Source: Ylistrum balloti (taxonomy: Eukaryota). Taken from it: a DNA stretch of 64,000 nucleotides. Positions within the stretch are counted from its first letter, which is position 1; each line of letters opens with the position of its first letter. The notes below the pieces were generated by a model. The model saw nothing but the letters and a program-made list of their open reading frames with translations. It was not told where the DNA came from and ran no database searches. This document shows, in pieces, positions 1 to 64,000 of this stretch. The DNA lies in contig NW_026782138.1 of the NCBI RefSeq assembly GCF_031769215.1, positions 434,001-498,000 of the forward strand, written 5' to 3'. The translations under genes were made by a program, and so were the position numbers.

Positions 1-1330
1 CAGAACACTTACAGTCTGGGCCATACCTCATACGGAGCAGTCTCCTGAATTCTTTGTAGTTCTCTACCTTACGCAGACCATTCTGCAGACTGTTCCATAT
101 GCGGGACGCCTCGTACCAGAAGGAATTCTTTCCATACCTGGTGGTGTTTACAGTTGGGATGTGTGCCTTACCCTCTGCCCTGAAAGTATACAAAGTTTCT
201 TGTTTAGATATCAGACTGCAAATGTAGTCAGGAGAAATCTTGTTAAAAATTTTTAAAAACTTCACAAGCCATCAACTTCATCCTATTAACATGCAGGAAA
301 GAAGTATTAGCATCTATTAGCAGTATTTTTGAGGTCAGAGGTATCATCATTAAAAACAAAGCGCAAACCCCTTTCTTGCACCTTTTCCATTTTCCTGGTT
401 GCCGAGACGCTGTGGAAATGCCAAACAAGAGGACAGTAATTAAAATTTGACAATACAAAACTCTTGTAAATTAACATTTTAACAGATTTAGATAAGAAAA
501 GTCCAATCCTCTTCAAAACTACTAACTGTTTGGAGACTTGTCTACAAATAAAAGAGATATGTTTATCAAACTTCAATAAAAATCTATCTCAACACCAAAA
601 AGTTTAACGCTATCTTCACAAACTATGGTGGAATTGCCTATTGTGAAGTAATGGAGGGCTTTCTTTCCTTAACATATTGACTGAATTTTTTCTGGGTTCG
701 CTTTCATGTCATTCATTTCAAACCATTCTATCAGTAATGCTGCCTCTCTCTAACACCTCTTTCAGACTTTCAATACTTTTGTTAAAATAGCCCAGAGCGT
801 TATCATCAGCATAATTGTACAAAGTAGCTTCCTTAATACAGTAAAAGATATCATGAATAAATATATTGAAAATAAGCGGCCTAAGGATCAATCCCTGGGG
901 TACCCCTTCGATGAGAGCTATCCACTCACTGGTGTTGCCTCCTATCCTGTTTCCTAGGTAGCTACTCATGAGACTAACAGCCTCAGTTGATACCCCATAA
1001 TATGAGAGCTTCCTGAGCAACAGGTCATGAGGAAGACAGTCGAAGGCCTTGGAAAGATCTATAAGAATGGCCCCAACATAGTTGTGACCATTCAAGGCCT
1101 GTTGCCAGTCCTCCATCATGTGCAGCAGGATGGTCTGGCACCCAAAACCGGTCTTATAGACCACTAGAAGGGATGAAATATGTTGTTAAAAAATGTTGGC
1201 AGCTGATCATGCAGAATTTTTTCAAAAATTTTTGAAATACTAGGAAGTATGCCGACTGGTCTGTTATTACATTCTCGCATCATCCATCTGTATGATGTTT
1301 TATATTTAAATAATGAAATGTTTTCAACGG
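1..1330 (-). mobile_element. Degenerate non-LTR retrotransposon (CR1/L2-like LINE) reverse transcriptase relic, probably within PDHA1 intron 1
   Basis: ORF 718-1164 has the RT motifs DLSKAFDCLPH, GVPQG and YADD. ORF 307-576 has the thumb region (LIYKSFVLSNFNYCPLVWHF..MEKVQERGLRFVF). RPVGILPSISKIFEKI lies near 1200-1265 and a C-terminal YGPDCKCS at the left edge. The frame is broken by frameshifts and stops. Confidence 0.88.
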
Positions 1331-2997
1331 TTTTTATTAGCTGGATATGACTGTCGTATGTTGTATGATATTGTCAATTTCAGGGAAGATACAGACAGTT
1401 TGTGACACATGGGGGATCTGTCAATTATATGAATTACTCTCTCCTGACCAGTCACATCATTAAACGTACAAAGGGTGATCAGACACTTAAAACTCAACAG
1501 GCAATTGGGCCAGATGTAGATCGGAACATGTCAACATTGACCCAAACGAATATAGGAATGAGAAATAAAACGATCTCCCTGATACAACGGATTGTGAGAA
1601 TTTCACACACGTTTATTATCTGGATGTTGTATATGTAAACCTATCTTCTGTTTAAGCCACTACCATTTGTGTTCCTTTATACGCAGTGGTAATGTCACAC
1701 TCTGTTGTTGTTTTACAGTATGTAAGATTTATTTACAAATTATGTATCTGCTTAAATTCGGTTATCTAATGAGACGAAGAAATTGAAATAATCAAGCCAC
1801 ATGAAACCAATTTGTTGGTAACTCAAGAATGCTGTTGTATTGTGCTTCAGTCTGAGAACTGTCAGTATACAGGAAATATTATATACAGCTAATGAGACAT
1901 TTTAAATTTATCAGTAACAGACTTCTGTAGCCTGAGTTATTCTGATGTTCTAAAGTCAATGAATGACATAACTATATCAACCAAAATGGGAGGTCCTTAA
2001 ATTTGACACAACCTTTGAACATATTTATCAGTAATTTGATTATTGCCTGGTATGAATATATTATGAAATTGTCCCAGCTTTAAGATTAAACTGACAAATA
2101 CATGATCATCAAAAAATGTATTAAGTTATTAATAAAGTACAACATTTGTAACCCATTAACAGACAGTATGCCTTAATAAGAATATCACAAATTATCTGTT
2201 AAGATAAGTATATCATAATCCAGCTACATTTGATTCAGCTGTTCTAAAATAGTTCAACATTATATTCACAACTATAAATTTTATATTTTTGTATTGCTCA
2301 ACCAATTTTGCTCTACTCTGATCTCAATAAGATGATGAAATCTTGTGTTATGGTGGAAATATTCTGTGCATTCTGTAGTGCATGTGACTGTGTGTTTTTT
2401 TCTCAATTTTTGAATGATAATTTATTACATTACCGACATTATTCTCTGTTATATTTCCCATATTATGCCTACCAGTGGTATTTTGCAAAATTAGTTTGAC
2501 TTTTATGTTGCTTTGTGTTTAATCTGCTTATGAAATGATTCTGTGATGTAGATGTCATCTTCTGTATCCATCAAAACTAAACCTATGTTTACTCAGTGAC
2601 CAGCACTGTAGAAAAGATAGTAATAGAGATAAATTAATCACTCCTTAAAATATTGAGTCATTAATGGGTTTCTGTAATAGAAAGAACACATAACGAGTAG
2701 GATATCAAACTCATAGTATGGTTAAAGAATCATTATCAGTCTGTATATTACATGCTTTAAATGTGACAAGAGGCACAAATGCAAACTCTCTTTTGATATA
2801 TGTGAAACTGTTGAAACAGATACATAAGTGATGTTCTGGTACCTTTAGAAATGAAATAAAATCCCATAGACATATTGAAAAGTGCTGATTTAACCTCCTG
2901 ATATATAGAGTGTAGATTACTTTCTATTGAAGGGGAAAATAATGATATGATTTCCATGATTGAAAGTTACACAAAATTCTTGTAATTTGTTTTGCAG

Positions 2998-5900
2998 TGG
3001 AAGTGTGGTGCAGCCCTGTGCAATGGCAAATACTCAACAGTTGCTAATTCAACGTTCACAACACAGGTTAGTCTCGCATGTTTTTACAAACCAACCAATC
3101 AACCATGTGACTAACCAACCAACCAACCAACCATTTACAGCAAGCAAAGTTTTTTATAAGTTATAAATCAAACACCTTTTAAGTTTGGGACAATAATTTA
3201 TCAATCTATCTGTAAACAATGAATATTGCATCTCTTCACATTCTGTAAGTAAATCTGAAATACAGAACTATGTATATACCAGTAACATTTTTTGTTAACA
3301 TTAGTATGTTTCATCTATGGGCACAGACCTTCCAAAACAATTGCTACAGGAACATTGCTTTTAACTAATAACTAGTTGTTTACACATCTACAATGATATT
3401 GAACTACTCACCAACTCAATGTTACAGGATTTTGACCTGCACAGACTTGACATGGGTCCCTCTACTGAAGTGTCTGCCAGCAGGGAAGAATGCATCAAGT
3501 TTTACCGAGACATGCAGACCATTAGGAGGATGGAGACAACAGCTGGCAACATGTACAAAGCCAAACAAATCCGTGGCTTTTGTCATCTGTACTCTGGACA
3601 GGTATAAACATATGTCTTTTTACCCTGGACAGATTAAAACCAATTTCACCTCTACCCTGGACTGGTATAAACAAATTTCACATATACCTTGGACAGATAT
3701 AAATAGATTTCAAGTCTACCCTGGACAGATATAAACAAATTTCACCTCAACCTTGGACAGGTATTTAAGCAACTTTTACCTTTATCCTGGAAAGGACTAC
3801 ATATTTTAATTATTATTCTTTTTCTATGTCAGAAGTTACAGCTTGAAATAATGACAGCTGGAATTTACAACAGGAAATGGAAGTAATTCTATTGCATAGT
3901 GCTTACAGCCGCCCACATAACAATCCATTGCGCTATGACACATCAATACTCTTGCCACCAGTAAAGTACCTGTTTTGTTATGAGTTCTGTTTCCAGTAGA
4001 GTACCTGGTTTTTTTCTTTGAGTTGTTGATTATCGTTTTACCCTACCTAAAATGAAGAAATTTGTTACAGGAAGCCTGCTGTGTTGGTATGGAAGCAGCT
4101 ATTACCCCTGATGATGCAGTGATTACAGCATACAGAGCTCACGGCTGGACATACATTCGTGGTGTCCCTATACTGGGAGTTCTGGCCGAGCTCACTGGTA
4201 GGTCATCAAGTATAGGGTAAAGTCTGTATAATTGGCATTCCTCAATTTCTGATCCAGTTGTCTTGTTAACCAGACCAATGTTCCTAGTGACAGCACTCCT
4301 GTTCATGCATATGAAAAATTAGCACAATGATGAATATGTGCATCATAAATGATTGCCATATAAGCAGTGTATAGAAACTGCTATTAGCACAATAATATTT
4401 TAGTGCAATACTTTCAGTGGGAAAAGCACTAGAATCAGATTACCGCTAAAATGTGAACTGTATGTGTTTACAATATTTATAATTGTAACAGTATTACAGC
4501 TGTTTTGCTATCCCTTTACCTTTAGCAGGTTACATACAGATGTAGCTTGAGAATAGCTAGGGAAACTATAGCTTGTTGTTAAATCTTATTGTATGTTATA
4601 TCATTATTTACATTGTAAAAGTGTGGCTTTGGGTAGTTTAATGAATACATTAAAAATCTGATTTATTGGCTGGTAAATGGTGGTCTCTACAGCTAATTGG
4701 GTGTATATGAATCAGTGTAGAGTGCTCCTTTACATTACATACCTGGTATTCTGTTTCATGTCTATTTCTTGAATTCATTTCTTTCTGTTTTTCAGAAATT
4801 TTATTTTAACTTTGTGATTAGTTTGGATTACAGATTAATGATTTGTTCAAATATATTAATTGGTGTATGTCATGTGGAATAATATTATGATTTAGTGCTG
4901 AAAGAGACCTATGCATAAATTGAAGGATTTATTTATTTACTTATTAAAACTTTAGGCCCACAAAGTCTTTTAAAAACACTGTTAAATTGATTGAAATGTT
5001 ATTTCTTGCAATTAACATGTTATCAGTACATGATTCTTAAAATTTCCATTCTTTACTTTATGTTCCAGGCAAGAAATCTGGCTGTTCGTTAGGTAAAGGA
5101 GGTTCAATGCACATGTACAGTAAAAACTTCTACGGAGGGAATGGAATCGTCGGTGCTCAGGTGAGAATACCTGTTGACACAGATTATGTATAAACTTTTA
5201 TTCTTTTCCAAAATGCTGTCATTCCTTTGCAATTATAATCCTTATACTACCATTGTCGATATATGCAAATATGTATGTATATGCAAACTTCCATGATGTT
5301 TGGGTATTTCCAATTCCCCCACTGGTAGTATTGAAGGGAATATAGGTTTTTATCCACCAAACTGTGTAGCATTCCATAGTTGCACTGTCAATAATATAGA
5401 GATAATGTTTTCATTGTTGTCGATCTTGTTTTGAACAAATTACCACATGGGTAGCAAGTGTCAAGTGTAAAATAAAAGTTCCTCATAACCATTACCAGCA
5501 GGTATACCCATAAAAAGCATCTAGGTTCAGGTATTTTTAGTCAGTACAGAGAATTTCTTGTTAATGAGATACTTTTCATGGATGATTAAACTGCCAATTT
5601 CTGTTTCTTAATCATCATTGGATCACTTGTCAAAAGCATTGTCTGTTAAGACTCAAGATTACACCGGTCAAGTATGTTAAATAATACATGTATATGTCAT
5701 TGATAAGAACTTATATATGATTGAGGACAACTGTGTATCTGACTTTTAAGAACAAAATGTCAATTATTAAAATAAACATCAGATGTACAATGTAAGATGT
5801 TGAGGCTCGTGTACTTCCTCCTGGTGTATATTAGAAAAAGCCTGGATAGAAGATGTCTGTAAATCCCAGTCACTAGATTTAGGCTTCCTGTCTGATATAT

Positions 5901-7677
5901 AGGTGCCACTGGGTGCTGGAATTGCCTTGGCCTTGAAGTACTATAAGCCTTGATAATAGAAGTTTGTAAACCCAAGTCTTTAACTTTAGACTAATCTTCC
6001 TGTCTGATATATAGGTGCCACTGGGTGCTGGGATCGCTTTTGCCATGAAGTATCGTAAGCAGAAGAACATATGTGTGACCTTGTATGGAGACGGAGCAGC
6101 CAATCAAGGACAGCTGTTTGAGACATTTAACATGGCGAAGTTGTGGAACCTGCCTTGTGTATTTGTATGTGAGAATAACGGCTATGGCATGGGTACCAGT
6201 GCTGAACGAGCCTCAGCTTGTATTGATTACTACACCCGAGGTGATTATGTACCGGGCATAAAGGTAGGTGTGTTGGTGAGATTAGTGAAAGTCAAGCACT
6301 AAAGAGCCTGTATTCATCTCATCAATATTGTTGTCCTATGACATTTACTAGTAAACAAGGGAAATAACTTTCTGATATAGCCATTACTGTGTATTTGGCT
6401 TCAAGGGAAATAACTCTACTGAACTTATTATTGTTTAAGAAGAGACTAATCTTTTGGTCACGTTTATTAATCCTGATAAGAAATATTGATTTTGTTACCA
6501 TTCAATTTGAACTCCATGTTAACATTTGATTCTTACACAGTCACTGTTGTTTGTAAATACATGTATTGTCATATATTCAATCTGGATACATTACTGATTT
6601 AACCAAAGTAAAATTAAGAGGATGTCGTTTGCAATATATTGAGTTTTTTTTTCTTTTTGTGAAACTCAGTGTGACGGTATGGATGTACTAGCGGTACGCG
6701 AGGCTATGATATTCTGTAAAGACTATGCCCTGAAGAACGGCCCAATCCTTCTGGAAGTAGCCACATATAGATACGGTGGTCACAGTATGAGTGACCCTGG
6801 TACAAGGTCAGTCTTGGGACAGTGTGATTTACGGAAAAGGTTCTGCTCAGACTTTTAAGGATAGTGACAAGAGCTAATTTAGCAAAAAAGAAAAAATTGA
6901 AATTTGATGTTCTGTATTGAATTTAATGAAAGTTTCTCTGTTCATCTTTTTATCTCTTTATCTCATGTAAGCTGTTTTTGACAATCAATACTGGGGCTAA
7001 ATGCAATAAAAGATATGACAAATATAGTCATATGATCATAAGTACACTGTGACAGAATTAGTCACATCATCATAAGCAAGGTATGATAATATGGTCATCT
7101 CTAAAATGTGACAGATGCTCAAGACATAATTATGGACAGATATGGTCATACTATATAAATTTGTCATCACAGCTACCGCAGTCGAGAGGAGGTGAAGAAA
7201 GTACGTGAGAAGAAAGACCCCATCACCACATTCAAGGAAAAGTTACTGTCATCTAATCTGGCTACTGCTGAAGAACTCAAGGTATGTATGTTAACAAATC
7301 CATCATTTAGGTAGGAAGCATATGTATAAATATATATCAGCATAATTTATCTCCATAAGTGATGTTTAAAAATATTCAGATTGTCAGTGCCGAAAAATTT
7401 TCAACACCAGTAAATTAACCTGAGAAACAAATCGGTGTTAAAGACCAAACAAATTAACCATTTGTACAAGGAAACCGATGCCTTGATTTTTTTTGCTCTG
7501 TTGCTTTTACAGAAAATAGATACTGAGGTTCGCAAGGAAGTGGAAGAAGCAGCAGAGATTGCAAAAAGTGACACAGAAATTTCTGCAGATTTTCTGTACA
7601 ATCAGATTTATTACCAACCCCCAGCAGATTATACAGTACGTGGTTGTGATCCTATGACAACTGCACCCTCAAAGTAA
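2998..7677 (+). CDS. PDHA1: Pyruvate dehydrogenase E1 component subunit alpha, mitochondrial (5' partial). Exons: 2998-3066, 3428-3601, 4071-4197, 5069-5160, 6015-6263, 6670-6806, 7173-7281, 7513-7677
   Basis: All introns are GT-AG and phases are consistent. The translation contains [44 protein letters not shown], the ThDP motif [14 protein letters not shown], and the phospho-loop [16 protein letters not shown]; stop TAA at 7675-7677. The start-codon exon was not found. Exon 2998-3066 is less certain than the rest. Confidence 0.97.
3590..3795 (+). repeat. ~32-bp degenerate tandem repeat (about 7 copies) starting at a PDHA1 exon 3' end and donor
   Basis: YTGGACAG(G/A)TATAAA-type cores at about 3594, 3625, 3657, 3689, 3721, 3753 and 3787. 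Confidence 0.85.
5815..6062 (+). repeat. 112-bp local duplication of a PDHA1 acceptor site plus exon start
   Basis: CTTCCTGTCTGATATATAG|GTGCCACTGGGTGCTGG occurs with exon starts at 5903 and 6015; a third degenerate remnant lies near 5815. Confidence 0.9.
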
Positions 7678-8337
7678 CAAGTGGATGATGTAAAACACAA
7701 TCATATCATGATAGGATTTTATGAACTGTTCCAATATTTGTGGGAATATCTGCAAATTTTAGCGTTTGGCTGTAAAATCAGATAGCTGTATAAGAACACT
7801 AAAACTTCACAACTTTTTACTGCATATCTATATACAGTACTCACTGTGACAATGAAATCAAGATGCAATAAGGTAAACAAAGGGAGATAATCATGGGTGA
7901 GTTAAAACGATTGGGAATGCGTTTTGCCACTTATGAAGTTACAAAGTGCTATATGGTGTTGGAATCCTCTATGAATTCCATGGAACTTGTTCTATGTATT
8001 GTAATCTCCTGTGTATATAATGTTCTGTAGGAGGGTGCGATCTAAATGGACATTTAGTGCTGTTTTTGTTTCTGTATTTATTTTGTTATTTGATTGAAAA
8101 CTTTTCAACCCTTGTTTATGTCTGAGATAGAAGAATTTAGGCTATATTTAATGCTTTTTGACTGGGTATACTGTTGTATGTATTGATATACTGTGACTAT
8201 ATCTCGGACTTAAAATTTTGAATGTTAATATGAATTGATACACATGTATGTGATCAGGACATTGCAAAACTGCAGGTGTATTATCAAGTAGATCTCTGAA
8301 GTTCAATGACAAATAAAGGCATTCCATTTCCAGTGAT

Positions 8338-8606
8338 CAGGCCTAGAATTTAACATTTTTGGTCAGTTGCTGCTTCATCCAATATATATCAACATTATAG
8401 AGGAACTGCTTTTTCCAAATATTTACACTTTGAAAATCAAAACTCAAAACAATTTAATTCTGTGAAATGTTAGGAATAGACAGGCACTCACAGTTTGCAT
8501 CTGATGAATCCACTTGCTGAAAAAAGCAAGTCATTAATTTTTCTACTTGCAATTCTTGGATTTCTACTTGCAAATAGCCAGTAAAAAGCCTTAAATTTAA
8601 GGCCTG
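8338..8606. mobile_element. 269-bp MITE-like non-autonomous DNA element with 16-bp TIRs and a 5-bp TSD
   Basis: Left end CAGGCCTAGAATTTAA (8338) matches the reverse complement of the right end TTAAATTTAAGGCCTG (ends 8606) at 14/16. GTGAT flanks both sides (8333-8337, 8607-8611). Confidence 0.7.
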
Positions 8607-9329
8607 GTGATTGATTCAGACACTGGTCTCATGTCTTTGGGGAGGAAGGTAGAAAGGGCTGTCCTTTAGACCTACCGGAATTGAAATGTATGTTATATAG
8701 TATGTATCAGCTAATGAAATATTTGTGTACATGAGATTTTATTGATGATAATGCCCGTCACTAGTTGGGGGTCTGTTCCTGTTTTCCTACTGAATACCTA
8801 CCAACAGTACAATAGGGTACCAGAAGTAAGACTGAGGATATCAGTGTGTGTAATATATTCATTTTACAAAGTTTTAGTCTCCAAATGTATTAAAACAGAA
8901 AGAAGATGTGCAGAATGTTTGTTTTCTTTTCTTTTTATCACACTACAAGACAGTACAGCCTCTGTCCATACACCCATAATGCTTTAAGTGGTTAGCTGAA
9001 CCTACCAGACTTGTAATAAATAATGTTACCTCATTTTCAGTTTTAAGTATGTTGTGATTTCCTTGCATTTAATGCTGCTTTACAGTGTCAAGGTTTCCAT
9101 GAAAACAATGCTCTGGTAGTTATTCTTTTGCTATATCGTATATTTTGAAATGTTTGACAGACATACATGTAAAGAATCTTAAATAAGGTTTTATTTCATA
9201 TGTGATTTTATTTAAAAAGTCTTGGTTTTTATTTTTGCTTGGTGAGAAAAAACTTAAACTTTGAAGTGAGTTTCTAAACTATGCTTTTTCTTTATCACAT
9301 TACTCAGAACAGTTCATGTTTAAAATGAA

Positions 9330-9390
9330 CGTCACACGTGTGGAGGACATGATCAAATGGAGGTAGCCATTTTGTTGCGCCATTTTCAGT
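9330..9390. promoter_or_regulatory. Promoter-like element: two YY1-type GCCATTTT motifs and a CACGTG palindrome
   Basis: AGCCATTTTGTTGCGCCATTTT at about 9365-9387 and CACACGTGTG at about 9334, where CpG density visibly rises. Confidence 0.35.
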
Positions 9391-9637
9391 TGATGACTAA
9401 TACCCCTGTCCGTATTATGATATCGCAATCAATTTCTGGCCAGCGCAAGCCAATATAAAACGTTCTATGGTATATGACACCAGTGACACATGCAAATATA
9501 TCGTATTGACTGGTTTTGTGATAATATTTGTTTACTGACATTAAAGTCTGCTGGATAATCATGCTCGAGTATAATTGTTTTATGCTGTATGATGAGGCAC
9601 TGAACTGAATTATGAAATGATGCCAGCTGACTTTTCT

Positions 9638-9772
9638 TGACGTCAACTTATTAAGACCAAGAGAATGACTATCCTTCTGACGTCAGCTTACTGACATCGC
9701 TGGCGCTGGTGTGTTACCTTGACGTCAGCTTACTGACGTCGCTGGCGCTGGTGTGTTACCTTGACGTCAGTT
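9638..9772. repeat. 42-bp tandem repeat with four perfect TGACGTCA (CRE) palindromes
   Basis: TGACGTCA at 9638, 9678, 9720 and 9762; unit TGACGTCAGCTTACTGACRTCGCTGGCGCTGGTGTGTTACCT. Confidence 0.85.
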
Positions 9773-9989
9773 TCTTCACTTTAGCTGGTCAGACCATGTG
9801 ACACTGTCGCGTTGTCATGACATATAAATCACTAAGGCTGGTGATATCACGTGACGCTCGTATGTTCTCTTGACATCAACTTGTTTACTGAAGCTGTTGA
9901 GATAATATTGAGATACATGGGCGTGAGATTATTTGATTACTTAACCACTGTCGACTTGTACGTGACATTGGCGGCGTATCACTATCGCC

Positions 9990-10305
9990 TAGTGTAATAC
10001 TAATATTTGATCACGTGGGAATAGTAGTGTAATAAATTATCAGATCACGTGAGATTAGTGGTGTAATACTAATATTTGATCATGTGAGATTAGTAGTGTA
10101 ATACCGTTATTTGATCACGTGAGATTAACAGTGTAATAATTATCAGATCACGTGAGATTAGTGGTGTAATACTACTATTTGATCACGTGAGATTAGTAGT
10201 GTAATACCATTATTTGATCACGTGAAATTAGCAGTGTAATAAATTATCAAATAACGTGAGATTAGTGGTGTAATAAATCCATACGACATTATAGATGTAA
10301 TCACG
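9990..10305. repeat. ~34-bp minisatellite (about 8-9 units), GATCACGTGAGATTAGTRGTGTAATACTAATATTT-like
   Basis: Directly visible tandem units. Confidence 0.9.
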
Positions 10306-11215
10306 TGATATAGGAAGTGTAATACTTCAGTTTGCTCTCGTAATATAGGAAGTGTAATACTTCAGTTTGCCGTCGTGGTATAGGAAGTGTAATACTTCAG
10401 TTTGCCGTCGTGGTATAGGAAGTGTAATACTTCAGTTTGCTCCCTTGATATTGGGTGTGTAATACTTCAGTTTGCTCTCGTGATATAGGAAGTGTAATAC
10501 TTCAGTTTGCCGTCGTGGTATAGGAAGTGTAATACTTCAGTTTGCTCTCGTAATATAGGAAGTGTAATACTTCAGTTTGCTCCCGTGATATAGGAAGTGT
10601 AATACTTCAGTTTGCTCTCGTAATATAGGAAGTGTAATACTTCAGTTTGCTCCCGTGATATAGGAAGTGTAATACTTCAGTTTGCTCCCGTGATATAGGA
10701 AGTGTAATACTTAAGTTTGCCGTCGTTGTATAGGAAGTGTAATACTTAAGTTTGCTCCCTTGATATTGGGTGTGTAATACTTCAGTTTGCTCTCGTGATA
10801 TAGGAAGTGTAATACTTCAGTTTGCCGTCGTTGTATAGGAAGTGTAATACTTAAGTTTGCTCCCTTGATATTGGGTGTGTAATACTTCAGTTTGCTCCCG
10901 TGATATAGGAAGTGTAATACTTCAGTTTGCTCCCGTGATATAGGAAGTGTAATAATACTTCAGTTTGCTCTCGTGATATAGAAAGTGTAATACTTCAGTT
11001 TGCCGTCGTTGTATAGGAAGTGTAATACTTAAGTTTGCTCCCTTGATATTGGGTGTGTAATACTTCAGTTTGCTCCTGTGATATAGGAAGTGTAATACTT
11101 CAGTTTGCTCCCGTGATATAGGAAGTGTAATACTTCAGTTTGCTCCCGTGATATAGGAAGTGTAATAATACTTCAGTTTGCTCTCGTGATATAGAAAGTG
11201 TAATACTTCAATTAT
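10300..11215. repeat. 35-bp minisatellite (about 26 units), CGTGATATAGGAAGTGTAATACTTCAGTTTGCTCY
   Basis: Directly visible tandem units with recurring variants (TTGATATTGGGTGTG; GCCGTCG). Confidence 0.97.
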
Positions 11216-14200
11216 CTCTTGTTACAATGGAAATGTAATATTTTAATTTGCTCTCGTAATATCGGAGGTAAAGTTCTTTCATCGGAACTCGTAATAATGG
11301 TGTCGAAATACAATCATTTCATTGTATTGTGTTGTGGGTACTATTATCTGATCTAAAGACTTTTTGATGTAATACAATCTCTAGATCTCGTAGTATTGAT
11401 AATGTAAACTTGTTTGTGGTCATGTAATATTTATATGTATGTAAAACTATGTTGTGGGATTTTATTTGAATATATAACTACAGATAGTGTGAAACACATT
11501 GAATTTTGTATTTGAAAATTACTAGCAGTTTTATGTCTCGCATTTGAAATGTGTGGGATTTGAGATATTTTATCTGTGATCCAAATAAAGAGCCTTGTGT
11601 GGTCTAAAAAGGGCATGTGTTTGATCTTCAGGAGGAATCGGAGTTTGATCCCACGAGTTTGATCCGTCTGGACTGTTAAATACATGTGAAGTACACGTAT
11701 ATAGGTCTTGGGATTCGTACTTGCATGTATACCATTGTGTTATTCTGAATTATCGTGTGGAAATATCATTGTAACTTTAAATCTCCGAGAAAAGACGGAC
11801 ATGTTTGTGTAAAACTGTGGGAATGCAAGATAGGAAATCAGATTTTAAACAGTCACCAAAGTTTAATATGTTCACAAAATCACATGGTTATTTGTTTTAA
11901 ATTTGGCCTCTTTATCTTCGACAAATATCAGCCATTTCCATAAAGCTCATATTGGTAACACTGCCCTGCCTCGCCGTCCCGGGTAGGTGACGATTAATCA
12001 ACCTCGTCCTTATCAAATCCGCATTAAATGGTTTATAACATCACTTACACATTAAAGTTTTGCTTTCTTATATAACTATAAATGGAAATCAGTGGTAAGA
12101 CCAATGTTCGTGTTTATGTTGACCTCACTGGACGATAATCCTGAGATTAGGCGCTTGGTTAGTATACACACCGGCGGATAGACTAGCAGTTCTTGCTTGG
12201 TTTGACAGAACCCAAGATAAGTAACAATAACGGATCATACATTTCAATACACGTATATCAGACCTAGCGATAACGTATAATTTATATGCAAGTGTCGATT
12301 TGAGAATAAGGCCACGTGATAAAAATGTTTGTGTTATTATATTATCTGCTGTAATTTTTGCCGTTTTGGCAATTTTTTTCTCTGAAATTTACCGCAGACA
12401 AAGTTAGCTAATGCGTTAAATGTGCCAGCGCTATCGCATCAATGGTTGCTTGAAAAAAGGATAGTCATGTGTTCAGATTAAAGGATTCCTACCGTAAGAA
12501 TTATTGTGCATTATATATGCAAATATATTGCGAAGGTAGTTCAAAGGCAAACCGGTGGACGATATGTATATGTGTCGTGAAATATTATTTTTCTAGTATT
12601 CATATTGTGTTTAGTTATACTGAGAAATAACATATTTTTTGGCATTGCAAAATATTTTTAATAATGTTGGCGATATCAGTTTCTGACCACGTTGAGAAGG
12701 TGGTCGTTATATACACGTAAATTTTCTATAGTGTTACTAAGCCCTTTCTCAAAAGGCTGTTACAAACCATAGTTGATTATCGACCCCGAGTATAGGGATA
12801 GTGTTATTACCAGTAACTTCCAGCCAACGTCGTGTTTAATTAAGTTACTAGTAAAGTCCCATTGTTTACTTATTGTATTTTGTTGTCGTAATCAATAAGA
12901 TAATACCTGATACATACATTATACAATTACGAATGTTTACCAAAATACTCAATTGTTGGGAACATTTAGATAATTACATTGGCGGCCTTTCAAAAACTTG
13001 AAACACAATTGTTATTTCATTTCTTCCGCCACGTAAGTGTCCATAATCAGTTATTATCAACGACGTCAACAATGTGTACCCTCGTATTCACTCATTTGTT
13101 TCGGGGATTTATCATTTTGTAAACGATTAGATTCTCACACTTATTCGAGGTATAAGGCTTTTAATTGTTAATGAGCTGTAAATAAACAATAACTTTGTGT
13201 TTGAAATTAAGTATCACATTTATTTGTCAATTGACAACATTTTTAGCACACTACCACGTCAGCACATACAGTTTCTTCTCTACATTCACGTTATAGTGTT
13301 AGCATACTGAAAAATGTCCTCATACACCGAAGACCTACCAAACTGACGTCCTACCTACCAGTCAATCGCCCTGTGAAGATGAACGTAAGAAGAAAGGAAC
13401 CGATGGATAGCTGTAGTTTATGCTATTCGAGGGTAAGTTTATGAATATATTATTTGATTTTCTTTTCAGTGTGGCCTTACTGTTTCCATGTGGTTGGGTC
13501 AGTGTATGTATTTGCTGGTAATCTGATTTGACTGCGAGTTTGTTACAGTTCCAGTCAACACTTGGTAGCCGCCCATATTTAACGCGTTATAGAGACGCAT
13601 TTAAAATTGACCAACCAGCACAACTCGGTATTTTAAACAGCCATTCAGGTCCGATCTTTATCAATATCACACCTTTGTTACACTCAATGGATTATAGTTT
13701 AATTATAAGATATTCGACAAAAATCAATACAATGATACTGACATACGGAAAAAATCCACAACTTGTGTATTGTATATATATGTACCTTGTTATAGATATA
13801 TAACAGTGGCTGTGAGTGTTAATGTAGAGTAACTAGATTGGAAAATTACACTTCTGGGTCAGGACCTACCTCGACTAGCACAAAGGGTGAGTTGATATCT
13901 GATTCGATACAGTTTAATATCGCCAAAATCAATTAGATTGATTATATCAAATTACTTATAATTTAATTGATGTGTTAGAGTTTTAGACCTTTGCGGGTCT
14001 CGACAGCATGACAACATAGACATAATTTAGTATCCACAATTCTGACATTGTTAGATACTAATGACTACTGCAAAGTAGTAATTACTGGACTTTATAACGA
14101 TATAGTTGTTAATTAACCTGACCAACATGGTAAGTAACTTTATCATTATCTGTTTACGGTTAACGAAAGTAACGATATGTTAACTGAAAAAGTTTTGAAT

Positions 14201-14494
14201 AAATTCATTTTCATGATCACATTTCATATAAAAAATATCTTTGGGAAAAGTTCTTGCCTATATATGGCTGTAGATAACATGGATATGAAACCTGATTAAA
14301 ATCAATATTTAATGTACATGTATTCCAGTTTAAAAAGAAAAAAATGTTTTTCACGTTCCAATTGACCACGAAATTCACGTAATCTCCAATAACCACGGTG
14401 TTTTTACCACGTACGTTACGCATTGCACTAGTAACCCTTGACTCTTATATCTCGATAGTTTCCCATTAAACTTCCATGAGATGATTTTAGAATT

Positions 14495-16175
14495 GTACCG
14501 GTAACCTAGATAACTTACATATTGTACCAGTAACCTAGATAACTTATGTATTGTACCGGTAACCTAGATAACTTACGTATTGTATCGGTAACCTAGGTAA
14601 CTTACATATTGTACCAGTAACCTAGATAACTTACGTATTGTACCGGTAACCTAGATAACTTACGTATTGTACCGGTAACCTAGATAACTTACGTATTGTA
14701 CCGGTAATCTAGATAACTTACGTATTGTACCGGTAATCTAGATAACTTACGTATTGTACCGGTAATCTAGATAACTTACGTATTGTATCGGTAACCTAGA
14801 TAACTTACGTATTGTACCGGTAACCTAGATAACTTACGTATTGTACCGGTAACCTAGATAACTTACGTATTGTATCAATAACCACCTTAACTTACGTATT
14901 GTACCGGTAACCTATATAACTTACGTATTGTGCCGGTAACCTAGATAACTTACGTATTGTACCGGTAACCTAGATAACTTACGTATTGTACCAGTAACTT
15001 AGATAACTTACGTATTGTACCAATAACCACGATAATTTACGTATTGTACCAATAACCACGATAATTTACGTATTGTACCAATAACCACGATAATTTACGT
15101 ATTGTACCAATAACCACGATAACTTACGTATTGTACCAATAACAACGATAACTTACGTATTGTACCAATAACCACGATAACTTACGTATTGTATCAATAA
15201 CCACGATAATTTACGTATTGTATCAATAACCACGATAACTAGCGCATTGTACTAATAACCACGATAACTTACGTATTGTACCGATAACCACGATAATTTA
15301 CGTATTGTACCAATAACCACGATAACTTACGTATTGTACCAATAACCACGATAATTTACGTATTGTATCAATAACCACGATAACTTACGTATTGTATCAA
15401 TAACCACGATAATTTACGTATTGTACCAATAACCAAGATAATTTACGTATTGTATCAATAACCATGATAACTAGCGCATTGTACCAATAACCACAATAAT
15501 TTACGTATTGTACCGGTAACCTAGATAACTTACGTATTGTACCAATAACCACGATAACTTACGTATAGTACCAATAACCACGATAACTTACGTATTGAAC
15601 CAATAACCACGATAATTTACGTATAGTACCAATAACCACGATAACTTACGTATTGAACCGATAACCACGATAATTTACGTATTGTACCGATAACCACGTT
15701 AATTTACGTATTGTACCGATAACCACGATAATTTACGTATTGTACCGATAACCACGATAATTTACGTATTGTACCGATAACCACGATAATTTACGTATTG
15801 TACCGATAACCACGATAATTTACGTATTGTACCGATAACCACGATAATTTACGTATTGTACCGATAACCACGATAATTTACGTATTGTATCAATAACCAC
15901 GATAACTTACGTATTGTACCAATAACCACGATAATTTACGTATTGTATCAATAACCACGATAATTTACGTATTGTACCGATAACCACGATAATTTACGTA
16001 TTGTACCAATAACCACGATAACTTACGTATTGTACCAATAACCACGATAATTTACGTATTGTACCAATAACCACGATAATTTACGTATTGTATCAATAAC
16101 CACGATAATTTACGTATTGTACCAATAACCACGATAATTTACGTATTGTACCGATAACCACGATAATTTACGTAC
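14495..16175. repeat. 29-bp minisatellite (about 58 units) with two subtypes: TATTGTACCGGTAACCTAGATAACTTACG then TATTGTACCAATAACCACGATAATTTACG
   Basis: Directly visible; the subtype switches at about 15015. Confidence 0.97.
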
Positions 16176-16384
16176 AGGACTAGTAACATTGAAGATTTTA
16201 CCGTGATGATTTATTTATTGTATCTGTAAGTTACGTACCACGATAATTTATTTATCATAACAAAAACCGTGACACTTCTACCAACATATTTTATGTTTTC
16301 TATAGTAACCACGATAACACCAATATACTTAGTTAAAAGTAATGCTTTTATATGCATCATATATATACGTATGTATTTATTAAC

Positions 16385-17890
16385 ATGCGAATGTTACTCT
16401 CCTTTTTGGTATTTACATACGAATGTTACTCTCCCTCTTGTTATTTACACGTGAATGTTACTTTCCTTCTTGGTATTTACACATGAATGTTACTCCCCTT
16501 CTTGGTATTTACATGAGAATGTTACTCTCCTTCTTGGTATTTACACGTGACTATTAGTGACTTTTGTTTTTAGTGTTTTCTAGTAAATGGCGAATGTAGA
16601 CTTCAGTATTTAAACGTAGTAATAAATGTTATTTTCCTTTTAAATATTAATATGAGAAAGTTACTCTCATTTTTTATATTAACACCAGAATGGGTCGTTC
16701 TTAGTATTGACACGTGAATGTTACTCTCCTTTTTGTTATTTACACATAAATGTTACTCTCCTTTTTGGTATTTACACGTGAATGTTACTCTCCTTTTTGG
16801 TATTTACACGTGAACGTTACTCTCCTTTTTGGTATTTGCACGTGTTACTCTCCTTTTTGTTAACGCGTAATGTTACTATCCTTTTTGGTATTTACACGTG
16901 AATGTTAATCTCCTTTTTGGTATTTGCACGTCATTGTTACTACCCATTTTGGTATTTCCACGTGAATGTTACTCTCCTTTTGGTATTTACACGTGAATGT
17001 TACTATCCTTTTTTATTTCCTCTCCTTCCTTTTTGGTATTTACACGTGAATGTTACTCTCCTTTTGGTATTTTTTTGGTATTTACACGTGAATGTTACTT
17101 TTTGGTATTTACACGTGAATGTTATCTCCTTTTTGCACGTCATTGTTACTCCTTTGTATTTACTACCTCATTTTGGTATTTACACGTGAATGTTACTATC
17201 CTTTTTGGTATTTCCACGTGAATGTAACTCTCCTTTTTGGTATTTACACGTGAATGTTACTATCCTTTTTGGTATTTACACGTGAATGTTACTCTCCTTT
17301 TGGTATTTACACGTGAATGTTACTCTCCTTTTTGTTATTTACGCGTAATGTTACTATCCTTTTTGGTATTTACACGTGAATGTTAATCTCCTTTTTGGTA
17401 TTTGCACGTCATTGTTACTACCCATTTTGGTATTTCCACGTGAATGTTACTCTCCTTTTGGTATTTACACGTGAATGTTACTATCCTTTTTGGTATTTCC
17501 ACGTGAATGTAACTCTCCTTTTTGGTATTTACACGTGAATGTTACTATCCTTTTTGGTATTTACACGTGAATGTTACTCTCCTTTTGGTATTTACACGTG
17601 AATGTTACTCTCCTTTTTGTTATTTACACGTAAATGTTACTATCCTTTTTGGTATTTACACGTGAATGTTAATCTCCTTTTTGGTATTTGCACGTCATTG
17701 TTACTACCCATTTTGGTATTTCCACGTGAATGTTACTCTCCTTTTGGTATTTACACGTGAATGTTACTATCCTTTTTGGTATTTCCACGTGAATGTAACT
17801 CTCCTTTTTGGTATTTACACGTGAATGTTACTATCCTTTTTGGTATTTACACGTGAATGTTACTCTCCTTTTTTGGTATTTCCATGTGAA
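16385..17890. repeat. 32-33-bp minisatellite (about 40 units), GGTATTTACACGTGAATGTTACTCTCCTTTTT
   Basis: Directly visible; interrupted at about 16555-16710; variant blocks recur. Confidence 0.97.
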
Positions 17891-18184
17891 TGGTGACTGC
17901 CATTTTAAGTATTCACGTGTGATCTTTTGCTCTCTTTTTCTATAATTAACATTCAAACAATATATGGTTATCAATGAAATCGACATGTTCTTTTACCTTG
18001 ACATTGTCATACTTACTGTAGTAGTCATTCATTTCGGAAGGTATGAACGTTGATTTTATTTTCATCGTTTTCACCCTTACAACTTAGATACAAACGTGAA
18101 TCATTCCAAAGTTGAAATCGTGTGGCCTTGACCGCATATCAGTGATAATGTTCTCCTGTTTTAGGAGCGTGTTGGAGAGGAAAG

Positions 18185-18436
18185 ATGCCAAGTATGATGT
18201 CATGTCCGGGATATCCGAAATGTAGGAAAATATATCTATACGCCCAGGGACTGAAGGCGCACATTCCCGCGTGCAGACATGCGCAGTGTAAACGTGTGGT
18301 GAAGAGGCGGGAAGCTATAGAGACAATGCTGACAATTATTCAGTTCAGTGAGGACCGTCACAGGGGTAACATTACCGTGGCCCGGAAAAGTTTACCAGAT
18401 TTCACCCCTATCCGACCGGTCTATACAAGGATATAG
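18185..18436 (+). CDS. Putative small protein (83 aa) with one C2HC zinc finger
   Basis: CPGYPKCRKIYLYAQGLKAHIPAC fits C-x5-C-x3-Y-x5-L-x2-H-x3-C. The ORF is GC-richer than its flanks, has a TTTTAG acceptor at 18164, and AATAAA at about 19032 and 19125. No homolog recognised. Confidence 0.4.
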   Translation: MPSMMSCPGYPKCRKIYLYAQGLKAHIPACRHAQCKRVVKRREAIETMLTIIQFSEDRHRGNITVARKSLPDFTPIRPVYTRI

Positions 18437-19249
18437 CGATAGGTCGATACTATCATTTATAGTATGATGAGAGTGTTGTCGCTAAATTTTAAGTCTTTTC
18501 AAAATACATGTTAAAATCAAGTCTGCTCTGGAAAATTAATTACTTAATTGAAATCGACTTTCGTAAAGTCTTTCTCAAGGGAACGCTTGTTATGTCAAAG
18601 TGTGACATTTAAAGTGGTCCTGAGAATTGCATGAGCAGTGTACATGGTGTATTTGCAGGTTGTGTTGTGGCATGCAATGAGTGCATACCTGTTGATAATT
18701 GTCCCTTAAATACAGCGATTCAGACTGAGGGATTCCAAATTACATAGGTGTGCTATGTTGTGTACTATATATAATTCATGCGTGTAAAAGCGAACTTAAT
18801 GCATTTTAAAAATTTACCACGTTTCACATTGATCTATCGACACGTACACACACTAATCCTCACAGACAAACTCTCCGAAATAGCTTTACCACCAAATCGT
18901 ACAGTGGAATATAGCTGTGAGAAATGTGCTATCCTTTTCTGTAAAATTTCGATAATTTCATTGTAGTCACTCATGTTTATTCATTACAAAACAATCTACA
19001 TATTAAATATAGGTTATTCTTGTTTCTCAGGAATAAATTTTGTTCCGTTATGACTTTCTTGTGTTTTTTTTATGTAATTAAGTGATGATATTTGAAATAT
19101 AAGCTGCATGCACGAATATTCCTAAATAAATAAGAGACAACGGAACCGTAATTCGTACTTCGTTATCAGGTCAGGTGTACTGCGACACATTTATTGATAC
19201 AGGTTTTTGTTACACGTTGATAGATACAAGTGTACTAATCCTCGTCTCC

Positions 19250-21480
19250 GTCAGTAGATACAGGTGTAATGTAACTTGTCAGTAGATACAGGTGTAATGT
19301 AACTTGTCAGTAGATACAGGTGTAATGTAACTTGTCAGTAGATACAGGTGTAATGTAACTTGTCTGTAGATACAGGTGTAATGTAACTTGTCAGTAGATA
19401 CAGGTGTAATGTAACTTGTCTGTAGATACAGGTGTAATGTAACTTGTCTGTAGATACAGGTGTAATGTAACTTGTCAGTAGATACAGGTGTAATGTAACT
19501 TGTCAGTAGATACAGGTGTAATGTAACTTGTCAGTAGATACAAGTGTAATGTAACTTGTCAGTAGATACAGGTGTAATGTAACTAGTTAGTAGATACAGG
19601 TGTAATGTAACTTGTCAGTAGATACAGGTGTAATGTAACTTGTCAGTAGATACAGGTGTAATGTAACTTGTCAGTAGATACAGGTGCAATGTAACTTGTC
19701 AGTAGATACATGTGTAATGTAACTTGTCAGTAGATACAAATGTAATGTAACTTGTCTGTAGATATAGGTGTAATGTAACTTGTCTGTAAATACAGGTGTA
19801 ATGTGACTTGTCAGTAGATAAGGTGTAATGTAACTTGTCAGTAGATACAGGTGTAATGTAACTTGTCAGTAGATACATGTGTAATGTAACTTGTCAGTAG
19901 ATACAGGTGTAATGTAACTTGTCAGTAGATACAGGTGTAATGTAACTTGTCTGTAGATACAGGTGTAATGTAACTTGTTAGTAGATACAGGTGTAATGTA
20001 ACTTGTCAGTAGATACAGGTGTATTGCAACTTGTCTTTAGATACAGGTGTAATGTAACTTGTCAGTAGATACATGTGTAATGTAGCCTGTCAGTTGATAC
20101 AGGTGTAATGTAACTTGTCAGTAGATACAGGTATATGTAACTCGTCAGTAGATACAGGTGTAATGTAACTTGTTTTTAGATACAGGTGTAATGTAGCCTG
20201 TCAGTAGATACAGGTGTATTGTAACTTGTCTGTAGATACAGGTGTAATGTAACTTGTCAGTAGATACAGGTGTAATGTAACTTGTCAGTAGATACATGTG
20301 TAATGTAGCCTGTCAGTAGATACAGGTGTAATATAACTCGTCAGTAGATACAGGTGTAATGTAACTTGTCAGTAGATACAGGTGTATTGTAACTTGTCTA
20401 TAGATACAGGTGTAATGTAACTTGCCAGTAGATACAGGTGTAATGTAACTTGTCTGTAGGTACAGGTGTAATGTAACTTGTCAGTAGATACATGTGTAAT
20501 GTAGCCTGTCAGTAGATACAGGTGTAATGTAACTCGTCAGTAAATACAGGTGTAATGTAACTTGTTTTTAGATACAGGTGTAATATACCCTGTTAGTAGA
20601 TACAGGTGTAATGTAACTTGTCTATAGATACAGGTGTAATGTAGCTTGTCAGTAGATACAGGTGTAATGTAACTCGTCAGTAGATACAGGTGTAATGTAA
20701 CTTGTTTTTAGATACAGGTGTAATGTAGCCTTTATACAGGTGTAATGTAACTTGTCAGTAGATACAGGTGTAATGTAGCCTGTCAGTAGATACAGGTGTA
20801 ATGTAACTTGTCTTTAGATACAGGTGTAATGTAGCCTATTACTAGATACAGGTGTAATGTAACTTGTCAGTAGATACAGGTGTATTGTAACTTGTCTGTA
20901 ATACAGGTGTAATGTAACTTGCCAGTAGATACAGGTGTAATGTAACTTGTCTGTAGATACAGGTGTAATGTAACTTGTCAGTAGATACATGTGTAATGTA
21001 GCCTGTCAGTAGATACAGGTGTAATGTAACTCGTCAGTAAATACAGGTGTAATGTAACTTGTTTTTAGATACAGGTGTAATATAGCCTGTTAGTAGATAC
21101 AGGTGTAATGTAACTTGTCTATAGATACAGGTGTAATGTAGCCTGTCAGTAGATACAGGTGTAATGTAACTTGTCAATAGATACAGGTGTAATGTAACTT
21201 GTTAGTAGATACAAGTGTCATAGAACTTGTCTTTAGATACAGGTGTAATGTAACTTGTCAGTAGATACAGGTGTAATTTAGCCTGTCAGTAGATACAGGT
21301 GTAATGTAGCACGTCTGTAGAAACAGGTGTAATGTAACTTGTCTGTAGATACAGGTGTAATGCAACTTGTCAGTAGATACAGGTGTAATTTAGCCTGTCA
21401 GTAGATACAGGTGTAATGTAGCACGTCTGTAGAAACAGGTGTAATGTAACTTGTTAGTAGATACAAGTTTGTTGTAACTT
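19250..21480. repeat. 28-bp minisatellite (about 80 units), GTCAGTAGATACAGGTGTAATGTAACTT
   Basis: Directly visible tandem units. Confidence 0.97.
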
Positions 21481-21714
21481 ATTGACAGAAACGTTATATA
21501 AACCCTCTGTAGATACAGGTGTATTCTGACTCAACTCGTCTTTGTCTGCAGATACAGATGTTACGTCACTCGACTGTAAACAAAGGTGTGTTGTAACTCG
21601 CCTATATACAGAGGTGTACCGAAACTCATCTGTAAATAAGAGTGTACTATGACTCGGTTGTAGATACAGATGTACTTTTCCTCGTCAATCGATACAGGGT
21701 ATGTATCGTGACTC

Positions 21715-22735
21715 ATCTGTAGATACAGGTGAATCGTGACTCGTCTGTAGATACAGGGTGAATCGTGACTCGTCTGTAGTTACAGGGTAAATCGTGACTC
21801 GTCTGTAGATACAGGGTGAATCGTGACTCGTTTGTAGATACAGGGTGAATCGTGACTCGTCTGTAGATACAGGGTGAATTGTTACTCGTCTGTAGATACA
21901 GAGTGAATCGTGACTCGTCTGTTGATACAGGGTGAATTGTGACTCGTCTGTAGATACAGGGTGAATCGTGACTCGTTTGTAGATACAGGGTGAATTGTGA
22001 CTCGTCTGTAGATACAGGGTGAATTGTGACTCGTTTGTAGATACAGAGTGAATCGTGACTCGTCTGTTGATACAGGGTGAATCGTGACTCGTTTGTAGAT
22101 ACAGGGTGAATTGTGACTCGTCTGTAGATACAGGGTGAATCGTGACTCGTTTGTAGATACAGGGTGAATTGTGACTCGTCTGTAGATACAGGGTGAATCG
22201 TGACTCGTTTGTAGATACAGGGTGAATTGTGACTCGTCTGTAGATACAGGGTGAATCGTGACTCGTCTGTAGATACAGAGTGAATCGTGACTCGTCTGTT
22301 GATACAGGGTGAATCGTGACTCGTTTGTAGATACAGGGTGAATTGTGACTCGTCTGTAGATACAGGGTGAATCGTGACTCGTTTGTAGATACAGGGTGAA
22401 TTGTGACTCGTCTGTAGATACAGGGTGAATCGTGACTCGTTTGTAGATACAGGGTGAATTGTGACTCGTTTGTAGATACAGGGTGAATCGTGACTCGTCT
22501 GTTGATACAGGGTGAATCGTGACTCGTCTGTAGATACAGAGTGAATCGTGACTCGTCTGTTGATACAGGGTGAATCGTGACTCGTTTGTAGATACAGGGT
22601 GAATTGTGACTCGTCTGTAGATACAGGGTGAATCGTGACTCGTTTGTAGATACAGGGTGAATTGTGACTCGTCTGTAGATACAGGGTGAATCGCGACTCG
22701 TTTGTAGATACAGGGTGAATTGTGACTAGTCTGTA
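21715..22735. repeat. 29-bp minisatellite (about 35 units), GTCTGTAGATACAGGGTGAATCGTGACTC
   Basis: Directly visible; joined to the 28-bp array by degenerate intermediate units at 21480-21715. Confidence 0.97.
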
Positions 22736-25100
22736 GAAAAAAGTGTACTGTAACTAATCAGTGTATACAGGAATATTGTAAATTCTTGTTAATAGATACT
22801 GGTGCAATGAAAGGCCAATAGTAGAGATGTGATCTTTGTGTACAGAAATACAAGTACACTGTAACTGGTCTTTTTATACACCTGGCTGTCCACGCGGTGA
22901 TCCATCCACTAACAAAATCACCATATATACCTCATTTTCTATATTCCTGTGTCTTGTGATCTCCGCTGGATAAGAGAAACTTCATGTTTAACTGCATGGG
23001 CTTGAGACTGGGGATAAACGCTGTTAGACGTAAGGAATTAGTGCTTTATATGGTGTTAATAGACATGTTGTCATATACTTCACTGTAATGACAATGTGCA
23101 AAATCTGGGTTTTAATTTTTCGGTTGTATCAATGTACACCACAACAGTTACAATATACTTGTGTTAAGGGTCAGTTCCGACATTAATGAAAGTTTTCATT
23201 AAAAAAAGTTTCACAGCAAATTATGCTGTAATTACCTAGAGTAATACTTTACATCAAGGAAAGAAATCATAACAACATAATCTTCATTTTTTTATTATTA
23301 AAATCAATGATACAAATTAATCCTCATTCAAAGACTTGAATGAAAAAAATTAGTGTTTTGTTGTAGAAAAAAGCATGATATATACATGTATATGTACATG
23401 ATGTAAATAACATGATATCTATAAAAAGTTAAGATTTATAATGACTAGCCCTACACTGATCAACCCCATTATTGTCATTATCAATTGAAGGATAACAAAA
23501 TTCTATCTCTCAAAATCAAGACAAAAATTTACCAGTTTTTTTTTTTTTTGCAGCAAAATTAATTCCAAAACAATTGTAAAAATATATGGTACAGTAAAAC
23601 TTGTATCCCAACAAAAAGTAAAAAAAAAGTTGACGGGACAAAAAAATGGCTTATTAGAAAAAAAAACTTTTCATTCAATAAATTATTTATTATAAATGTA
23701 CTATGATTTCCGGGTAATTTCAAGGTAGATAACTCTAGAAGTAGTAATGGGCTATCACAATTTAGACTGCATGTAGACACGACTCCACAACACACTTTCT
23801 CAGCACTCTTATGATGATTTGTTATTTTCAGTAATAAACATTTATCACATACTCACTATATCAATACAATTTTAGTATGTAATATATCCCTCCCTCCTCA
23901 ACAGAAACCTTTCAGAACAATCTGTAGTCTATTTCTTCTCAAACTCATTCACATGACAGGACCATACCAGAGTAAATAAGACACTGATTAAATTTATTAA
24001 CGCTCCTATATCCACGTTTTAAGTTCTATGTAAATTATGCCCACTGAATGCCTAATCCTGATATTTACAGCAAAGCTTCCCCATGATGCAATGTAAAGCA
24101 GTGATACCAAAATGAGAATGTCTTTATTTTTAACTACAGAGCAATATGTAATCTCATATTCAATACATGTTCCAATAGTGTTGTTACTGATGGTATCAAC
24201 TCTGTAAAATTATGAATATATTTAAGTGTCACATGTTCTTAATATCGCTGAACGAACTGGTATAAGAAAAGGTATCAACACGCCAAGAGCTTTATCTTTT
24301 AAAAGAAAAAGTTTTAATTCCTAATTCTTAAATCCATAAATTTATATACAAAAAAACATCTCTTTTTCATTCTAATTATTTCCCCCCGTGATATTCTATC
24401 TGATAATAATCTTCCCATTAATTCTTAATCTTGAATTGTGAGAATAGATAATCTTGATATTTCCTCTCTGAAACTGTCCTATTTCAAATAAAATATCTAA
24501 TGATGAAATGATAAATGAACGATGGAGTTATTGCTTTGAGCTATGATTTTACAAAAATATATACATACATTTTACCTATTTACAATATATACAACTTTTT
24601 ACAATTGGATTAGACATATTGCAATCAAGATACAAAATATCACATTTGCATAGAAAATTTGTATCCTAGTTTAAAATATACTCGATACATGTACCATTCT
24701 CTCACATGCATGCACACACACTCTCTTCTTTTAACATCCACTATGATTTAGGATTAAGTGTTGACAGAATGCATGTTTTGTACACAAAAAGTTCTCTTAT
24801 GAATTTGTATAATTTGCATTTCCATCCTTACATTTAACAAGCTTTCAGTTATTTGTGTAACATCAAACTTCTGATATATTTTGAAAGTATTTCTAAAAGA
24901 TAGTTTGGATTTTGGTAATCATTTAAAAAGAGAACTCTACATGAAAAGAAAAAGCACTTCTGATGAAAATACCATAAAGATACATATTTCAGTGTAAAGA
25001 AGATCTGTTTTCAGTATGGCACTTTTACATGGACTCATTTTGTAGTGCTGTAGAAATGTTCCTGAATTGAAAGAAGCCTGTAGTATTGTCGAATCAGCAT

Positions 25101-28100
25101 CTACCGTCGCTTTAGGAAGAAGAAGGCGAGTACAGATCCTGTAACTAAGGCCCAGTTGGCAACAATGGAAGCAGCACCAGCTATACGACACTTCAGAGTC
25201 CCGAACCTAAAATACAGAAACAATGATTTATAATGGCCATGATCCTGTTAAGTTTGAGAACGATACACTGCATTCAAGAATAATTGTTGACTTTGAATGG
25301 TTTTATGCTGAATATCATCACAAGTGTGACAGAATGTCAATTTTTAAAACAAATGGCAGGTGCTTTCATCTGTTCATACGCTACAGTATGATTATCTACT
25401 GAAATACAATACATGTTTAAGCGAGGGGAAAAAATGGTATCTTCTAGTACAAAATTTGAAGTTGTTCAATTAACCACAGCATAATTTTAAAATCACCCTA
25501 TTATTCATACAAAGCTTCTGAAATCATACCAAATAGGTAGAGACTTACTGGTATGTAATGGCCTACACACTAACAACACTAAGTATAACATGACCCTAAT
25601 CAACCTTGACACAAAAATATTTACTTCCCAGATATTCTAAAGGAGAACAATATATCTCACTGTGAAAGTTCTACATTGATGGCATTATAATCATTACATC
25701 AATTACAGCCATTTATATATTTTTATCACAACTTCCATGTTTTAGCATTTCTACCCCCCAAAATAATTACCTGTTCGGTTTTCCTGCCAATTTCTTTGAA
25801 TACTCTTCCTCCATAGTTTGACCATCATAGAACCAGGCAAGGTCATTAAATGGATATTCGTATCCTTGACGACATTCACATTTGTAGGAACCAGTTTGGA
25901 ATCTTTTCCCAGGAAGGGGAATACACTACAATGATTTTTGCGAAAAAGAATATATTATACATTTCAAATTCTAAAAATATACAATTCATCCAAATTGCAC
26001 ACAAAATTTTACATTTTTTTGTTTTCCTCTGGACTTTTTATCACAATGAATAGGCATTTTTAAAAATGAATCAGAATATTCACAGCCAAATCCACCAAAC
26101 AAGCCTTTGTTAAAAAAAAAAAAAAAACAAGAAACATTAAAACAAACCAACAACAAACCTTTCAATGCTTATTCAATCTCAATGAAAGTTTATGTTCAAA
26201 ACACTTTTTTGTCCCAAGTATGAAAACACCTCCACCTCAAAAGCTTAGTGATGAGCGCTCCGGCATTCATCTTTGCCACCAGAGAATACTCACAAGCAAT
26301 GTAAGGTGAGTATTCCGCCAGTGCCAAGGACGACTGACCAGAAATCTGTTTCAGATGACATCCTGACAAGACTCCATCGACTTGTAAATGAATGCCTTTA
26401 TACCACGATGAATAAGTATGTCCCAGTTCAAAGTTAACCCAATACCAAACCATTATCATCACTGAAACCAGCAAGCTTTGTGATTCTCTACTTCACACCA
26501 AGACAAAAAAACATATCCGAGTTAAAAGTTAACCCGAGATCAGACCACTTTAATCACTGAAACCAGTAAGGTATGCAGTACTAAATGTATGACTGAATTT
26601 AAGTCAATGACAACTGCCTTCAAGGAAACCAAGAGACATTGACCATGTATGTTCATTTGTTTCCTCCTGCCAATCAGATCCTTTCACCAGATCAAGACAC
26701 TCTTTCACCAACAAATCACAGCAAAATGATACTTGATATCAAACAATCCTTTTCAGGGTAAACAGCTATATATAGCATTCAATATTATAAACCAACAGGC
26801 TGGAAGGTGTGGACAAGCATCAGATAAACACAAAAATCTAACCACACTGAAATTTATAACCACACTTAAACTTACAAATCAAGACATTCCATGATAAAGC
26901 ATAAGAAATAATGAAACACAAATAAAAATTATGAAAAGGATATGTTGTCCATATCAGAGAGAATGATTTTCTTTTTGTTTTATATTTTACTTACGTAAGT
27001 TGATTTGAAGTCGCACTTGGCTGTATTTTTGAAAGCGTTGGCTACATAGAAGTCCTGTGGACACTGATTTATGTCTAGATAATCCAACTTGACATCAACT
27101 TTAACTACTCCTCTGCAAAATTAAATTTACAATTAGTATTTTTTACAGTATATGATTTATTAAAAAGTCACTTATTTATTTTATTATATCCCATCTATCT
27201 GTAGAGAGTCTATCCATTTACACTGGACCTCTAACAAATCCTTCAAAGTTTTCTTTCGTACATAAGATATGAAATGTGCTACATAAGAACTAACATTCCC
27301 TTGACATTCATTCTACTCGACACCCATCTTAAGTGCGATTTTACAAAATTCTACAATGAAAAGCAGTACACGAGTTGAAAGTTTTTTTACCATTATTAGC
27401 AAAGATTTACTTTTGATTATTTGAAATTGTCTGACATGATTTGCTCATCAAATATTCAATAAATTCAAAGATATTGTAACAATGCTTTTTTCATTAACAT
27501 CAAAAGTTATTTCATTTTGACAATTCAAATTCTTACTTGAATTCAAGCATGGTTTTCAATTCATTAAATCCAAAGAAAGGAACCACGTAAGTAACCACCC
27601 AGTCCATGATGCGGTCATCACACTTGAACTCAGGCCTCAGCCATTCACCATGTTCATACTTTGGAGCATAGTACTGGATGGGATAGTACTCAAATCTGAC
27701 CAGACTAGTACCATTCACATCTGACCTCACCATGGGTTTGGCTGTGTACTTGACAAGACTATGGAAATTGGTCTGCCATCTTGCCTTTACAGTTCTGTAC
27801 CAGACCTCGTCTGTGTAGAAGTTAGAGTATCCAGCAGAGTCTACAGCAAAAAACTCATCTAAACCATCACCAGTCTTGGTTTGCTTCCTCCATGAGTATG
27901 GGCCAAAGAACTCTCTCACTATTCCATTGTTGTATCGTGGATCAGTATTATTTATTGGTGGAGACATGCGGAATTTGTAGCGCTCAAAGAAAACACCACT
28001 GCCAAGGATTCTGAAGTCTGCCATGACATTGGCAAGAACTTCTCCAAACAAATGTGTTTCATTCAGACGTCGGTCACCAGTCATACTACCAAAATTCTCG

Positions 28101-31100
28101 TACTCATCGACATTCTGCAAGAAGTCCGACAGGAAGTGTGCTAAACGAACTGCTGTACGTCCTTGTGCCTCAAATTGTTTCTCAACACCATAGGCAACAT
28201 CTCCTGGGAGGAAAAGTTCATGTGGCATTTTGGTTTTACAGTTTGCAGCATTAGTTTGAGCTTTTCTTAACAAAATCTTGTCCATTTTAACTCTCTTTTC
28301 CGCATCAAACAGATCCCGTTTATTCCTAATTTTTTTACTTTGTCCATCATATCTCGGAACATGTCGACGATTTCTGAGTTTTTCTTTCATCTTATCCTTT
28401 GGAACAGATCTTCTGGCTACTAATTTTGCTCTAGGACTCTGACCCGATGTAATGATCTTAAATAAGGTGGATTTCTTAGTTATTAGTGTTGATCTCTTTC
28501 TTCTCCTTTGCACAAATGTGGGCATTTCATTCGGAATCACCTGAAGCTCTGTAATTAAGACAAAATGGTCCTTTTAGTGTGTAACTCTCTCTGAATATTG
28601 TCATTATTAGTTGTAACAGATGAATTTAGAAACTTAAAATATTAACACAGAATGAAACTCAAAATTGTACCTTTTCGAATGTAGAAGCAGTTTCATCATA
28701 TCATTGTAATCTGCATCACAAAGTCAGATAAAAAATGTCTTCCAACAAGAATGTCCTTACCAATTCAATTATTTACATTTTATTATAAACACTAATTGGT
28801 AACCTCCCAAGGACAGACATGGTAACTGCTTATCACTATGTACCCCCAGAGCATGACAGGGATTAACATTAAAAGGAATTTGTAATCGGACTATGTTAAC
28901 TATAAAGATCTTTATAAGATTCTTAAATTTCTTCACTAATTTTTGTATTTAAGACAAAAAAATCACAACCATTCCAGTTATAACAAGTTGACAGTATCAA
29001 TGCTATTTCTTATTAAAACTAAACAGCAATATTTTTTTACCTTCCACAGGTAGGCAATCAAAGTTATTCATGTATTCATCTTCTGTCGCGATCTCAATCT
29101 CGTCTCCCAGGAAAGGCCCACCATGCCACCAGGGAAAGTAGTAGCCAGGTCGACACACACACTGGTAGCCACCCCGTCGGAATCCATAACCATTCAACGG
29201 CTCACACTGAAATAGAAAATGGTTGTTTTGATATACAAGTAAAAATGTGGCATACAATGATAAAATTGTACTTGTCACAACTGAAACATTACAACATAAC
29301 ATTAGTGTTAAGTTTTTCCAATTTAAATGTCTTTTTTTAAACATTCTTAAACAGTGAACGAATACATTAAATACCTAATCTATCTTCTTGGCTTGAAACA
29401 AGTCTTGTAATAATTTATAATATGTACTGGTTAGAAATATGTTTAATCATGTCTGTTTCTAAACTTTCAGTGAAAAATCAGGATTATGTACATGAGTAGA
29501 CTGATTTTTTTAAAATCTAAATTGATTACCTCTCTCTTGATCTGCCCAGATATAGCAAGATATATATGGATGTCATGTGACCATATATAGGAATTCAGAT
29601 AATATCTTTAGTGAAATTACAAAATATAGCAATGTAGTACTGCAACATATTTTATGTAAAAGGAACTGAGGATGAAGCGATGGAAATTGCTCTACATGCC
29701 TTGACCAGCAACTTCTTGATCCAAGAGTGTTCTACCTATACCAGGGTTCTGTAAATTTTGTGTCAACATATTGCATGTTCAATGTTAACTTATTTATTCA
29801 TGGAACAATTCAGAACACTTGATCGGACAAAAACATACTGATGAGTCATGTTTAATTCGGTCTCACGATGTTAATGTTATTTCATCATACATAGCTAGCA
29901 TGTTATTTTCCACAATATAACTGTACTCCTGAGTATTTTTACTAGCCTTACACAAGATTGCATATTAAGGAAGTGTCAGGATGAAGCAAATTCCATTTCT
30001 TAAAAGACGGGAATCATAAACAGCCACACCCTTGTTCCGGATATAAACGCATGTTTTAAAGACTTGTCGTTGGATAATAGTATTTACAAATTAAATACAC
30101 GTATCTTTATTCGCCAGCAAATCGTCATTATGTGTCACTTTATGTTAATACACAAGATTTAGAAATATGTAATGCCTAACATTGTACTAGAGAAACCAGT
30201 GCTCACGGTGAACATCCTGTTCTTCCTCTCATCTCAAGCCTCTGCCAATATAGGCTTGTCGAAGAGTTTACACGCACTGTCGGTATAATTTAGCATTAGC
30301 AAACAAAAGAAACATCTAAATTTTGGTCTTAAAACGATTCAAGGCAATGTTTCATGACAACACACGTTTTCCACGATGTTCATCTCACCTTCTGTCCAAA
30401 CTATATGACCACGCTGCATTTGGCGGGTGTTCAGCGTCGTCACGAATAATATGATCGTGGTCACCTAAACGTTTACTCAGCTAGGCACTTCTATTGGGGC
30501 CCAAAACAGGGGAATCATGCGGATTGTCTCTATCATATCCCTTTCATACACCATTACCTTTTTATCCCACTTAAACTAATAGGGTACTGATGCGGTTTAC
30601 TAGACAATTTAAATTCACAATTTAAGTTGTCGCTATTCATATTTCACTCACATCTTAACTTGCATTTGATCAAATCAATATTGGTTCATTCAGATAAATG
30701 CAAAGCTAATATTGATGCGTCAAAGTATAGTAAAACAAGTACGACATTAATTCTGTCAAAGGACATAGGACACGGTTATATCATGATTTTTTTTTCTAGA
30801 ACACAAATAAAACGTTTCATAGAATTGTTTAGAAAGGAAAGCGAGTGCTCATAAATGAAATCAAGAATAAAAATTTCTAGTAAATTGTTAAAACTGAGAC
30901 TGTCAGACCCATACAAGAATTAGGCGCAAATATGTCTCGCTTCGTTGGTTAGATTATTATTTTTCTGCGAAAAATGTAAAACAAACAAAAATTCATAAAA
31001 CCCACCTGCAAAATAAATGTCCCTCAGTCTAATCAATAACCAAAGATATGCTGTTGTCATGATTCAATCATTATATATCAATTTTTTTTCTAATATAAAT

Positions 31101-34100
31101 TCTTCAATTATCAAAATTCACCATATTTACCCCAAAAATACCTCTCTTGCCAAGGAGAGAAAGGAAAGCCTGTCTGATGATATTTCATATTACTTGTTAC
31201 AATATGAATATAAACTAAATCTAATATAGAATAAAAAGGAAGCTAGAAAGATTTTGCTATTTCTCATATCCTTATCTTTTTTTTATGAATAAATATATCA
31301 ACTAATATAATTTACTTGACAAGTTCAGATGTATTATTGAAGTTTACACGTCTATTCTACAATGTCACTATGTTTACTTAATAAGAAACTGAGTTAAACT
31401 CAAAATCAAAATCCTAGCATTCCTAATTTTCAGAGTCGTTGGACCGTGAAGTAACGTATTTTATTATAAGGGATGAGTTTGTTGAGGTGCCCACTCAAAT
31501 CTAACAAAAAAAAAACCGGATCTAAACCCAAAACGTTAAAGTGAAATACTGACAAAGACGCCCGAGATGAAACGCATTAGTCTCGCTTCCACGTCTTTTT
31601 TCGCGGGCGAGACAAGAATCAATATTAACGTAACATGCGCACATAGCTGAAAACATTCAAAATCCGGTACAGGTGAGATATTTCGACACAGAAACTGTCT
31701 CACAATTAATTTTCCTTATGGTTTTCAGACACACTTAAAATATTGTTCCATAACATTCACACCAGGCGCCGACATCTTTATCAGTATAATAAAACCAACA
31801 CACACATTTTAAAAGTTCTGGATACGCTAGTAGCAGGGAGCTGTATTTCGATCGTAACGCCACAACTTCATTCCGTTACTGAGAATATGGACACGAGCAG
31901 CGATGCATCAAGTGCATATACGGGTAAAGAAAAATGAACCATAATCCGATGACTTTTGCTTGGACGTGACAACTCACCAGTTAATAAAAGATCCATCTCA
32001 CGTGATACATTGTATCATAAGGAAATGAATCTCCATACCACCACCGCCCAAAACGTACATTTCTGTAGCGAATACCTGTTCTGTGTTGACAGAACGTGCC
32101 CGTCAGGCCGACCAAGCAGCATGATATTGATATATAAATTAAACCCTAATGGTGTTGGTAATGGTCAACCGCGGTTGTTACGCATACGTAGTTGCCATGG
32201 CAATAACAATTTTCCTCCATACATTTAGATAAACACACCGATATGATATCGAAGAATGATGGTGGTTTCCATAATGACTTTCTATAAACACAATCCTAAA
32301 CACAATATATACTGTTACTGCAACAGTTCATGTCTTTGTTGACCCACTGTATCACAAAGGTACACGCGTTCATCAGGAATTAATTCCGGATAATCCTAAT
32401 ATTTGTAGAAGTTGTGTGTACTGTTACGTCTGATATTAACTTGTAATGAAGCCGTTGGGCACCGCTGTATTTATTAGTTTTCGCTTTGTCTTCAGTTCAT
32501 TAATTATAGATTTGTGACTATACGACGATAATTTACGGTCTATTCTGGTTGGACAATGCCTTGCCTGCCACGCACGGCCGTGGTGCGACCAGTCGAACAC
32601 TTGGTCGATAATACAGTGGTCTCTCATTCATCATAAACCCCGAGGTCGTCTGCCATACTGTATCGGCACGGAATAGGTTGTTGATAGTAATCAACATAGC
32701 CCATAAACCTCATGCAACACTATGGCAACCAACATACCTCGGCAACACGCTAACACCAGTCCATGTCCTGATTGACATACATATATTAATGATGAAATCT
32801 CGAATGGTTATTGGACGCTTTTTTTCGTATATCCACTATATCATAAGTTGAAAAGGTAGCCCAGTATATATGATCTAATTTTCAAATTTCAAATTAAGAT
32901 TATTAGATCTGGCGAAACCAACTCATCCTTGTGTGCGTGGGGGACATCATCAAGATGGTGGCGACGAAGCAAAGTGTAAAGCACCGTCATCGGAAGAAGT
33001 TATTATCTTTATTTCCTCCAAATATGAAGATTTGCAAAGACAACTATATAAACAGTAATAAATTACATAAATTTACACGCGTAAAAATATCACAATGGAC
33101 GCCATACCTTTACGATGTTATACATTTATAATCAGTTTGTGTCTTTCGGTAAAGGAGCTGTTTCTATGCAAATTCAAAATATTGAGTGTCCCCTCCGTTG
33201 AATATTCAACATGTACATGACTCGGTACAATTTCATCATTAATCTTCATATAATTATAACACACGTTATTTGGAATTTTAGTTATGTCAGTCGCCCTATT
33301 TGTCGTCGTGAACAATAAGTTTATATACTTGCCTATCTTTGTTAATCAAACTCGATACTAACAGTGTAACGATTCCGATGTTAAGATAAATGCATTCGAT
33401 GACAGTACTCAGCTGTTTTTTTCTTACACGACGTCATATTGATATGTCCCATTCGGACAATTTACACGACAGAGTTATTGAGCAAAGCACTACAAAGTTA
33501 TATAAATAACATTCATATCTCACAGAGTTACTTCCCTTCGTTTCAACCCATCAACTGTTATGGCGATATCAATAAGTTCGACAGCTTTGTATCGATAATG
33601 TTATACGATATGATGAAGTCCAACCAATGACAATATTGACCAAGTTGAAACACAGGGGCATGTTACAATGATTCTGGGAGCGTGGACTTGTGTAGAATAT
33701 CTAGGGGAGTATTATTGTACATGCTCCTTTGCCGAATGCAGGGATGTCGATACATAACGTAACGCACTTCTTGTATTGTATGTGTCAATTCAATGGACAA
33801 TTTCAGTCCATACGTTAATATGTCATTGAGCCGCCAGAGACCGCATGTCTCCGGTACGTTAGCGTGTTATTGGTTAGAGAACAACTAATCCGCAGGGTGA
33901 TTTTATGCAATCATACTAAAGTAACGTAGATCAAATAATTGATTATGACTGCATAGCAATTAAGGCAGTAAAATACAACAGGATTTTTAAAAATAAACAA
34001 TGCGGTTCCCACTTACCTGAAAACCGACAAAAATGAAAAACACCCGCCGGAAGCAAGTTATTCAACCGATGATGTTATGGAGATATAATTTAACATTAAC

Positions 34101-37100
34101 TGGCAGAGCTTTCCTACTTATTTTGTGGATTTTTTTAATGGTGGTCCCTATATTGCATTTCCTGATTGTCTCAACATACACAAGTATTTTTCACCGTTGT
34201 CCAAACAGGTCTACGTTGTCAGCTGTCCTAGTTAGCCATACGATCTACGATCTTAAGATTTTCCTCTACATGTCCTTTTGGAATAGTTGTTTTAAAAACT
34301 GTTAATCGAACAGGTAAAATACTCTATGAATTTCCCAAACCTACACAATATAAACTTTCTCTTTTTCGTCATTTTATCGATTCCTAAATATCAAGTATCT
34401 TACTTCAGTTTGTTGGTTTTATTTGACTCGTAACGAACATGTGTAAGACTTCATGAATTTACCGATTCCTATATATAAGTAGTTTAACTCTGTTCACGTT
34501 TACTAAACTCATAACGTACCACATTTCATTCATCTCTTGTAGCTTCCAATTTAGTTACTTTCAAGATTACTGACGCCGTCAAACGACATCATATTTCACA
34601 AGTAATTTTACCGATACCACACTTAAGTATCAAGTACTTAAGTATTTAAGCCCAAGTACTCTATCTGTAGTAACTTACAAAAACCATTTCTTAATGTAAA
34701 ACCATCCATATTTAAAGTGTTTGCTATTGGATAACAACAACGTTGTGGCCGTGAGTATGTACAAGCCATAAAAAAACTAGACAGAGACTTCATTGTACCT
34801 GCTGTCTACATTGCGTGATCGTAAGAGGCGGTTAATCTTGGAATCTTTAAAGTATACTTTCCTATTTCTAATGACATTTTCCTTTTTAATCTCTCTCATG
34901 ACACTATTTCACATTTGCCCTTTCTCATGAATGTCCGTCCTGGTGAATAAGGCTATGCGTTATCCTCCCAAGCCGTGACATGCCAAAACGAAAATGGTAC
35001 TTCGCACTTTTTGCTTGAAGATCACCTTTGAGCGGTTACATATCACAAAACCAATACTGATATATATGAAAAACGAATACAGCTCGTTGATAGCGTGAAA
35101 ACTAGTATACATGTAGTGTCACCATTAAAAAAGTGTATGATGGTGACATTGTTGTAATGTTTTTTGCCAAAATAGATCATGTACTCGTTGTACCTCAGGT
35201 GATATAGAGGACGAATTTCACTTTATCCTAAAATGTCCTTTTTACCAAAATCTGAGACGTAAATAAATCAAACAATTCTGTTACAGAAGTCCAAATGTTT
35301 TTAAGTTTACGATATTACTGAGCACCAATAATGTAAAAGAATTATGTAATTTTGGGAAATATTTATATCAGGCCTCAAGGAAACGCATAGAATTTAGTGA
35401 TTGATAGAGCTAATTGTACACTACAGTATCATTGTAAGCTTACTCTCCATTTAACCTAATTTGTATAACATTCTTTCATATTTGTACCACATTATGTAAT
35501 TATGTCTATATTATTTAACCTATGAGTCGGATGGCTCACGGAAAAATAAAATGATTGAATGAATGAGCTAGTACAATCAGAAGTTTAATTGGATTTGTGA
35601 CGTCCTAGTAATACAATAGGAATAATGTCATGTGACCAAAAATGAACGGGAACAGTAGTCATACAATTGGTCTCGACTCTAACATAGTGCAGTAAACTTT
35701 TGTTCGTAAACATAACTAATGGAATGAAATATTGCTGACAAATGTGTTGGAGTGCACGTGGTGGAAATGTTTAGCCAAGGTAGTCGCTATATTATTTAAC
35801 ATATACTGTTTCCCCCTGCAAGGGGATATTATGCATGCACATGCTCCCTTCTCTGTCGTCAAAGGTGGTACTATAATGAGGGACAAGGAATGCTTACCAT
35901 GGTGGTAGGTTTACACCTAGCGGTATCTTTGAAGTAGTTAGGGTCGGGATTTCCTTCACTCTTGGGGCAGGGGTTGAAGTCGATCCTCTCAAACTCTATA
36001 TCCTGGGTCACCACCGCCACAAACCTGCAAGACAAGGTGTCAGAATAATGTATACCACAACATTTATGTTTATAAAACGACATTGCCTTACAAAAATAAG
36101 TGTCAGGACAAAACTTCGGAGGGTAACAGGCAGATATTAACTAGTACTTCAGTAATAAATGCGGGGCTTAGATATAAGTTTGTTTTTCGGTTTGTACTTA
36201 TGACTTTACTCTTGGATCAGAACTTTGATTTAGAGAAAATATCTCAAATAAAATTGGACAAATTTTGACGAATTCTGACAAAAAAATCAGTAGATATGGA
36301 ATCTTTACACGTGTTTGAAGTAGATATCTGATACTAGTAAATTTACCTAGGTCTTCGGAGATGGGTCCAGTTGGAGTATCTAGGCATATATTCGACTACT
36401 GGTGAATGAGCGCTGACGATCCACCTGTTGGATCGGCCACAGTCGAAGTACGGCATGGTCCATTCGACCGGGAGGGACACATCTCTGTCTGATTGTCCGG
36501 GTTGGGGAGGCCCGAAAAAATCGATTCCCTCGAACTCCTTATGAGTAAATTGTTTTGTGGCGTTGGAAAACTTCACGTTCACAAAATAGGTAAACTTCCG
36601 GAGAGAGTCTTGACTCTTGTCGTTATCCGGGAGCCATGCAGAGTACCATGGGGCGGCTTTGTAAGCATCACTTGTGTAATTTTTCATCGTTCCAGCTCCA
36701 TAGTCATGAATGTCCACAGTATTGTTAGTAGGCTCTCGTAACCAATTCGTCGGTTCATTATAATCATCCGTTCTCCACGCGCGAGGTCCAAACAGGGGAA
36801 GTGTTTTGTTGAATTCCACGCCATTGTAGAGGTACCATTGAGGGTAATTACAATGATTGTCAAAGTACATAGCAGAACCGTTTATAAACCCTTGACTTCC
36901 AGTTACATCGGCGGTGGCGGCCATATAGAGATACTGAAGACCTGGCTGGTTCATAAAATCCTCTGATCTGTTCTGTCTTTGGTATATGAAACTGTAGAAA
37001 AAGGCTCGATTGAGAGCCATGTTGTGCAGGTGTAGTAGTTGGGATCTATTTGAATATATTACGGTACTCAGTAACATATTGTACCGTGGTAACTGTGAAA

Positions 37101-37302
37101 CAGTTTCCATGGGAAGCCGGAGCTTCTCTTTGGGTTTAGACCTACAGTTATCGGCAGTAACAGAGGACATTCTGTCCATAATTTCATCGAATCGGTCCTC
37201 TGCCAACCAGTGGAAAACGCCCGATTGTGAGACACTTCCGCACCATGACGCGTAAAGAGTCAGAGTTAGTCCAACGAATATGATATGCATATACAAACCC
37301 AT
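25101..37302 (-). CDS. Uncharacterised 879-aa protein with two GPR158/GPR179-like extracellular (Cache + EGF-like) modules and a C-terminal anchor, no 7TM. Exons: 37302-36347, 36024-35898, 29206-29041, 28548-27537, 27112-26995, 25925-25771, 25206-25101
   Basis: Seven GT-AG exons total 2640 nt in one frame, with an N-terminal hydrophobic signal peptide. Motifs WTMPYFDC..WIVS, EFKGVVKVDVKLDYLDINQC, FKNTAKC..CIPLPGKRFQTGSYKCECRQGY and GYGFRRGGYQCVCRPGYYFP parallel the recalled GPR158 ectodomain (WSPPYLEC, EFRGVMKVDINLQKVDIDQC, FSGTHKC..CMPIKGLGFVLGAYECICKAGF). The protein ends ..GAASIVANWALVTGSVLAFFFLKRR*. The gene structure is firmer than the family assignment. Confidence 0.92.
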
Positions 37303-37399
37303 TGTAGAAGTTCGATCGGTTTTCTCAAGCCTATGATCCCATCTCCTTCCCCTAACTTATCTTCTTAAAATTAACAAAGGGTAATGTGTTGTCGCTTCG

Positions 37400-37540
37400 A
37401 GTTGAATCAAAATGGCGTCCTAAATTAGATCACCTATTCAAATAAGGTAAACGACGCTTTCATCTACTGCGCATGCCTCAGGTGTGATTCAGGTGTGTAT
37501 ACAATTGTGACCGAGGCATTCGAAGGGGTGACAGGTAAGC
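37400..37540 (+). promoter_or_regulatory. Candidate bidirectional promoter region just upstream of the tandem-Cache gene
   Basis: CAAAATGGCG (YY1-type) at 37408, TGCGCATGCC (NRF1-like) at 37468, and a CAG|GTAAGC donor at 37535. Confidence 0.4.
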
Positions 37541-37954
37541 AGATGTAAAATGACTTGGTGGTAGCGTCAAACAAAACAACACACAAGACTAACACCTGTT
37601 GTTCATATATCATTCAAATTAAAGATGGTAGATTCTGTTGTTCGTTTGTAACTCAATTCTCCTGAAATAAAATTGATTTTGATTTTGTAAATATAATGTT
37701 ATCTGCGGCCGGTCTCCTTAAGAGGGCCTCGATCATTGTATTAACTCCGGATCCTATGTAAACAAGGAAATGAAATATATCATCTATAACAAATGTTTTA
37801 TATAATTTTCTTAATAGATGCATTAAAATAAAAGTTAAACTATTTAAGTATTTATTTCATTTATCCCGAAGTTTAGTAATTTTGTTTACCTGTGGAAGTG
37901 ATGACTCAATTATTTGCCGCGTGACCCAAATATTCAGGTAAATATGCGCGTTTT

Positions 37955-37967
37955 CCACCAGGTGGCG
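37955..37967 (+). promoter_or_regulatory. CTCF-like motif
   Basis: CCACCAGGTGGCG matches the CTCF core consensus CCASYAGRKGGCR. Confidence 0.5.
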
Positions 37968-38664
37968 AAGTTAATTACATCTGGATATTGTGGGGCCCAT
38001 TGAAGGGGTAATCGAATAACCGAAATCCTATTCGTCAAATCTTTGCAATCTACATGTCTTCATTAGGTTAAGTTCGGTTTTGATTATTTATAGTGTAATT
38101 GTTGAAACAACACAATATACCAGAAGCTACATTACAACATCAGAGTAATAGTTTTGTCTCAACTACTATATAAAGTATTTTCATGTTAGATATACCTGGG
38201 AAGATTGAGTCCCTCTGACTCTGATACAGTCAAAATTGAATAACCTCGTACACCCTTTTCACGTTTTTGACATTTTCTTTATATTCTCGACGTTTGCATT
38301 TACATTTCGAAAAACGCCGAAATAACACTTAGCAATGTTTCTCTCATCCTATTTACTCAAAACTGTTCAATCAAACGTAACCAACACTCTCGAAATTACT
38401 TTCAAATTACACTTTTTTTGCATACTTTTAATTGTTGAAGCCGTCGATATTTATGAAAAAAATCAGATGACCATCATGCGGAAGGCCTGCCGCGTACTAT
38501 CCACAGTAACCAAGTTAAAGGCTACACTCAGGAAGCTAACATTACGGACAATCTTGTGGTGTCGTAGTTGTGTCCTTAGGCAAGCCAATTAACAACCGGT
38601 TTGTTTATCTCAATTCTTCATCAGACACTATTAGAATGGTAAAACATCCTATATATCTTTCACA

Positions 38665-38940
38665 TATTGTGACATTTCGAAAACGTTTGATCGTGTGTGG
38701 CACAAGGGCCTGGAGGTGAAACTAACAAACCATGGTGTAAGTGGGAAACTTTAAAATTTTGTTTGTTAAGAAAATAGCAAGTATTGGTAGATGATACTAA
38801 ACATTCTCTTCAAACTTTTAATCACGGCCTGTGTTCGTCAAGGTTTTGTCATAGGTCCTGTATTATTTACATTATGTATCAGTGACATACAAGTATCTCA
38901 TAATTTACCGAGCCTCTCAAAACTACTTGCAGATGACACA
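38665..38940 (+). mobile_element. Degenerate LINE reverse-transcriptase fragment
   Basis: Broken frames read CDISKTFDRVWHKGL..KL..HGVSGKL, CVRQGFVIGPVLF and LLADDT (equivalent to DxSKAFD, GVPQGSVLGP and FADD). Confidence 0.75.
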
Positions 38941-39921
38941 TATTTATTATATTTTTATCCATCTTCTTACACTTAGAACAGATTCAAAATTATTATCCAT
39001 TCTTGGCACTCATCAGATGTCACGGCTTATCGAAATACCATACTGTACTGACAGAGTGAAACTAAGGGCAGTAACTCTAAGAGATCAGAATGCTTGTAAT
39101 TATGAATTCGGCCATGCGGTACTTATGAAGGTAAAATGTGTAGGCACATGAGAGTTCAAGTGGACAGAAGTTGCTAATGAGTAAATCATCATATAGAGTA
39201 TTCAAACTTTATGTCGTTCCATTGTTGTTGTCAGGTATGAGATGGGCTCAGTGGATGGGAACCACTTTTGATCTAGGAGACACTTCTTTACCTAACAGTT
39301 CACCAATTTAACCTTCGGCATGCCAACAGTTATCCAATACCTAATTACCGTTTGCGACTCATAGGTAAGTCCTTCTTTCCCTCTACAGAGTATGGACAGA
39401 GTAAGGAACGGGTCTAGCACACGAAATCAAGATTTATTTCATGCTAATTCGATTAATTATAGACATCCTGTTGAAGATATATCCCCCCTCCCCTGTAACA
39501 ATTACACTGACCAAAGTTTTAACTGACGAGATAAATGATTTCATACCGTTGAACCTGTAATCCAATCCACCCTTCAGTTTATTACAAATACTGATTGATT
39601 ACTTTCTCTCTTCAGTTCCACATATGTTTCTCTCTTCTATCATACTAAGACTGACAGTTAATATATTAAATTACAAGTAATGTATACATTGAAAAAAAAA
39701 ATCTGAATTCTGGGTTTTTTTTCCTGGTTCGGGCGGTAATTGTGTGTGATATGTGTTATACCAGGATGGATTTCATGACACTGGATGTGATAGATTTTGA
39801 TAACTTGAAATGTTATGAATAGTGGTTAGTTTCAACAATGGTGATTGTGACTTGATTCGGGGTAGACAATATGAAATTCATATACTTTTTGGTTAACTTA
39901 AAAGTTTTGATATTTGTAACT

Positions 39922-40049
39922 NNNNNNNNNNNNNNNNNNNNNNNNNNNNNNNNNNNNNNNNNNNNNNNNNNNNNNNNNNNNNNNNNNNNNNNNNNNNNNN
40001 NNNNNNNNNNNNNNNNNNNNNNNNNNNNNNNNNNNNNNNNNNNNNNNNN
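39922..40049. other. Assembly gap (128 N)
   Basis: Run of n characters. Confidence 1.
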
Positions 40050-41849
40050 ACAGTATATGTGTGTGTATGCTGTATTTTATTTAAACAGTCCATCTTGTTT
40101 TATTTATATTGTAAAATATTGACGAGAAAGGGGCTTATTGAGATTCGATATCTTGTTGGTGATCCTAATAGTATATCAGATGTCACATTAGTTTTCACAT
40201 TGTCAGCCCCCAAAGTCTGTTCAGCTTACCACTGTACCTACTCTGTACTGACAGAATGAAACGAATGACAGTAAATCTGGGAGATCAACACGTGGTTTGG
40301 GGACAAATGCTGTTATTTTTAACAGTTATAGAATAATTAACCACGATAGACTTCCTGAGTTTCGGGTCGAGCAGAATTAATTGTTTGCATCGTCAAATTG
40401 TAAAAATTCGGCGATGATTTTGAAAATTGAAATAAAAATTAGATCAAATAAGATGATACCTGTATTACCATCAGACATATTGACTACATCAGTGATTACC
40501 TTCGTAAACACCCAAGGGATATTTTACTTTTCGACAATATAATTATTTGAGATCACATGCATTGTTTTTGTATATGCTTCGTGTTGCCTAGATTCATGCC
40601 AAGCTCCTATAACAGAAATCAACCAAATACATATGCACTTTTTATTGCACGTGCTTTGCATTTAAAACGAAGGTGGGTGCGTGTTGTTCAGGGTCACGTG
40701 ACACCATACAAACCAGTCGATAAAATTGACTTTCGTCCAGTTTTGACGTGCTGTTCGGTCGATCGGAACAAAGTAGATAGAGAGGCAATGCCTGTCTCTG
40801 CCTTGAACTGTCACTTCTACGTAAGTACTACTGGGATGTTACTAAAATACAGAGGTTATTTATACATAGATATATAACATAAGACATATGATTATTATTT
40901 TAACTCAAAGTGAAATCAAAAGTTAAACCAGCATCTTCCAGTCACCTCCTAGGTCCCAACGTTATACAGACCGTTAGCACTTACGTGAGTTGTAGAAGGA
41001 CGAAACGTCTATATGGTACAGTTTGTAAGGAATATTGACACTTTTTAGTATTAACAAATATACGTTTTTAGTGGTAAAATATCATGTGGTATGATGTCAT
41101 GACTCCATTCTGAATTATTTGAATACTGATAAGACAATCACTGTCGTTTTATTACATCGGATCTTTCTTCTTCAGTAATACTGTGGAGATTTCACAAGTA
41201 ACGTCATTTTGATTAATATCATACATGTCCAGTACCATCTTCCTCTCGAACCCTACACTATAGCTATAAAGACACGTTATATGTGATAACTATATTGAGC
41301 TCTATTTCCAAAATTTGTAGATTTTTTTTAATATGAAAAATTCAATAGTGATGTAGGCAACGGCAAACCTACAATAAAATGTTTGTTTTTTGTAAAAAAA
41401 AAATACAACAAAAACAGATACGTTTACGTGTGGTTTCAAGTGGCCAAATTGACCGTAAATTGCAACACTGTTAAAATAGAAGCAGCAAGGGTCAGTATAC
41501 ACCTGTAATAAGTTCTCAGGCCCCTGTGTTTTGGACAAGGTAAATGGCGATCTGGAACTAATTAAGATTATCTAGAAATTAACAAATCGGCGTACCGACT
41601 AAATAGGGAAAGGCTCTTGTTATCCAATTCTTTAATAAAGTTAACAGAGAGAAACTCGGAACAACTACAGACTGACCAGCCCAACGTTAATGACATAAAA
41701 AAACTGCAACGACTTACAGAGATGAAATATTTAAACACAATTTAAACACAAGGATGACAGCGAGTGGCTTGTTTTACACCAAAACTTTTTCAGACCTGAC
41801 GGAACACAGTTCATGTTTCTCGCTGGGGACGTTTGATGTAGATGTTGTG

Positions 41850-42050
41850 AACAGCGTATCTAGACTTTGACAAACTTTCCCCTGTCGGTTCCTGATACCT
41901 AAACTGGACAAACATAGTATGGAGGAGAAATTATCAGCTGGATTAAAGAAATTATTCAATGTCAAACAGTTACCTGTTAGTAGTGAACTCTCTAGGCCCT
42001 GTCATCGCTCTCTAACTGTTCCTGATATTTTTGAATGATGTATTATGTGT
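41850..42050 (+). mobile_element. Highly decayed LINE RT fragment
   Basis: Frame-hopping remnants YLDFDK, KL, SWIKE, LGPV and LFLIFLND occur in RT order. Confidence 0.4.
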
Positions 42051-43014
42051 AAAATAGCACCACAAAAAGCTCTGTGAAGCTTGACGTGTTGGCTAGAATC
42101 TCAACAGAACATAATAAAAAATATGTAAAAATCGTCGACAATAGAATATGTGCATATAAATATATCAACATGACAAATGAATATAACCGGAAAAAGCTGT
42201 ATTTCTGTTTTCGAATACTGTAAATTTGATAAAAGTACAAACTGACATTTGCAGTTTTTTTTCTTTTGCACCAGAGGTCATGATTTTGTATGTCACCGGT
42301 CTGAATGATCCATGTAAACCTGTGACAATCTGGGCAGGAATTTTAAATGCGCATTCTCCTGCAGTTATAGACCGTTTCTATTACTTATTATATTACTTTT
42401 ATTATTTTTATCAAATTATCTTTATCATTGCTTTCGCTAGGATTCTAACTTGGAACCTCTGGTTTACTGCTATATCAACATCAGGCGAAATTGAAACCCT
42501 TGTTTGGTGTATGTTCACTATGAAGTTTATATCTTAGGAAGAAGATTGTCGTTGAAATCTGCATCTTAGATCTTAAATACACCATATTTAGTTTATAGTA
42601 AATCATTATAAAAGTGTTGTTCTATCCACAATGCGAAAGTATTTGCCTGAGTGAAAGCAGAGACATATGTGACATATACGTCTTTGGTGAAAGTCAGAAA
42701 AAGCAAACATGTCGGTCACCGTACATAATCTCTATCCATAGTTGTCTAAGGCGACTCAAAAGTCCAAAAGTACCTATTACAGTACCGGACATATATAGTA
42801 CTGCTACAGCAAGCATAACAGTTAGGCTTAAAAAGTGGTCAAAGCAATCTTTATTAAGAAAGAAAAATGAGCACGACGATTTTTCCATTTTGAGGGATTT
42901 CGGGTTTCGATTTAAAAAAAAACGCACACTCACAAATATAATTTAATTGTTTTATCCGGAAAAAATAGTTATGAATAATACGCCAATAATTTTGACAAGA
43001 ATCAACGATAGGCT

Positions 43015-43524
43015 AACCGGAAGTTAAATTCTGCAGTAACCGGAAGTATTGATACAGTTGGGATAAAACTGCAAATTCGGAAATTGTATGCAGAATGGTA
43101 GATTGAGTGGAGCACCGAAGCAACGCTAAGCAAGAAAGGGGGGAAATGCTCAGCCATTGACAATATTTTGATGGTACGCTAAACTGCAAGAGAACCAACG
43201 ACAGGAATGAGACTGTGAACAGGATCAGGCCTAGGCTTGCACATTTTTAAAAAAAAAATAGGCGGAACCTTGGAAACATTTTTCAAAAATATAAGTTAAA
43301 AAGTTAGTTTTCCTAGATTAAATTTTCCATGTGCAATATTGTTAGCTAATCGAATATATATTTATGTATTTAAACGAATCTACGGAAGCGTGTAAAAGTT
43401 TAGAGCGTCTTGTTTAGGTGTTATCTTAGCTTCGACATGGCGGCCATTTTGCCCTATGGATAATGGGTATTTTACAGTAAACATGCACATCTCAACAACT
43501 GCCTTATATCTACCAGACCTTTGG
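43015..43524 (+). promoter_or_regulatory. PRDM4 promoter and probable non-coding first exon
   Basis: AACCGGAAGT (ETS/GABP-type) twice, at 43015 and 43038; ACATGGCGGCCATTTTG (YY1-type) at 43435-43451; TGG|GTAAGC donor at 43525; matching acceptor TTTCTTGCAG| at 44750. Confidence 0.55.
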
Positions 43525-44837
43525 GTAAGCTGATCATTTGGGACAAAAAGAAACTATTTCTTTGGATTGAAAGCCATTTACTGACCTGTACACATGTTTT
43601 AAAAAGATTCTACAAACTACCACGTGTTTCAAACTTGGTAAAGAGTTCCGTGTTACCAGTCGAAAGTCCGTTGGAAAGCTAAACTTGGATGCATAATTCT
43701 TTAGATCGATGTATACTTTATCAATACTTCGTAATTAAAAGAATTGACTAAATCATTACCAATCTTTCAGACGCCTTTAACTTTAACTTTTTGCAGAAGA
43801 GGAAGTGTCCCATCATCCGGTCAATTCAGATTTAATCTTTGATGTCTCTATTTAACATGATAAATCACTAATGTTTTACTATGAGTTTACTTTCTTAATT
43901 GACATTGCAAACCTGTATAGAATCAATGCAATTGGTTTGCCCAATTTCCAAAAATGATGAAATTTAATTGTAGTTCAGACTGTTTTTAACAACAAAACAT
44001 TATTATTTTGAATTACTTCTGTAATCAATGATATCAGGTGTAAGGTTAATACAAGTCATTCTATGCCCAGTTATACAATTCCAACAGCAGCTCCAATTAC
44101 TGACTAGTAATCATGAAGATAATTTACCAACTAACTGCCATTAAAAATTAATCTAGTTTCGATACTTCATTACACTGTATTACTACCTAATGATGTAAAG
44201 TTTGGCTAGACTGATGAGATTTGATAACTATGCAGTTTGGCCACAGACTTCCTTCACCCATTTCTCAATTACAGTATCAGTTTTGTCTGGTTGTTATTAG
44301 TAATATCACTGATTGAGAAGTGTACAGGTACCCAGTTACCAGCATGGCTTTTTTATGCGTATGAAAGCTGTTAACAAAAATCAAGACATGAAAGCCGCCT
44401 TCTCGAGGATGATTTAGATTTGGCAGTTTAGAATTCACTATGCCGTATTGAAGTATATTGTGATGTTTTGTGACAACTTCATATCTATAAGTTTTACCTT
44501 TAACCCATATCAAGATGAAATAATCCATTCAAACTGACCTATCGATGTCAAGGTAACAAAATTGATATGAAGAAAATTTAAACATGACCAGAAAATTATC
44601 AACTACACAAAATTGTGTTTTTTAAGTTTGTCTTTCCGACGTTGAGATTGGAGACTTGCATAAAACCTCTACATAAATAAATTACCAGCAGACATGCTTG
44701 GTATTCAAAATATCACTGATAATTTTAACACGCTTGATTATTTCTTGCAGTTTATTCTATGACGTCGCTGAAATGCTTTGATGTGAAATTTCAACTGTCT
44801 ACATTTTTAACTTGTGGTACCAAAGTCAAGCTTGGCC

Positions 44838-47800
44838 ATGACTTCACCAAACTCTGAATCTAACCCACTGGACATGTCTGGTAAGTATATATCAAAGATA
44901 TTCATTTTGGAAGGAAAGTTATGATACATTGCTAATGATTTCAATTGATCAAAAAGAGTAAATGGGGTATAGTAAAAATTGTTGAAGCATCGTAAAAACA
45001 GTATTGTGAACATGTACATACTAAGCTTTACTCTTGCTTTTAGTTGTGTGTACCATAATTAGCTAAATTTAATGGATTTGGGCATGCTTTGCATAGTTAA
45101 ATATAGCTATTAAAGTGGAATAATACTAAAATAGTGTAATCAGGACTTCTTATCCTCTCTGTATTAGATTTTAGTCTATATGATGAGATGACCATTAAAT
45201 GAAAGTCTGGTCACCTCATGTCCAAGATACAGGAATATAAATCTATGCTGTGTATTTAGTGAAATGAATTTTGCCACCCTTGTCACATGTCTTCATGATT
45301 TAACATTGCATGCATGTGTTTTGACTCCATTTTCAAGGGAAGTAAGGTTTTATTCCCTGATGTCTGAGGAAACCCAAGCTGAGTCTGTAAACTTGTATAT
45401 AAGATATGGGTATGATGTAGAGACCTGAACCCAAACAATAGAAATTGGATGATAGAATAGCCAATCATTTTACATCTACTTGTTGTGTATGGTCAGTGTA
45501 GTCATACATATAAATGTATTAGTTTCCATCATGACTCTACATTGTGGTGTAGGTGTTGTCATTTCCAGATAACCACCTCCTCTGGACTTTGCTTTCCAAA
45601 AGCATAATCACCCATCTACTGACATATATATATAGTTTGTTATAAATAACATGTAAAACTTTCTATTTTAGCCCCAGGAGGGCAGATTTCTGCCTCATTG
45701 ACTCTTCCACAGGGAATGGGGCTCCAGACTATGCCGATAATGTTGTCAGTCAGCCTTCCTGAAAAGGACAAAGGAGATAACAAAATGGGTATATAAATAC
45801 ATATTTTTTGACACTTGTAAAAGCTCTTTTTTAATATGTCCAACTTATAGACACTTGATGAAAGGAATTTTTCAGTTACCCTTGACAGGAAATCATCATT
45901 TTTTCCCGGTGTGAGATTTACTTTTCTCACCCCAGGTTTGAGACCGCTATACATGCTCTTTGCACATTCTGAAAACGGCTTAAGTGACGTTACCTGAAAG
46001 TGGAACTACTTTTATGTAGTCACAATTACTCTAGTTGGTCTGCTACTGAAGTCTTGTATTATCCTCAAAACTGAAAATCCTGTGTTATCAAGATTGAAAT
46101 TTATTTATATCAAACATAAATATGTTAAAATAAGAGTATTTTTGATTTGGTGTCTTATTGTCAAGTATAACAGAATTAGTTTTTGTGTAAGATTAAATCA
46201 CAATGCTTTAAGTGTATTGAGCTGTGAACCTTGTCACTATTCATTAGCCATCCACATGTTTTTGTTTGAAGTTCATCTTACACTGGGACATGGAAAACAG
46301 TGTAAAAAGAAAATAATCATTCACTCCCTTTAGGATGAGATAGAGGGATTCCAACCCTAGGGGGGAGATTATGAAGCTATCAAACACTCAACAAATCTTG
46401 TGTTTGACAACTTAATAATCTTCTCCCTCGGGCGGAGATTTCCTAAAGGGGGTGAACGATTCTATTATTCTCTTCTGATAGAAAGTCCTATCATTAAAGG
46501 TGTTTGGTTGATGAGTTGTATATGTGTAAACCTTAACTTGAATGCAGTTGTAAATTTAATTCTTTTTTATATTTCTATCTATCAGACCATAAATTTCAAT
46601 GTGGAAAAAACCCCACTTCAACACTTTACTAAAAAATTTTGCTTATGCAGTACAGCAGTTGACAAATTCTCAAGTTGTACCAGAGGCACATACACATTGC
46701 TGTATTTTACTATTTCATTTCATGTATTGTTTGGAGAAATATGTGGTTGTTGTATCATATTTTTGTAACATCATTTAGGTGTTTTGCCCCCTGTACTGCA
46801 GTTAATCCAGCAGAGTGGATTACAAACGCTATCGCAGATCTTTCCACAAGCTGCACCACCTCTGACTAATTCCTCTCAAGCCACGTCTATCCAGGATTAT
46901 ACTACACCCAGTCCAGCCCATCCTAATGTGGAGACAGACTTGTCAGAAGCCTCACTAAAACCACCAGCCAAACCTGCATTTGATCTGTCATCCTTCCTCA
47001 AACTACAAAATCCAAATGATTTAGTGTCAATTCAGAATCGAATATCCCTTGCTAACAATTCGCTCAATAGCCTTGCTAATGTAGTACAAGAGTCAACCAA
47101 TTCCCAAGTGTTACCACAGACACAGACTCTGACCAGTGCCACTGAACAGGGCAGTGATAACAGACAGAATGATGTTGTTCATCCGTCATCTTCACTTTCC
47201 TCCTCTGAGGCACCTGCAGTTCTACAAAACCTGTCTGTACATGATGCAATAGCAGTTCATCTTGGTGGTAATGAGTTTACTAGGCCTGACCTCATAAGCC
47301 CACATCTGGAAGCCCTAGTGTCTAATGCTACATTCATCCAGCAGTGTGGCAATCAGGACCTGGCCAGTGGTCAGTATGCAACCAATGCAGCCCCTCAACT
47401 CACCATTCATCAGTCAGCTGATGCCCTTCAGACGCATGGACAACATGCAGGAGAACCTCTGATGTCTGTAGGTGATCAGTGCCAAATGCCTTCTGATTTA
47501 CAAAGCTCAACATTGCAGTCCAACATTCAGAACCAGATGTTGTGTTCAAGCACAGCTCTGGGCCATCAAACAGATGGGACAGAGTTGTCCTCTCAACATG
47601 TAGAGACATCACAGTTGACACAGAACCACATGGAGGACATTAGTCTCAACACTCAGCAGAAGTGTAATGATGTAGCCATTGGAAATGAGATGACAGTAGG
47701 TAAATATCTGATGAAGTTCCTGGTGATTCCCTGAAAATTACTTCAGAGTGATAGCATTTAAGATTCTTTTTTTTTTTTTTTAACTTTTAATATATTTGTG

Positions 47801-50800
47801 CTGTGATATCACATTTGATTTTGTTTAAAACCCTTTTTTCTAGAAAATGATGACAAATTCGGCAATTTGGTTTGTAAAAAATTAAAATTGTCAATTTTGT
47901 GTGCAGATACATACTTTAGTTTGGTTCCCAAGTATGTAGAAACATGTCTTTGGAATGTTTGGCTTATCCTCATTGCGTCTGCTTCATAGTGGTGTTAAGA
48001 GTGAACATGGGAATGATCACTTTTTATTGATGAAATTATTGAAATACTGCAGCTGTTGGTATTGTATCTATTGTAGTTGGCTATAACCCCCAGGATTACT
48101 TGCAAATGCAGACAAGCTTGGCAACAGCAGCTGCTTATATACCTATCCGAGAAGACCTGGCCAATCAGGACCCTTCAACAGTTGCAGCCAGCTTAGCCAG
48201 TCAGATTGAAGCCATTTCCAGTGCTATCAATAACCAGAGTGGGCTCATACAACTACCAACCGCAGGACCCAATCCTCAATGTCCCAGTCATTGTAAGTCA
48301 AGTTTATGATACAATATAATGCTATATGGTGCTTTCACTTTAAAATTTTTGAAATAAATGACACATTATGCAAAGTAATACTTAAAAAATCTCTGTTTCT
48401 TCAGTTTTGAACTTGAAAAATATTACAAAATGAATCTGCTCCCAAATATTATGTTTAAAGCTTTTTTTTCTATATTAGTTTTTACAAGCTGCCCCTTTTG
48501 CAGATTTCTGTAAATGTGTTGTTGAGGAAAGCATGACTCCTCTTACAAACAAGATAATCCAATACCCCATTTGCTCGGCAGTGTACAGAGTCTTTCAGCC
48601 AAAAGATTTTATATTTTTCATATTTAAGAGAAATTGCTATTTTATGCCATGTTATCAAAAGACATTTGTAAATATGTCTACTTCATACAGCTATTACTTG
48701 TTTTATGACTGTTGTTGCAGTGGTAGATCTGGTGCTGAAGTTAGCAGGGAAGCGGGATGCAAATGTGCAACGAGAAACTCCTCCTGTAGCTGTCAGCATC
48801 CCTGTAGAACCAGTGATAGGGGCTGGCCTGGCAATCCCAGAGGTCTTTGTTTCCTGTAAGTCTAATAGATGTGGAGACTTGAAATTACATTACCTGTCAA
48901 ATGGAAATAAAGCTTTGGGGTGTTTAGGAGGATGTTTTCAGAGTAGGGTATAGGACCTGTGATTAAAATCAGTGTGTGAAGGACTTGATTGGGGAAAAAA
49001 GACAGTCTGAAACCTCAATTTTGTTATGAGAAATGCAGATCATCTTCAAAATGGTAAACTTTACATAAACCGACATGTTTTGTGTAGTAGTGAGTGTAGT
49101 TGAAAAGATTAAAAAAGTGCACTTGGGATACAAATTATGAAAAAATGGACCAAATAATACAAAAATGTAGGTGAAAGTTCCATGTTTTGATGTCTTTCAG
49201 CAATGCTTGATTGAAAACAATTTTATATGTAACAACATCAGTCAAAGATGTCTGCTTATTAACTTAGTGTATATTTGAGATGAACTTTTTTGAATGTGTT
49301 GTAGTCTGTGTGGGATGTAATTCAGCATCAGAGGCTAACCCTTGTCTGATCCATGACACAGAGTACACTGCCATCGCAGATAGTCCTATACCCACCAGAG
49401 CACGGGCATCGCTCCCAACATGTTTCTACCTGAAACCTTCAGAGACAATACTTCAGAATGTTATAGGTGAGTAGAGCCAAGGTATAGATTTCAAGCTGTC
49501 TCTACCTGGCAATATTTCAGAATGTTATAAAAAAAAGTAGCACCCAGGTATTTCTACCAACAAAACCTGGGTATTGCTCCCAACTGTTTCTGCCTGAAAT
49601 CTTCAGATACAGTACTTCAGAATGCTGTAGGTGAGCACAGCCCAGATATAGGTTCCAAGCTGTTTCTACCTGAGACATTCTGAAGAAGTTCTTCCAGGAC
49701 CTTGGTATCATTGCCTAATTCTCTCTACCTGAAATTTTTAGAGACAATACTTCAGAAGAATGTTTTAGTTAAGCTAGCAGAGCGAGGCATTGCTTCCAAT
49801 CTGTCTATACCTGAACTATTCCGAGACAATATTCAGAATGTTGTCGGTCAGGAGATGCTGAGCATGGCTTCCAATCTTTCTCTACTTGAAATTTATAAAG
49901 ATAATACTCAAGAATGTTATAAATGGAGCAGGTTTCACTACCAACTTGTCTGCTTGAAAACTTCAGACAATACTTACTAATGTTATAGACAAGTGGAGTA
50001 CAGGTATCGCTACTAACCTGTCTTGACCTGAAATCTTCAGAGGCAATGATAGGGGTTTGAACTCAATCCATATTTAAATGCTCGTTGGTAATTGAGTAAA
50101 TCACTGCCATTGTTATGAAATTTATTGAATTGTAATGGATTATTACTAGGTTTCCAAATTCACACCCTTAGCATCACTAAGTCGCAGTAGGACCAAAAAG
50201 CTTTATGATGCAGTTAAATTCATAATTTGGCTGTACTATCTTTAATTCAAAATTGGTATAGGAAGATGCTATTCACTTGTGCGTCTTTTGTACAATCATT
50301 GAGAAAAATAAATTTTGCAGACTTAGTGATGTGATGCAGGTGCTTTTATTCAGGTTAGAACAGATATATTATAGCACATCAAACAAAATCCTACCATTTC
50401 TAACCTGGCCTCCGTCTTTGTAGTATTTAATGTGTGCTTGTTCAGAGATGTTTAAAAATAATTTTATTTCAGGTGTTTGGTCAAAGGTGGCACTAAAAGC
50501 CAAAAGCAAATTTGGGCCTCTGGTGGGAAAAGTGAGCTCCTCTGCTCCTGGTGAATCCAAGCTTGGTTCTCTTCCAGAGTTTAAGGTGATCAGCAAACAC
50601 AACCATTGTCATATCAAAATTATTGATGTAGTTATATTTTCTCAATGGTGTAATTTTGATGTTTCATTATATAGCGACATGTAAGCTATGTATGTCACCT
50701 GGCTTGACTTGTGGGTCCTAAATCCTTACACGATCATGTGGTCTTTATTGAAAAGGTAAACAAGATTGTTATCAGGTAGAATTCTAGCCTTCATCATTAG

Positions 50801-52839
50801 ATGGTGCTCCCTGTAAATATAATATCTATTGCATTGATATGCTAATGATTATGATCGACTTTGCAATTGGAGTTTTTTTGGGGGGAAAAGGCAGATTTTA
50901 GTGTATTTTGCTGTTTGCTTTAAAATACCATATTCACAAAGGAGGCTAGACGAGACAATTATTTGTGTTTTTTGTCGAGGAATGTACATCTTTTTATCCT
51001 ACAATATCTTCAGTGAATTAATAAATACTAGTAGAAAAATAAAATTTTATGTTGTCAGTGTTTCTGTGAAGGTTACAAATTTAGGGCACATCTGAATGTA
51101 GAAATGGATGGCAGAAAAACATTTCTATAAAATAGTGTATTACATTGTAGGTGATCTACAGTGACAAGGTAGACCAGTATGACCTTGAGGATGAACAGGA
51201 GTGTAACTGGCTCAAGTTTGTACAAATGGCACGTACAGAGGCCTCCCAGAACATGGTTGTCACACAGTTAGGTTCTGAGATATACTTCTTCACCACAAAA
51301 CAGGTTTATCCTGGTGAAGAGTTACTTTTCTGGTACTCCAAGGACTACGCTCGTTTTCTAGGTACAATGTTTTTTTTTAGCTGCTGGAATCATGTCCCTT
51401 CAGTAACATTACATATATATTCGTCACTGCATTGATGACTCCTGATAATTCTGTAGTATACTGCATTGAGGAGACAACAATCTTTTGACAGTTAATTAAC
51501 AATATTATTTTTTGATCTGGAAAAATATGTGATTATTTTGCATTGACATACAGTAGAATGTTAATTTCAGATATGTTTTATGTTAAAGGAGTGCCTGTAA
51601 GTCCAGAGACCAAGAAAATCAAAATGTGTTACGTATGTGGTAAAGTGTTTGTGGGCCGTCTAAACCTGCGAGCTCACCAGAAACTCCTACATGCGGATGT
51701 GGTGAAAAGGAAGTGGAACTGTAACATGTGTGAACAGGGATTCACATCCTCTGCTAAACTGAATGACCACATGAATATTCATATGGGGATCAAGCCTCAT
51801 ACATGTCAATACTGTGGGAAGCGGTTCACAGACCAAAGTAATCTCAGACAACATCTGCTCACCCACAGTAGTAAGTCACAAAATAATTCTCAGTAAACAA
51901 CCTTAAACAAGAGAGGAAACTACTCCTGTGATTTTTCATTGGGAAAGAGAAACAAACACTGTATGTGGAAAATATTGTAAAACTTGTAAAGCAAATTGAT
52001 AATTGGCTGTAAGTATAGTAAAGAAGTACTATATTTACAGCCACAATAATCAATTAGCTTTACAAGTTTTATTGTTTTACTAAGAACAATTCCTCTAAAG
52101 ACATACTGCTGCACAATTAAAATTATTATGGTTTTATCATGAGGTAGAATCTTTTGTTTATTCAGGTTGAAATTATGAATAACGGCAAAAACAAACTTAC
52201 ACAGATCACTGGTATATCCACTGTGATATCAATAGCGATCTTAATACTAACATGTTAAAGGTTTTTATTTATTTTCTTTTAAAGTGCAAGGTTTTTCTGT
52301 AGATGTATGCATTTTGTTTTAATATTTTGATTTGAGATGTAATTTAGAGAGATTTGTTTTTTCTGGACTGTTTTGTAGATGTGAAGAGGTTTTCCTGTAC
52401 CCAGTGTGGAAATCAGTTCCGACAGAAGATCCATCTGCAGACCCACATGTTAACACATACAGGAGAGAAAAATCTGCAGTGTAACTTCTGCGTAAAAAAA
52501 TTTGCCCGTGAATCTGATCGCAAACAGCATCAGTATCAACACACAAAGGAGAAGATCTACCAGTGTCTTGAGTGCAACAAAATATTCTACAAACTTCAGA
52601 ACTATAAACGGCATGCACTTATGCATACTGGGGAGAAGAATCATGCCTGCCCGAAATGTCAGAAGCGGTTCTATACCAAATACCACCTACAGCGACACTC
52701 TAAAATCTGTAAAGGAGCAACAACAAAAATCTATCTCAACAAACATGAGAAAAATCTCAACTTGGAAGAAATAGCTAATGAATTAACAGCAGGTCCCTCT
52801 GCTTCCAGGACATTAGGAACCAACACTGCTACTCCGTAG
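44838..52839 (+). CDS. PRDM4: PR-domain zinc finger protein 4-like (886 aa). Exons: 44838-44880, 45672-45788, 46779-47699, 48077-48292, 48721-48855, 49305-49466, 50473-50585, 51151-51361, 51589-51870, 52379-52839
   Basis: Phase-consistent GT-AG model of 2661 nt. It has a low-complexity Q/S/T-rich N-terminus, a zinc knuckle CVGC..CLIH, and a PR/SET domain (TRARASLP, FGPLVG, CNWLKFVQMAR..QNM, EELLFWYSKDY). Seven fingers follow, including KRKWNCNMC..HMGIKPH and a terminal TKYHLQRHSKICKG, as in recalled PRDM4 (ERKWKCSMC, TKYHLTRHLKTCKG). The two 5'-most exons are less certain. Confidence 0.93.
46321..46456. mobile_element. Foldback/MITE-like palindromic element in a PRDM4 intron
   Basis: Outer IR TCACTCCCTTTAGGA / TCCTAAAGGGGGTGA (14/15) and inner IR AGATTATGAAGCTATCAAACAC / GTGTTTGACAACTTAATAATCT (19/22) with a 12-nt loop. 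Confidence 0.6.
49405..50055 (+). repeat. Degenerate 60-90-bp tandem repeat (about 8-9 copies) of a PRDM4 exon 3' end plus donor
   Basis: CTACCTGAAA..CAGAGACAATACTTCAGAATGTTATAG-like units continue from the true exon end at 49466 into the intron. Confidence 0.85.
51979..52070. other. 92-nt near-perfect hairpin in the last coding intron of PRDM4
   Basis: AAAACTTGTAAAGCAAATTGATAATTGGCTGTAAGTATAGTA, loop AAGAAG, then TACTATATTTACAGCCACAATAATCAATTAGCTTTACAAGTTTT; ATTGT on both flanks. Confidence 0.75.
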
Positions 52840-53403
52840 ATATCCACTTTCTCAGCTTTTGTTTTTGGATGATCTTATGTAACAATGGAGCTGGAACGTT
52901 CTTGCTACCTCTTATGGAATGTTTTCAGATGATTCTGTATGGATGGAACCTGCTGCAATATCCAAACTACTTTGTTAACAACCCAGCTTTTCTGTATTCC
53001 CTATATGAAACCTGTGGTAGATAAAAAAAAAATGATTCAATATTCATGTTAAGAGAAAAGCTGTTTCATCGCTACTGAAGGTAATTATATATAAAAAGTT
53101 CTTTGATACAAATAAATGTGCTTTTCGTAATGGAAGCATGAATATATATTTGTTGTATAGTTTCCTCTTGAATCATTACATATGCAGCAGTCATCAGATA
53201 AGGTCTGGATGCATTTCATTCATAACTAATCAATACTCGATTATGATCTGAATTTTCATTTGATAAGTATAATTTATGATTTATCAGAGCAGTATTGAAG
53301 ATTTGATAAATAGTTTTTTGTTTTTATTTTGAAATTGAATTACTGAATGAAAAAGTAAATACTTTCCCTGCTGTATATTCCTAAAAAACCTTTTGACTTG
53401 CAG

Positions 53404-53483
53404 GTCATGGTTGTTGATCCTGGCTGTCTTGGAAAAGTTTCCATGCTTCCTTCAAAGCAATATGTTAAATGATATCTGCTAAG
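53404..53483 (+). other. Putative non-coding exon downstream of the PRDM4 stop codon
   Basis: TTGCAG| acceptor and AAG|GTAAGA donor, an upstream AAG|GTAATT donor at 53081 and a downstream TTTTCTAG| acceptor at 53844. Confidence 0.35.
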
Positions 53484-56224
53484 GTAAGATTTAGTATCTA
53501 TATGAAGAAGTCAGAATACAAAATGATATAAAGTGTTAACAACAGTGAATACTCATTTTGCAAATTCAGCTGTTATATTCACAACTAAGTAGTCCCCCAA
53601 GGTAACATTTTGATTTTTGTCTAATGTGTCAATTATTATGTGTACCAAAGATGGTAAGGTGTTGGTTGCCAACATTAATCTTTCTATTGTGACTATGTAC
53701 TACAAGTTGTACAAGTTGTGTGTGTCATGTGATCTGCTTATATGTTATTAAATCACTTATTGTGAAGAACATCAGTAAATAATGGTACTGTGGGAAAACT
53801 TGCAATTTAAAAAAAAAAAATAGTATGATTGTTCTATTTTCTAGATTTTGAGAAGAGTCCTTGAAAAGTTGCAGCACAAGGACAAGAACAGGATGTTGTT
53901 TGGTGGAAAGTTATTCAATGGAGAATTCCAGCAGCACATTGTTAATCATGGAACAATAGAACAGCAAAATGAAAGTGTTGTTTAGAGCATCAAAAACATG
54001 ACAAGACTAAGAGAAGATTCTATGATTTTACAGCGATCATAAAAGTGATTGAATGCATGAGCAAACACAAGCGACAGACAGGAAAGTAATGTTGTTATGG
54101 TTCTTTACCTGATGTTAATGTCCGGGTATATGTTGGTGTTGACTGTTATGTTCCTTATTTTGCTGAACCAAGTTTCATCATTTACAACGTGTGATGACAT
54201 TTAAAAAAGGCATCACAAAAGAAAATTTATTATAGCTGTACCTGGTACTAAAGCTGATTTTGGTACTAAATTCTACCCTTCCTATGTGCAACAGAGTCCG
54301 TGCTTGTATTATACAGGGAATATATTTATTGATACTAAAACTTTAATCTTAAATTTTATGTATCAGTAAATGTTAAAAACTTACAAATTTTGGATCAGCA
54401 AAAAGAAGGCAAAAGTTACAAAAGTTTCTATACACAATATACATCTGTTGTTCAGCACACCATCCACATCCAAAAGGGTTGTCCACTGTTACGATGATAT
54501 CTTGTAGTTTTTTGGAAATTTGCATTTGTTTAGATATTACTCTTTAAAAGGATGAGTAGTGTTGAACAATCAGAACATGATCTGAAAGTAGTTAAGTATT
54601 GGCTGAGAGCTTATCTTACCAGTGGTTTTGTCAAGCTTCAAGAAACCTGTATCTTTTATGAATAGATACAATTTAATTTCCACCATTTTATGAAAAATCT
54701 CACTTTTCTTGTGAAGTTTTTAAGAGTAGAATAACATTCATTTTCTTGTCTATAACATGTAATTAAATTGAAATTTGCTTAGAAACAACATATGAAACTG
54801 GTTTTGGTAAAAAGGAAATCACTTTTTGTTAAATTATGCAGTATTTCTCTGTGAAAAACGTACATTTTTGGTAGACTGGGCTCTGTAGCTTTATGAAAGA
54901 ATTTGTAACGAATGTAGTTCAGAATGTCGATGTTGAAAAGTGTGTGATGTGATTGAAAGTGAAATGTGAGGAGTTTCTGTTAAAATTGTGTATGAATGAA
55001 GTATGTTAGTATGCTGTGTTAGTGATGATTTCTGAAGAGAACATCGGTGAACTTGTGATAACAAGATGACAGCCAAGTGTATCAGCCAAAAGAATTTAAG
55101 TCATTGTTAGATTTCTGAAACAGTGGAAGTTCAAATTAAGGTAGGTTCATTCTTTTCAGCTTAGTTTTGATCTTGCATCCAGCTTTAAATGTTACAAGGA
55201 TTAACTTGAATCACACAGTCATTCTATCAGTGGTAGCTTTGGTAGTTCTGAGCTGCTCATAAAACACATCACCCATTGGAGAATCAAGCATGACATTTAC
55301 TGCCATGATAAGGAAACCTTTAGATTATGGAATAACTGATAATGATAGTGATGCAGTTCCATGGTATTTTGTATCCTACAACAGAAATGACTCTTCATTT
55401 ATCCCTGAATCAATTGTATTTAGATTGTTCACACATTTACACATGGGTATAGAGACGCACAACTGAAGTCCATGTTTAATATGCTATAATAACACGAATT
55501 AGAAATCAAAAAACAAATATGAACTGAATAATGTATATGAAAGCTTTGTGTTTCACACTGTGGTATAATCTAGTTGTATCTTGTCTTCAATGATTTTGGT
55601 TAGCATTGCTCTTTCTAAAGCTTCAGACATACTTCAGTAGTTTTGCTGGAAGGCACTGTTTGATTGATTATCTGTTTGTCGGACTTCCCAATCTCATCCT
55701 GTATGGTACAGACTTGGGCATTTAGCATGAATTTAGCATTGCACATGTGACGTCTGAAGCATTCATCATGATCGTAAATAATACTTGTATCCTTGTCGCA
55801 TTTCCGTCACTTTTTTAATTTATCTGTCGTTACAAAACAACTTGACTGTCCAAATTTTTCCTCATCAAAAAAGGTTTGTGGTGGTGAAAAATGCTGCCTG
55901 AAAACATACTTGATTGGTTAGGCACGGCTGCAGGTACTTCCTGTAGAACAGGGTGTGTTGTTGTGGGAAAAGTTTTTGGTATGGTCTATTGTGATGGTAG
56001 TCAGAGCATATTGCCTAAATGTTTAATGATGCGGGTAGGTATAGACACTTTTTAAACAGAGGTTTTACCCCTCAAAACCTTCATTTTGAATGATTATCTG
56101 CTTTTTTTAGTCTATCTTCTTATCACCAGTCAATGGATGTATATTGAGGGGTATAATTACTTTTAAAAGGGTTTTTTCCAAATCTGGTAGAGTATAACAC
56201 TGTTATATTGACAAGAGTAAGGAA

Positions 56225-56720
56225 TGTCAGGTTCGTTTCGTCTGTTTTAGTGAGTTCATTATACAGGATAACAGTTTTACAAAATTACGCTTCCCTGGTG
56301 GTATTTGAGAAGCGGAGCACTGGTATTGTCCAAGCAACAGTCTCGTGGCTTAGTACTTCAAATGGACATCAGCTTGATTCCGGATAGTACCTTTCGTTGG
56401 ACACCTTTCTACCAGCACTCTGGACCTGTTGTGGGCACCTCCCTACCAGCACTCCTTTAGCTTGGTCAGGGCGCCTTATTTATAGCATTCGGGAATTGCG
56501 TTGTGGAATTCCCATTACAATGAAAGCTAGTTTGACAGATGGCCAAAGTGGTCTTAGTTGACTTGACCGATGGTCAAAGTGGTCTTAATTGACTTATCTT
56601 TTGACGCAACTAGCTGGTCGCAAAGGATGACCTACAGCTTGCAGCGTATATACAATTTATAAATGTGATTTATAAATGTACACATTAAATGGACATAGTG
56701 TATCCCACTTACATTGATTG
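56225..56720 (-). mobile_element. Possible solo-LTR-like remnant
   Basis: CpG-richer island. The minus strand reads TATAAATAAGGCGCC, then tandem GAGTGCTGGTAG, and ends ..GAACCTGACA. No TSD was found and the right boundary is uncertain. Confidence 0.25.
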
Positions 56721-57639
56721 AAATCATTATCAATTATGGAATACAAATACACAATCAATTATAAAAATTACTGGTTATGAAATTTTTACCCTTATTTTGT
56801 TACAAGAGTCCTCCCTGTTGGATTGCGATGATGTTCTTGAGTTTCTCAACCTGTTGTACTAATTGATTTACGTCTGCCATATTGATGGATTGATGTTAGT
56901 CAATATGACTGGATTGGAACTGGTGTCAGGTTGTCTGTTGATTTGGAGACAATATTCAATTGATACAGCTTTGACATCACTTTTTGTGTGTTATCTCCAA
57001 CAGCTGTTTTAATACCAAATGAGGCATTAACTTTTGTCTTAACTGGTCATCTGTCAAGTATTCTGGGTTCTCTTCATCCAGTATTTCCCATGATTTAGGT
57101 GGGAGATCTTCTGATGACAAAGATGGAGACAACATTCTCTTGTTCAGTCTTATGGATGAACTTCCTGTCTTTTAACTGTTTAACAGCTCATTGTCTCTTA
57201 ATTTCCGACAACCAACTTAAGGTACTGGTGAAATGATAGTTTTAGTCAAGATGAAAATTACTATGAAGGTGTAATCACGTGATGGATTACATTTGTATAG
57301 GTCACTGCCATTTTTGAAAGTGATGCAGCAAATGTATAAAATCTAAAACTTTTACTGATCATGTGATTATAATGTCAGTATGAAAAATGAGACTAAAAGA
57401 TTGACTTAGCTCTGGTTACAAGTGAGCTACCTGGTTAGTTAACCATCTATGAAAGTTAGCATGACCAGGCTTTAAGAAAATATTAGTAGTGTGCAAATCA
57501 TTGGTTTATCCACACCAACTAAATCTGGTCTGGTATGTGACTTAATTTTTTTATCGAAAGTTTGAAGAATAGATGTACAACATCATCGCAGTTTGATGAA
57601 CTAGGATTTAACAGTTATAAATTCAAAATATTTGAAATC

Positions 57640-58520
57640 CTGGTGTTTTTTGCAATTTATAAGAAATCATATCTTGTTGGCAAATATTATAAAATCCCTG
57701 TCTTGTTTGCAAATCATCTGAAATCCCCATGTTCTTTAAAATAATATCAAATTTGTTGGCAAATGATATCAAATCCCCATCTTGTTGGCGAATCATATGA
57801 AATCCCATCTTGTTGGCATCTTTTTTAGCAAATCATATGAAGTCCCTGTCCTATCGGCAAGTAATATTCAGTTTACAAATATGAAATCTCCTTGTTGGCA
57901 AATGATATAAATATCCCATCTTATTGACAAATCATATGATTTACCCGTCTTGTTGGCAAATTATACCTATTCCCCATCTTGTTGGCAAATTATATAAAAC
58001 TCTTGTTTGCAAATATAAAATCTCTTACTTATTGGCAAAAAATATCCAATTCCCATCTTGTTGGCAAATTACATGAAATCACATCTTGTTGGCAAATTAT
58101 AGAAAATCCCCATCTTGTTGGCAAATTATAGAAAATCACATCTTGTTGGCAAAGCATATGAAATTGCATCTTGTTGGCAAATTATATAAATAAAACCCCT
58201 GTATTGTTGCCAAATAATATAAATGTCCTGTCTTGTTGGCAAATGATAAAAAAACCTTGTCTGGTTGTCAAATAGTATAAAACCCCTGTCTTGTTGGCAT
58301 ATGATATAAATACCCTGTCTTGTTGGCAAATCCTAAGAAATCACATCTTGTTGGCAAATCCTATGAAATCACATCTTGTTGGCTAATCATATGAAATCAC
58401 ATCTTGTTGGCAAATTATAGAAAATCCCAATTTTGTTGGCAAATGATATGGAATTGCATCTTGTTGGCAAATGATATGGAATTGCATCTTGTTGGCAAAT
58501 TAGATCAAATCTCCATCTTG
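57640..58520. repeat. Degenerate ~30-bp minisatellite with core CCCATCTTGTTGGCAAAT
   Basis: Directly visible core repeated with variable linkers. Confidence 0.92.
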
Positions 58521-61500
58521 TTGGAGAATTGTATGACAGGATCATTTTATCTTCTTCCTTAACCAAATTGAGACCTTCATTCAGGATATTGTTGATATGT
58601 TTTTCCTGTTCTTTCACAACGAAATAAATAATGGTTTAATAAATAAGGTTTAATAATAATGTCACGATTTTCTTGTAGAGATTTTAATGCTTCTTGTACA
58701 CTTCCATTAAGTTATTTCTGGTGCTAGTAGGGTTGCTGCCTGCTAAGACAAGTGGTGATGATATTTGTAAAACCCAGAGCTGTATCAAGTTCCCATTTGT
58801 GTTAGAAAGACCTGCATTCAGGAAATCTCTGATCTTTTTCTCTTTTTGTTTTACAGCCTGGTTAAGGTTGGTGATATGAATTTCTGGTAAATGCTTTCAT
58901 TAAAAAGGAAGTTTTTAAAAACAATTTGTAGACAAAACTATTTGTATTACACAGACCTGCATTGAGGATATCTTTGATAATTTTTTCTTTTTATTCCATA
59001 ACAGGCAGATTGTGGTTTTGGTTAAAAAATATCGCACTTTCTTTAGAAAGCTGTAAGGAACCAAAACTTAAAAAAAAATTATTAAATTAATTAAGACTTA
59101 CCTGTCAACTGAAATTTGTACATTATTGTAGTTCTGTCTTTTCTCCTGGTGGTGCAATCTGTTTGAGGATATCCCTGATTTGTTTTACTTCCTTCTTCAC
59201 ACAAAGTGTCCTTGATTTTATCTCCTTTGTCCCTAACAACCAAATTGTGACCTTTATTAAGGTTACCCTTGATATTTTTTTCTTGTTCTTTCATGACAGG
59301 CAGATTGTGGTTTTGGTTAAGAAAATATCACACTTTGTTAGAAAGCTGCTACCCACAAAGACAAGTGGTGATGGTATTTGTAAAACCCTGAGCTGTATCA
59401 AGTTCCCATTTGTGTTTACAAAGACCTGCTTTTACGATCAAAGACCTGCTTTTACGATCAAAGACCTGCTTTTACGATCAAAGACCTGCTTTTAGGATAT
59501 CTGTGATTTTTCTCTCGTCTTGTTTTACAGCCTGGTTAAGTTTGGCGATATGAATTTCTGGTAAATGCTTTCATTAAAAAGGACGTTTTTAAAAATAATT
59601 TGTAGACAAAGCTATTTGTATTACACAGATCTGTTTGAGGATATCCCTGATTTGTTTTACTTCTTTCTTCACACAAAGTGTCCTTGATTTTGATCTTCTT
59701 CTTCCTAAGCAACCGATTTTAATTGAATTGTGACCTTCATTAAGGATATCTTTAATAATTTTTTCTTTTTATTCCATAACAGGCAGATTGTGGTTTTGGT
59801 TAAAAAATATCACACTTTCTTTAAGCTGTAAGGAACCAAAACTTAAAAAAAAATTATTAAATTAATTAAGACTTACCTGTCAACTGAAATTTGTACATTA
59901 TTGTAGTTCTGTCTTTTCTCCTGGTGGTGCAATCTGTTTGAGGATATCCCTGATTTGTTTTACTTCCTTCTTCACACAAAGTGTCCTTGATTTTATCTCC
60001 TTTGTCCTAAACAACCAAATTGTGACCTTTATTAAGGTTACCCTGGATATTATTTTCTTGTTCTTTCATGACAGGCAGATTGTGGTTTTGGTTAAGAAAA
60101 TATCACACTTTTGTTAGTAAGCTGTATGGAACCAAAACTTAAAAAAAAAAAATATTAAATTAATTGAGACTTTCCTGTCAACTGAAATTTGTACATTATT
60201 GTAGTTCTGTCTTTTCTCCTGGTGGTGCTATCTGTTTGAGGATATCCCTGATTTATTTTACTTCTTTCTTCACACGAAGTGTCCTGATTTGATCTCCTTT
60301 GTCCTTAACAACCAAATTGTGACCTTCATTAAGGTTAGCCTTGATATTTTTTTCTTGTTCTTCCATGATAAGCAGATTGTGGTTTTGGTTAAAAAATATC
60401 ACACTTTCGTTAGAAAGCTGCTACCCACAAAGACAAGTGGTGATGGTATTTGTAAAACCCTGAGCTGTATCTAGTTCCCATTTGTGTTAGAAAGACCTGC
60501 ATTCAGGAAATCTCTGATCTTTTTCTCTTTTTGTTTTACAGCCTGGTTAAGGTTGGTGATATGAATTTCTGGTAAATACTTTCATTAAAAAGGAAGTTTT
60601 TAAAAACAATTTGTAGACAAAACTATTTGTATTACACAGACCTGCATTGAGGATATCTTTGATAATTTTTTCTTTTTATTCCATAACAGGCAGATTGTGG
60701 TTTTGGTTAAAAAATATCACACTTTCTTTAGAAAGCTGTAAGGAACCAAAACTTAAAAAAAAATTATTAAATTAATTAATACTTACCTGTCAACTGAAAT
60801 TTGTACATTATTGTAGTTCTGTCTTTTCTCCTGGTGGTGCAATCTGTTTGAGGATATCCCTGATTTGTTTTACTTCCTTCTTCACACAAAGTGTCCTTGA
60901 TTTTATCTCCTTTGTCCTTAACAACCAAATTGTGACCTTTATTAAGGTTACCCTGGATATTATTTTCTTGTTCTTTCATGACAGGCAGATTGTGGTTTTG
61001 GTTAAGAAAATATCACACTTTTGTTAGAAAGCTGCTACCCACAAAGACAAGTGGTGATGGTATTTGTAAAACCCTGAGCTGTATCAAGTTCCCATTTGTG
61101 TTTACAAAGACCTGCTTTTAGGATATCTGTGATTTTTCTCTCGTCTTGTTTTACAGCCTGGTTAAGTTTGGCGATATGAATTTCTGGTAAATGCTTTCAT
61201 TAAAAAGGACGTTTTTAAAAATAATTTGTAGACAAAGCTATTTGTATTACACAGATCTGTTTGAGGATATCCCTGATTTGTTTTACTTCTTTCTTCACAC
61301 AAAGTGTCCTTGATTTTATCTTCTTCTTCCTAAGCAACCGATTTTAATTGAATTGTGACCTTCATTAAGGATATCTTTAATAATTTTTTCTTTTTATTCC
61401 ATAACAGGCAGATTGTTGTTTTGGTTAAAAAATATCACACTTTCTTTAGAAAGCTGTAAGGAACCAAAACTTAAAAAAAAATCATTAAATTAATTAAGAC

Positions 61501-64000
61501 TTACCTGTCAACTGAAATTTGTACATTATTGTAGTTCTGTCTTTTCTCCTGGTGGTGCAATCTGTTTGAGGATATCCCTGATTTGTTTTACTTCTTTCTT
61601 CACACAAAGTGTCCTTGATTTTATCTTCTTCTTCCTAAGCAACCGATTTTAATTGAATTGTGACCTTCATTAAGGATATCTTTAATAATTTTTTCTTTTT
61701 ATTCCATAACAGGCAGATTGTTGTTTTGGTTAAAAAATATCACACTTTCTTTAGAAAGCTGTAAGGAACCAAAACTTAAAAAAAATCATTAAATTAATTA
61801 AGACTTACCTGTCAACTGAAATTTGTACATTATTGTAGTTCTGTCTTTTCTCCTGGTGGTGCAATCTGTTTGAGGATAACCCTGATTTGTTTTACTTCTT
61901 TCTTCACACAAAGTGTCCTTGATTTTATCTCCTTTGTCCTTAACAACCAAATTGTGACCTTCATTAAGGTTAGCCTGGATATTATTTTCTTGTTCTTTCA
62001 TGACAGGCAGATTGTGGTTTTGGTTAAGAAAATATCACACTTTCGTTAGAAAGCTGCTACCCACAAAGACAAGTGGTGATGGTATTTGTAAAACCCTGAG
62101 CTGTATCAAGTTCCCATTTGTGTTAGAAAGACCTGCATTCAGGAAATCTCTGATCTTTTTCTCTTTTTGTTTTACAGCCTGGTTAAGGTTGGTGATATGA
62201 ATTTCTGGTAAATACTTTCATTAAAAAGGAAGTTTTTAAAAACAATTTGTAGACAAAACTATTTGTATTACACAGACCTGCATTGAGGATATCTTTGATA
62301 ATTTTTTCTTTTTATTCCATAACAGGCAGATTGTTGTTTTGGTTAAAAAATATCACACTTTCTTTAGAAAGCTGTAAGGAACCAAAACTTAAAAAAAATC
62401 ATTAAATTAATTAAGACTTACCTGTCAACTGAAATTTGTACATTATTGTAGTTCTGTCTTTTCTCCTGGTGGTGCAATCTGTTTGAGGATAACCCTGATT
62501 TGTTTTACTTCTTTCTTCACACAAAGTGTCCTTGATTTTATCTCCTTTGTCCTTAACAACCAAATTGTGACCTTCATTAAGGTTAGCCTGGATATTATTT
62601 TCTTGTTCTTTCATGACAGGCAGATTGTGGTTTTGGTTAAGAAAATATCACACTTTCGTTAGAAAGCTGCTACCCACAAAGACAAGTGGTGATGGTATTT
62701 GTAAAACCCTGAGCTGTATCAAGTTCCCATTTGTGTTAGAAAGACCTGCATTCAGGAAATCTCTGATCTTTTTCTCTTTTTGTTTTACAGCCTGGTTAAG
62801 GTTGGTGATATGAATTTCTGGTAAATACTTTCATTAAAAAGGAAGTTTTTAAAAACAATTTGTAGACAAAACTATTTGTATTACACAGACCTGCATTGAG
62901 GATATCTTTGATAATTTTTTCTTTTTATTCCATAACAGGCAGATTGTTGTTTTGGTTAAAAAATATCACACTTTCTTTAGAAAGCTGTAAGGAACCAAAA
63001 CTTAAAAAAAAATTATTAAATTAATTAAGACTTACCTGTCAACTGAAATTTGTACATTATTGTAGTTCTGTCTTTTCTCCTGGCGGTGCAATCTGTTTGA
63101 GGATATCCCTGATTTGTTTTACTTCCTTCTTCACACAAAGTGTCCTTGATTTTATCTCCTTTGTCCTTAACAACCAAATTGTGACCTTTATTAAGGTTAC
63201 CCTTGATATTATTTTCTTGTTCTTTCATGACAGGCAGATTGTGGTTTTGGTTAAGAAAATATCACACTTTGTTAGAAAGCTGCTACCCACAAAGACAAGT
63301 GGTGATGGTATTTGTAAAACCCTGAGCTGTATCAAGTTCCCATTTGTGTTTACAAAGACCTGCTTTTACGATCAAAGACCTGCTTTTAGGATATCTGTGA
63401 TTTTTCTCTCGTCTTGTTTTACAGCCTGGTTAAGTTTGGCGATATGAATTTCTGGTAAATGCTTTCATTAAAAAGGACGTTTTTAAAAATAATTTGTAGA
63501 CAAAGCTATTTGTATTACACAGATCTGTTTGAGGATATCCCTGATTTGTTTTACTTCTTTCTTCACACAAAGTGTCCTTGATTTTATCTTCTTCTTCCTA
63601 AGCAACCGATTTTAATTGAATTGTGACCTTCATTAAGGATATCTTTAATAATTTTTTCTTTTTATTCCATAACAGGCAGATTGTTGTTTTGGTTAAAAAA
63701 TATCACACTTTCTTTAGAAAGCTGTAAGGAACCAAAACTTAAAAAAAAATCATTAAATTAATTAAGACTTACCTGTCAACTGAAATTTGTACATTATTGT
63801 AGTTCTGTCGTTTCTCCTGGTGGTGCAATCTGTTTGAGGATATCCCTGATTTGTTTTACTTCCTTCTTCACACAAAGTGTCCTTGATTTTATCTTCTTCT
63901 TCCTAAGCAACCGATTTTAATTGAATTGTGACCTTCATTAAGGATATCTTTAATAATTTTTTCTTTTTATTCCATAACAGGCAGATTGTTGTTTTGGTTA
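58520..64000 (-). repeat. Mosaic macro-repeat (periods about 300, 613 and 720-775 bp) running off the window end
   Basis: Shared module marker CTTACCTGTC at 59097, 59872, 60170 (mutated), 60782, 61500, 61804, 62417, 63031 and 63768; near-identical 67-aa ORFs recur in the ORF track. Confidence 0.97.

Follow-up and report, generated by a model that had tools for sequence, protein, structure and literature searches.

The gene and its transcript

The window, a 64,000-nucleotide stretch of the genome of the scallop Ylistrum balloti, contains LOC132550395, a minus-strand gene of seven exons in which every intron is GT-AG and the coding sequence runs from 37302 to 25101, ending in a TAG stop codon at 25103–25101. 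A preliminary description of this DNA had given the same start and end, which are exactly those of the spliced coding sequence. Joining seven minus-strand open segments at their splice sites yielded 2640 coding nucleotides and 879 amino acids, and this hand-built model agreed with RefSeq XP_060070440.1, an uncharacterized protein of Ylistrum balloti, at 879 of 879 residues. LOC132550395 is an intact and expressed gene. An RNA-derived Argopecten irradians contig of 2885 nucleotides, which lacks introns and encodes a 94%-identical ortholog, aligned to the window as seven blocks bounded by the exon ends of our model, passed through exon 7 to the identical stop position, and continued into a 3'UTR, in agreement with the stop at 25101 proposed earlier.

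All coordinates refer to features on the minus strand. Exon 1 (36347–37302; residues 1–319; phase-2 donor), assigned from its open reading frame, splice sites, Pfam matches, and Argopecten mRNA block 37430–36347, encodes an N-terminal hydrophobic signal peptide (37231–37302; residues 1–24), an N-terminal helix with Cys53, Cache domain 1, and the start of the first PF22572 copy. The last Cache strand and the beginning of cysteine-rich region 1 come from exon 2 (35898–36024; residues 319–361; mRNA block 36027–35898), and the EGF-like cysteine-rich part of unit 1, which ends at Cys412, comes from exon 3 (29041–29206; residues 362–417; mRNA block 29207–29041), where PF22572 positions 70–96 and, weakly, hEGF and EGF_CA were matched in Pfam. 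Exon 4 (27537–28548; residues 417–754; splice sites and mRNA) encodes the basic linker, the N-terminal helix of unit 2 with Cys520, and Cache domain 2. Exon 5 (26995–27112; residues 754–793; splice sites and mRNA) supplies the last strand of this Cache domain and the beginning of cysteine-rich region 2, and exon 6 (25771–25925; residues 794–845; splice sites, Pfam, and mRNA) supplies the EGF-like part of unit 2. Exon 7 (25101–25206; residues 845–879 and the TAG stop; mRNA block 25208–25099) encodes a conserved Lys-Cys851-Arg, a cluster of small residues (A854–S858), a 14-residue apolar core (W863–L876), and a final KRR.

The class C receptor GPR158 has lately been identified as a metabotropic receptor for glycine, with a Cache ectodomain that serves as a drug target. 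Unlike GPR158 (mGlyR) and GPR179, the scallop protein has no 7TM domain, as the preliminary description had proposed, and no intracellular tail. Pfam found no 7tm_3 domain in XP_060070440.1 or in 11 relatives, and the scallop protein has only one hydrophobic stretch besides its signal peptide. The chain stops three residues past this stretch, so that the intracellular C-terminal region for RGS7/G-beta-5, and therefore docking of these proteins, is absent. Could a true GPR158-type GPCR have been truncated by an artefact of the gene model, with its 7TM exons lying downstream or overlooked? A weak motif that overlaps the stop codon (CG/GTAGAT) is a conceivable splice donor. However, the Argopecten contig reads through the position of this stop codon into 3'UTR, none of the minus-strand open reading frames from the stop down to the start of the window resembles a 7TM exon, and relatives of 726–1010 residues from many phyla also lack 7tm_3, most of them terminating 25–34 residues after the equivalent cysteine, an end point shared by relatives in more than 200 species. 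The 25 kb downstream of the gene contains minisatellites, repeats, and another gene; minisatellite arrays make up most of the 17 kb past the stop, and the next gene is PDHA-like and lies on the opposite strand. An artefact of this kind is exceedingly improbable.

Two modules of the GPR158/GPR179 type

Every element of the architecture first suggested for this protein is present: a signal peptide, two Cache plus EGF-like units, a basic linker, a hydrophobic C-terminus, and a stop. The product enters the secretory pathway, and in each of its modules one Cache domain precedes an EGF-like cysteine-rich region, in the manner of GPR158/GPR179. Each unit separately matched Pfam PF22572 (GPR158_179_EC), with scores of 87.9 and 88.6 bits that lie far over the cutoff of 28.1, and each contains an EGF-like cysteine-rich part. 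Residues 715–818 aligned to residues 261–361 of GPR158 in phmmer (E 3e-13), and weak Pfam matches to MCP-like_PDC_1 were also seen.

A Cache fold was predicted in the AlphaFold2 model of the scallop protein (pLDDT 88.2, pTM 0.86). The top Foldseek matches were GPR179 and GPR158 (8irj, 8d1b, 7ewl, and 7ewp), with 220–254 aligned residues spanning the Cache domain and the cysteine-rich region. In VIA, unit 1 (residues 81–347) matched the bacterial Cache structure 3lic at Z 13.6 with an rmsd of 2.6 Å over 153 residues, unit 2 (residues 500–855) matched GPR179 (Z 10.2) and GPR158 (Z 8.9), and both units gave Z scores of 8–11 with many ligand-bound Cache domains. The model of the fly ortholog also had a pTM of 0.86, with a structured linker, and the two modules are predicted, as read from pTM alone, to pack as one rigid body in the scallop and the fly alike. 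The Cache sensors of bacterial and archaeal chemoreceptors and histidine kinases have the same fold, but the scallop protein adds the EGF-like region and the tandem arrangement, and it has a predicted lipid anchor where those sensors have flanking transmembrane helices. By PF22572, phmmer, and Foldseek, its ectodomain is homologous to those of GPR158 and GPR179, although it places two ectodomains in one chain, whereas the receptors are homodimers of two chains, and is probably lipid-anchored. The GPR179 ectodomain has 12 cysteines (PMC11437087), compared with eight conserved cysteines in each scallop unit.

The two units arose by internal duplication. They are 32% identical, carry 8 + 8 cysteines at corresponding positions (conserved in the family, with all 16 columns at least 97% conserved), and have two intron positions and phases in common: the intron before exon 5 is equal in position and phase to that between exons 1 and 2, and the acceptor of exon 6, like that of exon 3, precedes the equivalent cysteine in equal phase. 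No inter-module cysteine pair or disulfide was evident from the family cysteine columns. In unit 1, the cysteine equivalent to C272 of GPR158 and the acidic residue that precedes it are invariant in the family alignment. Because the position of XP_060070440.1 module 2 that corresponds to E271 of GPR158, which we take to be a glycine-pocket residue, is a lysine, module 2 may not bind an amino acid.

An old protostome family, its linker, and its tail

Relatives of the scallop protein came from more than 200 species and span the protostomes, including molluscs, annelids, flatworms, rotifers, a tardigrade, a nematomorph, and arthropods, the Drosophila ortholog having 807 residues; uncharacterised relatives in other protostomes had been anticipated from the scallop DNA. 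The features that define membership of this tandem family, namely a signal peptide, two PF22572 units with their 8 + 8 conserved cysteines, and a K-C-R-x-A-G-A-S tail that stops 25–34 residues past the last cysteine, are all found in the scallop protein. In the family tree the scallop gene sits in mollusc clade A, and it is the slow-evolving mollusc copy of an old protostome-wide family. Over its full length, its product shows 58–65% identity with the clade-A proteins of non-scallop molluscs; identity is about 40% between fly and mollusc proteins and 88% between those of D. simulans and Anastrepha, and tephritid and Drosophila orthologs fall into one cluster at 90% identity clustering. The family tree agrees with the species tree, and the gene is near single-copy across protostomes, with one-to-one orthology. 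Sequence comparison indicates that the family is kept under very strong constraint. Public annotations call its members uncharacterized or mislabel them as 'GPR158' or 'Fras1-related', and caution is warranted against scoring such genes as GPCRs in genome annotation. A literature search found no paper that describes the family or its function, in keeping with the earlier statement that no functional description was known.

The linker (28304–28548; residues 417–498) comprises 82 residues, with 25 K + R and 7 D + E, is disordered in the AlphaFold2 model of the scallop protein (pLDDT 42–52), and shows the lowest conservation of any region in the family (0.12). The scallop protein contains three RX[KR]R motifs (residues 432–435, 475–478, and 491–494), all inside the linker and all with pLDDT below 55. 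Furin-type site 1, RRRKR (28493–28507; residues 431–435), is followed by Ser, and a motif occurs 18–20 residues past Cys412 in most mollusc clade-A orthologs. The RNRR motif (28364–28375; residues 475–478) is conserved in four scallops only. Furin-type site 2, RNKR (28316–28327; residues 491–494), is followed by Asp and lies about 30 residues ahead of Cys520; the last motif lies 30–34 residues ahead of this cysteine in 73 of the 95 motif-bearing members, and site 2 is present in spiralians and a nematomorph and missing in arthropods. Across the family, RX[KR]R is enriched about 110-fold in the linker, at conserved offsets. These R-X-[KR]-R motifs have the setting seen in proprotein-convertase substrates, an accessible and disordered stretch of a protein of the secretory pathway. 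In scallops and other spiralians, furin-like convertases would, judging from these motifs, cut on either side of the basic linker to leave two chains, predicted to associate non-covalently because no inter-module cysteine pair is evident. The linker of the arthropod orthologs, by contrast, is short, structured, not strongly basic, and free of furin motifs; proteolytic processing is thus not a trait of the whole family, and, as arthropod orthologs do without it, cleavage cannot be essential to the core function. The cleavable spiralian linker and the short, structured arthropod one amount to a natural experiment on the importance of processing.

The preliminary description had compared this design with alpha2-delta subunits, which are cleaved into two chains and GPI-anchored. 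Like alpha2-delta and CACHD1, which are auxiliary subunits, the scallop protein is multi-Cache and wholly extracellular, and its Cache modules, but only these, align with theirs (about Z 7 in VIA for the alpha2-delta modules in Cav structures). The parallel is strengthened by the family-wide GPI-type tail and by the three RX[KR]R motifs, found only in the linker and at positions conserved in spiralians, although its cleavage part would hold for spiralians, where predicted furin-type sites flank the linker, and fails for arthropods. Other features set the scallop protein apart: it has no VWA/MIDAS (Pfam gave no VWA match in XP_060070440.1), its Cache modules are of the GPR158 type and each has its own EGF-like region, module placement differs from that of alpha2-delta (rmsd about 22 Å when both modules are aligned at once), and it shows no evident inter-chain disulfide.

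The single hydrophobic tail noted earlier is indeed one C-terminal hydrophobic stretch, and its family-wide make-up favours a GPI-attachment signal over a transmembrane anchor, a reading obtained by applying heuristic composition rules to tail statistics of the family. The predicted signal (25104–25181; residues 854–879) consists of a candidate omega site in AGAAS, a short spacer, and a short hydrophobic tail. This pattern of a small-residue omega region, a spacer, and a terminal hydrophobic stretch is present and conserved, and the motif C-R-[LIV]-A-G-A-[SA]-[SGA] recurs across the family. Of 231 members, 216 end 25–34 residues after Cys851; the apolar core is most often 14 residues long and is shorter than 19 in 186 of 220, and a median of three residues follows it. 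If the C-terminal 26 residues are a GPI signal, the mature protein is held by lipid on the outer leaflet of the membrane.

The scallop tail taken by itself, in which R852 and 24 uncharged, mostly apolar or small residues precede KRR, can also be read as a transmembrane helix that fits the positive-inside rule. A single-pass, type I anchor with a three-residue cytoplasmic stub would leave the architecture otherwise equal, and TM1 of an ancestral GPR158-like receptor may survive in such a helix, whose small-residue motif would then support helix–helix packing; the Ala-rich upper TM1 of GPR179 mediates a dimer contact (PMC11437087). AlphaFold2 modelled residues 856–878 as helical, and 84 of 220 members have 24–26 residues without any K, R, D, E, or P. 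In many members, however, the residues after Cys-Arg are polar, charged, or include Pro, which leaves only about 14 apolar residues; the chain stops right at the apolar core in 17 of 220; 52 of 220 have no basic residue among the last six; and the strongly conserved A-G-A-S suits the needs of an omega site. Alpha2-delta, too, was earlier read as a transmembrane protein and was reportedly shown by Davies et al. in 2010 to be GPI-anchored. We regard the transmembrane anchor as rather unlikely.

Candidate functions

A GPR158-type ectodomain thus also exists in free-standing, duplicated, and probably lipid-anchored form. The preliminary description had suggested that it may mimic the dimeric receptor ectodomain in one chain and work as a co-receptor, a decoy, or an auxiliary channel subunit. 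As it has no cytoplasmic part, the scallop protein cannot signal alone. By analogy with known systems, its most likely role would be that of a membrane-tethered binding module, and we see about even chances that this secreted, double-module, GPI-held, and, in spiralians, cleaved protein acts as a ligand-binding co-receptor or auxiliary subunit. Module 1, which is strongly conserved, would bind either a small molecule or an extracellular partner that is itself conserved, and the information would then pass to a transmembrane partner in cis, as alpha2-delta acts for calcium channels and GFR-alpha for RET. GFR-alpha, CNTFR-alpha, and TRAIL-R3 are GPI-anchored ligand-binding ectodomains that either need a transmembrane partner or work as a sink; from general knowledge, their folds are unrelated, and the likeness is one of logic only.

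Rather than serving a partner, the protein might act as a decoy or ligand buffer that competes with the animal's own GPR158-type 7TM receptors for their ligand. Its ectodomain is homologous to that of the receptors and has no signalling part, and GPI-anchored receptor decoys such as TRAIL-R3 are generally known. In spiralians, the cleavage motifs between the modules and the lack of an evident inter-module disulfide would fit a module 1 that may come free as a soluble binding protein once convertases have cut, but the predicted rigid packing argues against its departure. Moreover, the modules are only distant relatives of the receptor ectodomain, no GPR158/179-type receptors appeared among the best 150 matches of module 1, and the very strong, lineage-independent conservation and one-to-one orthology point to a partner of its own, so that we consider a decoy quite improbable. 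An adhesion or matrix organiser would bind an extracellular protein or glycan and position it at a cell contact, for example a synapse, instead of sensing a small molecule. GPR158 binds heparan-sulfate proteoglycans. Adhesion and organiser molecules are common among GPI-anchored proteins, and the basic linker could bind sulfated glycans prior to its excision, although it is the least conserved part of the protein and is neither long nor strongly basic in arthropods. In GPR179, loops of the Cache domain bind pikachurin (PMC11437087), and 8d1b is among the best structural matches of the scallop protein. On balance, we think an organiser role unlikely.

A more specific form of the co-receptor or auxiliary-subunit proposal, which we put forward as a long shot, is an ancient extracellular sensor of protostomes at large, a lipid-anchored, single-chain Cache pseudo-dimer in which the invariant module 1 binds an amino-acid-like molecule and tunes or gates a transmembrane partner. 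This partner would be, for example, an ion channel or a receptor of the GPR158 type such as Drosophila Smog, and auxiliary subunits that sense a ligand in this way would form a new class. The Drosophila ortholog makes the function testable with standard genetics.

Gene structure and the absence of a 7TM domain

Between 37302 and 25101, the minus strand contains seven open segments, edged by canonical acceptor and donor sites, that correspond to exons 1 to 7 of LOC132550395: 37302–36347, 36024–35898, 29206–29041, 28548–27537, 27112–26995, 25925–25771, and 25206–25101, the last of which carries the stop. Joined, these segments give a CDS of 2640 nt with one stop, at its end, and the 879-residue translation was identical at 879/879 positions to XP_060070440.1 (search record P0265), annotated as 'uncharacterized protein LOC132550395' of Ylistrum balloti. 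Orthologs of 879 amino acids with 93–95% identity are present in Pecten maximus, Mizuhopecten yessoensis, and Argopecten irradians. A 2885-nt, intronless RNA-derived contig (L002), assembled from one public run of Argopecten sequencing, spans the complete ortholog coding sequence, the stop, and 117 nt of 3'UTR, and it aligned to the window in seven blocks whose ends matched the exon ends of our hand-built model. All junctions and the stop, including its placement at 25101 in the preliminary description, are backed by this cDNA-type evidence from a sister genus. The sequence itself is not new, because RefSeq already models the gene and Pfam already contains the domain.

Multiple observations support the earlier claim that the protein has no 7TM domain. 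No Pfam match to 7tm_3 was found in XP_060070440.1 or in eleven relatives, and the scallop protein has no hydrophobic stretch other than the signal peptide and the tail at its C-terminus. No receptor-like exon was present downstream of the stop among minus-strand stop-to-stop segments from 25100 to 1; 7TM exons in this region were ruled out, as 9990–22755 consists mostly of minisatellites and the rest of repeats and a plus-strand gene resembling pyruvate dehydrogenase E1-alpha (PDHA). A CG|GTAGAT splice donor overlapping the stop was also rejected, because the Argopecten mRNA continues into the 3'UTR. Finally, relatives stop at the same place: the C-terminal end falls 25–34 residues past the same conserved cysteine in 216/231 full-length relatives with all anchor cysteines.

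Downstream of the gene, the intergenic minisatellites form a chain of differing 28–35 bp repeats, with periods of 35, 29, 32, and 28/29 bp and up to 124 copies (19250–22755), and their translations contain long stop-free pseudo-ORFs that could pass for exons. The PDHA-like exons (6015–6302 and 7435–7677, plus strand) are convergent with LOC132550395. Reverse-transcriptase-like ORF fragments on the minus strand at 307–1164 are probably a decayed non-LTR retrotransposon.

Two Cache ectodomains and their distribution

The preliminary description of two GPR158-type Cache ectodomains in tandem agrees with both profile and structural searches. Each half alone matched PF22572 (GPR158/179 extracellular domain), scoring 87.9 and 88.6 bits (cutoff 28.1), and when the Argopecten ortholog was searched against PDB sequences, the only matches were GPR158 (E 3e-13) and GPR179. 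An AlphaFold2 model of this ortholog, built with 82 family sequences, had a mean pLDDT of 88.2 and a pTM of 0.86, with disorder confined to the linker between the units. Foldseek ranked GPR179 and GPR158 at the top, followed by bacterial Cache sensor domains. In VIA-align comparisons, unit 1 (residues 81–347) matched the Cache domain 3lic (Z 13.6, rmsd 2.6 Å, 153 residues), and unit 2 (residues 500–855) matched GPR179 (Z 10.2, 243 residues) and GPR158 (Z 8.9, 220 residues); alpha2-delta chains resembled the model at about Z 7.

The two units are 32% identical, each has eight cysteines at matching positions in columns at least 97% conserved across the family, and the units share the positions and phases of two introns, one in phase 2 just upstream of the last Cache strand and one in phase 0 just upstream of the first EGF-like cysteine. 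Together, these correspondences indicate that the tandem arose through internal duplication. One mollusc relative (P0022; Haliotis rufescens LOC124140029, 625 aa) has a single PF22572 unit and may be a single-module family variant or a partial model.

The same two-unit architecture, mostly in proteins of 800–1000 aa, was found in molluscs, annelids, a brachiopod, nemerteans, flatworms, rotifers, and an orthonectid, and two-unit relatives also occur in a tardigrade, a nematomorph, crustaceans, a horseshoe crab, springtails, and many insect orders, including orthologs of 807–810 aa in many Drosophila species (for example, D. simulans GD20036). This survey, reaching from molluscs to insects, bears out the earlier expectation of similar uncharacterised proteins in other protostomes. 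No nematode, deuterostome, or cnidarian members were present among the matches listed; the sole vertebrate match, a 1674-aa fish protein with 12 matched stretches (P0077), was spurious, because it is an Ig V-set repeat protein. No receptor-type sequence from an invertebrate was present among the matches listed either. A tree of 66 family members follows the species tree, and it places a lineage-specific duplication in molluscs, with the window gene as the slower-evolving copy. A single 90%-identity cluster contains both the Drosophila and the tephritid orthologs, and the Drosophila species listed in it are ones other than D. melanogaster; the D. simulans and Anastrepha proteins are 88% identical, and the fly and scallop proteins about 41% identical. 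By these measures, the family is under high constraint.

Probable linker processing, predicted module packing, and the putative ligand pocket

The linker of the scallop protein (residues 417–498) has 82 residues, of which 25 are Lys or Arg and 7 Asp or Glu, pLDDT values of 42–52, and three RX[KR]R motifs, at residues 432–435, 475–478, and 491–494. Family-wide, this motif is about 110 times commoner in the linker than elsewhere (0.97 versus 0.009 per 100 aa). At least one copy is present in nearly all spiralians and in the nematomorph, it lies 18–20 residues past the last cysteine of unit 1 in most molluscs of the slow-evolving clade, and it lies 30–34 residues upstream of the first unit-2 cysteine in 73/95 motif-bearing members. 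By contrast, no motif was found in the linkers of arthropod members, which span only 61–67 residues between flanking cysteines; when the D. simulans ortholog was modelled with AlphaFold2 (pTM 0.86), its linker came out well ordered (pLDDT 82–94), with three short helices. The enrichment of the motif, its recurring offsets, and its absence from arthropods argue that convertase processing is likely in the scallop protein and among spiralians generally and is not universal in the family. The proteolytic cleavage that the preliminary description named in its parallel with alpha2-delta subunits is predicted for the scallop and spiralian proteins but not as a general trait.

After convertase cleavage, the two chains would be held together non-covalently, as no inter-module cysteine pair able to join them was found among the family alignment columns. 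An alpha2-delta-like inter-chain disulfide co-varying with cleavage was unsupported; the only extra cysteine found was Cys151 (window about 36850–36852, minus strand). This 17th cysteine, in module 1, is conserved in about half of the spiralian members, which have the long linker, and in hardly any arthropods; it has no partner column and could be free or engaged in an intermolecular bond.

Because a pTM of 0.86 at 807 and 879 residues requires confident relative placement of the modules, the two are predicted to pack rigidly. We take the glycine-pocket residues of GPR158 to be R173, E271, and D307. In a sequence alignment to GPR158, the residue preceding a conserved Cache cysteine aligns with E271; its equivalent in unit 1 is Asp287, which is invariant (231/231 members), and in unit 2 of XP_060070440.1 it is Lys725, a position occupied by Asp in 151/231 family members. 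Charge reversal at this position of module 2 is therefore specific to some lineages. In receptor dimers of the GPR179/GPR158 type, the interface is formed by two long Cache helices (PMC11437087). The equivalents of these helices are among the best-conserved parts of both units, which is compatible with receptor-dimer-like packing but is no proof of it.

Predicted membrane attachment and possible role

In the family tail, an invariant Lys-Cys-Arg is followed by a run of small residues, with Ala at +3 in 183/231 members, Gly at +4 in 167/231, Ala at +5 in 197/231, and Ser, Ala, or Gly at +6 and +7 after the conserved cysteine. A short, often polar stretch and then a hydrophobic stretch follow, leaving a median of 3 residues to the C-terminus. 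This layout of omega region, spacer, and short terminal hydrophobic stretch is probably a GPI-attachment signal. Anchorage of the same protein by a single-pass transmembrane helix seems less likely: the scallop tail, with R852, 24 uncharged residues, and KRR, can be read as a helix as well as a GPI signal, but in most members the strictly apolar core is too short to fit a membrane-spanning helix well (mode 14 residues; fewer than 19 in 186/220). The chain ends right at this core in 17/220 members, and the last six positions have no basic residue in 52/220.

Because it lacks a cytoplasmic part, the protein cannot signal alone. The most economical reading is that it would serve as a tethered extracellular binding module acting through a transmembrane partner; a decoy role, a role as a matrix or adhesion organiser, and a form of the protein anchored by a transmembrane helix are rivals to this reading. 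The Drosophila ortholog makes the question of mechanism experimentally tractable. A full-text literature search found no description of the tandem family, functional or otherwise, in line with the preliminary description, and the literature searched does not describe this architecture, in which a tandem protein without a 7TM domain is probably GPI-anchored and has predicted convertase sites in some lineages. Records list relatives as 'uncharacterized', 'hypothetical', or 'GPR158/179 extracellular domain-containing', and a few protein records (P0266, P0289, P0321, P0169, P0227) wrongly carry the name 'G-protein coupled receptor 158' or 'Fras1 related extracellular matrix protein'; GPCR counts that relied on receptor names given to 7TM-less members would be inflated.

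Elsewhere in the window, a PRDM-like gene on the plus strand (51151–52839) combines a SET-like piece with consecutive C2H2 zinc fingers, and a 316-aa Ser/Thr/Gln-rich ORF farther upstream (46784–47734, plus strand) may be one of its exons. Two near-identical plus-strand ORFs of 110–116 aa (59163–59495 and 63097–63447) lie about 3.9 kb apart within a macro-satellite.

Follow-up and report, generated by a model that had tools for sequence, protein, structure and literature searches.

GPR158 (mGlyR) has recently been recognised as a metabotropic glycine receptor (PMC12834959), of which, according to the same 2026 paper, no glycine-bound structure exists, and S172 is the sole residue of its pocket that is named in the literature we searched (PMC11437087). 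GPR179 gives no response to glycine (PMC11437087). For dCache1 domains, an amino-group signature, Y[x~27-34]D, is described in a preprint quoting Gumerov et al. as contacting the amino group of the ligand, and in alpha2delta-1 the amino group is bound by Y452 and D493, at a spacing of 40 (both in bioRxiv 10.1101/2022.12.05.519047). The gene analysed here belongs to a family of tandem-Cache proteins that lack a 7TM domain; its Atlas cluster counts about 1,000 members, mostly from arthropods, and the literature searched holds no functional description of it.

Predicted architecture of the tandem-Cache protein

The window, by which we mean the whole 64,000-nucleotide stretch of DNA that was analysed, holds on its minus strand a predicted gene of seven exons encoding 879 aa (2640 nt in frame, with AG/GT at all junctions). 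Its predicted product carries two duplicated GPR158-type Cache modules in one chain and is without a 7TM domain; a separate 7TM-type gene of the same genome sits elsewhere, at C95. The exons and the two motifs discussed below are:

36347..37302, minus strand: exon 1, covering aa 1-318 and 2 further nt; a signal peptide followed by the N-terminal region (helices and strands) of Cache module 1, closing with WTMPYFDC...LRRPR
36439..36462, minus strand: module 1 motif WTMPYFDC, W281-T-M-P-Y285-F-D287-C288
35898..36024, minus strand: exon 2, aa 319-361; final strand of the module 1 Cache and onset of the Cys-rich part
29041..29206, minus strand: exon 3, aa 362-416; EGF-like part of module 1, CEPLNGYGFRRGGYQCVCRPGYYFP...FDC
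27537..28548, minus strand: exon 4, aa 417-753; a basic linker followed by the N-terminal region (helices and strands) of module 2, closing with WLRPEFKC...MLEFK
27620..27643, minus strand: module 2 motif WLRPEFKC, W719-L-R721-P-E723-F-K725-C726
26995..27112, minus strand: exon 5, aa 754-793; final strand of the module 2 Cache, GVVKVDVKLDYLDINQC
25771..25925, minus strand: exon 6, aa 794-844; EGF-like part of module 2, CIPLPGKRFQTGSYKCECRQGYEYPF...
25101..25206, minus strand: exon 7, aa 845-879 and, after them, the stop codon TAG; LKCRIAGAAS, which is conserved, followed by the hydrophobic tail IVANWALVTGSVLAFFFL and KRR

Exon 1 is an open frame with an ATG and ends at the donor AG/GTAAAT. Homologues were found for exon 1 (73) and exon 4 (53), and the Pfam family GPR158_179_EC (cut-off 28.1 bits) is matched by exon 2 at 31.2 bits and by exon 3 at 32.1 bits, the EGF matches of the latter being weak. 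In a genome profile search, PF22572 matches the exon 5 stretch (C281:460980-461171), and exon 6 was aligned to GPR158 through the orthologue P0002. The PF22572 scores of orthologues are 92.5 bits in P0002, 149.6 in P0005 and 171.2 in P0145, where the match falls into two stretches.

The window protein is colinear with P0145, a continuous ORF of 950 aa (identity 56% in one half and 47% in the other), and in P0005, P0016, P0129 and P0136 the end of module 1 runs on into module 2; the tandem order is likewise kept in all three paralogues of the genome. When the two modules of the assembled protein are compared with each other, they are 24% identical over 349 columns (BLASTP, E 1e-15), and they are the products of an ancient internal duplication of a Cache-plus-EGF unit of the GPR158/GPR179 type. 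The linker encoded by exon 4 contains R-x-K/R-R sites at aa 432-435, 475-478 and 491-494, and polybasic sites occur in the same linker region of the paralogues. The C-terminal end is shared by the orthologues P0002, P0005, P0016, P0129 and P0145, and its hydrophobic tail resembles a GPI signal or a putative single-pass membrane tether.

Foldseek searches with models of both modules returned GPR179, GPR158 and bacterial dCache sensors. For module 2, VIA-align gave a Z of 12.5 to GPR179 (214 aligned, rmsd 4.7), 11.3 to GPR158 and 10.4 to amino-acid-bound Tlp3. Each module has eight conserved Cys, six of them in the EGF-like part; an inter-module disulfide through the eighth Cys was considered and rejected, as the eight would fit one Cache disulfide and three EGF disulfides.

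Complex prediction, carried out on the Y-F-D-type orthologue P0145 in place of the window protein, gave a score of 0.80 for module 1 with module 2, against 0.00 for the best control, and so passed a mark that 51 of 78 solved complexes attain, as do 2 of 108 mismatched pairs. Contact agreement between runs was at least 71% and partner pLDDT at least 79. The pass may reflect model memory of the solved GPR158/179 homodimers; taken as it stands, the predicted complex suggests that modules 1 and 2 pair like the GPR158 dimer. Both W-motifs lie outside the predicted module-module interface.

The two motifs and their register with human GPR158

The initial annotation of this DNA had singled out the motifs WTMPYFDC in module 1 and WLRPEFKC in module 2, and translation of both intervals agrees with it, the codons of interest being T282 (36459-36457), Y285 (36450-36448) and D287 (36444-36442) in the former, and L720 (27640-27638), E723 (27631-27629) and K725 (27625-27623) in the latter. 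Their resemblance is not due to chance: the two motifs fall in register in the BLASTP comparison of the modules, and both align by HMMER, via orthologues, to W265-C272 of human GPR158 (WSPPYLEC, after K264). This equivalence, also part of the annotation, is supported by the module 2 orthologue P0002 (7she_A 261-361, E 9.5e-9), by the module 1 orthologue P0095 (human GPR158 chain 7she_A, E 2.4e-7) and by the joint profile A5 (human GPR158, E 4.6e-20). By the numbering of the GPR158 chain, S266, Y269 and E271 are motif positions 2, 5 and 7, as the annotation had numbered them. Module 1 thus has T for S266, Y for Y269 and D for E271, and module 2 has L, E and K at these positions, with an additional Arg at motif position 3.

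The annotation put S266, Y269 and E271 forward as residues that human GPR158 would need for glycine binding. The literature searched, from which Laboute 2023 and Patil 2022 were absent, holds no statement on any of the three in this role.

The detectable similarity is confined to part of each module. Searched singly against the PDB by phmmer, exon 1 and exon 4 gave no match. The exon-only profiles A1-A4 missed GPR158 as well, since they had lost or never contained the post-motif columns and diverge too far in the N-terminal part; full modules alone matched it. Over its N-terminal two thirds, neither module can be recognised by sequence as similar to human GPR158 or GPR179, and no significant alignment reaches human residues before about 217, so the first strand after helix alpha2, with S172/R173, is unaligned.

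Downstream of the motif, exon 2 carries D327 (36002-36000), the counterpart of human D307 (GVMKVDINL), and exon 5 carries D760 (27096-27094), the retained second Asp of module 2. From Y285 to D327 of module 1, x is 41, close to the 40 of alpha2delta-1 and the 37 of human GPR158 but outside the bacterial range of 27-34; module 2 has a Glu at the Tyr site of the amino-group signature and keeps D760. The published carboxylate signature YxxxxRxW was not found by regular expression in either module of the window protein, nor in any of the 73 module 1 homologues, and is present in 4 of the 76 proteins of the module 2 set. The description of the module 1 pocket as intact was therefore overstated. Furthermore, the motif of human GPR179 reads LSPPFLEC, and since this receptor keeps S and E yet ignores glycine, retention of the motif does not prove amino-acid sensing. 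Y285/D287 and E723/K725 are, by homology, putative cavity-lining residues.

Conservation and origin of the module 2 substitution

In about 65 homologues, flatworm and spider proteins among them, the T/S, Y and D of module 1 are essentially invariant, and the observation that module 1 keeps T/Y/D can be extended across phyla. Module 2 has K/R in place of D in bivalve and gastropod orthologues and in all three paralogues of the genome, which makes the change that had been noted in a single gene a feature of the whole lineage. K/R occupies the acidic site in 86% of clade A, and most of clade B likewise has one or the other; exceptions include P0001, the closest relative, with Met and P0014 with Leu. 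Motif position 3 (W-x-R-P) is almost invariably Arg in module 2 of the K/R type, and the Tyr site is variable among orthologues (E, Q, T, H, R, I, M, V, K).

Across molluscs, module 2 sequences share 48-66% identity, and this strong whole-module conservation indicates that it is under selection. Among about 30 columns common to module 1 and the Y-F-D-type module 2, Tyr and Asp alone are altered in the K/R type; both modules, and the paralogues, still have the second Asp. Compared with the Y-F-D type, clade A has further conserved gains, including Y607, Y714, R577 and F569. The Pfam family MCP-like_PDC_1 covers the motif region of the Y-F-D-type module 2 at 42.3 bits, leaves that of the K/R-type P0002 unmatched and matches P0005 only downstream of the motif.

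Y-F-D is retained in module 2 of the P0145/L001/L020 clade and of L018/L019, an arthropod-like lineage whose module 1 groups with the spider protein (support 100*). As these other lineages keep Y-F-D in module 2, the swap is derived. The K/R-type modules form one side of a tree branch (support 89/55), and the tree requires one change at the acidic site and four at the Tyr site. Judged from these sequences, the acidic-to-basic swap in module 2 is most probably a single ancient change in an ancestor of bivalves and gastropods. Conservation of the E/K swap across orthologues, a point on which the initial reading depended, is thus seen within the mollusc lineage, where K/R is fixed, but does not extend to distant orthologues, which keep Y/D in module 2.

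Proposed roles of the two modules and comparison with known systems

The strand Thr/Ser-x-x-Tyr-x-Asp of module 1, held under near-absolute constraint, and the second Asp some 40 residues on would together represent the amino-group half of the Cache amino-acid signature. In the mollusc module 2, one replacement of Asp by Lys/Arg was followed by release of the Tyr from constraint and its drift; the fold core, the second Asp and all other shared conserved positions stayed unchanged, and the Lys may pair with the retained Asp. We consider it fairly probable that module 1 can hold a small amine-bearing ligand, and that the mollusc module 2 cannot hold an alpha-amino group canonically and serves mainly as a non-sensing partner in a Cache-Cache pseudo-dimer with the build of the GPR158/179 ectodomain dimer. 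The earlier functional reading, of one amino-acid-sensing Cache and one that is structural or binds a different, possibly acidic, ligand, gains from the equivalence of the motifs and the asymmetry of their conservation, but loses from the carboxylate signature missing from both modules. The conserved K/R and the extra Arg fit a new function as much as a loss.

Such a new function is the essence of a speculative alternative, which we regard as unlikely but worth serious attention: the module 2 pocket would have been re-specified as a basic one, for a ligand that is acidic or bears an anionic group (for instance, carboxylate, sulfate or phosphate), which is the second of the two options in the annotation. 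The prevalence of K/R in both clades, with Arg nearly fixed at position 3, the extra conserved gains of clade A and the identity of module 2 across molluscs are all consistent with it. The old Tyr site, however, which sits on the strand of the Lys, two residues away, is hypervariable, and this is unexpected for a specific ligand contact; P0001 and P0014 have Met and Leu at the Lys site, and the retained second Asp would oppose an anion and could pair with the Lys instead.

It is improbable, in our judgement, that neither module senses small molecules, with the W-x-x-P-x-F-x-C strand being structural (for example, through a disulfide of its Cys) or partner-binding and the protein acting in adhesion or as a scaffold, like GPR179 with pikachurin. 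This reading can point to the carboxylate signature missing from both modules, to the lack of detectable similarity to human GPR158 in their N-terminal two thirds, and to GPR179 itself, which has a similar motif, is unresponsive to glycine and binds the matrix protein pikachurin (PMC11437087; PDB 8d1b title). It has to contend with the conservation of the module 1 Y and D across phyla, and with a second Asp at a signature-like spacing, a pattern of amine-binding Cache domains; moreover, Y and D are the sole shared-conserved positions lost in module 2, a selectivity that structural constraint by itself would not produce, and neither motif takes part in the predicted contact between the modules. 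That module 2 has no function and is decaying as a duplicate, or that the modules are two separate genes, as in some public gene models (for example, Dreissena DPMN_046424 / DPMN_046425), is hardly credible, being already contradicted by the frame that stays open through seven exons with canonical splice sites, by the single ORF of P0145 with both modules and the four proteins that join them, and by a module 2 conserved across molluscs in a tandem order that all three paralogues keep.

A more elaborate form of the preferred reading, with a non-sensing module 2 beside an amine-binding module 1, is a long shot: the protein would be an asymmetric, class C-like ectodomain dimer in one chain, furin-processed and GPI-anchored, in which the mollusc module 2 pocket would be permanently filled by its own Lys-Asp pseudo-ligand and locked, setting the gain of module 1. 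If true, it would be a natural experiment in shutting off half of a Cache dimer.

A chain that carries the sensor fold twice offers a natural comparison, with the dyad frozen in module 1 and replaced in the mollusc module 2. This suggests that the function of this Cache subtype centres on the Tyr-x-Asp dyad, and that the modules of the tandem proteins act in pairs, each with a role of its own. The finding is of moderate weight, since it concerns a side branch of the family.

The closest known systems are the ectodomains of GPR158 and GPR179, which share with the window protein the Cache plus EGF-like module, the Pfam family PF22572 and the fold (Z 11-12.5). Module 1 aligns with GPR158 at the motif WSPPYLEC and, further on, at D307, and the predicted pairing of the modules runs via the helices of the receptor Cache dimer (PMC12834959). 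Unlike these receptors, the window protein has neither a 7TM domain nor an RGS7-binding tail, its coding sequence stopping after the hydrophobic tail, and it combines two modules in one chain with a polybasic linker and a short hydrophobic tail; S/Y/E of GPR158 stands against L/E/K in module 2.

Bacterial dCache_1 chemoreceptors (PctA, Tlp3, Mlp24, CtaA) resemble it in the membrane-distal Cache fold (Z 9-10.4), and the Tyr of module 1 with its Asp about 40 residues later is a candidate for their amino-group motif. Tlp3 uses a Y167-x-D169 dyad that resembles Y-F-D. The differences lie in the YxxxxRxW signature, missing here, in a single Cache plus EGF here versus a double Cache, and in the spacing of 41 versus 27-34.

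Like alpha2delta and CACHD1, the window protein is an animal extracellular Cache protein without a 7TM domain, and alpha2delta binds amino acids or gabapentin via Y452/D493. alpha2delta is proteolytically processed and GPI-anchored, to which the polybasic linker and GPI-like tail of the window protein look analogous, as a putative processing site and anchor. The Cache subtype is different and the similarity marginal (E 0.37), and Pfam finds no VWA domain on the full-length orthologue P0145 (GPR158_179_EC, MCP-like_PDC_1 and weak EGF only).

The nearest parallel in concept, as an analogy only, is GABA-B, an asymmetric class C dimer of which one subunit binds the ligand and the other does not. 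In both, homologous sensor modules are paired and one of them keeps the ligand residues, but GABA-B does so with Venus-flytrap domains on two 7TM chains, whereas the window protein has two Cache modules on one 7TM-less chain.

Gene model and protein architecture

Joining open frames at canonical AG/GT sites gives a gene model of seven exons on the minus strand, with a CDS of 2640 nt that ends in TAG and encodes 879 amino acids. The window is AT-rich eukaryotic DNA, and each W-motif is found close to the end of a long open exon.

Exons of the gene model, each an open frame with AG/GT joins
37302-36347, minus, exon 1
36024-35898, minus, exon 2
29206-29041, minus, exon 3
28548-27537, minus, exon 4
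27112-26995, minus, exon 5
25925-25771, minus, exon 6
25206-25101, minus, exon 7

Homology supports these splice joins: the homologous protein P0145, which comes from metagenomic data as one uninterrupted ORF of 950 aa, is colinear with the model (56% identity over the first half, 47% over the second), and the end of module 1 is joined to module 2 in several mollusc gene models (Solemya, Physella, Pinctada). A search for sequencing runs yielded no RNA data from this species.

Layout of the 879-aa protein
N-terminus, before module 1: signal peptide
aa about 26-416: module 1, Cache domain and EGF-like part
aa 432, 475 and 491: R-x-K/R-R sites of the basic linker between the modules
aa about 505-845: module 2, Cache and EGF-like
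C-terminus (window 25101-25206): conserved CRIAGAAS, then a terminal hydrophobic tail

The tandem modules arose by internal duplication of one GPR158-type ectodomain, and the protein lacks a 7TM domain. Exons 2, 3 and 5 are matched by Pfam GPR158_179_EC, which also gives strong matches to the orthologs; within the window protein, modules 1 and 2 align from end to end (24% identity, E 1e-15), their motifs in register. Module 2 was modelled through the ortholog segment P0002:140-500, which is 66-71% identical and carries the same motif; its AlphaFold model has a mean pLDDT of 75 (above 90 for most of the Cache part), and that of module 1 of P0145 (residues 20-412) has a pLDDT of 67. Foldseek matched both models to GPR179, GPR158 and bacterial double-Cache sensors. 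By VIA-align, the module-2 model is similar to a histidine-kinase sensor (Z 13.6), GPR179 (Z 12.5 over 214 residues, rmsd 4.7), GPR158 (Z 11.3) and the amino-acid-bound Tlp3, PctC, Mlp24 and CtaA (about Z 10). The same genome holds a separate GPR158-like gene (contig C95, 54193-57366; locus L002) with a Cys-rich stalk and first transmembrane helix after the EGF-like part, probably the canonical 7TM-type ortholog, and further PF22572 matches on contigs C236 and C442.

Three R-x-K/R-R sites precede module 2 (window 28316-28507, aa 432-494), and a polybasic stretch occupies the same linker position in two paralogs (KKKKRRKRS, SRRRRS) and in orthologs. Because this feature is common to all of them, conserved proprotein-convertase cleavage between the modules is suggested, and the linker may be cut. 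CRIAGA[AS] is conserved; the hydrophobic tail after it is poorly conserved and forms the end of the protein in every ortholog seen. The tail resembles a GPI-attachment signal more than it does a signalling transmembrane helix, and it might act as such an attachment signal. Just downstream of the gene lies a satellite array (window 19300-22750), in which several minus-strand frames are open for up to 346 aa and consist of short units, among them VTIHPVSTDESRFTLYLQTSH and YITPVSTDKLHYTCIY. Positions 39922-40049 are a stretch of 128 N.

Register and history of the module-2 swap

Minus-strand translation gives exactly WTMPYFDC at 36439-36462 and WLRPEFKC at 27620-27643, as first read. Full modules match human GPR158 chains (E 9.5e-9 for a module-2 ortholog, 2.4e-7 for a module-1 ortholog), and a joint profile does so at E 4.6e-20. 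Since EWLRPEFKC and QWTAPYFDC align onto K264-WSPPYLEC-272, the initial numbering S266, Y269 and E271 is correct, and these positions are T/Y/D in module 1 and L/E/K in module 2. Human GPR179 reads LSPPFLEC at the motif. The same alignments place D327 of module 1 and D760 of module 2 on human D307 (GVMKVDINL); this second Asp is kept in both modules and in the paralogs.

Conservation is asymmetric. Across 73 module-1 homologs, among them molluscs, a flatworm and a spider, the motif is [WFIY]-[TS]-x-P-Y-[FY]-D-C, and its T/S, Y and D do not vary. Among module-2 homologs, the named bivalves and gastropods (Solemya, Dreissena, Pinctada, Physella, Batillaria and Gigantopelta) read W-[LTS]-R-P-x-F-[KR]-C, with E, Q, T, H, R, I, M, V or K at x; this is the K/R type (Lys or Arg at the Asp site). 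Three paralogous tandem genes are present in this genome.

Motifs of the three paralogs
C281 (window): module 1 WTMPYFDC, module 2 WLRPEFKC
C561: module 1 FTDPYFDC, module 2 WTRPTFKC
C987: module 1 FTRPYFDC, module 2 WIGPTFRC

The other two paralogs (C561, 87128-104584; C987, 92558-96429; loci L013, L014, L016 and L017) carry both modules on one strand, with module 1 lying upstream. One clade with the same tandem architecture, including full-length P0145 and contigs L001 and L020, keeps WS[AP]PYFDC in module 2. Contigs L018/L019 have WSRPYFDC in module 2, and a spider protein falls together with their module 1 at 100 (starred). The E/K swap that the initial annotation had singled out therefore extends, as K/R, through these named bivalves and gastropods and the three paralogs, but not to the P0145 clade or L018/L019, where Y-F-D is kept. 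In an ortholog with a Y-F-D module 2, the EGF-like unit after module 1 is tandemly repeated between the modules (L020:5400-8250, L021:3400-7950); one of these contigs has about 7 copies and the second about 20, and the unit matches aa 362-379 of the window protein.

The swap is single and derived. On the tree a branch with support 89/55 (not starred) separates the 44 rows of K/R-type module 2 from the rest. A single change suffices at the acidic site, the Tyr site requires 4, and Y-F-R is still present in some members. The simplest history would be one Asp-to-Lys/Arg change, then repeated loss of a Tyr no longer needed. Module 1 and Y-F-D-type module 2 share about 30 conserved, identical columns, and among these the K/R type differs only at the motif Tyr and Asp; Pfam MCP-like_PDC_1 spans the motif region of Y-F-D-type module 2 (42.3 bits) and not that of K/R-type orthologs. 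K/R-type module 2 is a domain whose dyad has been removed and whose fold has been kept. The closest relative of the window module 2, P0001, reads WLRPHFMC and another ortholog, P0014, WSRPTFLC, so that a basic residue is not absolutely required.

Candidate ligand chemistry and predicted module pairing

In amino-acid-binding dCache1 domains, a Tyr and an Asp 27-34 residues later hold the amino group and YxxxxRxW holds the ligand carboxylate; in alpha2delta-1 these roles fall to Y452/D493 and Y238/R243/W245, respectively (bioRxiv 10.1101/2022.12.05.519047). The Tyr-to-Asp spacing is 41 residues in module 1 (Y285-D327), 37 in human GPR158 and 40 in alpha2delta-1; in module 2, Glu takes the place of this Tyr. 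YxxxxRxW is absent from both window modules and from 73 of 73 module-1 homologs, so the 'intact pocket' ascribed to module 1 could hold only for its amino-group half (Y285, D327). For GPR158 itself, S172 is the only pocket residue named in the literature covered (PMC11437087), and according to a 2026 paper there is no structure of mGlyR with glycine bound (PMC12834959).

We propose that module 1 would use Y285, D287 and D327 to bind an amine-bearing ligand, and that mollusc module 2 would be unable to do so and would serve as a non-sensing partner, in which K725 may pair with D760. Complex prediction for modules 1 and 2 of P0145 scored 0.80 (best control 0.00; among 78 solved complexes 51 reach that mark, as do 2 among 108 mismatched pairs), for a Y-F-D-type ortholog and with a model that may remember solved GPR158/179 homodimers. 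Runs agreed in at least 71% of contacts, with partner pLDDT of at least 79. The predicted interface involves mainly the long helices of both modules, the same elements that form the Cache dimer of mGlyR (PMC12834959), and neither W-motif lies inside it. These predictions support, without proving, a pseudo-dimer of modules 1 and 2.

The main alternative to a non-sensing module 2 is a pocket re-specified as basic for an anionic ligand. That K/R and the extra Arg are conserved speaks for it, but the neighbouring, formerly Tyr, site is hypervariable and there are exceptions such as the Met of the closest relative, and we regard it as doubtful. There is also a small chance that both modules are purely structural or adhesive; in favour of this, GPR179 keeps a similar motif yet shows no glycine response (PMC11437087).

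Relation to known sensor domains

A literature search of a limited library found no paper on 7TM-less GPR158-type proteins. Databases label such proteins only as 'GPR158/179 extracellular domain-containing protein', and one Atlas cluster has about 1,000 members, mostly arthropod. The pocket asymmetry is of moderate weight, and natural and reciprocal mutants allow it to be tested directly; it is new within a known type of sensor domain.

Follow-up and report, generated by a model that had tools for sequence, protein, structure and literature searches.

A protein encoded on the minus strand of a 64,000-nucleotide stretch of the Ylistrum balloti genome (hereafter the window) carries, between two homologous modules, a disordered basic linker that is bounded by two deeply conserved furin-type sites, R-R-K-R/S and R-N-K-R/D. 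It is likely that the linker is excised at these sites and that the mature product consists of two chains. The gene product is a secreted protein with two tandem GPR158/179-type Cache and EGF-like modules and no seven-transmembrane (7TM) domain, and to judge from its C-terminal residues it is probably GPI-anchored.

The gene has seven exons (Table 1), and the linker is situated inside exon 4 rather than forming an exon of its own. Six of the exons are 91–100% identical to an 879-aa Argopecten protein (P0046) and the short tail exon is 73.5% identical (tblastn). Database searches, fold prediction and complex runs were carried out with single window exons or with P0046 as the near-identical database ortholog, and the protein family was resolved by word-index searches. 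Exon 3 matches the Pfam family GPR158_179_EC (PF22572; 32.1 bits, cut-off 28.1) and terminates in ...DCLPVE at a phase-1 donor (G/gtaaaa). This donor and the acceptor of exon 4 give an in-phase join (V-E-E-L-Q), the same as in the Argopecten protein. Exon 4 as the sole query retrieved no Pfam family, because its Cache core is too diverged for a single-exon query. PDB entries matched by the ortholog are 7ewl and 7she (phmmer, E about 3e-13) and 8irj_A (Foldseek, E 4.5e-10). By Pfam, cysteine conservation and Foldseek, the domains are of an extracellular, cysteine-rich type. The hydrophobic N-terminus, which forms a helix at residues 2–22 in the model of P0046, is a putative signal peptide, and the translation shows no signal peptide of module 2's own. 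The protein stops 28 aa past the last Cys of module 2 with a single hydrophobic tail, without a 7TM domain, and is therefore not classed as a GPCR. All full-length orthologs have the same C-terminal ending. An earlier sequence-only reading of the window had proposed an anchored module 2; to judge from its residues, the putative anchor resembles a signal for GPI attachment more than a transmembrane helix.

Table 1. Features of the two-module gene in the window (positions are those of the whole stretch).
Feature	Position	Strand	Basis or remark
Exon 1: start codon, signal peptide, module 1 Cache core	36346..37302	-	ORF; tblastn 95.6% to P0046 1-319; hydrophobic N-terminus (putative signal peptide)
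Exon 2 (approximate): Cache core end and cysteine-rich start of module 1	35898..36026	-	tblastn 100% over 43 aa
Exon 3 (approximate): EGF-like/cysteine-rich part of module 1	29041..29206	-	PF22572; tblastn
Exon 4: module 1 stalk end, linker, module 2 Cache core	27536..28548	-	acceptor ...ttacag/AG; open frame; tblastn 91%
Site 1, RRRKR	28493..28507	-	predicted cut after last Arg, P1' Ser
Linker interior, STLITKK ... SKKI	28328..28492	-	basic, predicted disordered, varies between mollusc classes
Internal dibasic, A-R-R-S	28406..28417	-	possible secondary cut
Internal RNRR (R-x-R-R), P1' His	28364..28375	-	possible secondary cut
Site 2, RNKR	28316..28327	-	predicted cut after last Arg, P1' Asp
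Module 2 new N-terminus if cut (DLFDAE ... NC)	28238..28315	-	aligns with module 1 post-signal-peptide N-terminus
Exon 5 (approximate): module 2 counterpart of exon 2	26995..27114	-	tblastn 97.5%
Exon 6 (approximate): EGF-like part of module 2	25770..25937	-	tblastn 91%; open frame
Exon 7: last Cys, A-G-A-A-S, ~20 hydrophobic residues, K-R-R, stop	25104..25208	-	translation

The linker with its sites spans 28316–28507 of the window on the minus strand, with the first Arg of site 1 and the last Arg of site 2 as its end points; it starts with RRRKR, ends with RNKR and contains RNRR. Minus-strand translation of 27536–28549 reproduces exactly the string quoted in the sequence-only reading, including the bracketing RRRKR/S and RNKR/D and the internal RNRR described there. 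The segment between the two predicted cuts (the linker interior of Table 1 plus RNKR) is 59 aa long and contains 11 K, 9 R, 2 D and 1 E. Its computed net charge is +17 and its pI 11.9, in line with the very basic linker of ~60 aa that had been described. Site 1 is placed 23–24 aa past the last Cys of EGF-like domain 1, and 26 aa separate site 2 from the first Cys of module 2. The residues expected at P1' (Ser, Asp and, for RNRR, His) are of kinds permissive for furin-type cutting. The 109-aa segment from Cys to Cys that served for shuffles and alignment joins 5 exon-3 residues to the start of exon 4; it contains three R-x-[KR]-R motifs, where composition-preserving shuffles give 0.52 (P ~0.01). 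Within the linker, A-R-R-S shares an alignment column with (A)-K-R-S or N-R-K-R-R of other bivalves. RNRR directly precedes a semi-conserved [FH]-[VI]-P-R-[YF] motif, and a basic cluster ahead of F-V-P-R-Y recurs in molluscs and annelids. The start of module 2 was aligned with that of module 1 by BLASTP (RFDEIMDRMSSVTADNC against KMDKILLRKAQTNAANC, E 1e-4), which reproduces the proposed match to the mature N-terminus of module 1, and in the AlphaFold2 model of P0046 a helix begins 5 residues past site 2. A similarity of the linker stretch RSVPKDKMKEKLRNRRHVPRYD to a segment just past the first Cys of module 1 (E 0.018) is not colinear with the module duplication and was therefore judged to be a chance match of Lys/Arg-rich sequence.

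The sites are conserved in orthologs, on which the sequence-only reading had made its proposal depend. An R-x-[KR]-R motif with its P1 residue 26–27 aa before the first Cys of module 2 is found in 44 of 53 non-arthropod homologs, against a mean of 0.34 and a maximum of 4 in shuffles, although these counts are not independent trials because the homologs are phylogenetically related. The motif occurs 144 times in 7,932 linker residues and 9 times in 48,497 residues outside, a ~98-fold higher density, and composition-preserving shuffles yield 21.9 +/- 4.7 motifs against a linker total of 143. Site 2 is present in a tardigrade, a rotifer, a flatworm, annelids, both mollusc clades and both paralog loci of the same Y. 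balloti genome. Site 1 is also kept in annelids and one rotifer, and its P1' residue is Ser in 37 of the 53 homologs. Among the 26 aligned rows of mollusc clade A, conservation of at least 90% between the two cuts is confined to the two sites, site 1 being aligned as R-x-K/R-R or K-R followed by Ser. Mollusc clade B usually lacks site 1. Since clade B and some other lineages have site 2 alone, excision, as opposed to a single cut, would be restricted to some clades. The linker interior is poorly conserved across molluscs and drifts, whereas the motifs keep their distances from the domain borders; conservation of the modules far exceeds that of the linker. In comparison with Argopecten, pN of the linker is well below pS (dN/dS about 0.06, with dS saturated); purifying selection acts on the linker between scallop genera and constrains it more than use as a pure spacer would require. 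The linker of the leech Helobdella is not basic (42 K/R and 40 D/E), yet both sites are kept, which speaks for the motifs as signals for cleavage and not as part of a charge patch. A natural negative control is provided by the arthropod orthologs searched, mostly from insects and 64–87% identical to the beetle query: all 114 have neither insert nor motif between the modules. Their short uncut tether indicates that cutting is not required for the fold.

The AlphaFold2 model of P0046 (mean pLDDT 86.7, pTM 0.84) has a single stretch with pLDDT below 50, residues 429–491, and the sites are at 431–435 and 491–494. Both sites are thus predicted to be exposed at the ends of the protein's only disordered stretch. 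Modules 1 and 2 were predicted to form a complex with an ipSAE of 0.85 (best control 0.00; the mark applied to this score is reached by 51 of 78 solved complexes and 2 of 108 mismatched pairs), a score that may echo the model's memory of GPR158/179 dimers and is silent on affinity. At least 68% of contacts agree between runs, and partner pLDDT is at least 81. The predicted interface is large and helix-to-helix, formed by the equivalent long helices of both modules. These predictions suggest that the modules would stay bound after cutting. The predicted interface resembles the non-covalent GPR158 ectodomain dimer (PMC8611064), so that module 1 probably remains bound to module 2 and its anchor. 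The soluble module 1 of the sequence-only reading is therefore at odds with the predicted contact and with the pTM of the full-length model, and module 1 is probably not shed. An inter-module disulfide was considered as a further link and rejected: each module has its own set of 8 conserved Cys, and the additional Cys151 occurs in only 60% of sequences, so that no conserved inter-module Cys pair is evident.

A scheme of maturation can be proposed from these features. On folding, modules 1 and 2 of the single chain would pack against each other through their helices, forming a pseudo-dimer that resembles the homodimer of GPR158 ectodomains. A furin-like convertase of the late secretory pathway would then cut the exposed linker at each end, possibly along with the internal RR and RNRR sites, and free it as one or more spacer peptides. 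The mature product would be a non-covalent heterodimer of modules 1 and 2, held at the membrane by the lipid anchor of module 2, and the N-terminus of module 2 would be freed at a position equivalent to that of module 1 after removal of its signal peptide. The same genome contains seven matches to the convertase P-domain (PF01483) at no fewer than 5 loci, all above the Pfam cut-off.

A simpler event would be a single cut at site 2, by which the linker stays as a C-terminal tail of module 1, where it might be trimmed by carboxypeptidase or bind matrix or heparan sulfate, and no discrete peptide arises. This would fit the universal occurrence of site 2 and the usual lack of site 1 in clade B. 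However, site 1 with its Ser is as conserved as site 2 in clade A, to which the window belongs, is no less exposed, at the opposite end of the disordered stretch, and is retained in annelids and one rotifer too; use of site 2 alone is unlikely. The linker may instead be left uncut, as a flexible polybasic tether or a patch that binds glycosaminoglycans, with R-x-K/R-R motifs that are by-products of its composition. The net charge of +17, basic clusters that resemble heparin-binding motifs and the uncut tether of arthropods are all compatible with such a function. Vertebrate GPR158 and GPR179 bind proteoglycan partners, which also counts in its favor, as does the GPR179-pikachurin complex 8d1b. 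Composition predicts far fewer motifs than are found, both by position (0.34 against 44) and in total (21.9 against 143); moreover, the charge-neutral leech linker keeps both sites, and the motifs stay at set distances from the domain borders even as the interior drifts. A tether of this kind is improbable; that the basic clusters could also serve glycosaminoglycan binding nevertheless counts against excision.

The several dibasic sites (RRRKR, RR, RNRR, RNKR) also recall a prohormone-like cassette, in which the flanked fragments are signalling or antimicrobial peptides and the modules their carriers. The [FH]-V-P-R-[YF] island common to molluscs and annelids, the purifying selection on the interior between scallop genera and the strongly cationic character that the peptides would have are in keeping with this. 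Against it, no fragment is conserved across mollusc classes, inspection of the window's linker finds no Gly-basic amidation signal (G-K/R-K/R, Gly-Lys-Arg), arthropods lack the linker though their modules are 64–87% identical among them, and the modules are far better conserved than the supposed cargo. This is a very doubtful explanation, and the bioactive cationic peptide suggested in the sequence-only reading finds no support, given that no peptide is conserved in molluscs, that an amidation signal is lacking and that the leech linker is not basic. A combined function, in which the spiralian protein doubles as a pro-peptide and excision both matures a single-chain mimic of the class-C Cache ectodomain dimer and co-releases lineage-specific cationic signalling or antimicrobial peptides, is quite unlikely; if true, a receptor complex and a companion peptide would be made stoichiometrically from one gene. 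Finally, adjacent paralogous genes or an unspliced intron could have been read through in annotation, so that the linker is missing from the mature protein. The transcripts that speak to this come from relatives and not from Y. balloti itself, for which one sequencing run of unknown kind is listed that has no contig on 25050–29300 and is uninformative on expression. In intron-less transcript contigs (Logan) of those relatives, module 1, the linker and module 2 lie in one frame; L003 (2885 nt) contains the full 879-aa ORF, and L001 also carries the linker in frame. Together with the in-phase join of exons 3 and 4, the missing signal peptide of module 2 and the same layout of module 1, linker and module 2 in full-length orthologs from more than 60 species, this makes an artefact extremely unlikely. 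Excision of the linker by a convertase is the reading that we retain.

The proposed processing of the linker would vary a known theme in an uncharacterised family. As in proinsulin, a connecting segment is situated between basic convertase sites, and the C-peptide analogy of the sequence-only reading holds in one further respect, since the interior of the mollusc linker is variable and its flanking sites are fixed. The parts joined by the C-peptide stay together after excision, and the same is predicted for the scallop modules. The tetra-Arg linker of complement C3 is a similar excised connecting segment. Unlike proinsulin, the scallop protein joins homologous receptor-type modules of roughly 400 aa rather than short chains, has no evident conserved inter-chain disulfide, carries furin-type R-x-K/R-R sites instead of simple dibasic pairs, and has a linker that is dispensable for folding, as the arthropod orthologs indicate. 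The insulin and IGF1 receptors (RKRR site), Notch (S1) and Met are furin-matured two-chain surface receptors. They likewise present R-x-K/R-R in an exposed loop of a secretory-pathway ectodomain, and their cut heterodimers stay associated, as would be expected of the scallop protein by analogy. However, they are cut once, release no peptide and signal across the membrane, whereas the scallop protein lacks a 7TM or kinase part and has a GPI-like end.

The alpha2delta subunit of voltage-gated calcium channels is also an extracellular Cache-domain protein made as one chain. Its cut is a maturation checkpoint (PMC5092059), made once by ADAM17 and not by a convertase (PMC9016415). The large outer part and the lipid-anchored part of alpha2delta remain together, as is predicted for the scallop chains. 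On the other hand, alpha2delta has VWA and bacterial-type Cache domains, is disulfide-linked and shows no homology to the GPR158-type module pair.

We know of no convertase processing between the protomers of vertebrate GPR158 or GPR179. GPR158 (mGlyR) and GPR179 share with each scallop module a Cache/PAS core and an EGF-like cysteine-rich part. Two long helices make the contact both in the GPR158 dimer (PMC8611064) and in the predicted pairing of modules 1 and 2. The cysteine-rich linker of GPR158 alone is reported to have 5 disulfides (PMC8611064), whereas 6 Cys are kept in the scallop equivalent, out of 8 conserved Cys per module. The scallop protein differs further in lacking the 7TM domain and in having two protomers fused in one gene.

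GPR158, which functions as a dimer of ectodomains, was recently identified as a metabotropic glycine receptor. Protostomes possess a strongly conserved, uncharacterised protein that fuses two GPR158-type ectodomains without a 7TM domain. If the linker is excised, a C-peptide-like step absent from arthropods would mature the single-chain dimer of spiralians, and the two groups would offer a natural comparison, with and without the step, for the role of freeing the N-terminus of the second module. Annotators of mollusc and annelid genomes should reckon with a mature product that probably comprises two chains and a peptide.

Literature on GPR158-type proteins without a 7TM domain, on their convertase processing and on invertebrate homologs yielded nothing on the family of the scallop protein. 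The database names of nearly all homologs are generic ("uncharacterized", "hypothetical" or "GPR158/179 extracellular domain-containing"). A few are named "GPR158" or "G-protein coupled receptor" by homology, and no name reflects a tested function. The Elysia homolog bears the name "Fras1 related extracellular matrix protein", an apparent mislabel.

With the Argopecten irradians ortholog P0046 (879 aa, database name 'uncharacterized') as tblastn query, seven colinear minus-strand exons were recovered in the AT-rich, intron-containing animal DNA of the window, at 91-100% identity and, for the short C-terminal tail exon, 73.5%; the DNA is accordingly that of a pectinid scallop. The exon-3 donor (…GAA G/gtaaaa) and the exon-4 acceptor (…ttacag/AG CTT) are in phase and together encode V-E-E-L-Q, the same as in P0046, on which, rather than on joined window exons, the full-length analyses were run. 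The protein order is signal peptide, module 1 (a Cache core and an EGF-like cysteine-rich part), linker, module 2 (same parts) and tail, and no 7TM domain is present in the encoded protein. The tail (25104-25208, minus strand) reads A-G-A-A-S, about 20 hydrophobic residues, K-R-R and stop, and ends the protein 28 aa past the last Cys. This form is common to all orthologs; it resembles a signal for GPI attachment, not a transmembrane anchor followed by a cytoplasmic part.

Exons of the tandem-module gene and basic motifs of its linker (window positions)
Feature	Position	Strand	Basis
Exon 1	37302-36346	-	tblastn of P0046
Exon 2	36026-35898	-	tblastn of P0046
Exon 3	29206-29027	-	tblastn of P0046
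Exon 4	28555-27536	-	tblastn of P0046
Exon 5	27114-26995	-	tblastn of P0046
Exon 6	25937-25770	-	tblastn of P0046
Exon 7	25208-25107	-	tblastn of P0046
RRRKR (site 1)	28493-28507	-	translation coordinates
Internal RNRR	28364-28375	-	translation coordinates
RNKR (site 2)	28316-28327	-	translation coordinates

The modules are identified as GPR158/179-type because of their matches to Pfam PF22572 (32.1 bits; cut-off 28.1), in phmmer (GPR158 chains 7ewl/7she at E ~3e-13, GPR179 at 1.7e-10) and, for the AlphaFold2 model, in Foldseek (GPR179 8irj_A at E 4.5e-10, 8d1b_A, GPR158 7ewl, then bacterial dCache sensors). Aligned to one another they show 23% identity (E 1e-4), and the start of module 2 falls on the post-signal-peptide N-terminus of module 1, as the sequence-only reading had claimed. 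Read searches turned up no transcript from the window's own species, and the evidence for a continuous mRNA comes from two relatives. The intron-less Argopecten Logan transcript contig L003 (SRR19746221), 2,885 nt against 12.5 kb for the genomic gene, codes for the complete 879-aa protein; in contig L001, 2,470 nt long and from a different mollusc, EGF-like 1, linker, module 2 and tail lie in a single ORF. Full-length proteins with this layout, 800-1000 aa in size, number over 60 and come from molluscs, annelids, rotifer, flatworm, tardigrade and arthropods.

The linker string quoted in the sequence-only reading is the exact translation of a stop-free minus-strand frame (27536-28549), and the motif coordinates place the borders of the proposed feature exactly at site 1 and site 2. 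The presumed excised stretch is 59 aa long, and its charged residues (11 Lys, 9 Arg, 2 Asp, 1 Glu) give it a net charge of +17 and a pI of 11.9. A linker segment, RSVPKDKMKEKLRNRRHVPRYD (28352-28417), is weakly similar to RSKPKEKLRLPMETVSQLPRYN in module 1 (37078-37143, both minus strand; 8/22, E 0.018), which is probably compositional chance and lacks colinearity with the module duplication.

Conservation of these sites in orthologs, one of the points on which furin-type processing had been staked, was found by several measures. R-x-[KR]-R was counted in 64 full-length homologs: 144 instances fall in the 7,932 linker residues (last Cys of EGF-like 1 to first Cys of module 2) and 9 in the remaining 48,497, a density ~98 times higher inside the linker. 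The P1 Arg lies exactly 26-27 residues ahead of module 2's first Cys in 44 of 53 non-arthropod sequences; when each linker was shuffled 2,000 times, positional matches averaged 0.34 (maximum 4) and total motifs 21.9 +/- 4.7, against 44 and 143 observed, although the homologs are related and the counts are not independent trials. Around site 2 the linker has diverged past alignment between phyla, while the position of site 2 is unmoved. In a local alignment of 25 linkers from mollusc clade A, the group of the window gene, plus the window itself, the only columns between the cuts conserved at ≥90% are site 1 (K/R-R then Ser) and site 2 (R-x-K-R). A mere patch of charge could be proposed for so basic a segment, yet the linker of the leech, charge-neutral at KR 42 and DE 40, keeps both RKKR/S and RMKR/Q, which argues for a cleavage signal.

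A tree built with the linker columns left out agrees with the species groups and contains a duplication confined to molluscs; both sites are present in clade A, and usually just site 2 in clade B. Both paralog loci in the same genome carry the motif at the homologous place (RRRR/S and RRKR/S, 30 and 27 aa before Cys). Their linker-plus-module-2 exons (L004, G000:C987:92585-93310; L005, G000:C561:87131-87889) resemble clade B: each has a furin-type motif immediately ahead of module 2 but no bracketing site 1 of the window type. Nine arthropod proteins of an initial set and another 114 orthologs, mostly from insects, have neither an insert nor a motif between the modules, and their Cys-to-Cys distance is ~62 aa; these are a natural negative control.

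In the AlphaFold2 model of P0046 (mean pLDDT 86.7, pTM 0.84; 55-sequence alignment), the sole stretch with pLDDT <50 is 429-491. Site 1 is situated at 431-435, site 2 at 491-494 and the first helix of module 2 begins at 499, so that two cuts would take out almost exactly the disordered part. The convertase P-domain scores above its Pfam cut-off at no fewer than five loci in the same genome. Comparative and structural-prediction evidence thus strongly supports the furin-bracket reading, with predicted excision of the linker by a convertase.

The further suggestion of a bioactive peptide did not gain support. In its favor, the linker compared with Argopecten has dN 0.127 and a saturated dS of ~2 (ratio ~0.06; dN/dS ~0.02 for the module 2 part), and is therefore constrained within scallops; a short [FH]-[VI]-P-R-[YF] island ahead of site 2 also turns up in both molluscs and annelids. 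Against it, the rest of the linker shows no conservation from one mollusc class to another, and an amidation signal of the Gly-basic type is missing from the window's linker. Arthropods have no such linker at all, despite modules that are 64-87% identical across the orthologs searched. A specific bioactive peptide is unlikely. About 10 of 16 annelid sequences (P0072-P0089) have Gly before site 1, e.g., G-R-K-K-R/S, where a cut followed by basic trimming would make module 1 end in Gly, a classical amidation signal; this Gly is absent in the scallop linker.

Release of module 1 as a soluble protein, also proposed earlier, is not favored by the models. Each module has eight conserved cysteines, an extra module 1 Cys occurs in just 60% of sequences, and no conserved inter-module disulfide was seen among homolog cysteines. 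Complex prediction of P0046 26-435 with 495-856 gave an ipSAE of 0.85 (best control 0.00), a mark that 51 of 78 solved complexes attained, as did 2 of 108 mismatched pairs; the score expresses likeness, not affinity, and may partly be memory of GPR158 structures. The runs agree in at least 68% of contacts, with partner pLDDT of at least 81, and in the prediction the two modules meet through their equivalent long helices (84-137 and 540-595). Similar helix-based pairing is known from GPR158, whose ectodomains dimerize non-covalently via helices alpha4/alpha5, burying 1,806 square angstroms (PMC8611064). The complex prediction and the pTM together suggest a single-chain pseudo-dimer, whose halves would probably stay together once the linker is cut out.

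Proinsulin C-peptide and furin-matured two-chain receptors follow the same processing logic as the proposed excision. Among Cache-domain proteins the nearest parallel is calcium-channel alpha2delta: cleavage yields an outer and a lipid-anchored part that remain associated, but it is a single ADAM17 cut and the parts are disulfide-linked (PMC5092059, PMC9016415). No paper on the tandem GPR158-type family or its processing was found. Conservation is very strong among the arthropod orthologs listed (P0126-P0243, mostly insects, ~800 aa, 64-87% identical to a beetle query). Their database names are nearly all generic ('uncharacterized', 'hypothetical', domain name), a few being 'GPR158' labels given by homology; no name stems from a tested function, and the 7TM-less tandem protein seems to have no characterized member. 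The predicted excision represents a new form of a processing theme already known, here in an uncharacterized protein widely conserved in protostomes.

Elsewhere in the window, long tandem arrays occupy 19280-22760 and 58520-64000. The minisatellite downstream of the gene is open in several minus-strand frames (units …VTIHPVSTDESRFTLYLQTSH…), and the array near the window's end has ~3.9-kb units with similar ORFs at 59163 and 63097. A 128-N run at ~39930-40060, upstream of the gene's first exon, is an assembly gap or masked. A reverse-transcriptase-like open frame at 718-1164 (minus strand; …YADDNAL…) is probably a non-LTR retrotransposon fragment, and a pyruvate dehydrogenase E1-alpha-like open frame at 6015-6302 (plus strand) probably an exon of a neighboring PDHA gene. 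A Ser/Thr/Gln-rich exon at 46784-47734, followed at 51151-52839 by a PR/SET-like segment and several C2H2 zinc fingers (both plus strand), looks like a PRDM-type zinc-finger gene.

What the first reader, a model, noticed from the sequence alone, without database searches (positions are those of the whole stretch)
58520..64000. Macro-satellite built from a fossil repeat protein: sub-units translate to KxxEKxIxDILNxGL with synonymous codon variation
Minus-strand sub-repeats read KEQEKHINNILNEGL, KEQEKNIKGNLNKGH, KQKEKKIRDFLNAGL, *KEKIIKDILNAGL, KQDERKITDILKAGL, *KEKIIKDILNEGH and KEVKQIRDILKQI. The central Leu uses all four CTN codons (CTG, CTT, CTC, CTA) across sub-types, which points to past protein-level selection on an amphipathic helical repeat. 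Present units contain stops and frameshifts and were later amplified at high identity. Inference: a gene-derived satellite from an unrecognised repeat-protein family.
Basis: partly seen in the sequence, partly recalled or inferred. Interest (0 to 1): 0.7.

Follow-up and report, generated by a model that had tools for sequence, protein, structure and literature searches.

The report
Satellite seeded by death-effector-domain exon end
A 25-kb, single-locus tandem repeat in a scallop genome is built around about 120 decayed copies of a 57-base piece that matches the end of the coding exon of a death-effector-domain (cell-death adaptor) gene family, so it is gene-derived non-coding DNA and not the remains of an unknown repeat protein.

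Summary
Window 58520-64000 is the start of a complex tandem array of ~300-nt units of four types, in higher-order repeats of 613 and ~1020 nt. Its minus strand carries the quoted K..EK.I.DIL peptides, and the Leu codon is CTT, CTG, CTC, CTA or TTG.

The array runs ~20 kb past the window, to C281:518,012. It has ~16.4 kb of repeat in five blocks split by transposon insertions, and about 120 motif copies. It exists only at this locus.

A profile of the 20-residue motif, searched six-frame in the genome, hits the last ~16 codons of small ORFs outside the array. These ORFs form a family of ~17 and encode a death effector domain (DED). Support: Pfam DED, AlphaFold model with pLDDT 92.7, and FADD, caspase-8 and PEA-15 DEDs as best structural matches.

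- DNA identity between exon end and sub-repeat is 77-89% over 44-62 nt.
- The reciprocal genome-wide search finds only the paralogues and this array (E 1.5e-7).
- hhalign gives 91.7% probability.

So the sub-repeat is gene-derived, but from a non-repetitive DED exon end. No repeat protein exists.

Present copies evolve neutrally (3 synonymous, 14 non-synonymous, 1 stop). Open frames are equally common on both strands. The third-codon-position excess among sub-types is marginal. RNA evidence could not be obtained.

The parts
58520..64000 (-). Part of the tandem array that lies in the window. It continues to C281:518,012, which is 20 kb beyond the window end.
   Evidence: Repeat families with 295-320 nt spacing and 613/~1020 nt higher-order periods. 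Extent from BLAST of the array against window plus flank. Unit map.
62054..62371 (-). Example of unit type 'Hdet': shared 112-nt head, sub-repeat d, spacer, sub-repeat e, tail segment t.
   Evidence: Unit map; sequence read.
61759..62053 (-). Example of unit type 'Habci': head, sub-repeats a, b, c, then an intron-like segment.
   Evidence: Unit map; sequence. The a-to-b spacing is 57 nt (in frame) and the b-to-c spacing is 37 nt (counted on the sequence).
62558..62617 (-). Sub-repeat type A (VMKEQENNIQANLNEGHNLV). It is the closest array type to the DED exon ends of the C493/C1114 group.
   Evidence: The older variant of this type differs at 8-9 of 48 nt from DED tails and is 89% identical over 44 nt.
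62501..62560 (-). Sub-repeat type B (VVKDKGDKIKDTLCEERSKT), 57 nt after A in the same frame.
63815..63874 (-). Sub-repeat type C (CVKKEVKQIRDILKQIAPPG), frame-shifted relative to B.
62877..62924 (-). Sub-repeat type D (KEKIIKDILNAGLCNT), preceded by an in-frame TAA.
62732..62791 (-). Sub-repeat type E (AVKQKEKKIRDFLNAGLSNT).
   Evidence: It is 80% identical over 46 nt to the C1129 DED tail.
63375..63425 (-). Sub-repeat type F (AVKQDERKITDILKAGL).
63919..63966 (-). Sub-repeat type G (KEKIIKDILNEGHNSI).
   Evidence: It is 86% identical over 44 nt to the C551 DED tail and 77% over 62 nt to the C320 DED tail.
58561..58620 (-). Edge copy of the sub-repeat (VVKEQEKHINNILNEGLNLV), the last copy before the flanking minisatellite.
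62411..62614 (-). One of at least 16 copies of a 67-codon ATG ORF that spans sub-repeats a and b.
   Evidence: Substitutions among 12 distinct copies are 3 synonymous, 14 non-synonymous and 1 stop, against a neutral expectation of 22/73/5%. No Pfam family passes its cut-off.
62372..62421 (-). 50-nt intron look-alike (CAG|GTAAGT ... TTCCTTACAG|) present in the 'Habci' and 'Hgbci' units.
   Evidence: Read directly. All three frames of the following segment hit a stop within 30 nt, so it does not join coding exons. Unexplained.
59419..59498 (.). Local 20-nt minisatellite (4 copies) that grew inside one F-type copy.
57626..58524 (.). 29-nt minisatellite abutting the array edge. It is not part of the array family.
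   Evidence: It is unique to this locus in the genome.

Best explanation
This is a locus-specific, non-coding macrosatellite. A short piece of genomic DNA, the last ~50-60 nt of a death-effector-domain (DED) coding exon, came to lie at this site on contig C281. The piece holds the purine-rich codons for the end of helix 6 and the conserved AG|GT that follows them. It was duplicated in tandem as a 57-nt sub-repeat; the a-b-c triplet still shows spacings of 57 and 37 nt. It became embedded in ~300-nt units together with sequence of unknown origin. Unequal crossing-over between the sub-repeats then produced four recombinant unit types and higher-order repeats of 613 and ~1020 nt, which were amplified recently.

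Shown: the array structure, its restriction to one locus, homology to the DED exon end, neutral change in present copies, and TE insertions in the older distal part. Inferred: the direction gene-to-array, the order of events, and unequal crossing-over as the engine. The array most likely has no protein product today.
For: Structure.

Single locus: all 42 six-frame hits of the 67-aa ORF and about 125 of 134 motif-profile hits lie in C281:492-518 kb.

Homology to the DED exon:
- The best non-array hits of the motif profile are the ORF ends of C320, C30, C493, C1114, C1364 and C551.
- These ORFs hit Pfam DED. 12 of 14 members hit at E<=0.01, the best at 1e-8 and 35.7 bits against a cut-off of 35.9.
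- The family profile hits cFLIP and caspase-8 DEDs in the PDB.
- The AF2 model has pLDDT 92.7 and six helices. Its top 40 structural matches are all DEDs, with TM 0.66-0.84.
- DNA identity is 77-89% over 44-62 nt for ten family members.
- The reciprocal search with the 71-nt ORF end finds only paralogues plus the array, at a genome-wide E of 1.5e-7.
- hhalign gives 91.7% probability and E 7.6e-7, aligned to the family's C-terminus.

Direction: the tail is kept in paralogues only 33-39% identical in the DED body. Its first residues lie inside the Pfam DED match and inside predicted helix 81-102.

No present coding function: neutral substitution spectrum; open frames of 60 aa or more number 40 on the minus and 38 on the plus strand, and the longest (146 aa) is on the plus strand.

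Recombination between sub-repeats: the 'c' core is joined directly to the spacer that follows 'd' in the 'Hgbcft' units.

Age gradient: the proximal block is 97-100% alike, while the distal blocks are 84-96% alike and broken by TE-like inserts.
Against: Only ~50-60 nt of each ~300-nt unit can be traced to the DED exon. The origin of the head, spacers and intron-like segment is unknown. A DED-body profile scores no better on the array than on random windows, and upstream extension of the homology is inconsistent. Different array sub-types resemble different paralogues: the KNIQG type resembles C493/C1114, and the K.IKD type resembles C551/C320. A single capture followed by neutral drift does not predict this pattern. 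It could mean several captures, gene conversion, or chance. No RNA data could be obtained, so transcription or small-RNA production is not excluded. No TE or satellite library (Dfam, Repbase, published scallop satellites) was available.
Confidence: 0.75

Rival explanations
1. One reading: the array is the wreck of a gene for an unrecognised repeat protein made of tandem amphipathic K..EK.I.DILN.G helices, later amplified as DNA.
For: a and b lie 57 nt apart in one frame. In-frame pN/pS is 0.53-0.58 against 0.85-0.96 out of frame. There is a third-position excess. The parental stretch is predicted helical.
Against: In all intact relatives the motif occurs once, at the end of a DED ORF. No multi-copy protein appears in the genome's six frames. 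The word search and the exact look-up found nothing. The search of 1.84 billion representatives gave two hits, both bacterial adhesins whose score is summed over identical repeats. Other spacings are 37 nt or irregular. The codon-position signal has p 0.06-0.2 after correction.
Confidence: 0.07
2. The array is functional through RNA or peptides. One version is a Su(Ste)-like source of small RNAs against the DED paralogues, or a sponge for factors that bind the purine-rich exon end and 5' splice site. Another version is a battery of 66-67-aa micro-proteins that mimic the DED tail.
For: At least 16 copies keep the 67-codon ATG ORF open. A 27-nt exact match exists between the older A-type copies and the C1114 exon end (alignment). 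The strictly one-stranded orientation of about 120 copies would give a uniform transcript.
Against: The substitution spectrum of the ORF copies is neutral. ORFs are equally frequent on the other strand. There is no Pfam match or signal.
Confidence: 0.08
3. The array is the internal tandem repeat of a transposable element, as in tandem-repeat-bearing MITEs or Helentron-linked bivalve satellites. The likeness to DED genes would come from gene capture by that element, or from chance.
For: A ~330-nt dispersed repeat abuts the array at C281:507,761-508,098 and 518,013-518,321 in inverted orientation. The surroundings are TE-rich. Tandem-repeat-bearing MITEs are described in bivalves (PMC3879986, abstract).
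Against: The array sequence occurs nowhere else in the 648-Mb assembly. The two flanking copies are 80% alike but each is 95-98% like copies elsewhere, so they are separate insertions and not the two ends of one element. Other copies of that repeat carry no array sequence.
Confidence: 0.05
4. Reverse direction: the DED genes gained their C-terminal tail by taking up a piece of this repeat.
For: Homology alone has no direction. The tail shows twice the synonymous divergence of the DED body among close paralogues (pS 0.278 against 0.133).
Against: The tail is present in paralogues that are only 33-39% identical. It is continuous with DED helix 6. The array is confined to one locus and its bulk is young.
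Confidence: 0.03

Closest known systems
Macrosatellites: locus-specific tandem arrays with units of hundreds of nt to kb, some built from gene or retrogene copies (human D4Z4, RS447, CT47 and others; PMC3018141 and PMC5687341, abstracts; details from my own knowledge)
   Same: Confined to one locus, head-to-tail, tens of kb long, with short ORFs inside the units, higher-order structure and recent homogenisation.
   Different: The units are smaller (~300 nt; higher-order 0.6-1 kb). Only a ~57-nt exon-end fragment is traceable, not a whole gene, and that fragment recurs 2-3 times per unit.
Drosophila Stellate / Su(Ste) arrays (PMC7874207, abstract; the origin from a CK2-beta-like gene is from my own knowledge)
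   Same: A tandem array descended from protein-coding sequence that still shares stretches of identity with dispersed or clustered parent genes.
   Different: No evidence here of antisense transcription or piRNAs. The derived part is a small fragment. Function is not shown.
Bivalve TE-associated satellites and tandem-repeat-bearing MITEs (for example DTC84 of Donax, PMC3879986; TE-to-tandem-repeat conversions reviewed in PMC6947457)
   Same: Bivalve host, a tandem repeat with internal sub-repeats, and TE-rich surroundings.
   Different: Those repeats are dispersed at many loci and bounded by element termini. This one is single-locus and its recognisable core comes from a host gene exon.
Cf303 satellite of Chlamys farreri (PMC5904364)
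   Same: A scallop satellite whose name suggests a ~300-bp unit. That the name reflects unit length is my assumption.
   Different: By FISH, Cf303 lies on the centromere of one pair and on the long-arm telomeric regions of 13-14 pairs. This array is at one interstitial locus.
DED proteins FADD, PEA-15 and caspase-8/cFLIP DEDs (the parent of the sub-repeat, not of the array)
   Same: The parent ORFs have the six-helix DED fold. One divergent member (C85) has a Death-domain ORF 1.4 kb downstream on the same strand, as in FADD.
   Different: The closest parents are ~103-codon ORFs with no second exon found within 1.5 kb. Whether they are DED-only proteins or first exons spliced at the conserved AG|GTRAG was not resolved.

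Membership tests
Satellite / macrosatellite DNA | Head-to-tail tandem units, all in one orientation | tested here: met
   (all matches on one strand).
Satellite / macrosatellite DNA | Higher-order repeat structure with recent homogenisation | tested here: met
   613 and ~1011-1021 nt spacings with copies 97-100% alike. The distal block has its own ~1460-nt period.
Satellite / macrosatellite DNA | No protein-coding constraint on present copies | tested here: met
   3 synonymous, 14 non-synonymous and 1 stop against a neutral 22/73/5%. Open frames number 40 minus and 38 plus.
Satellite / macrosatellite DNA | Restricted to one locus (macrosatellite) rather than many chromosomes (classical satellite) | tested here: met
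   All hits lie in C281:492-518 kb, within the limits of one assembly.
   Relatives carry one copy each.
   a-b is 57 nt, but b-c is 37 nt and the other spacings are irregular. The motif is spread over all three frames.
   pN/pS is 0.53-0.58 in frame against 0.85-0.96 out of frame. The position-3 excess has p 0.06-0.2 after correction.
Derivative of a DED (PF01335) gene | Significant sequence homology to members of the gene family | tested here: met
   The homology covers only the last ~16 codons plus ~20 nt.
Derivative of a DED (PF01335) gene | The array keeps the DED domain itself | tested here: not met
   The full family HMM matches the array only at positions ~85-106. The body-only HMM scores 3 bits or less, within the range of random windows.
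Parent ORFs as DED proteins | Pfam DED match and six-helix death fold | tested here: met
   12 of 14 members at E<=0.01, the best at 35.7 bits, just under the 35.9 cut-off. PDB profile hits to cFLIP. AF2 model with pLDDT 92.7. DED structures fill the top of the fold search, with weak E-values for this small domain.
TE-borne bivalve satellite / tandem-repeat MITE | Many dispersed copies bounded by element termini | tested here: not met
TE-borne bivalve satellite / tandem-repeat MITE | Match to a curated TE or satellite consensus | not testable with these tools
   No Dfam/Repbase or mollusc satellite library was on hand. Rfam gave no hit.
Su(Ste)-like small-RNA-producing array | Transcription and small RNAs antisense to the parent genes | not testable with these tools
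The read-laying tool was therefore not used.

The most novel reading that the evidence does not exclude
The array is not inert. Its ~120 one-stranded variant cassettes of the DED exon end interact with the dispersed DED paralogues in one of two ways. It could be a Su(Ste)-like source of small RNAs, since a 27-nt exact match to a paralogue exists. Or it could be a donor reservoir for gene conversion that diversifies the C-terminal helix of a fast-evolving cell-death or immune adaptor family. The conversion idea would explain two things: different cassette types mirror different paralogues, and the tail shows twice the synonymous divergence of the DED body.
Probability: 0.06. Interest if true: 0.75.

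Novelty: new member of a known kind. Interest (0 to 1): 0.36.

Why it matters
It gives a clean, dated-in-principle example of how a satellite can be seeded. A ~57-nt exon-end fragment of a host gene was first duplicated as a minisatellite, then packed into ~300-nt units and higher-order repeats by unequal exchange. The origins of satellites are rarely traceable, and in molluscs the known cases lead to transposons. It also brings to light a family of about 17 small DED-encoding ORFs in a scallop, with a conserved helical tail that overlaps a possible splice donor. That family is relevant to the expansion of cell-death and immune adaptors in bivalves. For the scan, it shows that codon-like variation in a repeat can be a true trace of coding ancestry even when the parent protein is not itself repetitive.

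Tried and rejected
1. Live multi-exon gene. The canonical-looking acceptor and donor around each unit cannot join coding exons. All three frames stop within 30 nt of the acceptor, and the 245-nt segment is not a multiple of three.

2. Relatives of the 67-aa ORF. Pfam shows only sub-threshold noise. The word search found nothing. The exact look-up found nothing.

3. Search of 1.84 billion representatives. It gave two hits, rejected as spurious. Both are bacterial adhesin-type proteins, and the score is the sum of 4-7 identical repeats each matching a short NLN.G.NLV.KD.G string.

4. Rfam: no hit.

5. Cf303 satellite.

6. Long terminal inverted repeat around the distal block. Rejected, because the two copies belong to different sub-families of a dispersed ~330-nt repeat.

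7. Extension of homology upstream of the tail. The result is inconsistent, with p from 0.004 to 0.93 across paralogues.

8. Whole-exon origin of the ~300-nt unit. The unit length is close to the 309-nt DED ORF, but the body HMM scores 3.3 bits or less, the same as random windows.

9. The 25-nt minisatellite downstream of the C493-type DED ORFs looks like the reverse of the array core. This is not significant (p 0.10).

10. Second exon of the DED ORFs. tblastx of 1.5-kb downstream flanks shows only frame-independent DNA similarity. A Death-domain ORF follows only the divergent C85 member.

11. Homologues of the DED family in the word-indexed protein collection. None were found in the allowed length range, and the exact sequences are not held there. 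This blank says little.

12. Steps that did not run.
- The short sub-type strings used in scripts were the consensus lines printed.
Full report
**Location and extent.** The window is G000:C281:434,001-498,000 of a 648-Mb assembly. Earlier notes of this scan call the organism a scallop; I did not test that. From window base 58520 to the window end the DNA is a complex tandem repeat. Repeat families recur every 295-320 nt and share a 112-nt head. Longer registers of 613 and about 1011-1021 nt have copies 97-100% alike.

I fetched the next 40 kb. The array runs without a break to C281:503,395. It then continues in four more blocks up to C281:518,012, separated by 1-4-kb inserts with transposon-like ORFs. 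In all there is about 16.4 kb of repeat within 25.5 kb.

A feature map resolves four unit types, reading the minus strand:
- 'Habci'
- 'Hdet'
- 'Hgbci'
- 'Hgbcft'

H is the shared head, a-g are copies of the motif, i is an intron-like segment and t is a tail segment. In the 'Hgbcft' type the core of copy c is fused to the spacer that normally follows copy d. Exchange between sub-repeats would produce exactly this.

**The observation.** A loose pattern for the motif core matches 120 times on the minus strand and never on the plus strand. The matches are spread over all three frames because unit lengths are not multiples of three. The aligned Leu codon is CTT, CTG, TTG, CTC, CTC, CTG or CTA in the seven sub-type consensus sequences.

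**Is it coding now?** No.
- Stop-to-stop frames of 60 aa or more number 40 on the minus and 38 on the plus strand, and the longest (146 aa) is on the plus strand.
- A 67-codon ATG ORF spans copies a and b and is open in at least 16 units. Its 12 distinct versions differ by 3 synonymous, 14 non-synonymous and 1 stop change. Neutral expectation is 22/73/5%.
- The tidy splice-like sites cannot join coding exons, because all three frames stop within 30 nt after the acceptor. The sites are CAG|GTAAGT, 50 nt, then TTCCTTACAG|.
- Pfam, the word-indexed protein search and an exact look-up found nothing for this ORF.

**Codon-level signal among the old sub-types.** The sub-types align without gaps over 18 codons.
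- Mean pairwise difference by codon position is 0.34/0.29/0.46.
It gives 0.06-0.2 once the choice among three frames is allowed for.
- Pooled pN/pS is 0.53-0.58 in that frame and 0.85-0.96 in the other two.

This is suggestive but weak, since it rests on 17 codons and four to seven sequences that are not independent.

**Where the motif comes from.** I built a profile of the 20-residue motif (alignment A1) and searched the genome in six frames. About 125 hits fall in the array. The best hits elsewhere are weak one by one (E 0.04-2). Six of the top eight fall at the same place in the same kind of gene: the last ~16 codons of small ORFs on contigs C320, C30, C493, C1114, C1364 and C551.

Using one of these ORFs as query finds a family of about 17 loci on different contigs, none on C281. 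The ORFs have 103-117 codons.
- 12 of 14 hit Pfam DED (PF01335) at E<=0.01. The best is 1e-8 at 35.7 bits, just under the 35.9-bit cut-off, and covers profile positions 6-80 of 82.
- Their profile finds cFLIP and caspase-8 DEDs among solved structures.
- An AlphaFold model has mean pLDDT 92.7 and six helices.
- Its best structural matches are FADD, caspase-8/cFLIP, PEA-15 and MC159 DEDs. TM-scores normalised by target reach 0.78-0.84 and rmsd is about 2 A. The E-values are weak, as expected for an 80-residue domain.

The family alignment (A2) ends in a conserved tail of the form V-x-E-x-E-K-x-I-x-[GD]-I-L-N-x-G-E-N. This tail lies in the predicted last helix, residues 81-102.

**Strength of the link.**
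- At DNA level the tails of ten family members match array sub-repeats at 77-89% identity over 44-62 nt, and nothing else in 3.3 kb around each gene matches.
- One alignment contains a 27-nt exact run.
- The reciprocal genome-wide DNA search with the 71-nt ORF end of the C1114 copy returns only five paralogues and three array positions (E 1.5e-7, 89% over 44 nt).
- Profile-profile comparison of A1 with A2 aligns the motif to the family's C-terminus with 91.7% probability and E 7.6e-7.
- The full family HMM matches the translated array only on the minus strand and essentially only at positions ~85-106.

The sub-repeat is therefore homologous to the end of a DED-coding exon.

**What is not shown.** Homology does not detectably extend further.
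- A body-only DED profile scores at most 3.3 bits on the stretches upstream of the array motifs. That is the same as the 99th percentile of random windows on either strand.
- Nucleotide extension upstream is inconsistent among paralogues.
- The head, spacers and intron-like segment have no match elsewhere in the genome.

Their origin is open.

**Direction and mechanism.** The tail is present in paralogues whose DED bodies are only 33-39% identical. It is continuous with the domain's last helix. The array is confined to one locus and is mostly young. I therefore infer gene-to-array.

The invariant Gly of the tail sits in AG|GTGAG or AG|GTAAG in every member, which is a good 5' splice-site consensus. 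The array copies keep the AG|GT and about 20 nt beyond it. That points to capture of genomic DNA rather than a processed transcript, if the site is a real donor.

Whether the parents are DED-only proteins or first exons is unresolved.
- One divergent member on C85 has a Death-domain ORF 1.4 kb downstream on the same strand, which is FADD-like.
- For the close relatives I found no conserved second exon within 1.5 kb.
- A wider fetch was not possible.

The a-b-c triplet, with spacings of 57 and 37 nt, looks like the remnant of an initial 57-nt minisatellite. The recombinant unit types and nested periodicities fit growth by unequal exchange. These steps are inference.

**An unexplained pattern.** Array sub-types resemble different paralogues. 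The A type (..EQEKNIQG..) is nearest the C493/C1114 group, at 8-9 differences in 48 nt. The D and G types (..KEKIIKD..) are nearest C551 and C320, at 9-11. The E type is nearest C1129, at 12.

Among close paralogues the tail has twice the synonymous divergence of the DED body (pS 0.278 against 0.133). Its in-frame pN/pS is 0.52-0.56, much like that among the array sub-types.

Several captures, gene conversion between array and genes, or chance parallelism through single-base changes could each explain this. The data cannot decide. This pattern is the basis of the low-probability novel case.

**Rivals.**
- A fossil repeat protein is disfavoured, because every intact relative has one copy of the motif. 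The only hits in 1.84 billion representative proteins are two bacterial adhesins with scores summed over identical repeats.
- A TE-borne satellite is disfavoured by the single-locus distribution. The two inverted ~330-nt repeats that abut the distal block are independent insertions: they are 80% alike, while each is 95-98% like copies elsewhere.
- The published scallop satellite Cf303 has a many-chromosome distribution.

**Limits.** No TE or satellite library and no other mollusc genome were available. The protein collections do not hold this genome's proteins, so blanks there say little about mollusc relatives. Copy numbers depend on one assembly.

**Verdict.** The thing is a single-locus macrosatellite whose recurring core is a decayed copy of a DED exon end. 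It is a new example of a known kind of event (gene-fragment-seeded tandem DNA), of moderate interest.

Noticed in passing
window 57626-58524: A 29-nt minisatellite (about 30 copies, 67-75% matches) abuts the array's edge. In the genome search it matches only its own locus.
   Followed up: partly
window 62372-62421 and every 'Habci'/'Hgbci' unit (minus strand): A textbook 50-nt mini-intron look-alike: CAG|GTAAGT ... polypyrimidine ... TTACAG|. No open frame crosses it. Its origin and meaning are unknown.
   Followed up: partly
L057-L075 (contigs C493, C844, C551, C713, C1325, C320, C30, C879, C15, C105, C85, C903, C635, C366 and others): A family of about 17 small ORFs of 103-136 codons encodes a death effector domain with a conserved helical tail. 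The invariant Gly of the tail lies in AG|GTRAG, a possible conserved splice donor. pN/pS among the five closest members is 0.71. None of the ten sequences looked up is in the public protein collection.
   Followed up: partly
G000:C85:2213140-2215433 (minus): The most divergent member of that family has an ORF with two Death-domain hits (35.4 and 30.4 bits) 1.4 kb downstream on the same strand. This is a FADD-like arrangement.
   Followed up: no
L069 (C1114) and L070 (C1364): Two 5'-truncated copies of the DED ORF keep only the last ~33 codons, directly behind a (CA)n(AG)n microsatellite. They share flanks with the intact C493 gene.
   Followed up: partly
L057:2301-3312 (C493), also in L069 and L070: A 25-nt minisatellite of at least 40 copies lies 480 nt downstream of the DED ORF. 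Its likeness to the reverse of the array core is at chance level (p 0.10).
   Followed up: yes
C281:507,761-508,098 and 518,013-518,321 (L013-L015): A ~330-nt dispersed repeat (at least 12 genomic copies, some as direct pairs 3.5-5.5 kb apart) sits in inverted orientation exactly at two array boundaries. A 27-nt fragment of its end recurs at a third boundary (C281:516,944-516,970).
   Followed up: partly
C281:519,023-519,454 (minus; L015:1023-1454): A 144-codon ORF has a weak BEN-domain match (E 6e-4, under the cut-off). It is preceded by an acceptor-like site and by a possible upstream exon at L015:1802-2083. It lies 1 kb from the array end.
   Followed up: no
C281:504,711-504,965; 506,553-507,200; 515,608-516,597; 524,502-524,807 (minus): Four TE-like ORFs in 30 kb start with the same motif (basic run, then PYD..LENW). 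They look like members of one element family that inserted repeatedly in and around the array.
   Followed up: no
window 59419-59498 and 63353-63392: A 20-nt unit inside the F-type copy has expanded to 4 copies at one site and 2 at the other. A new minisatellite is being born inside the satellite.
   Followed up: no
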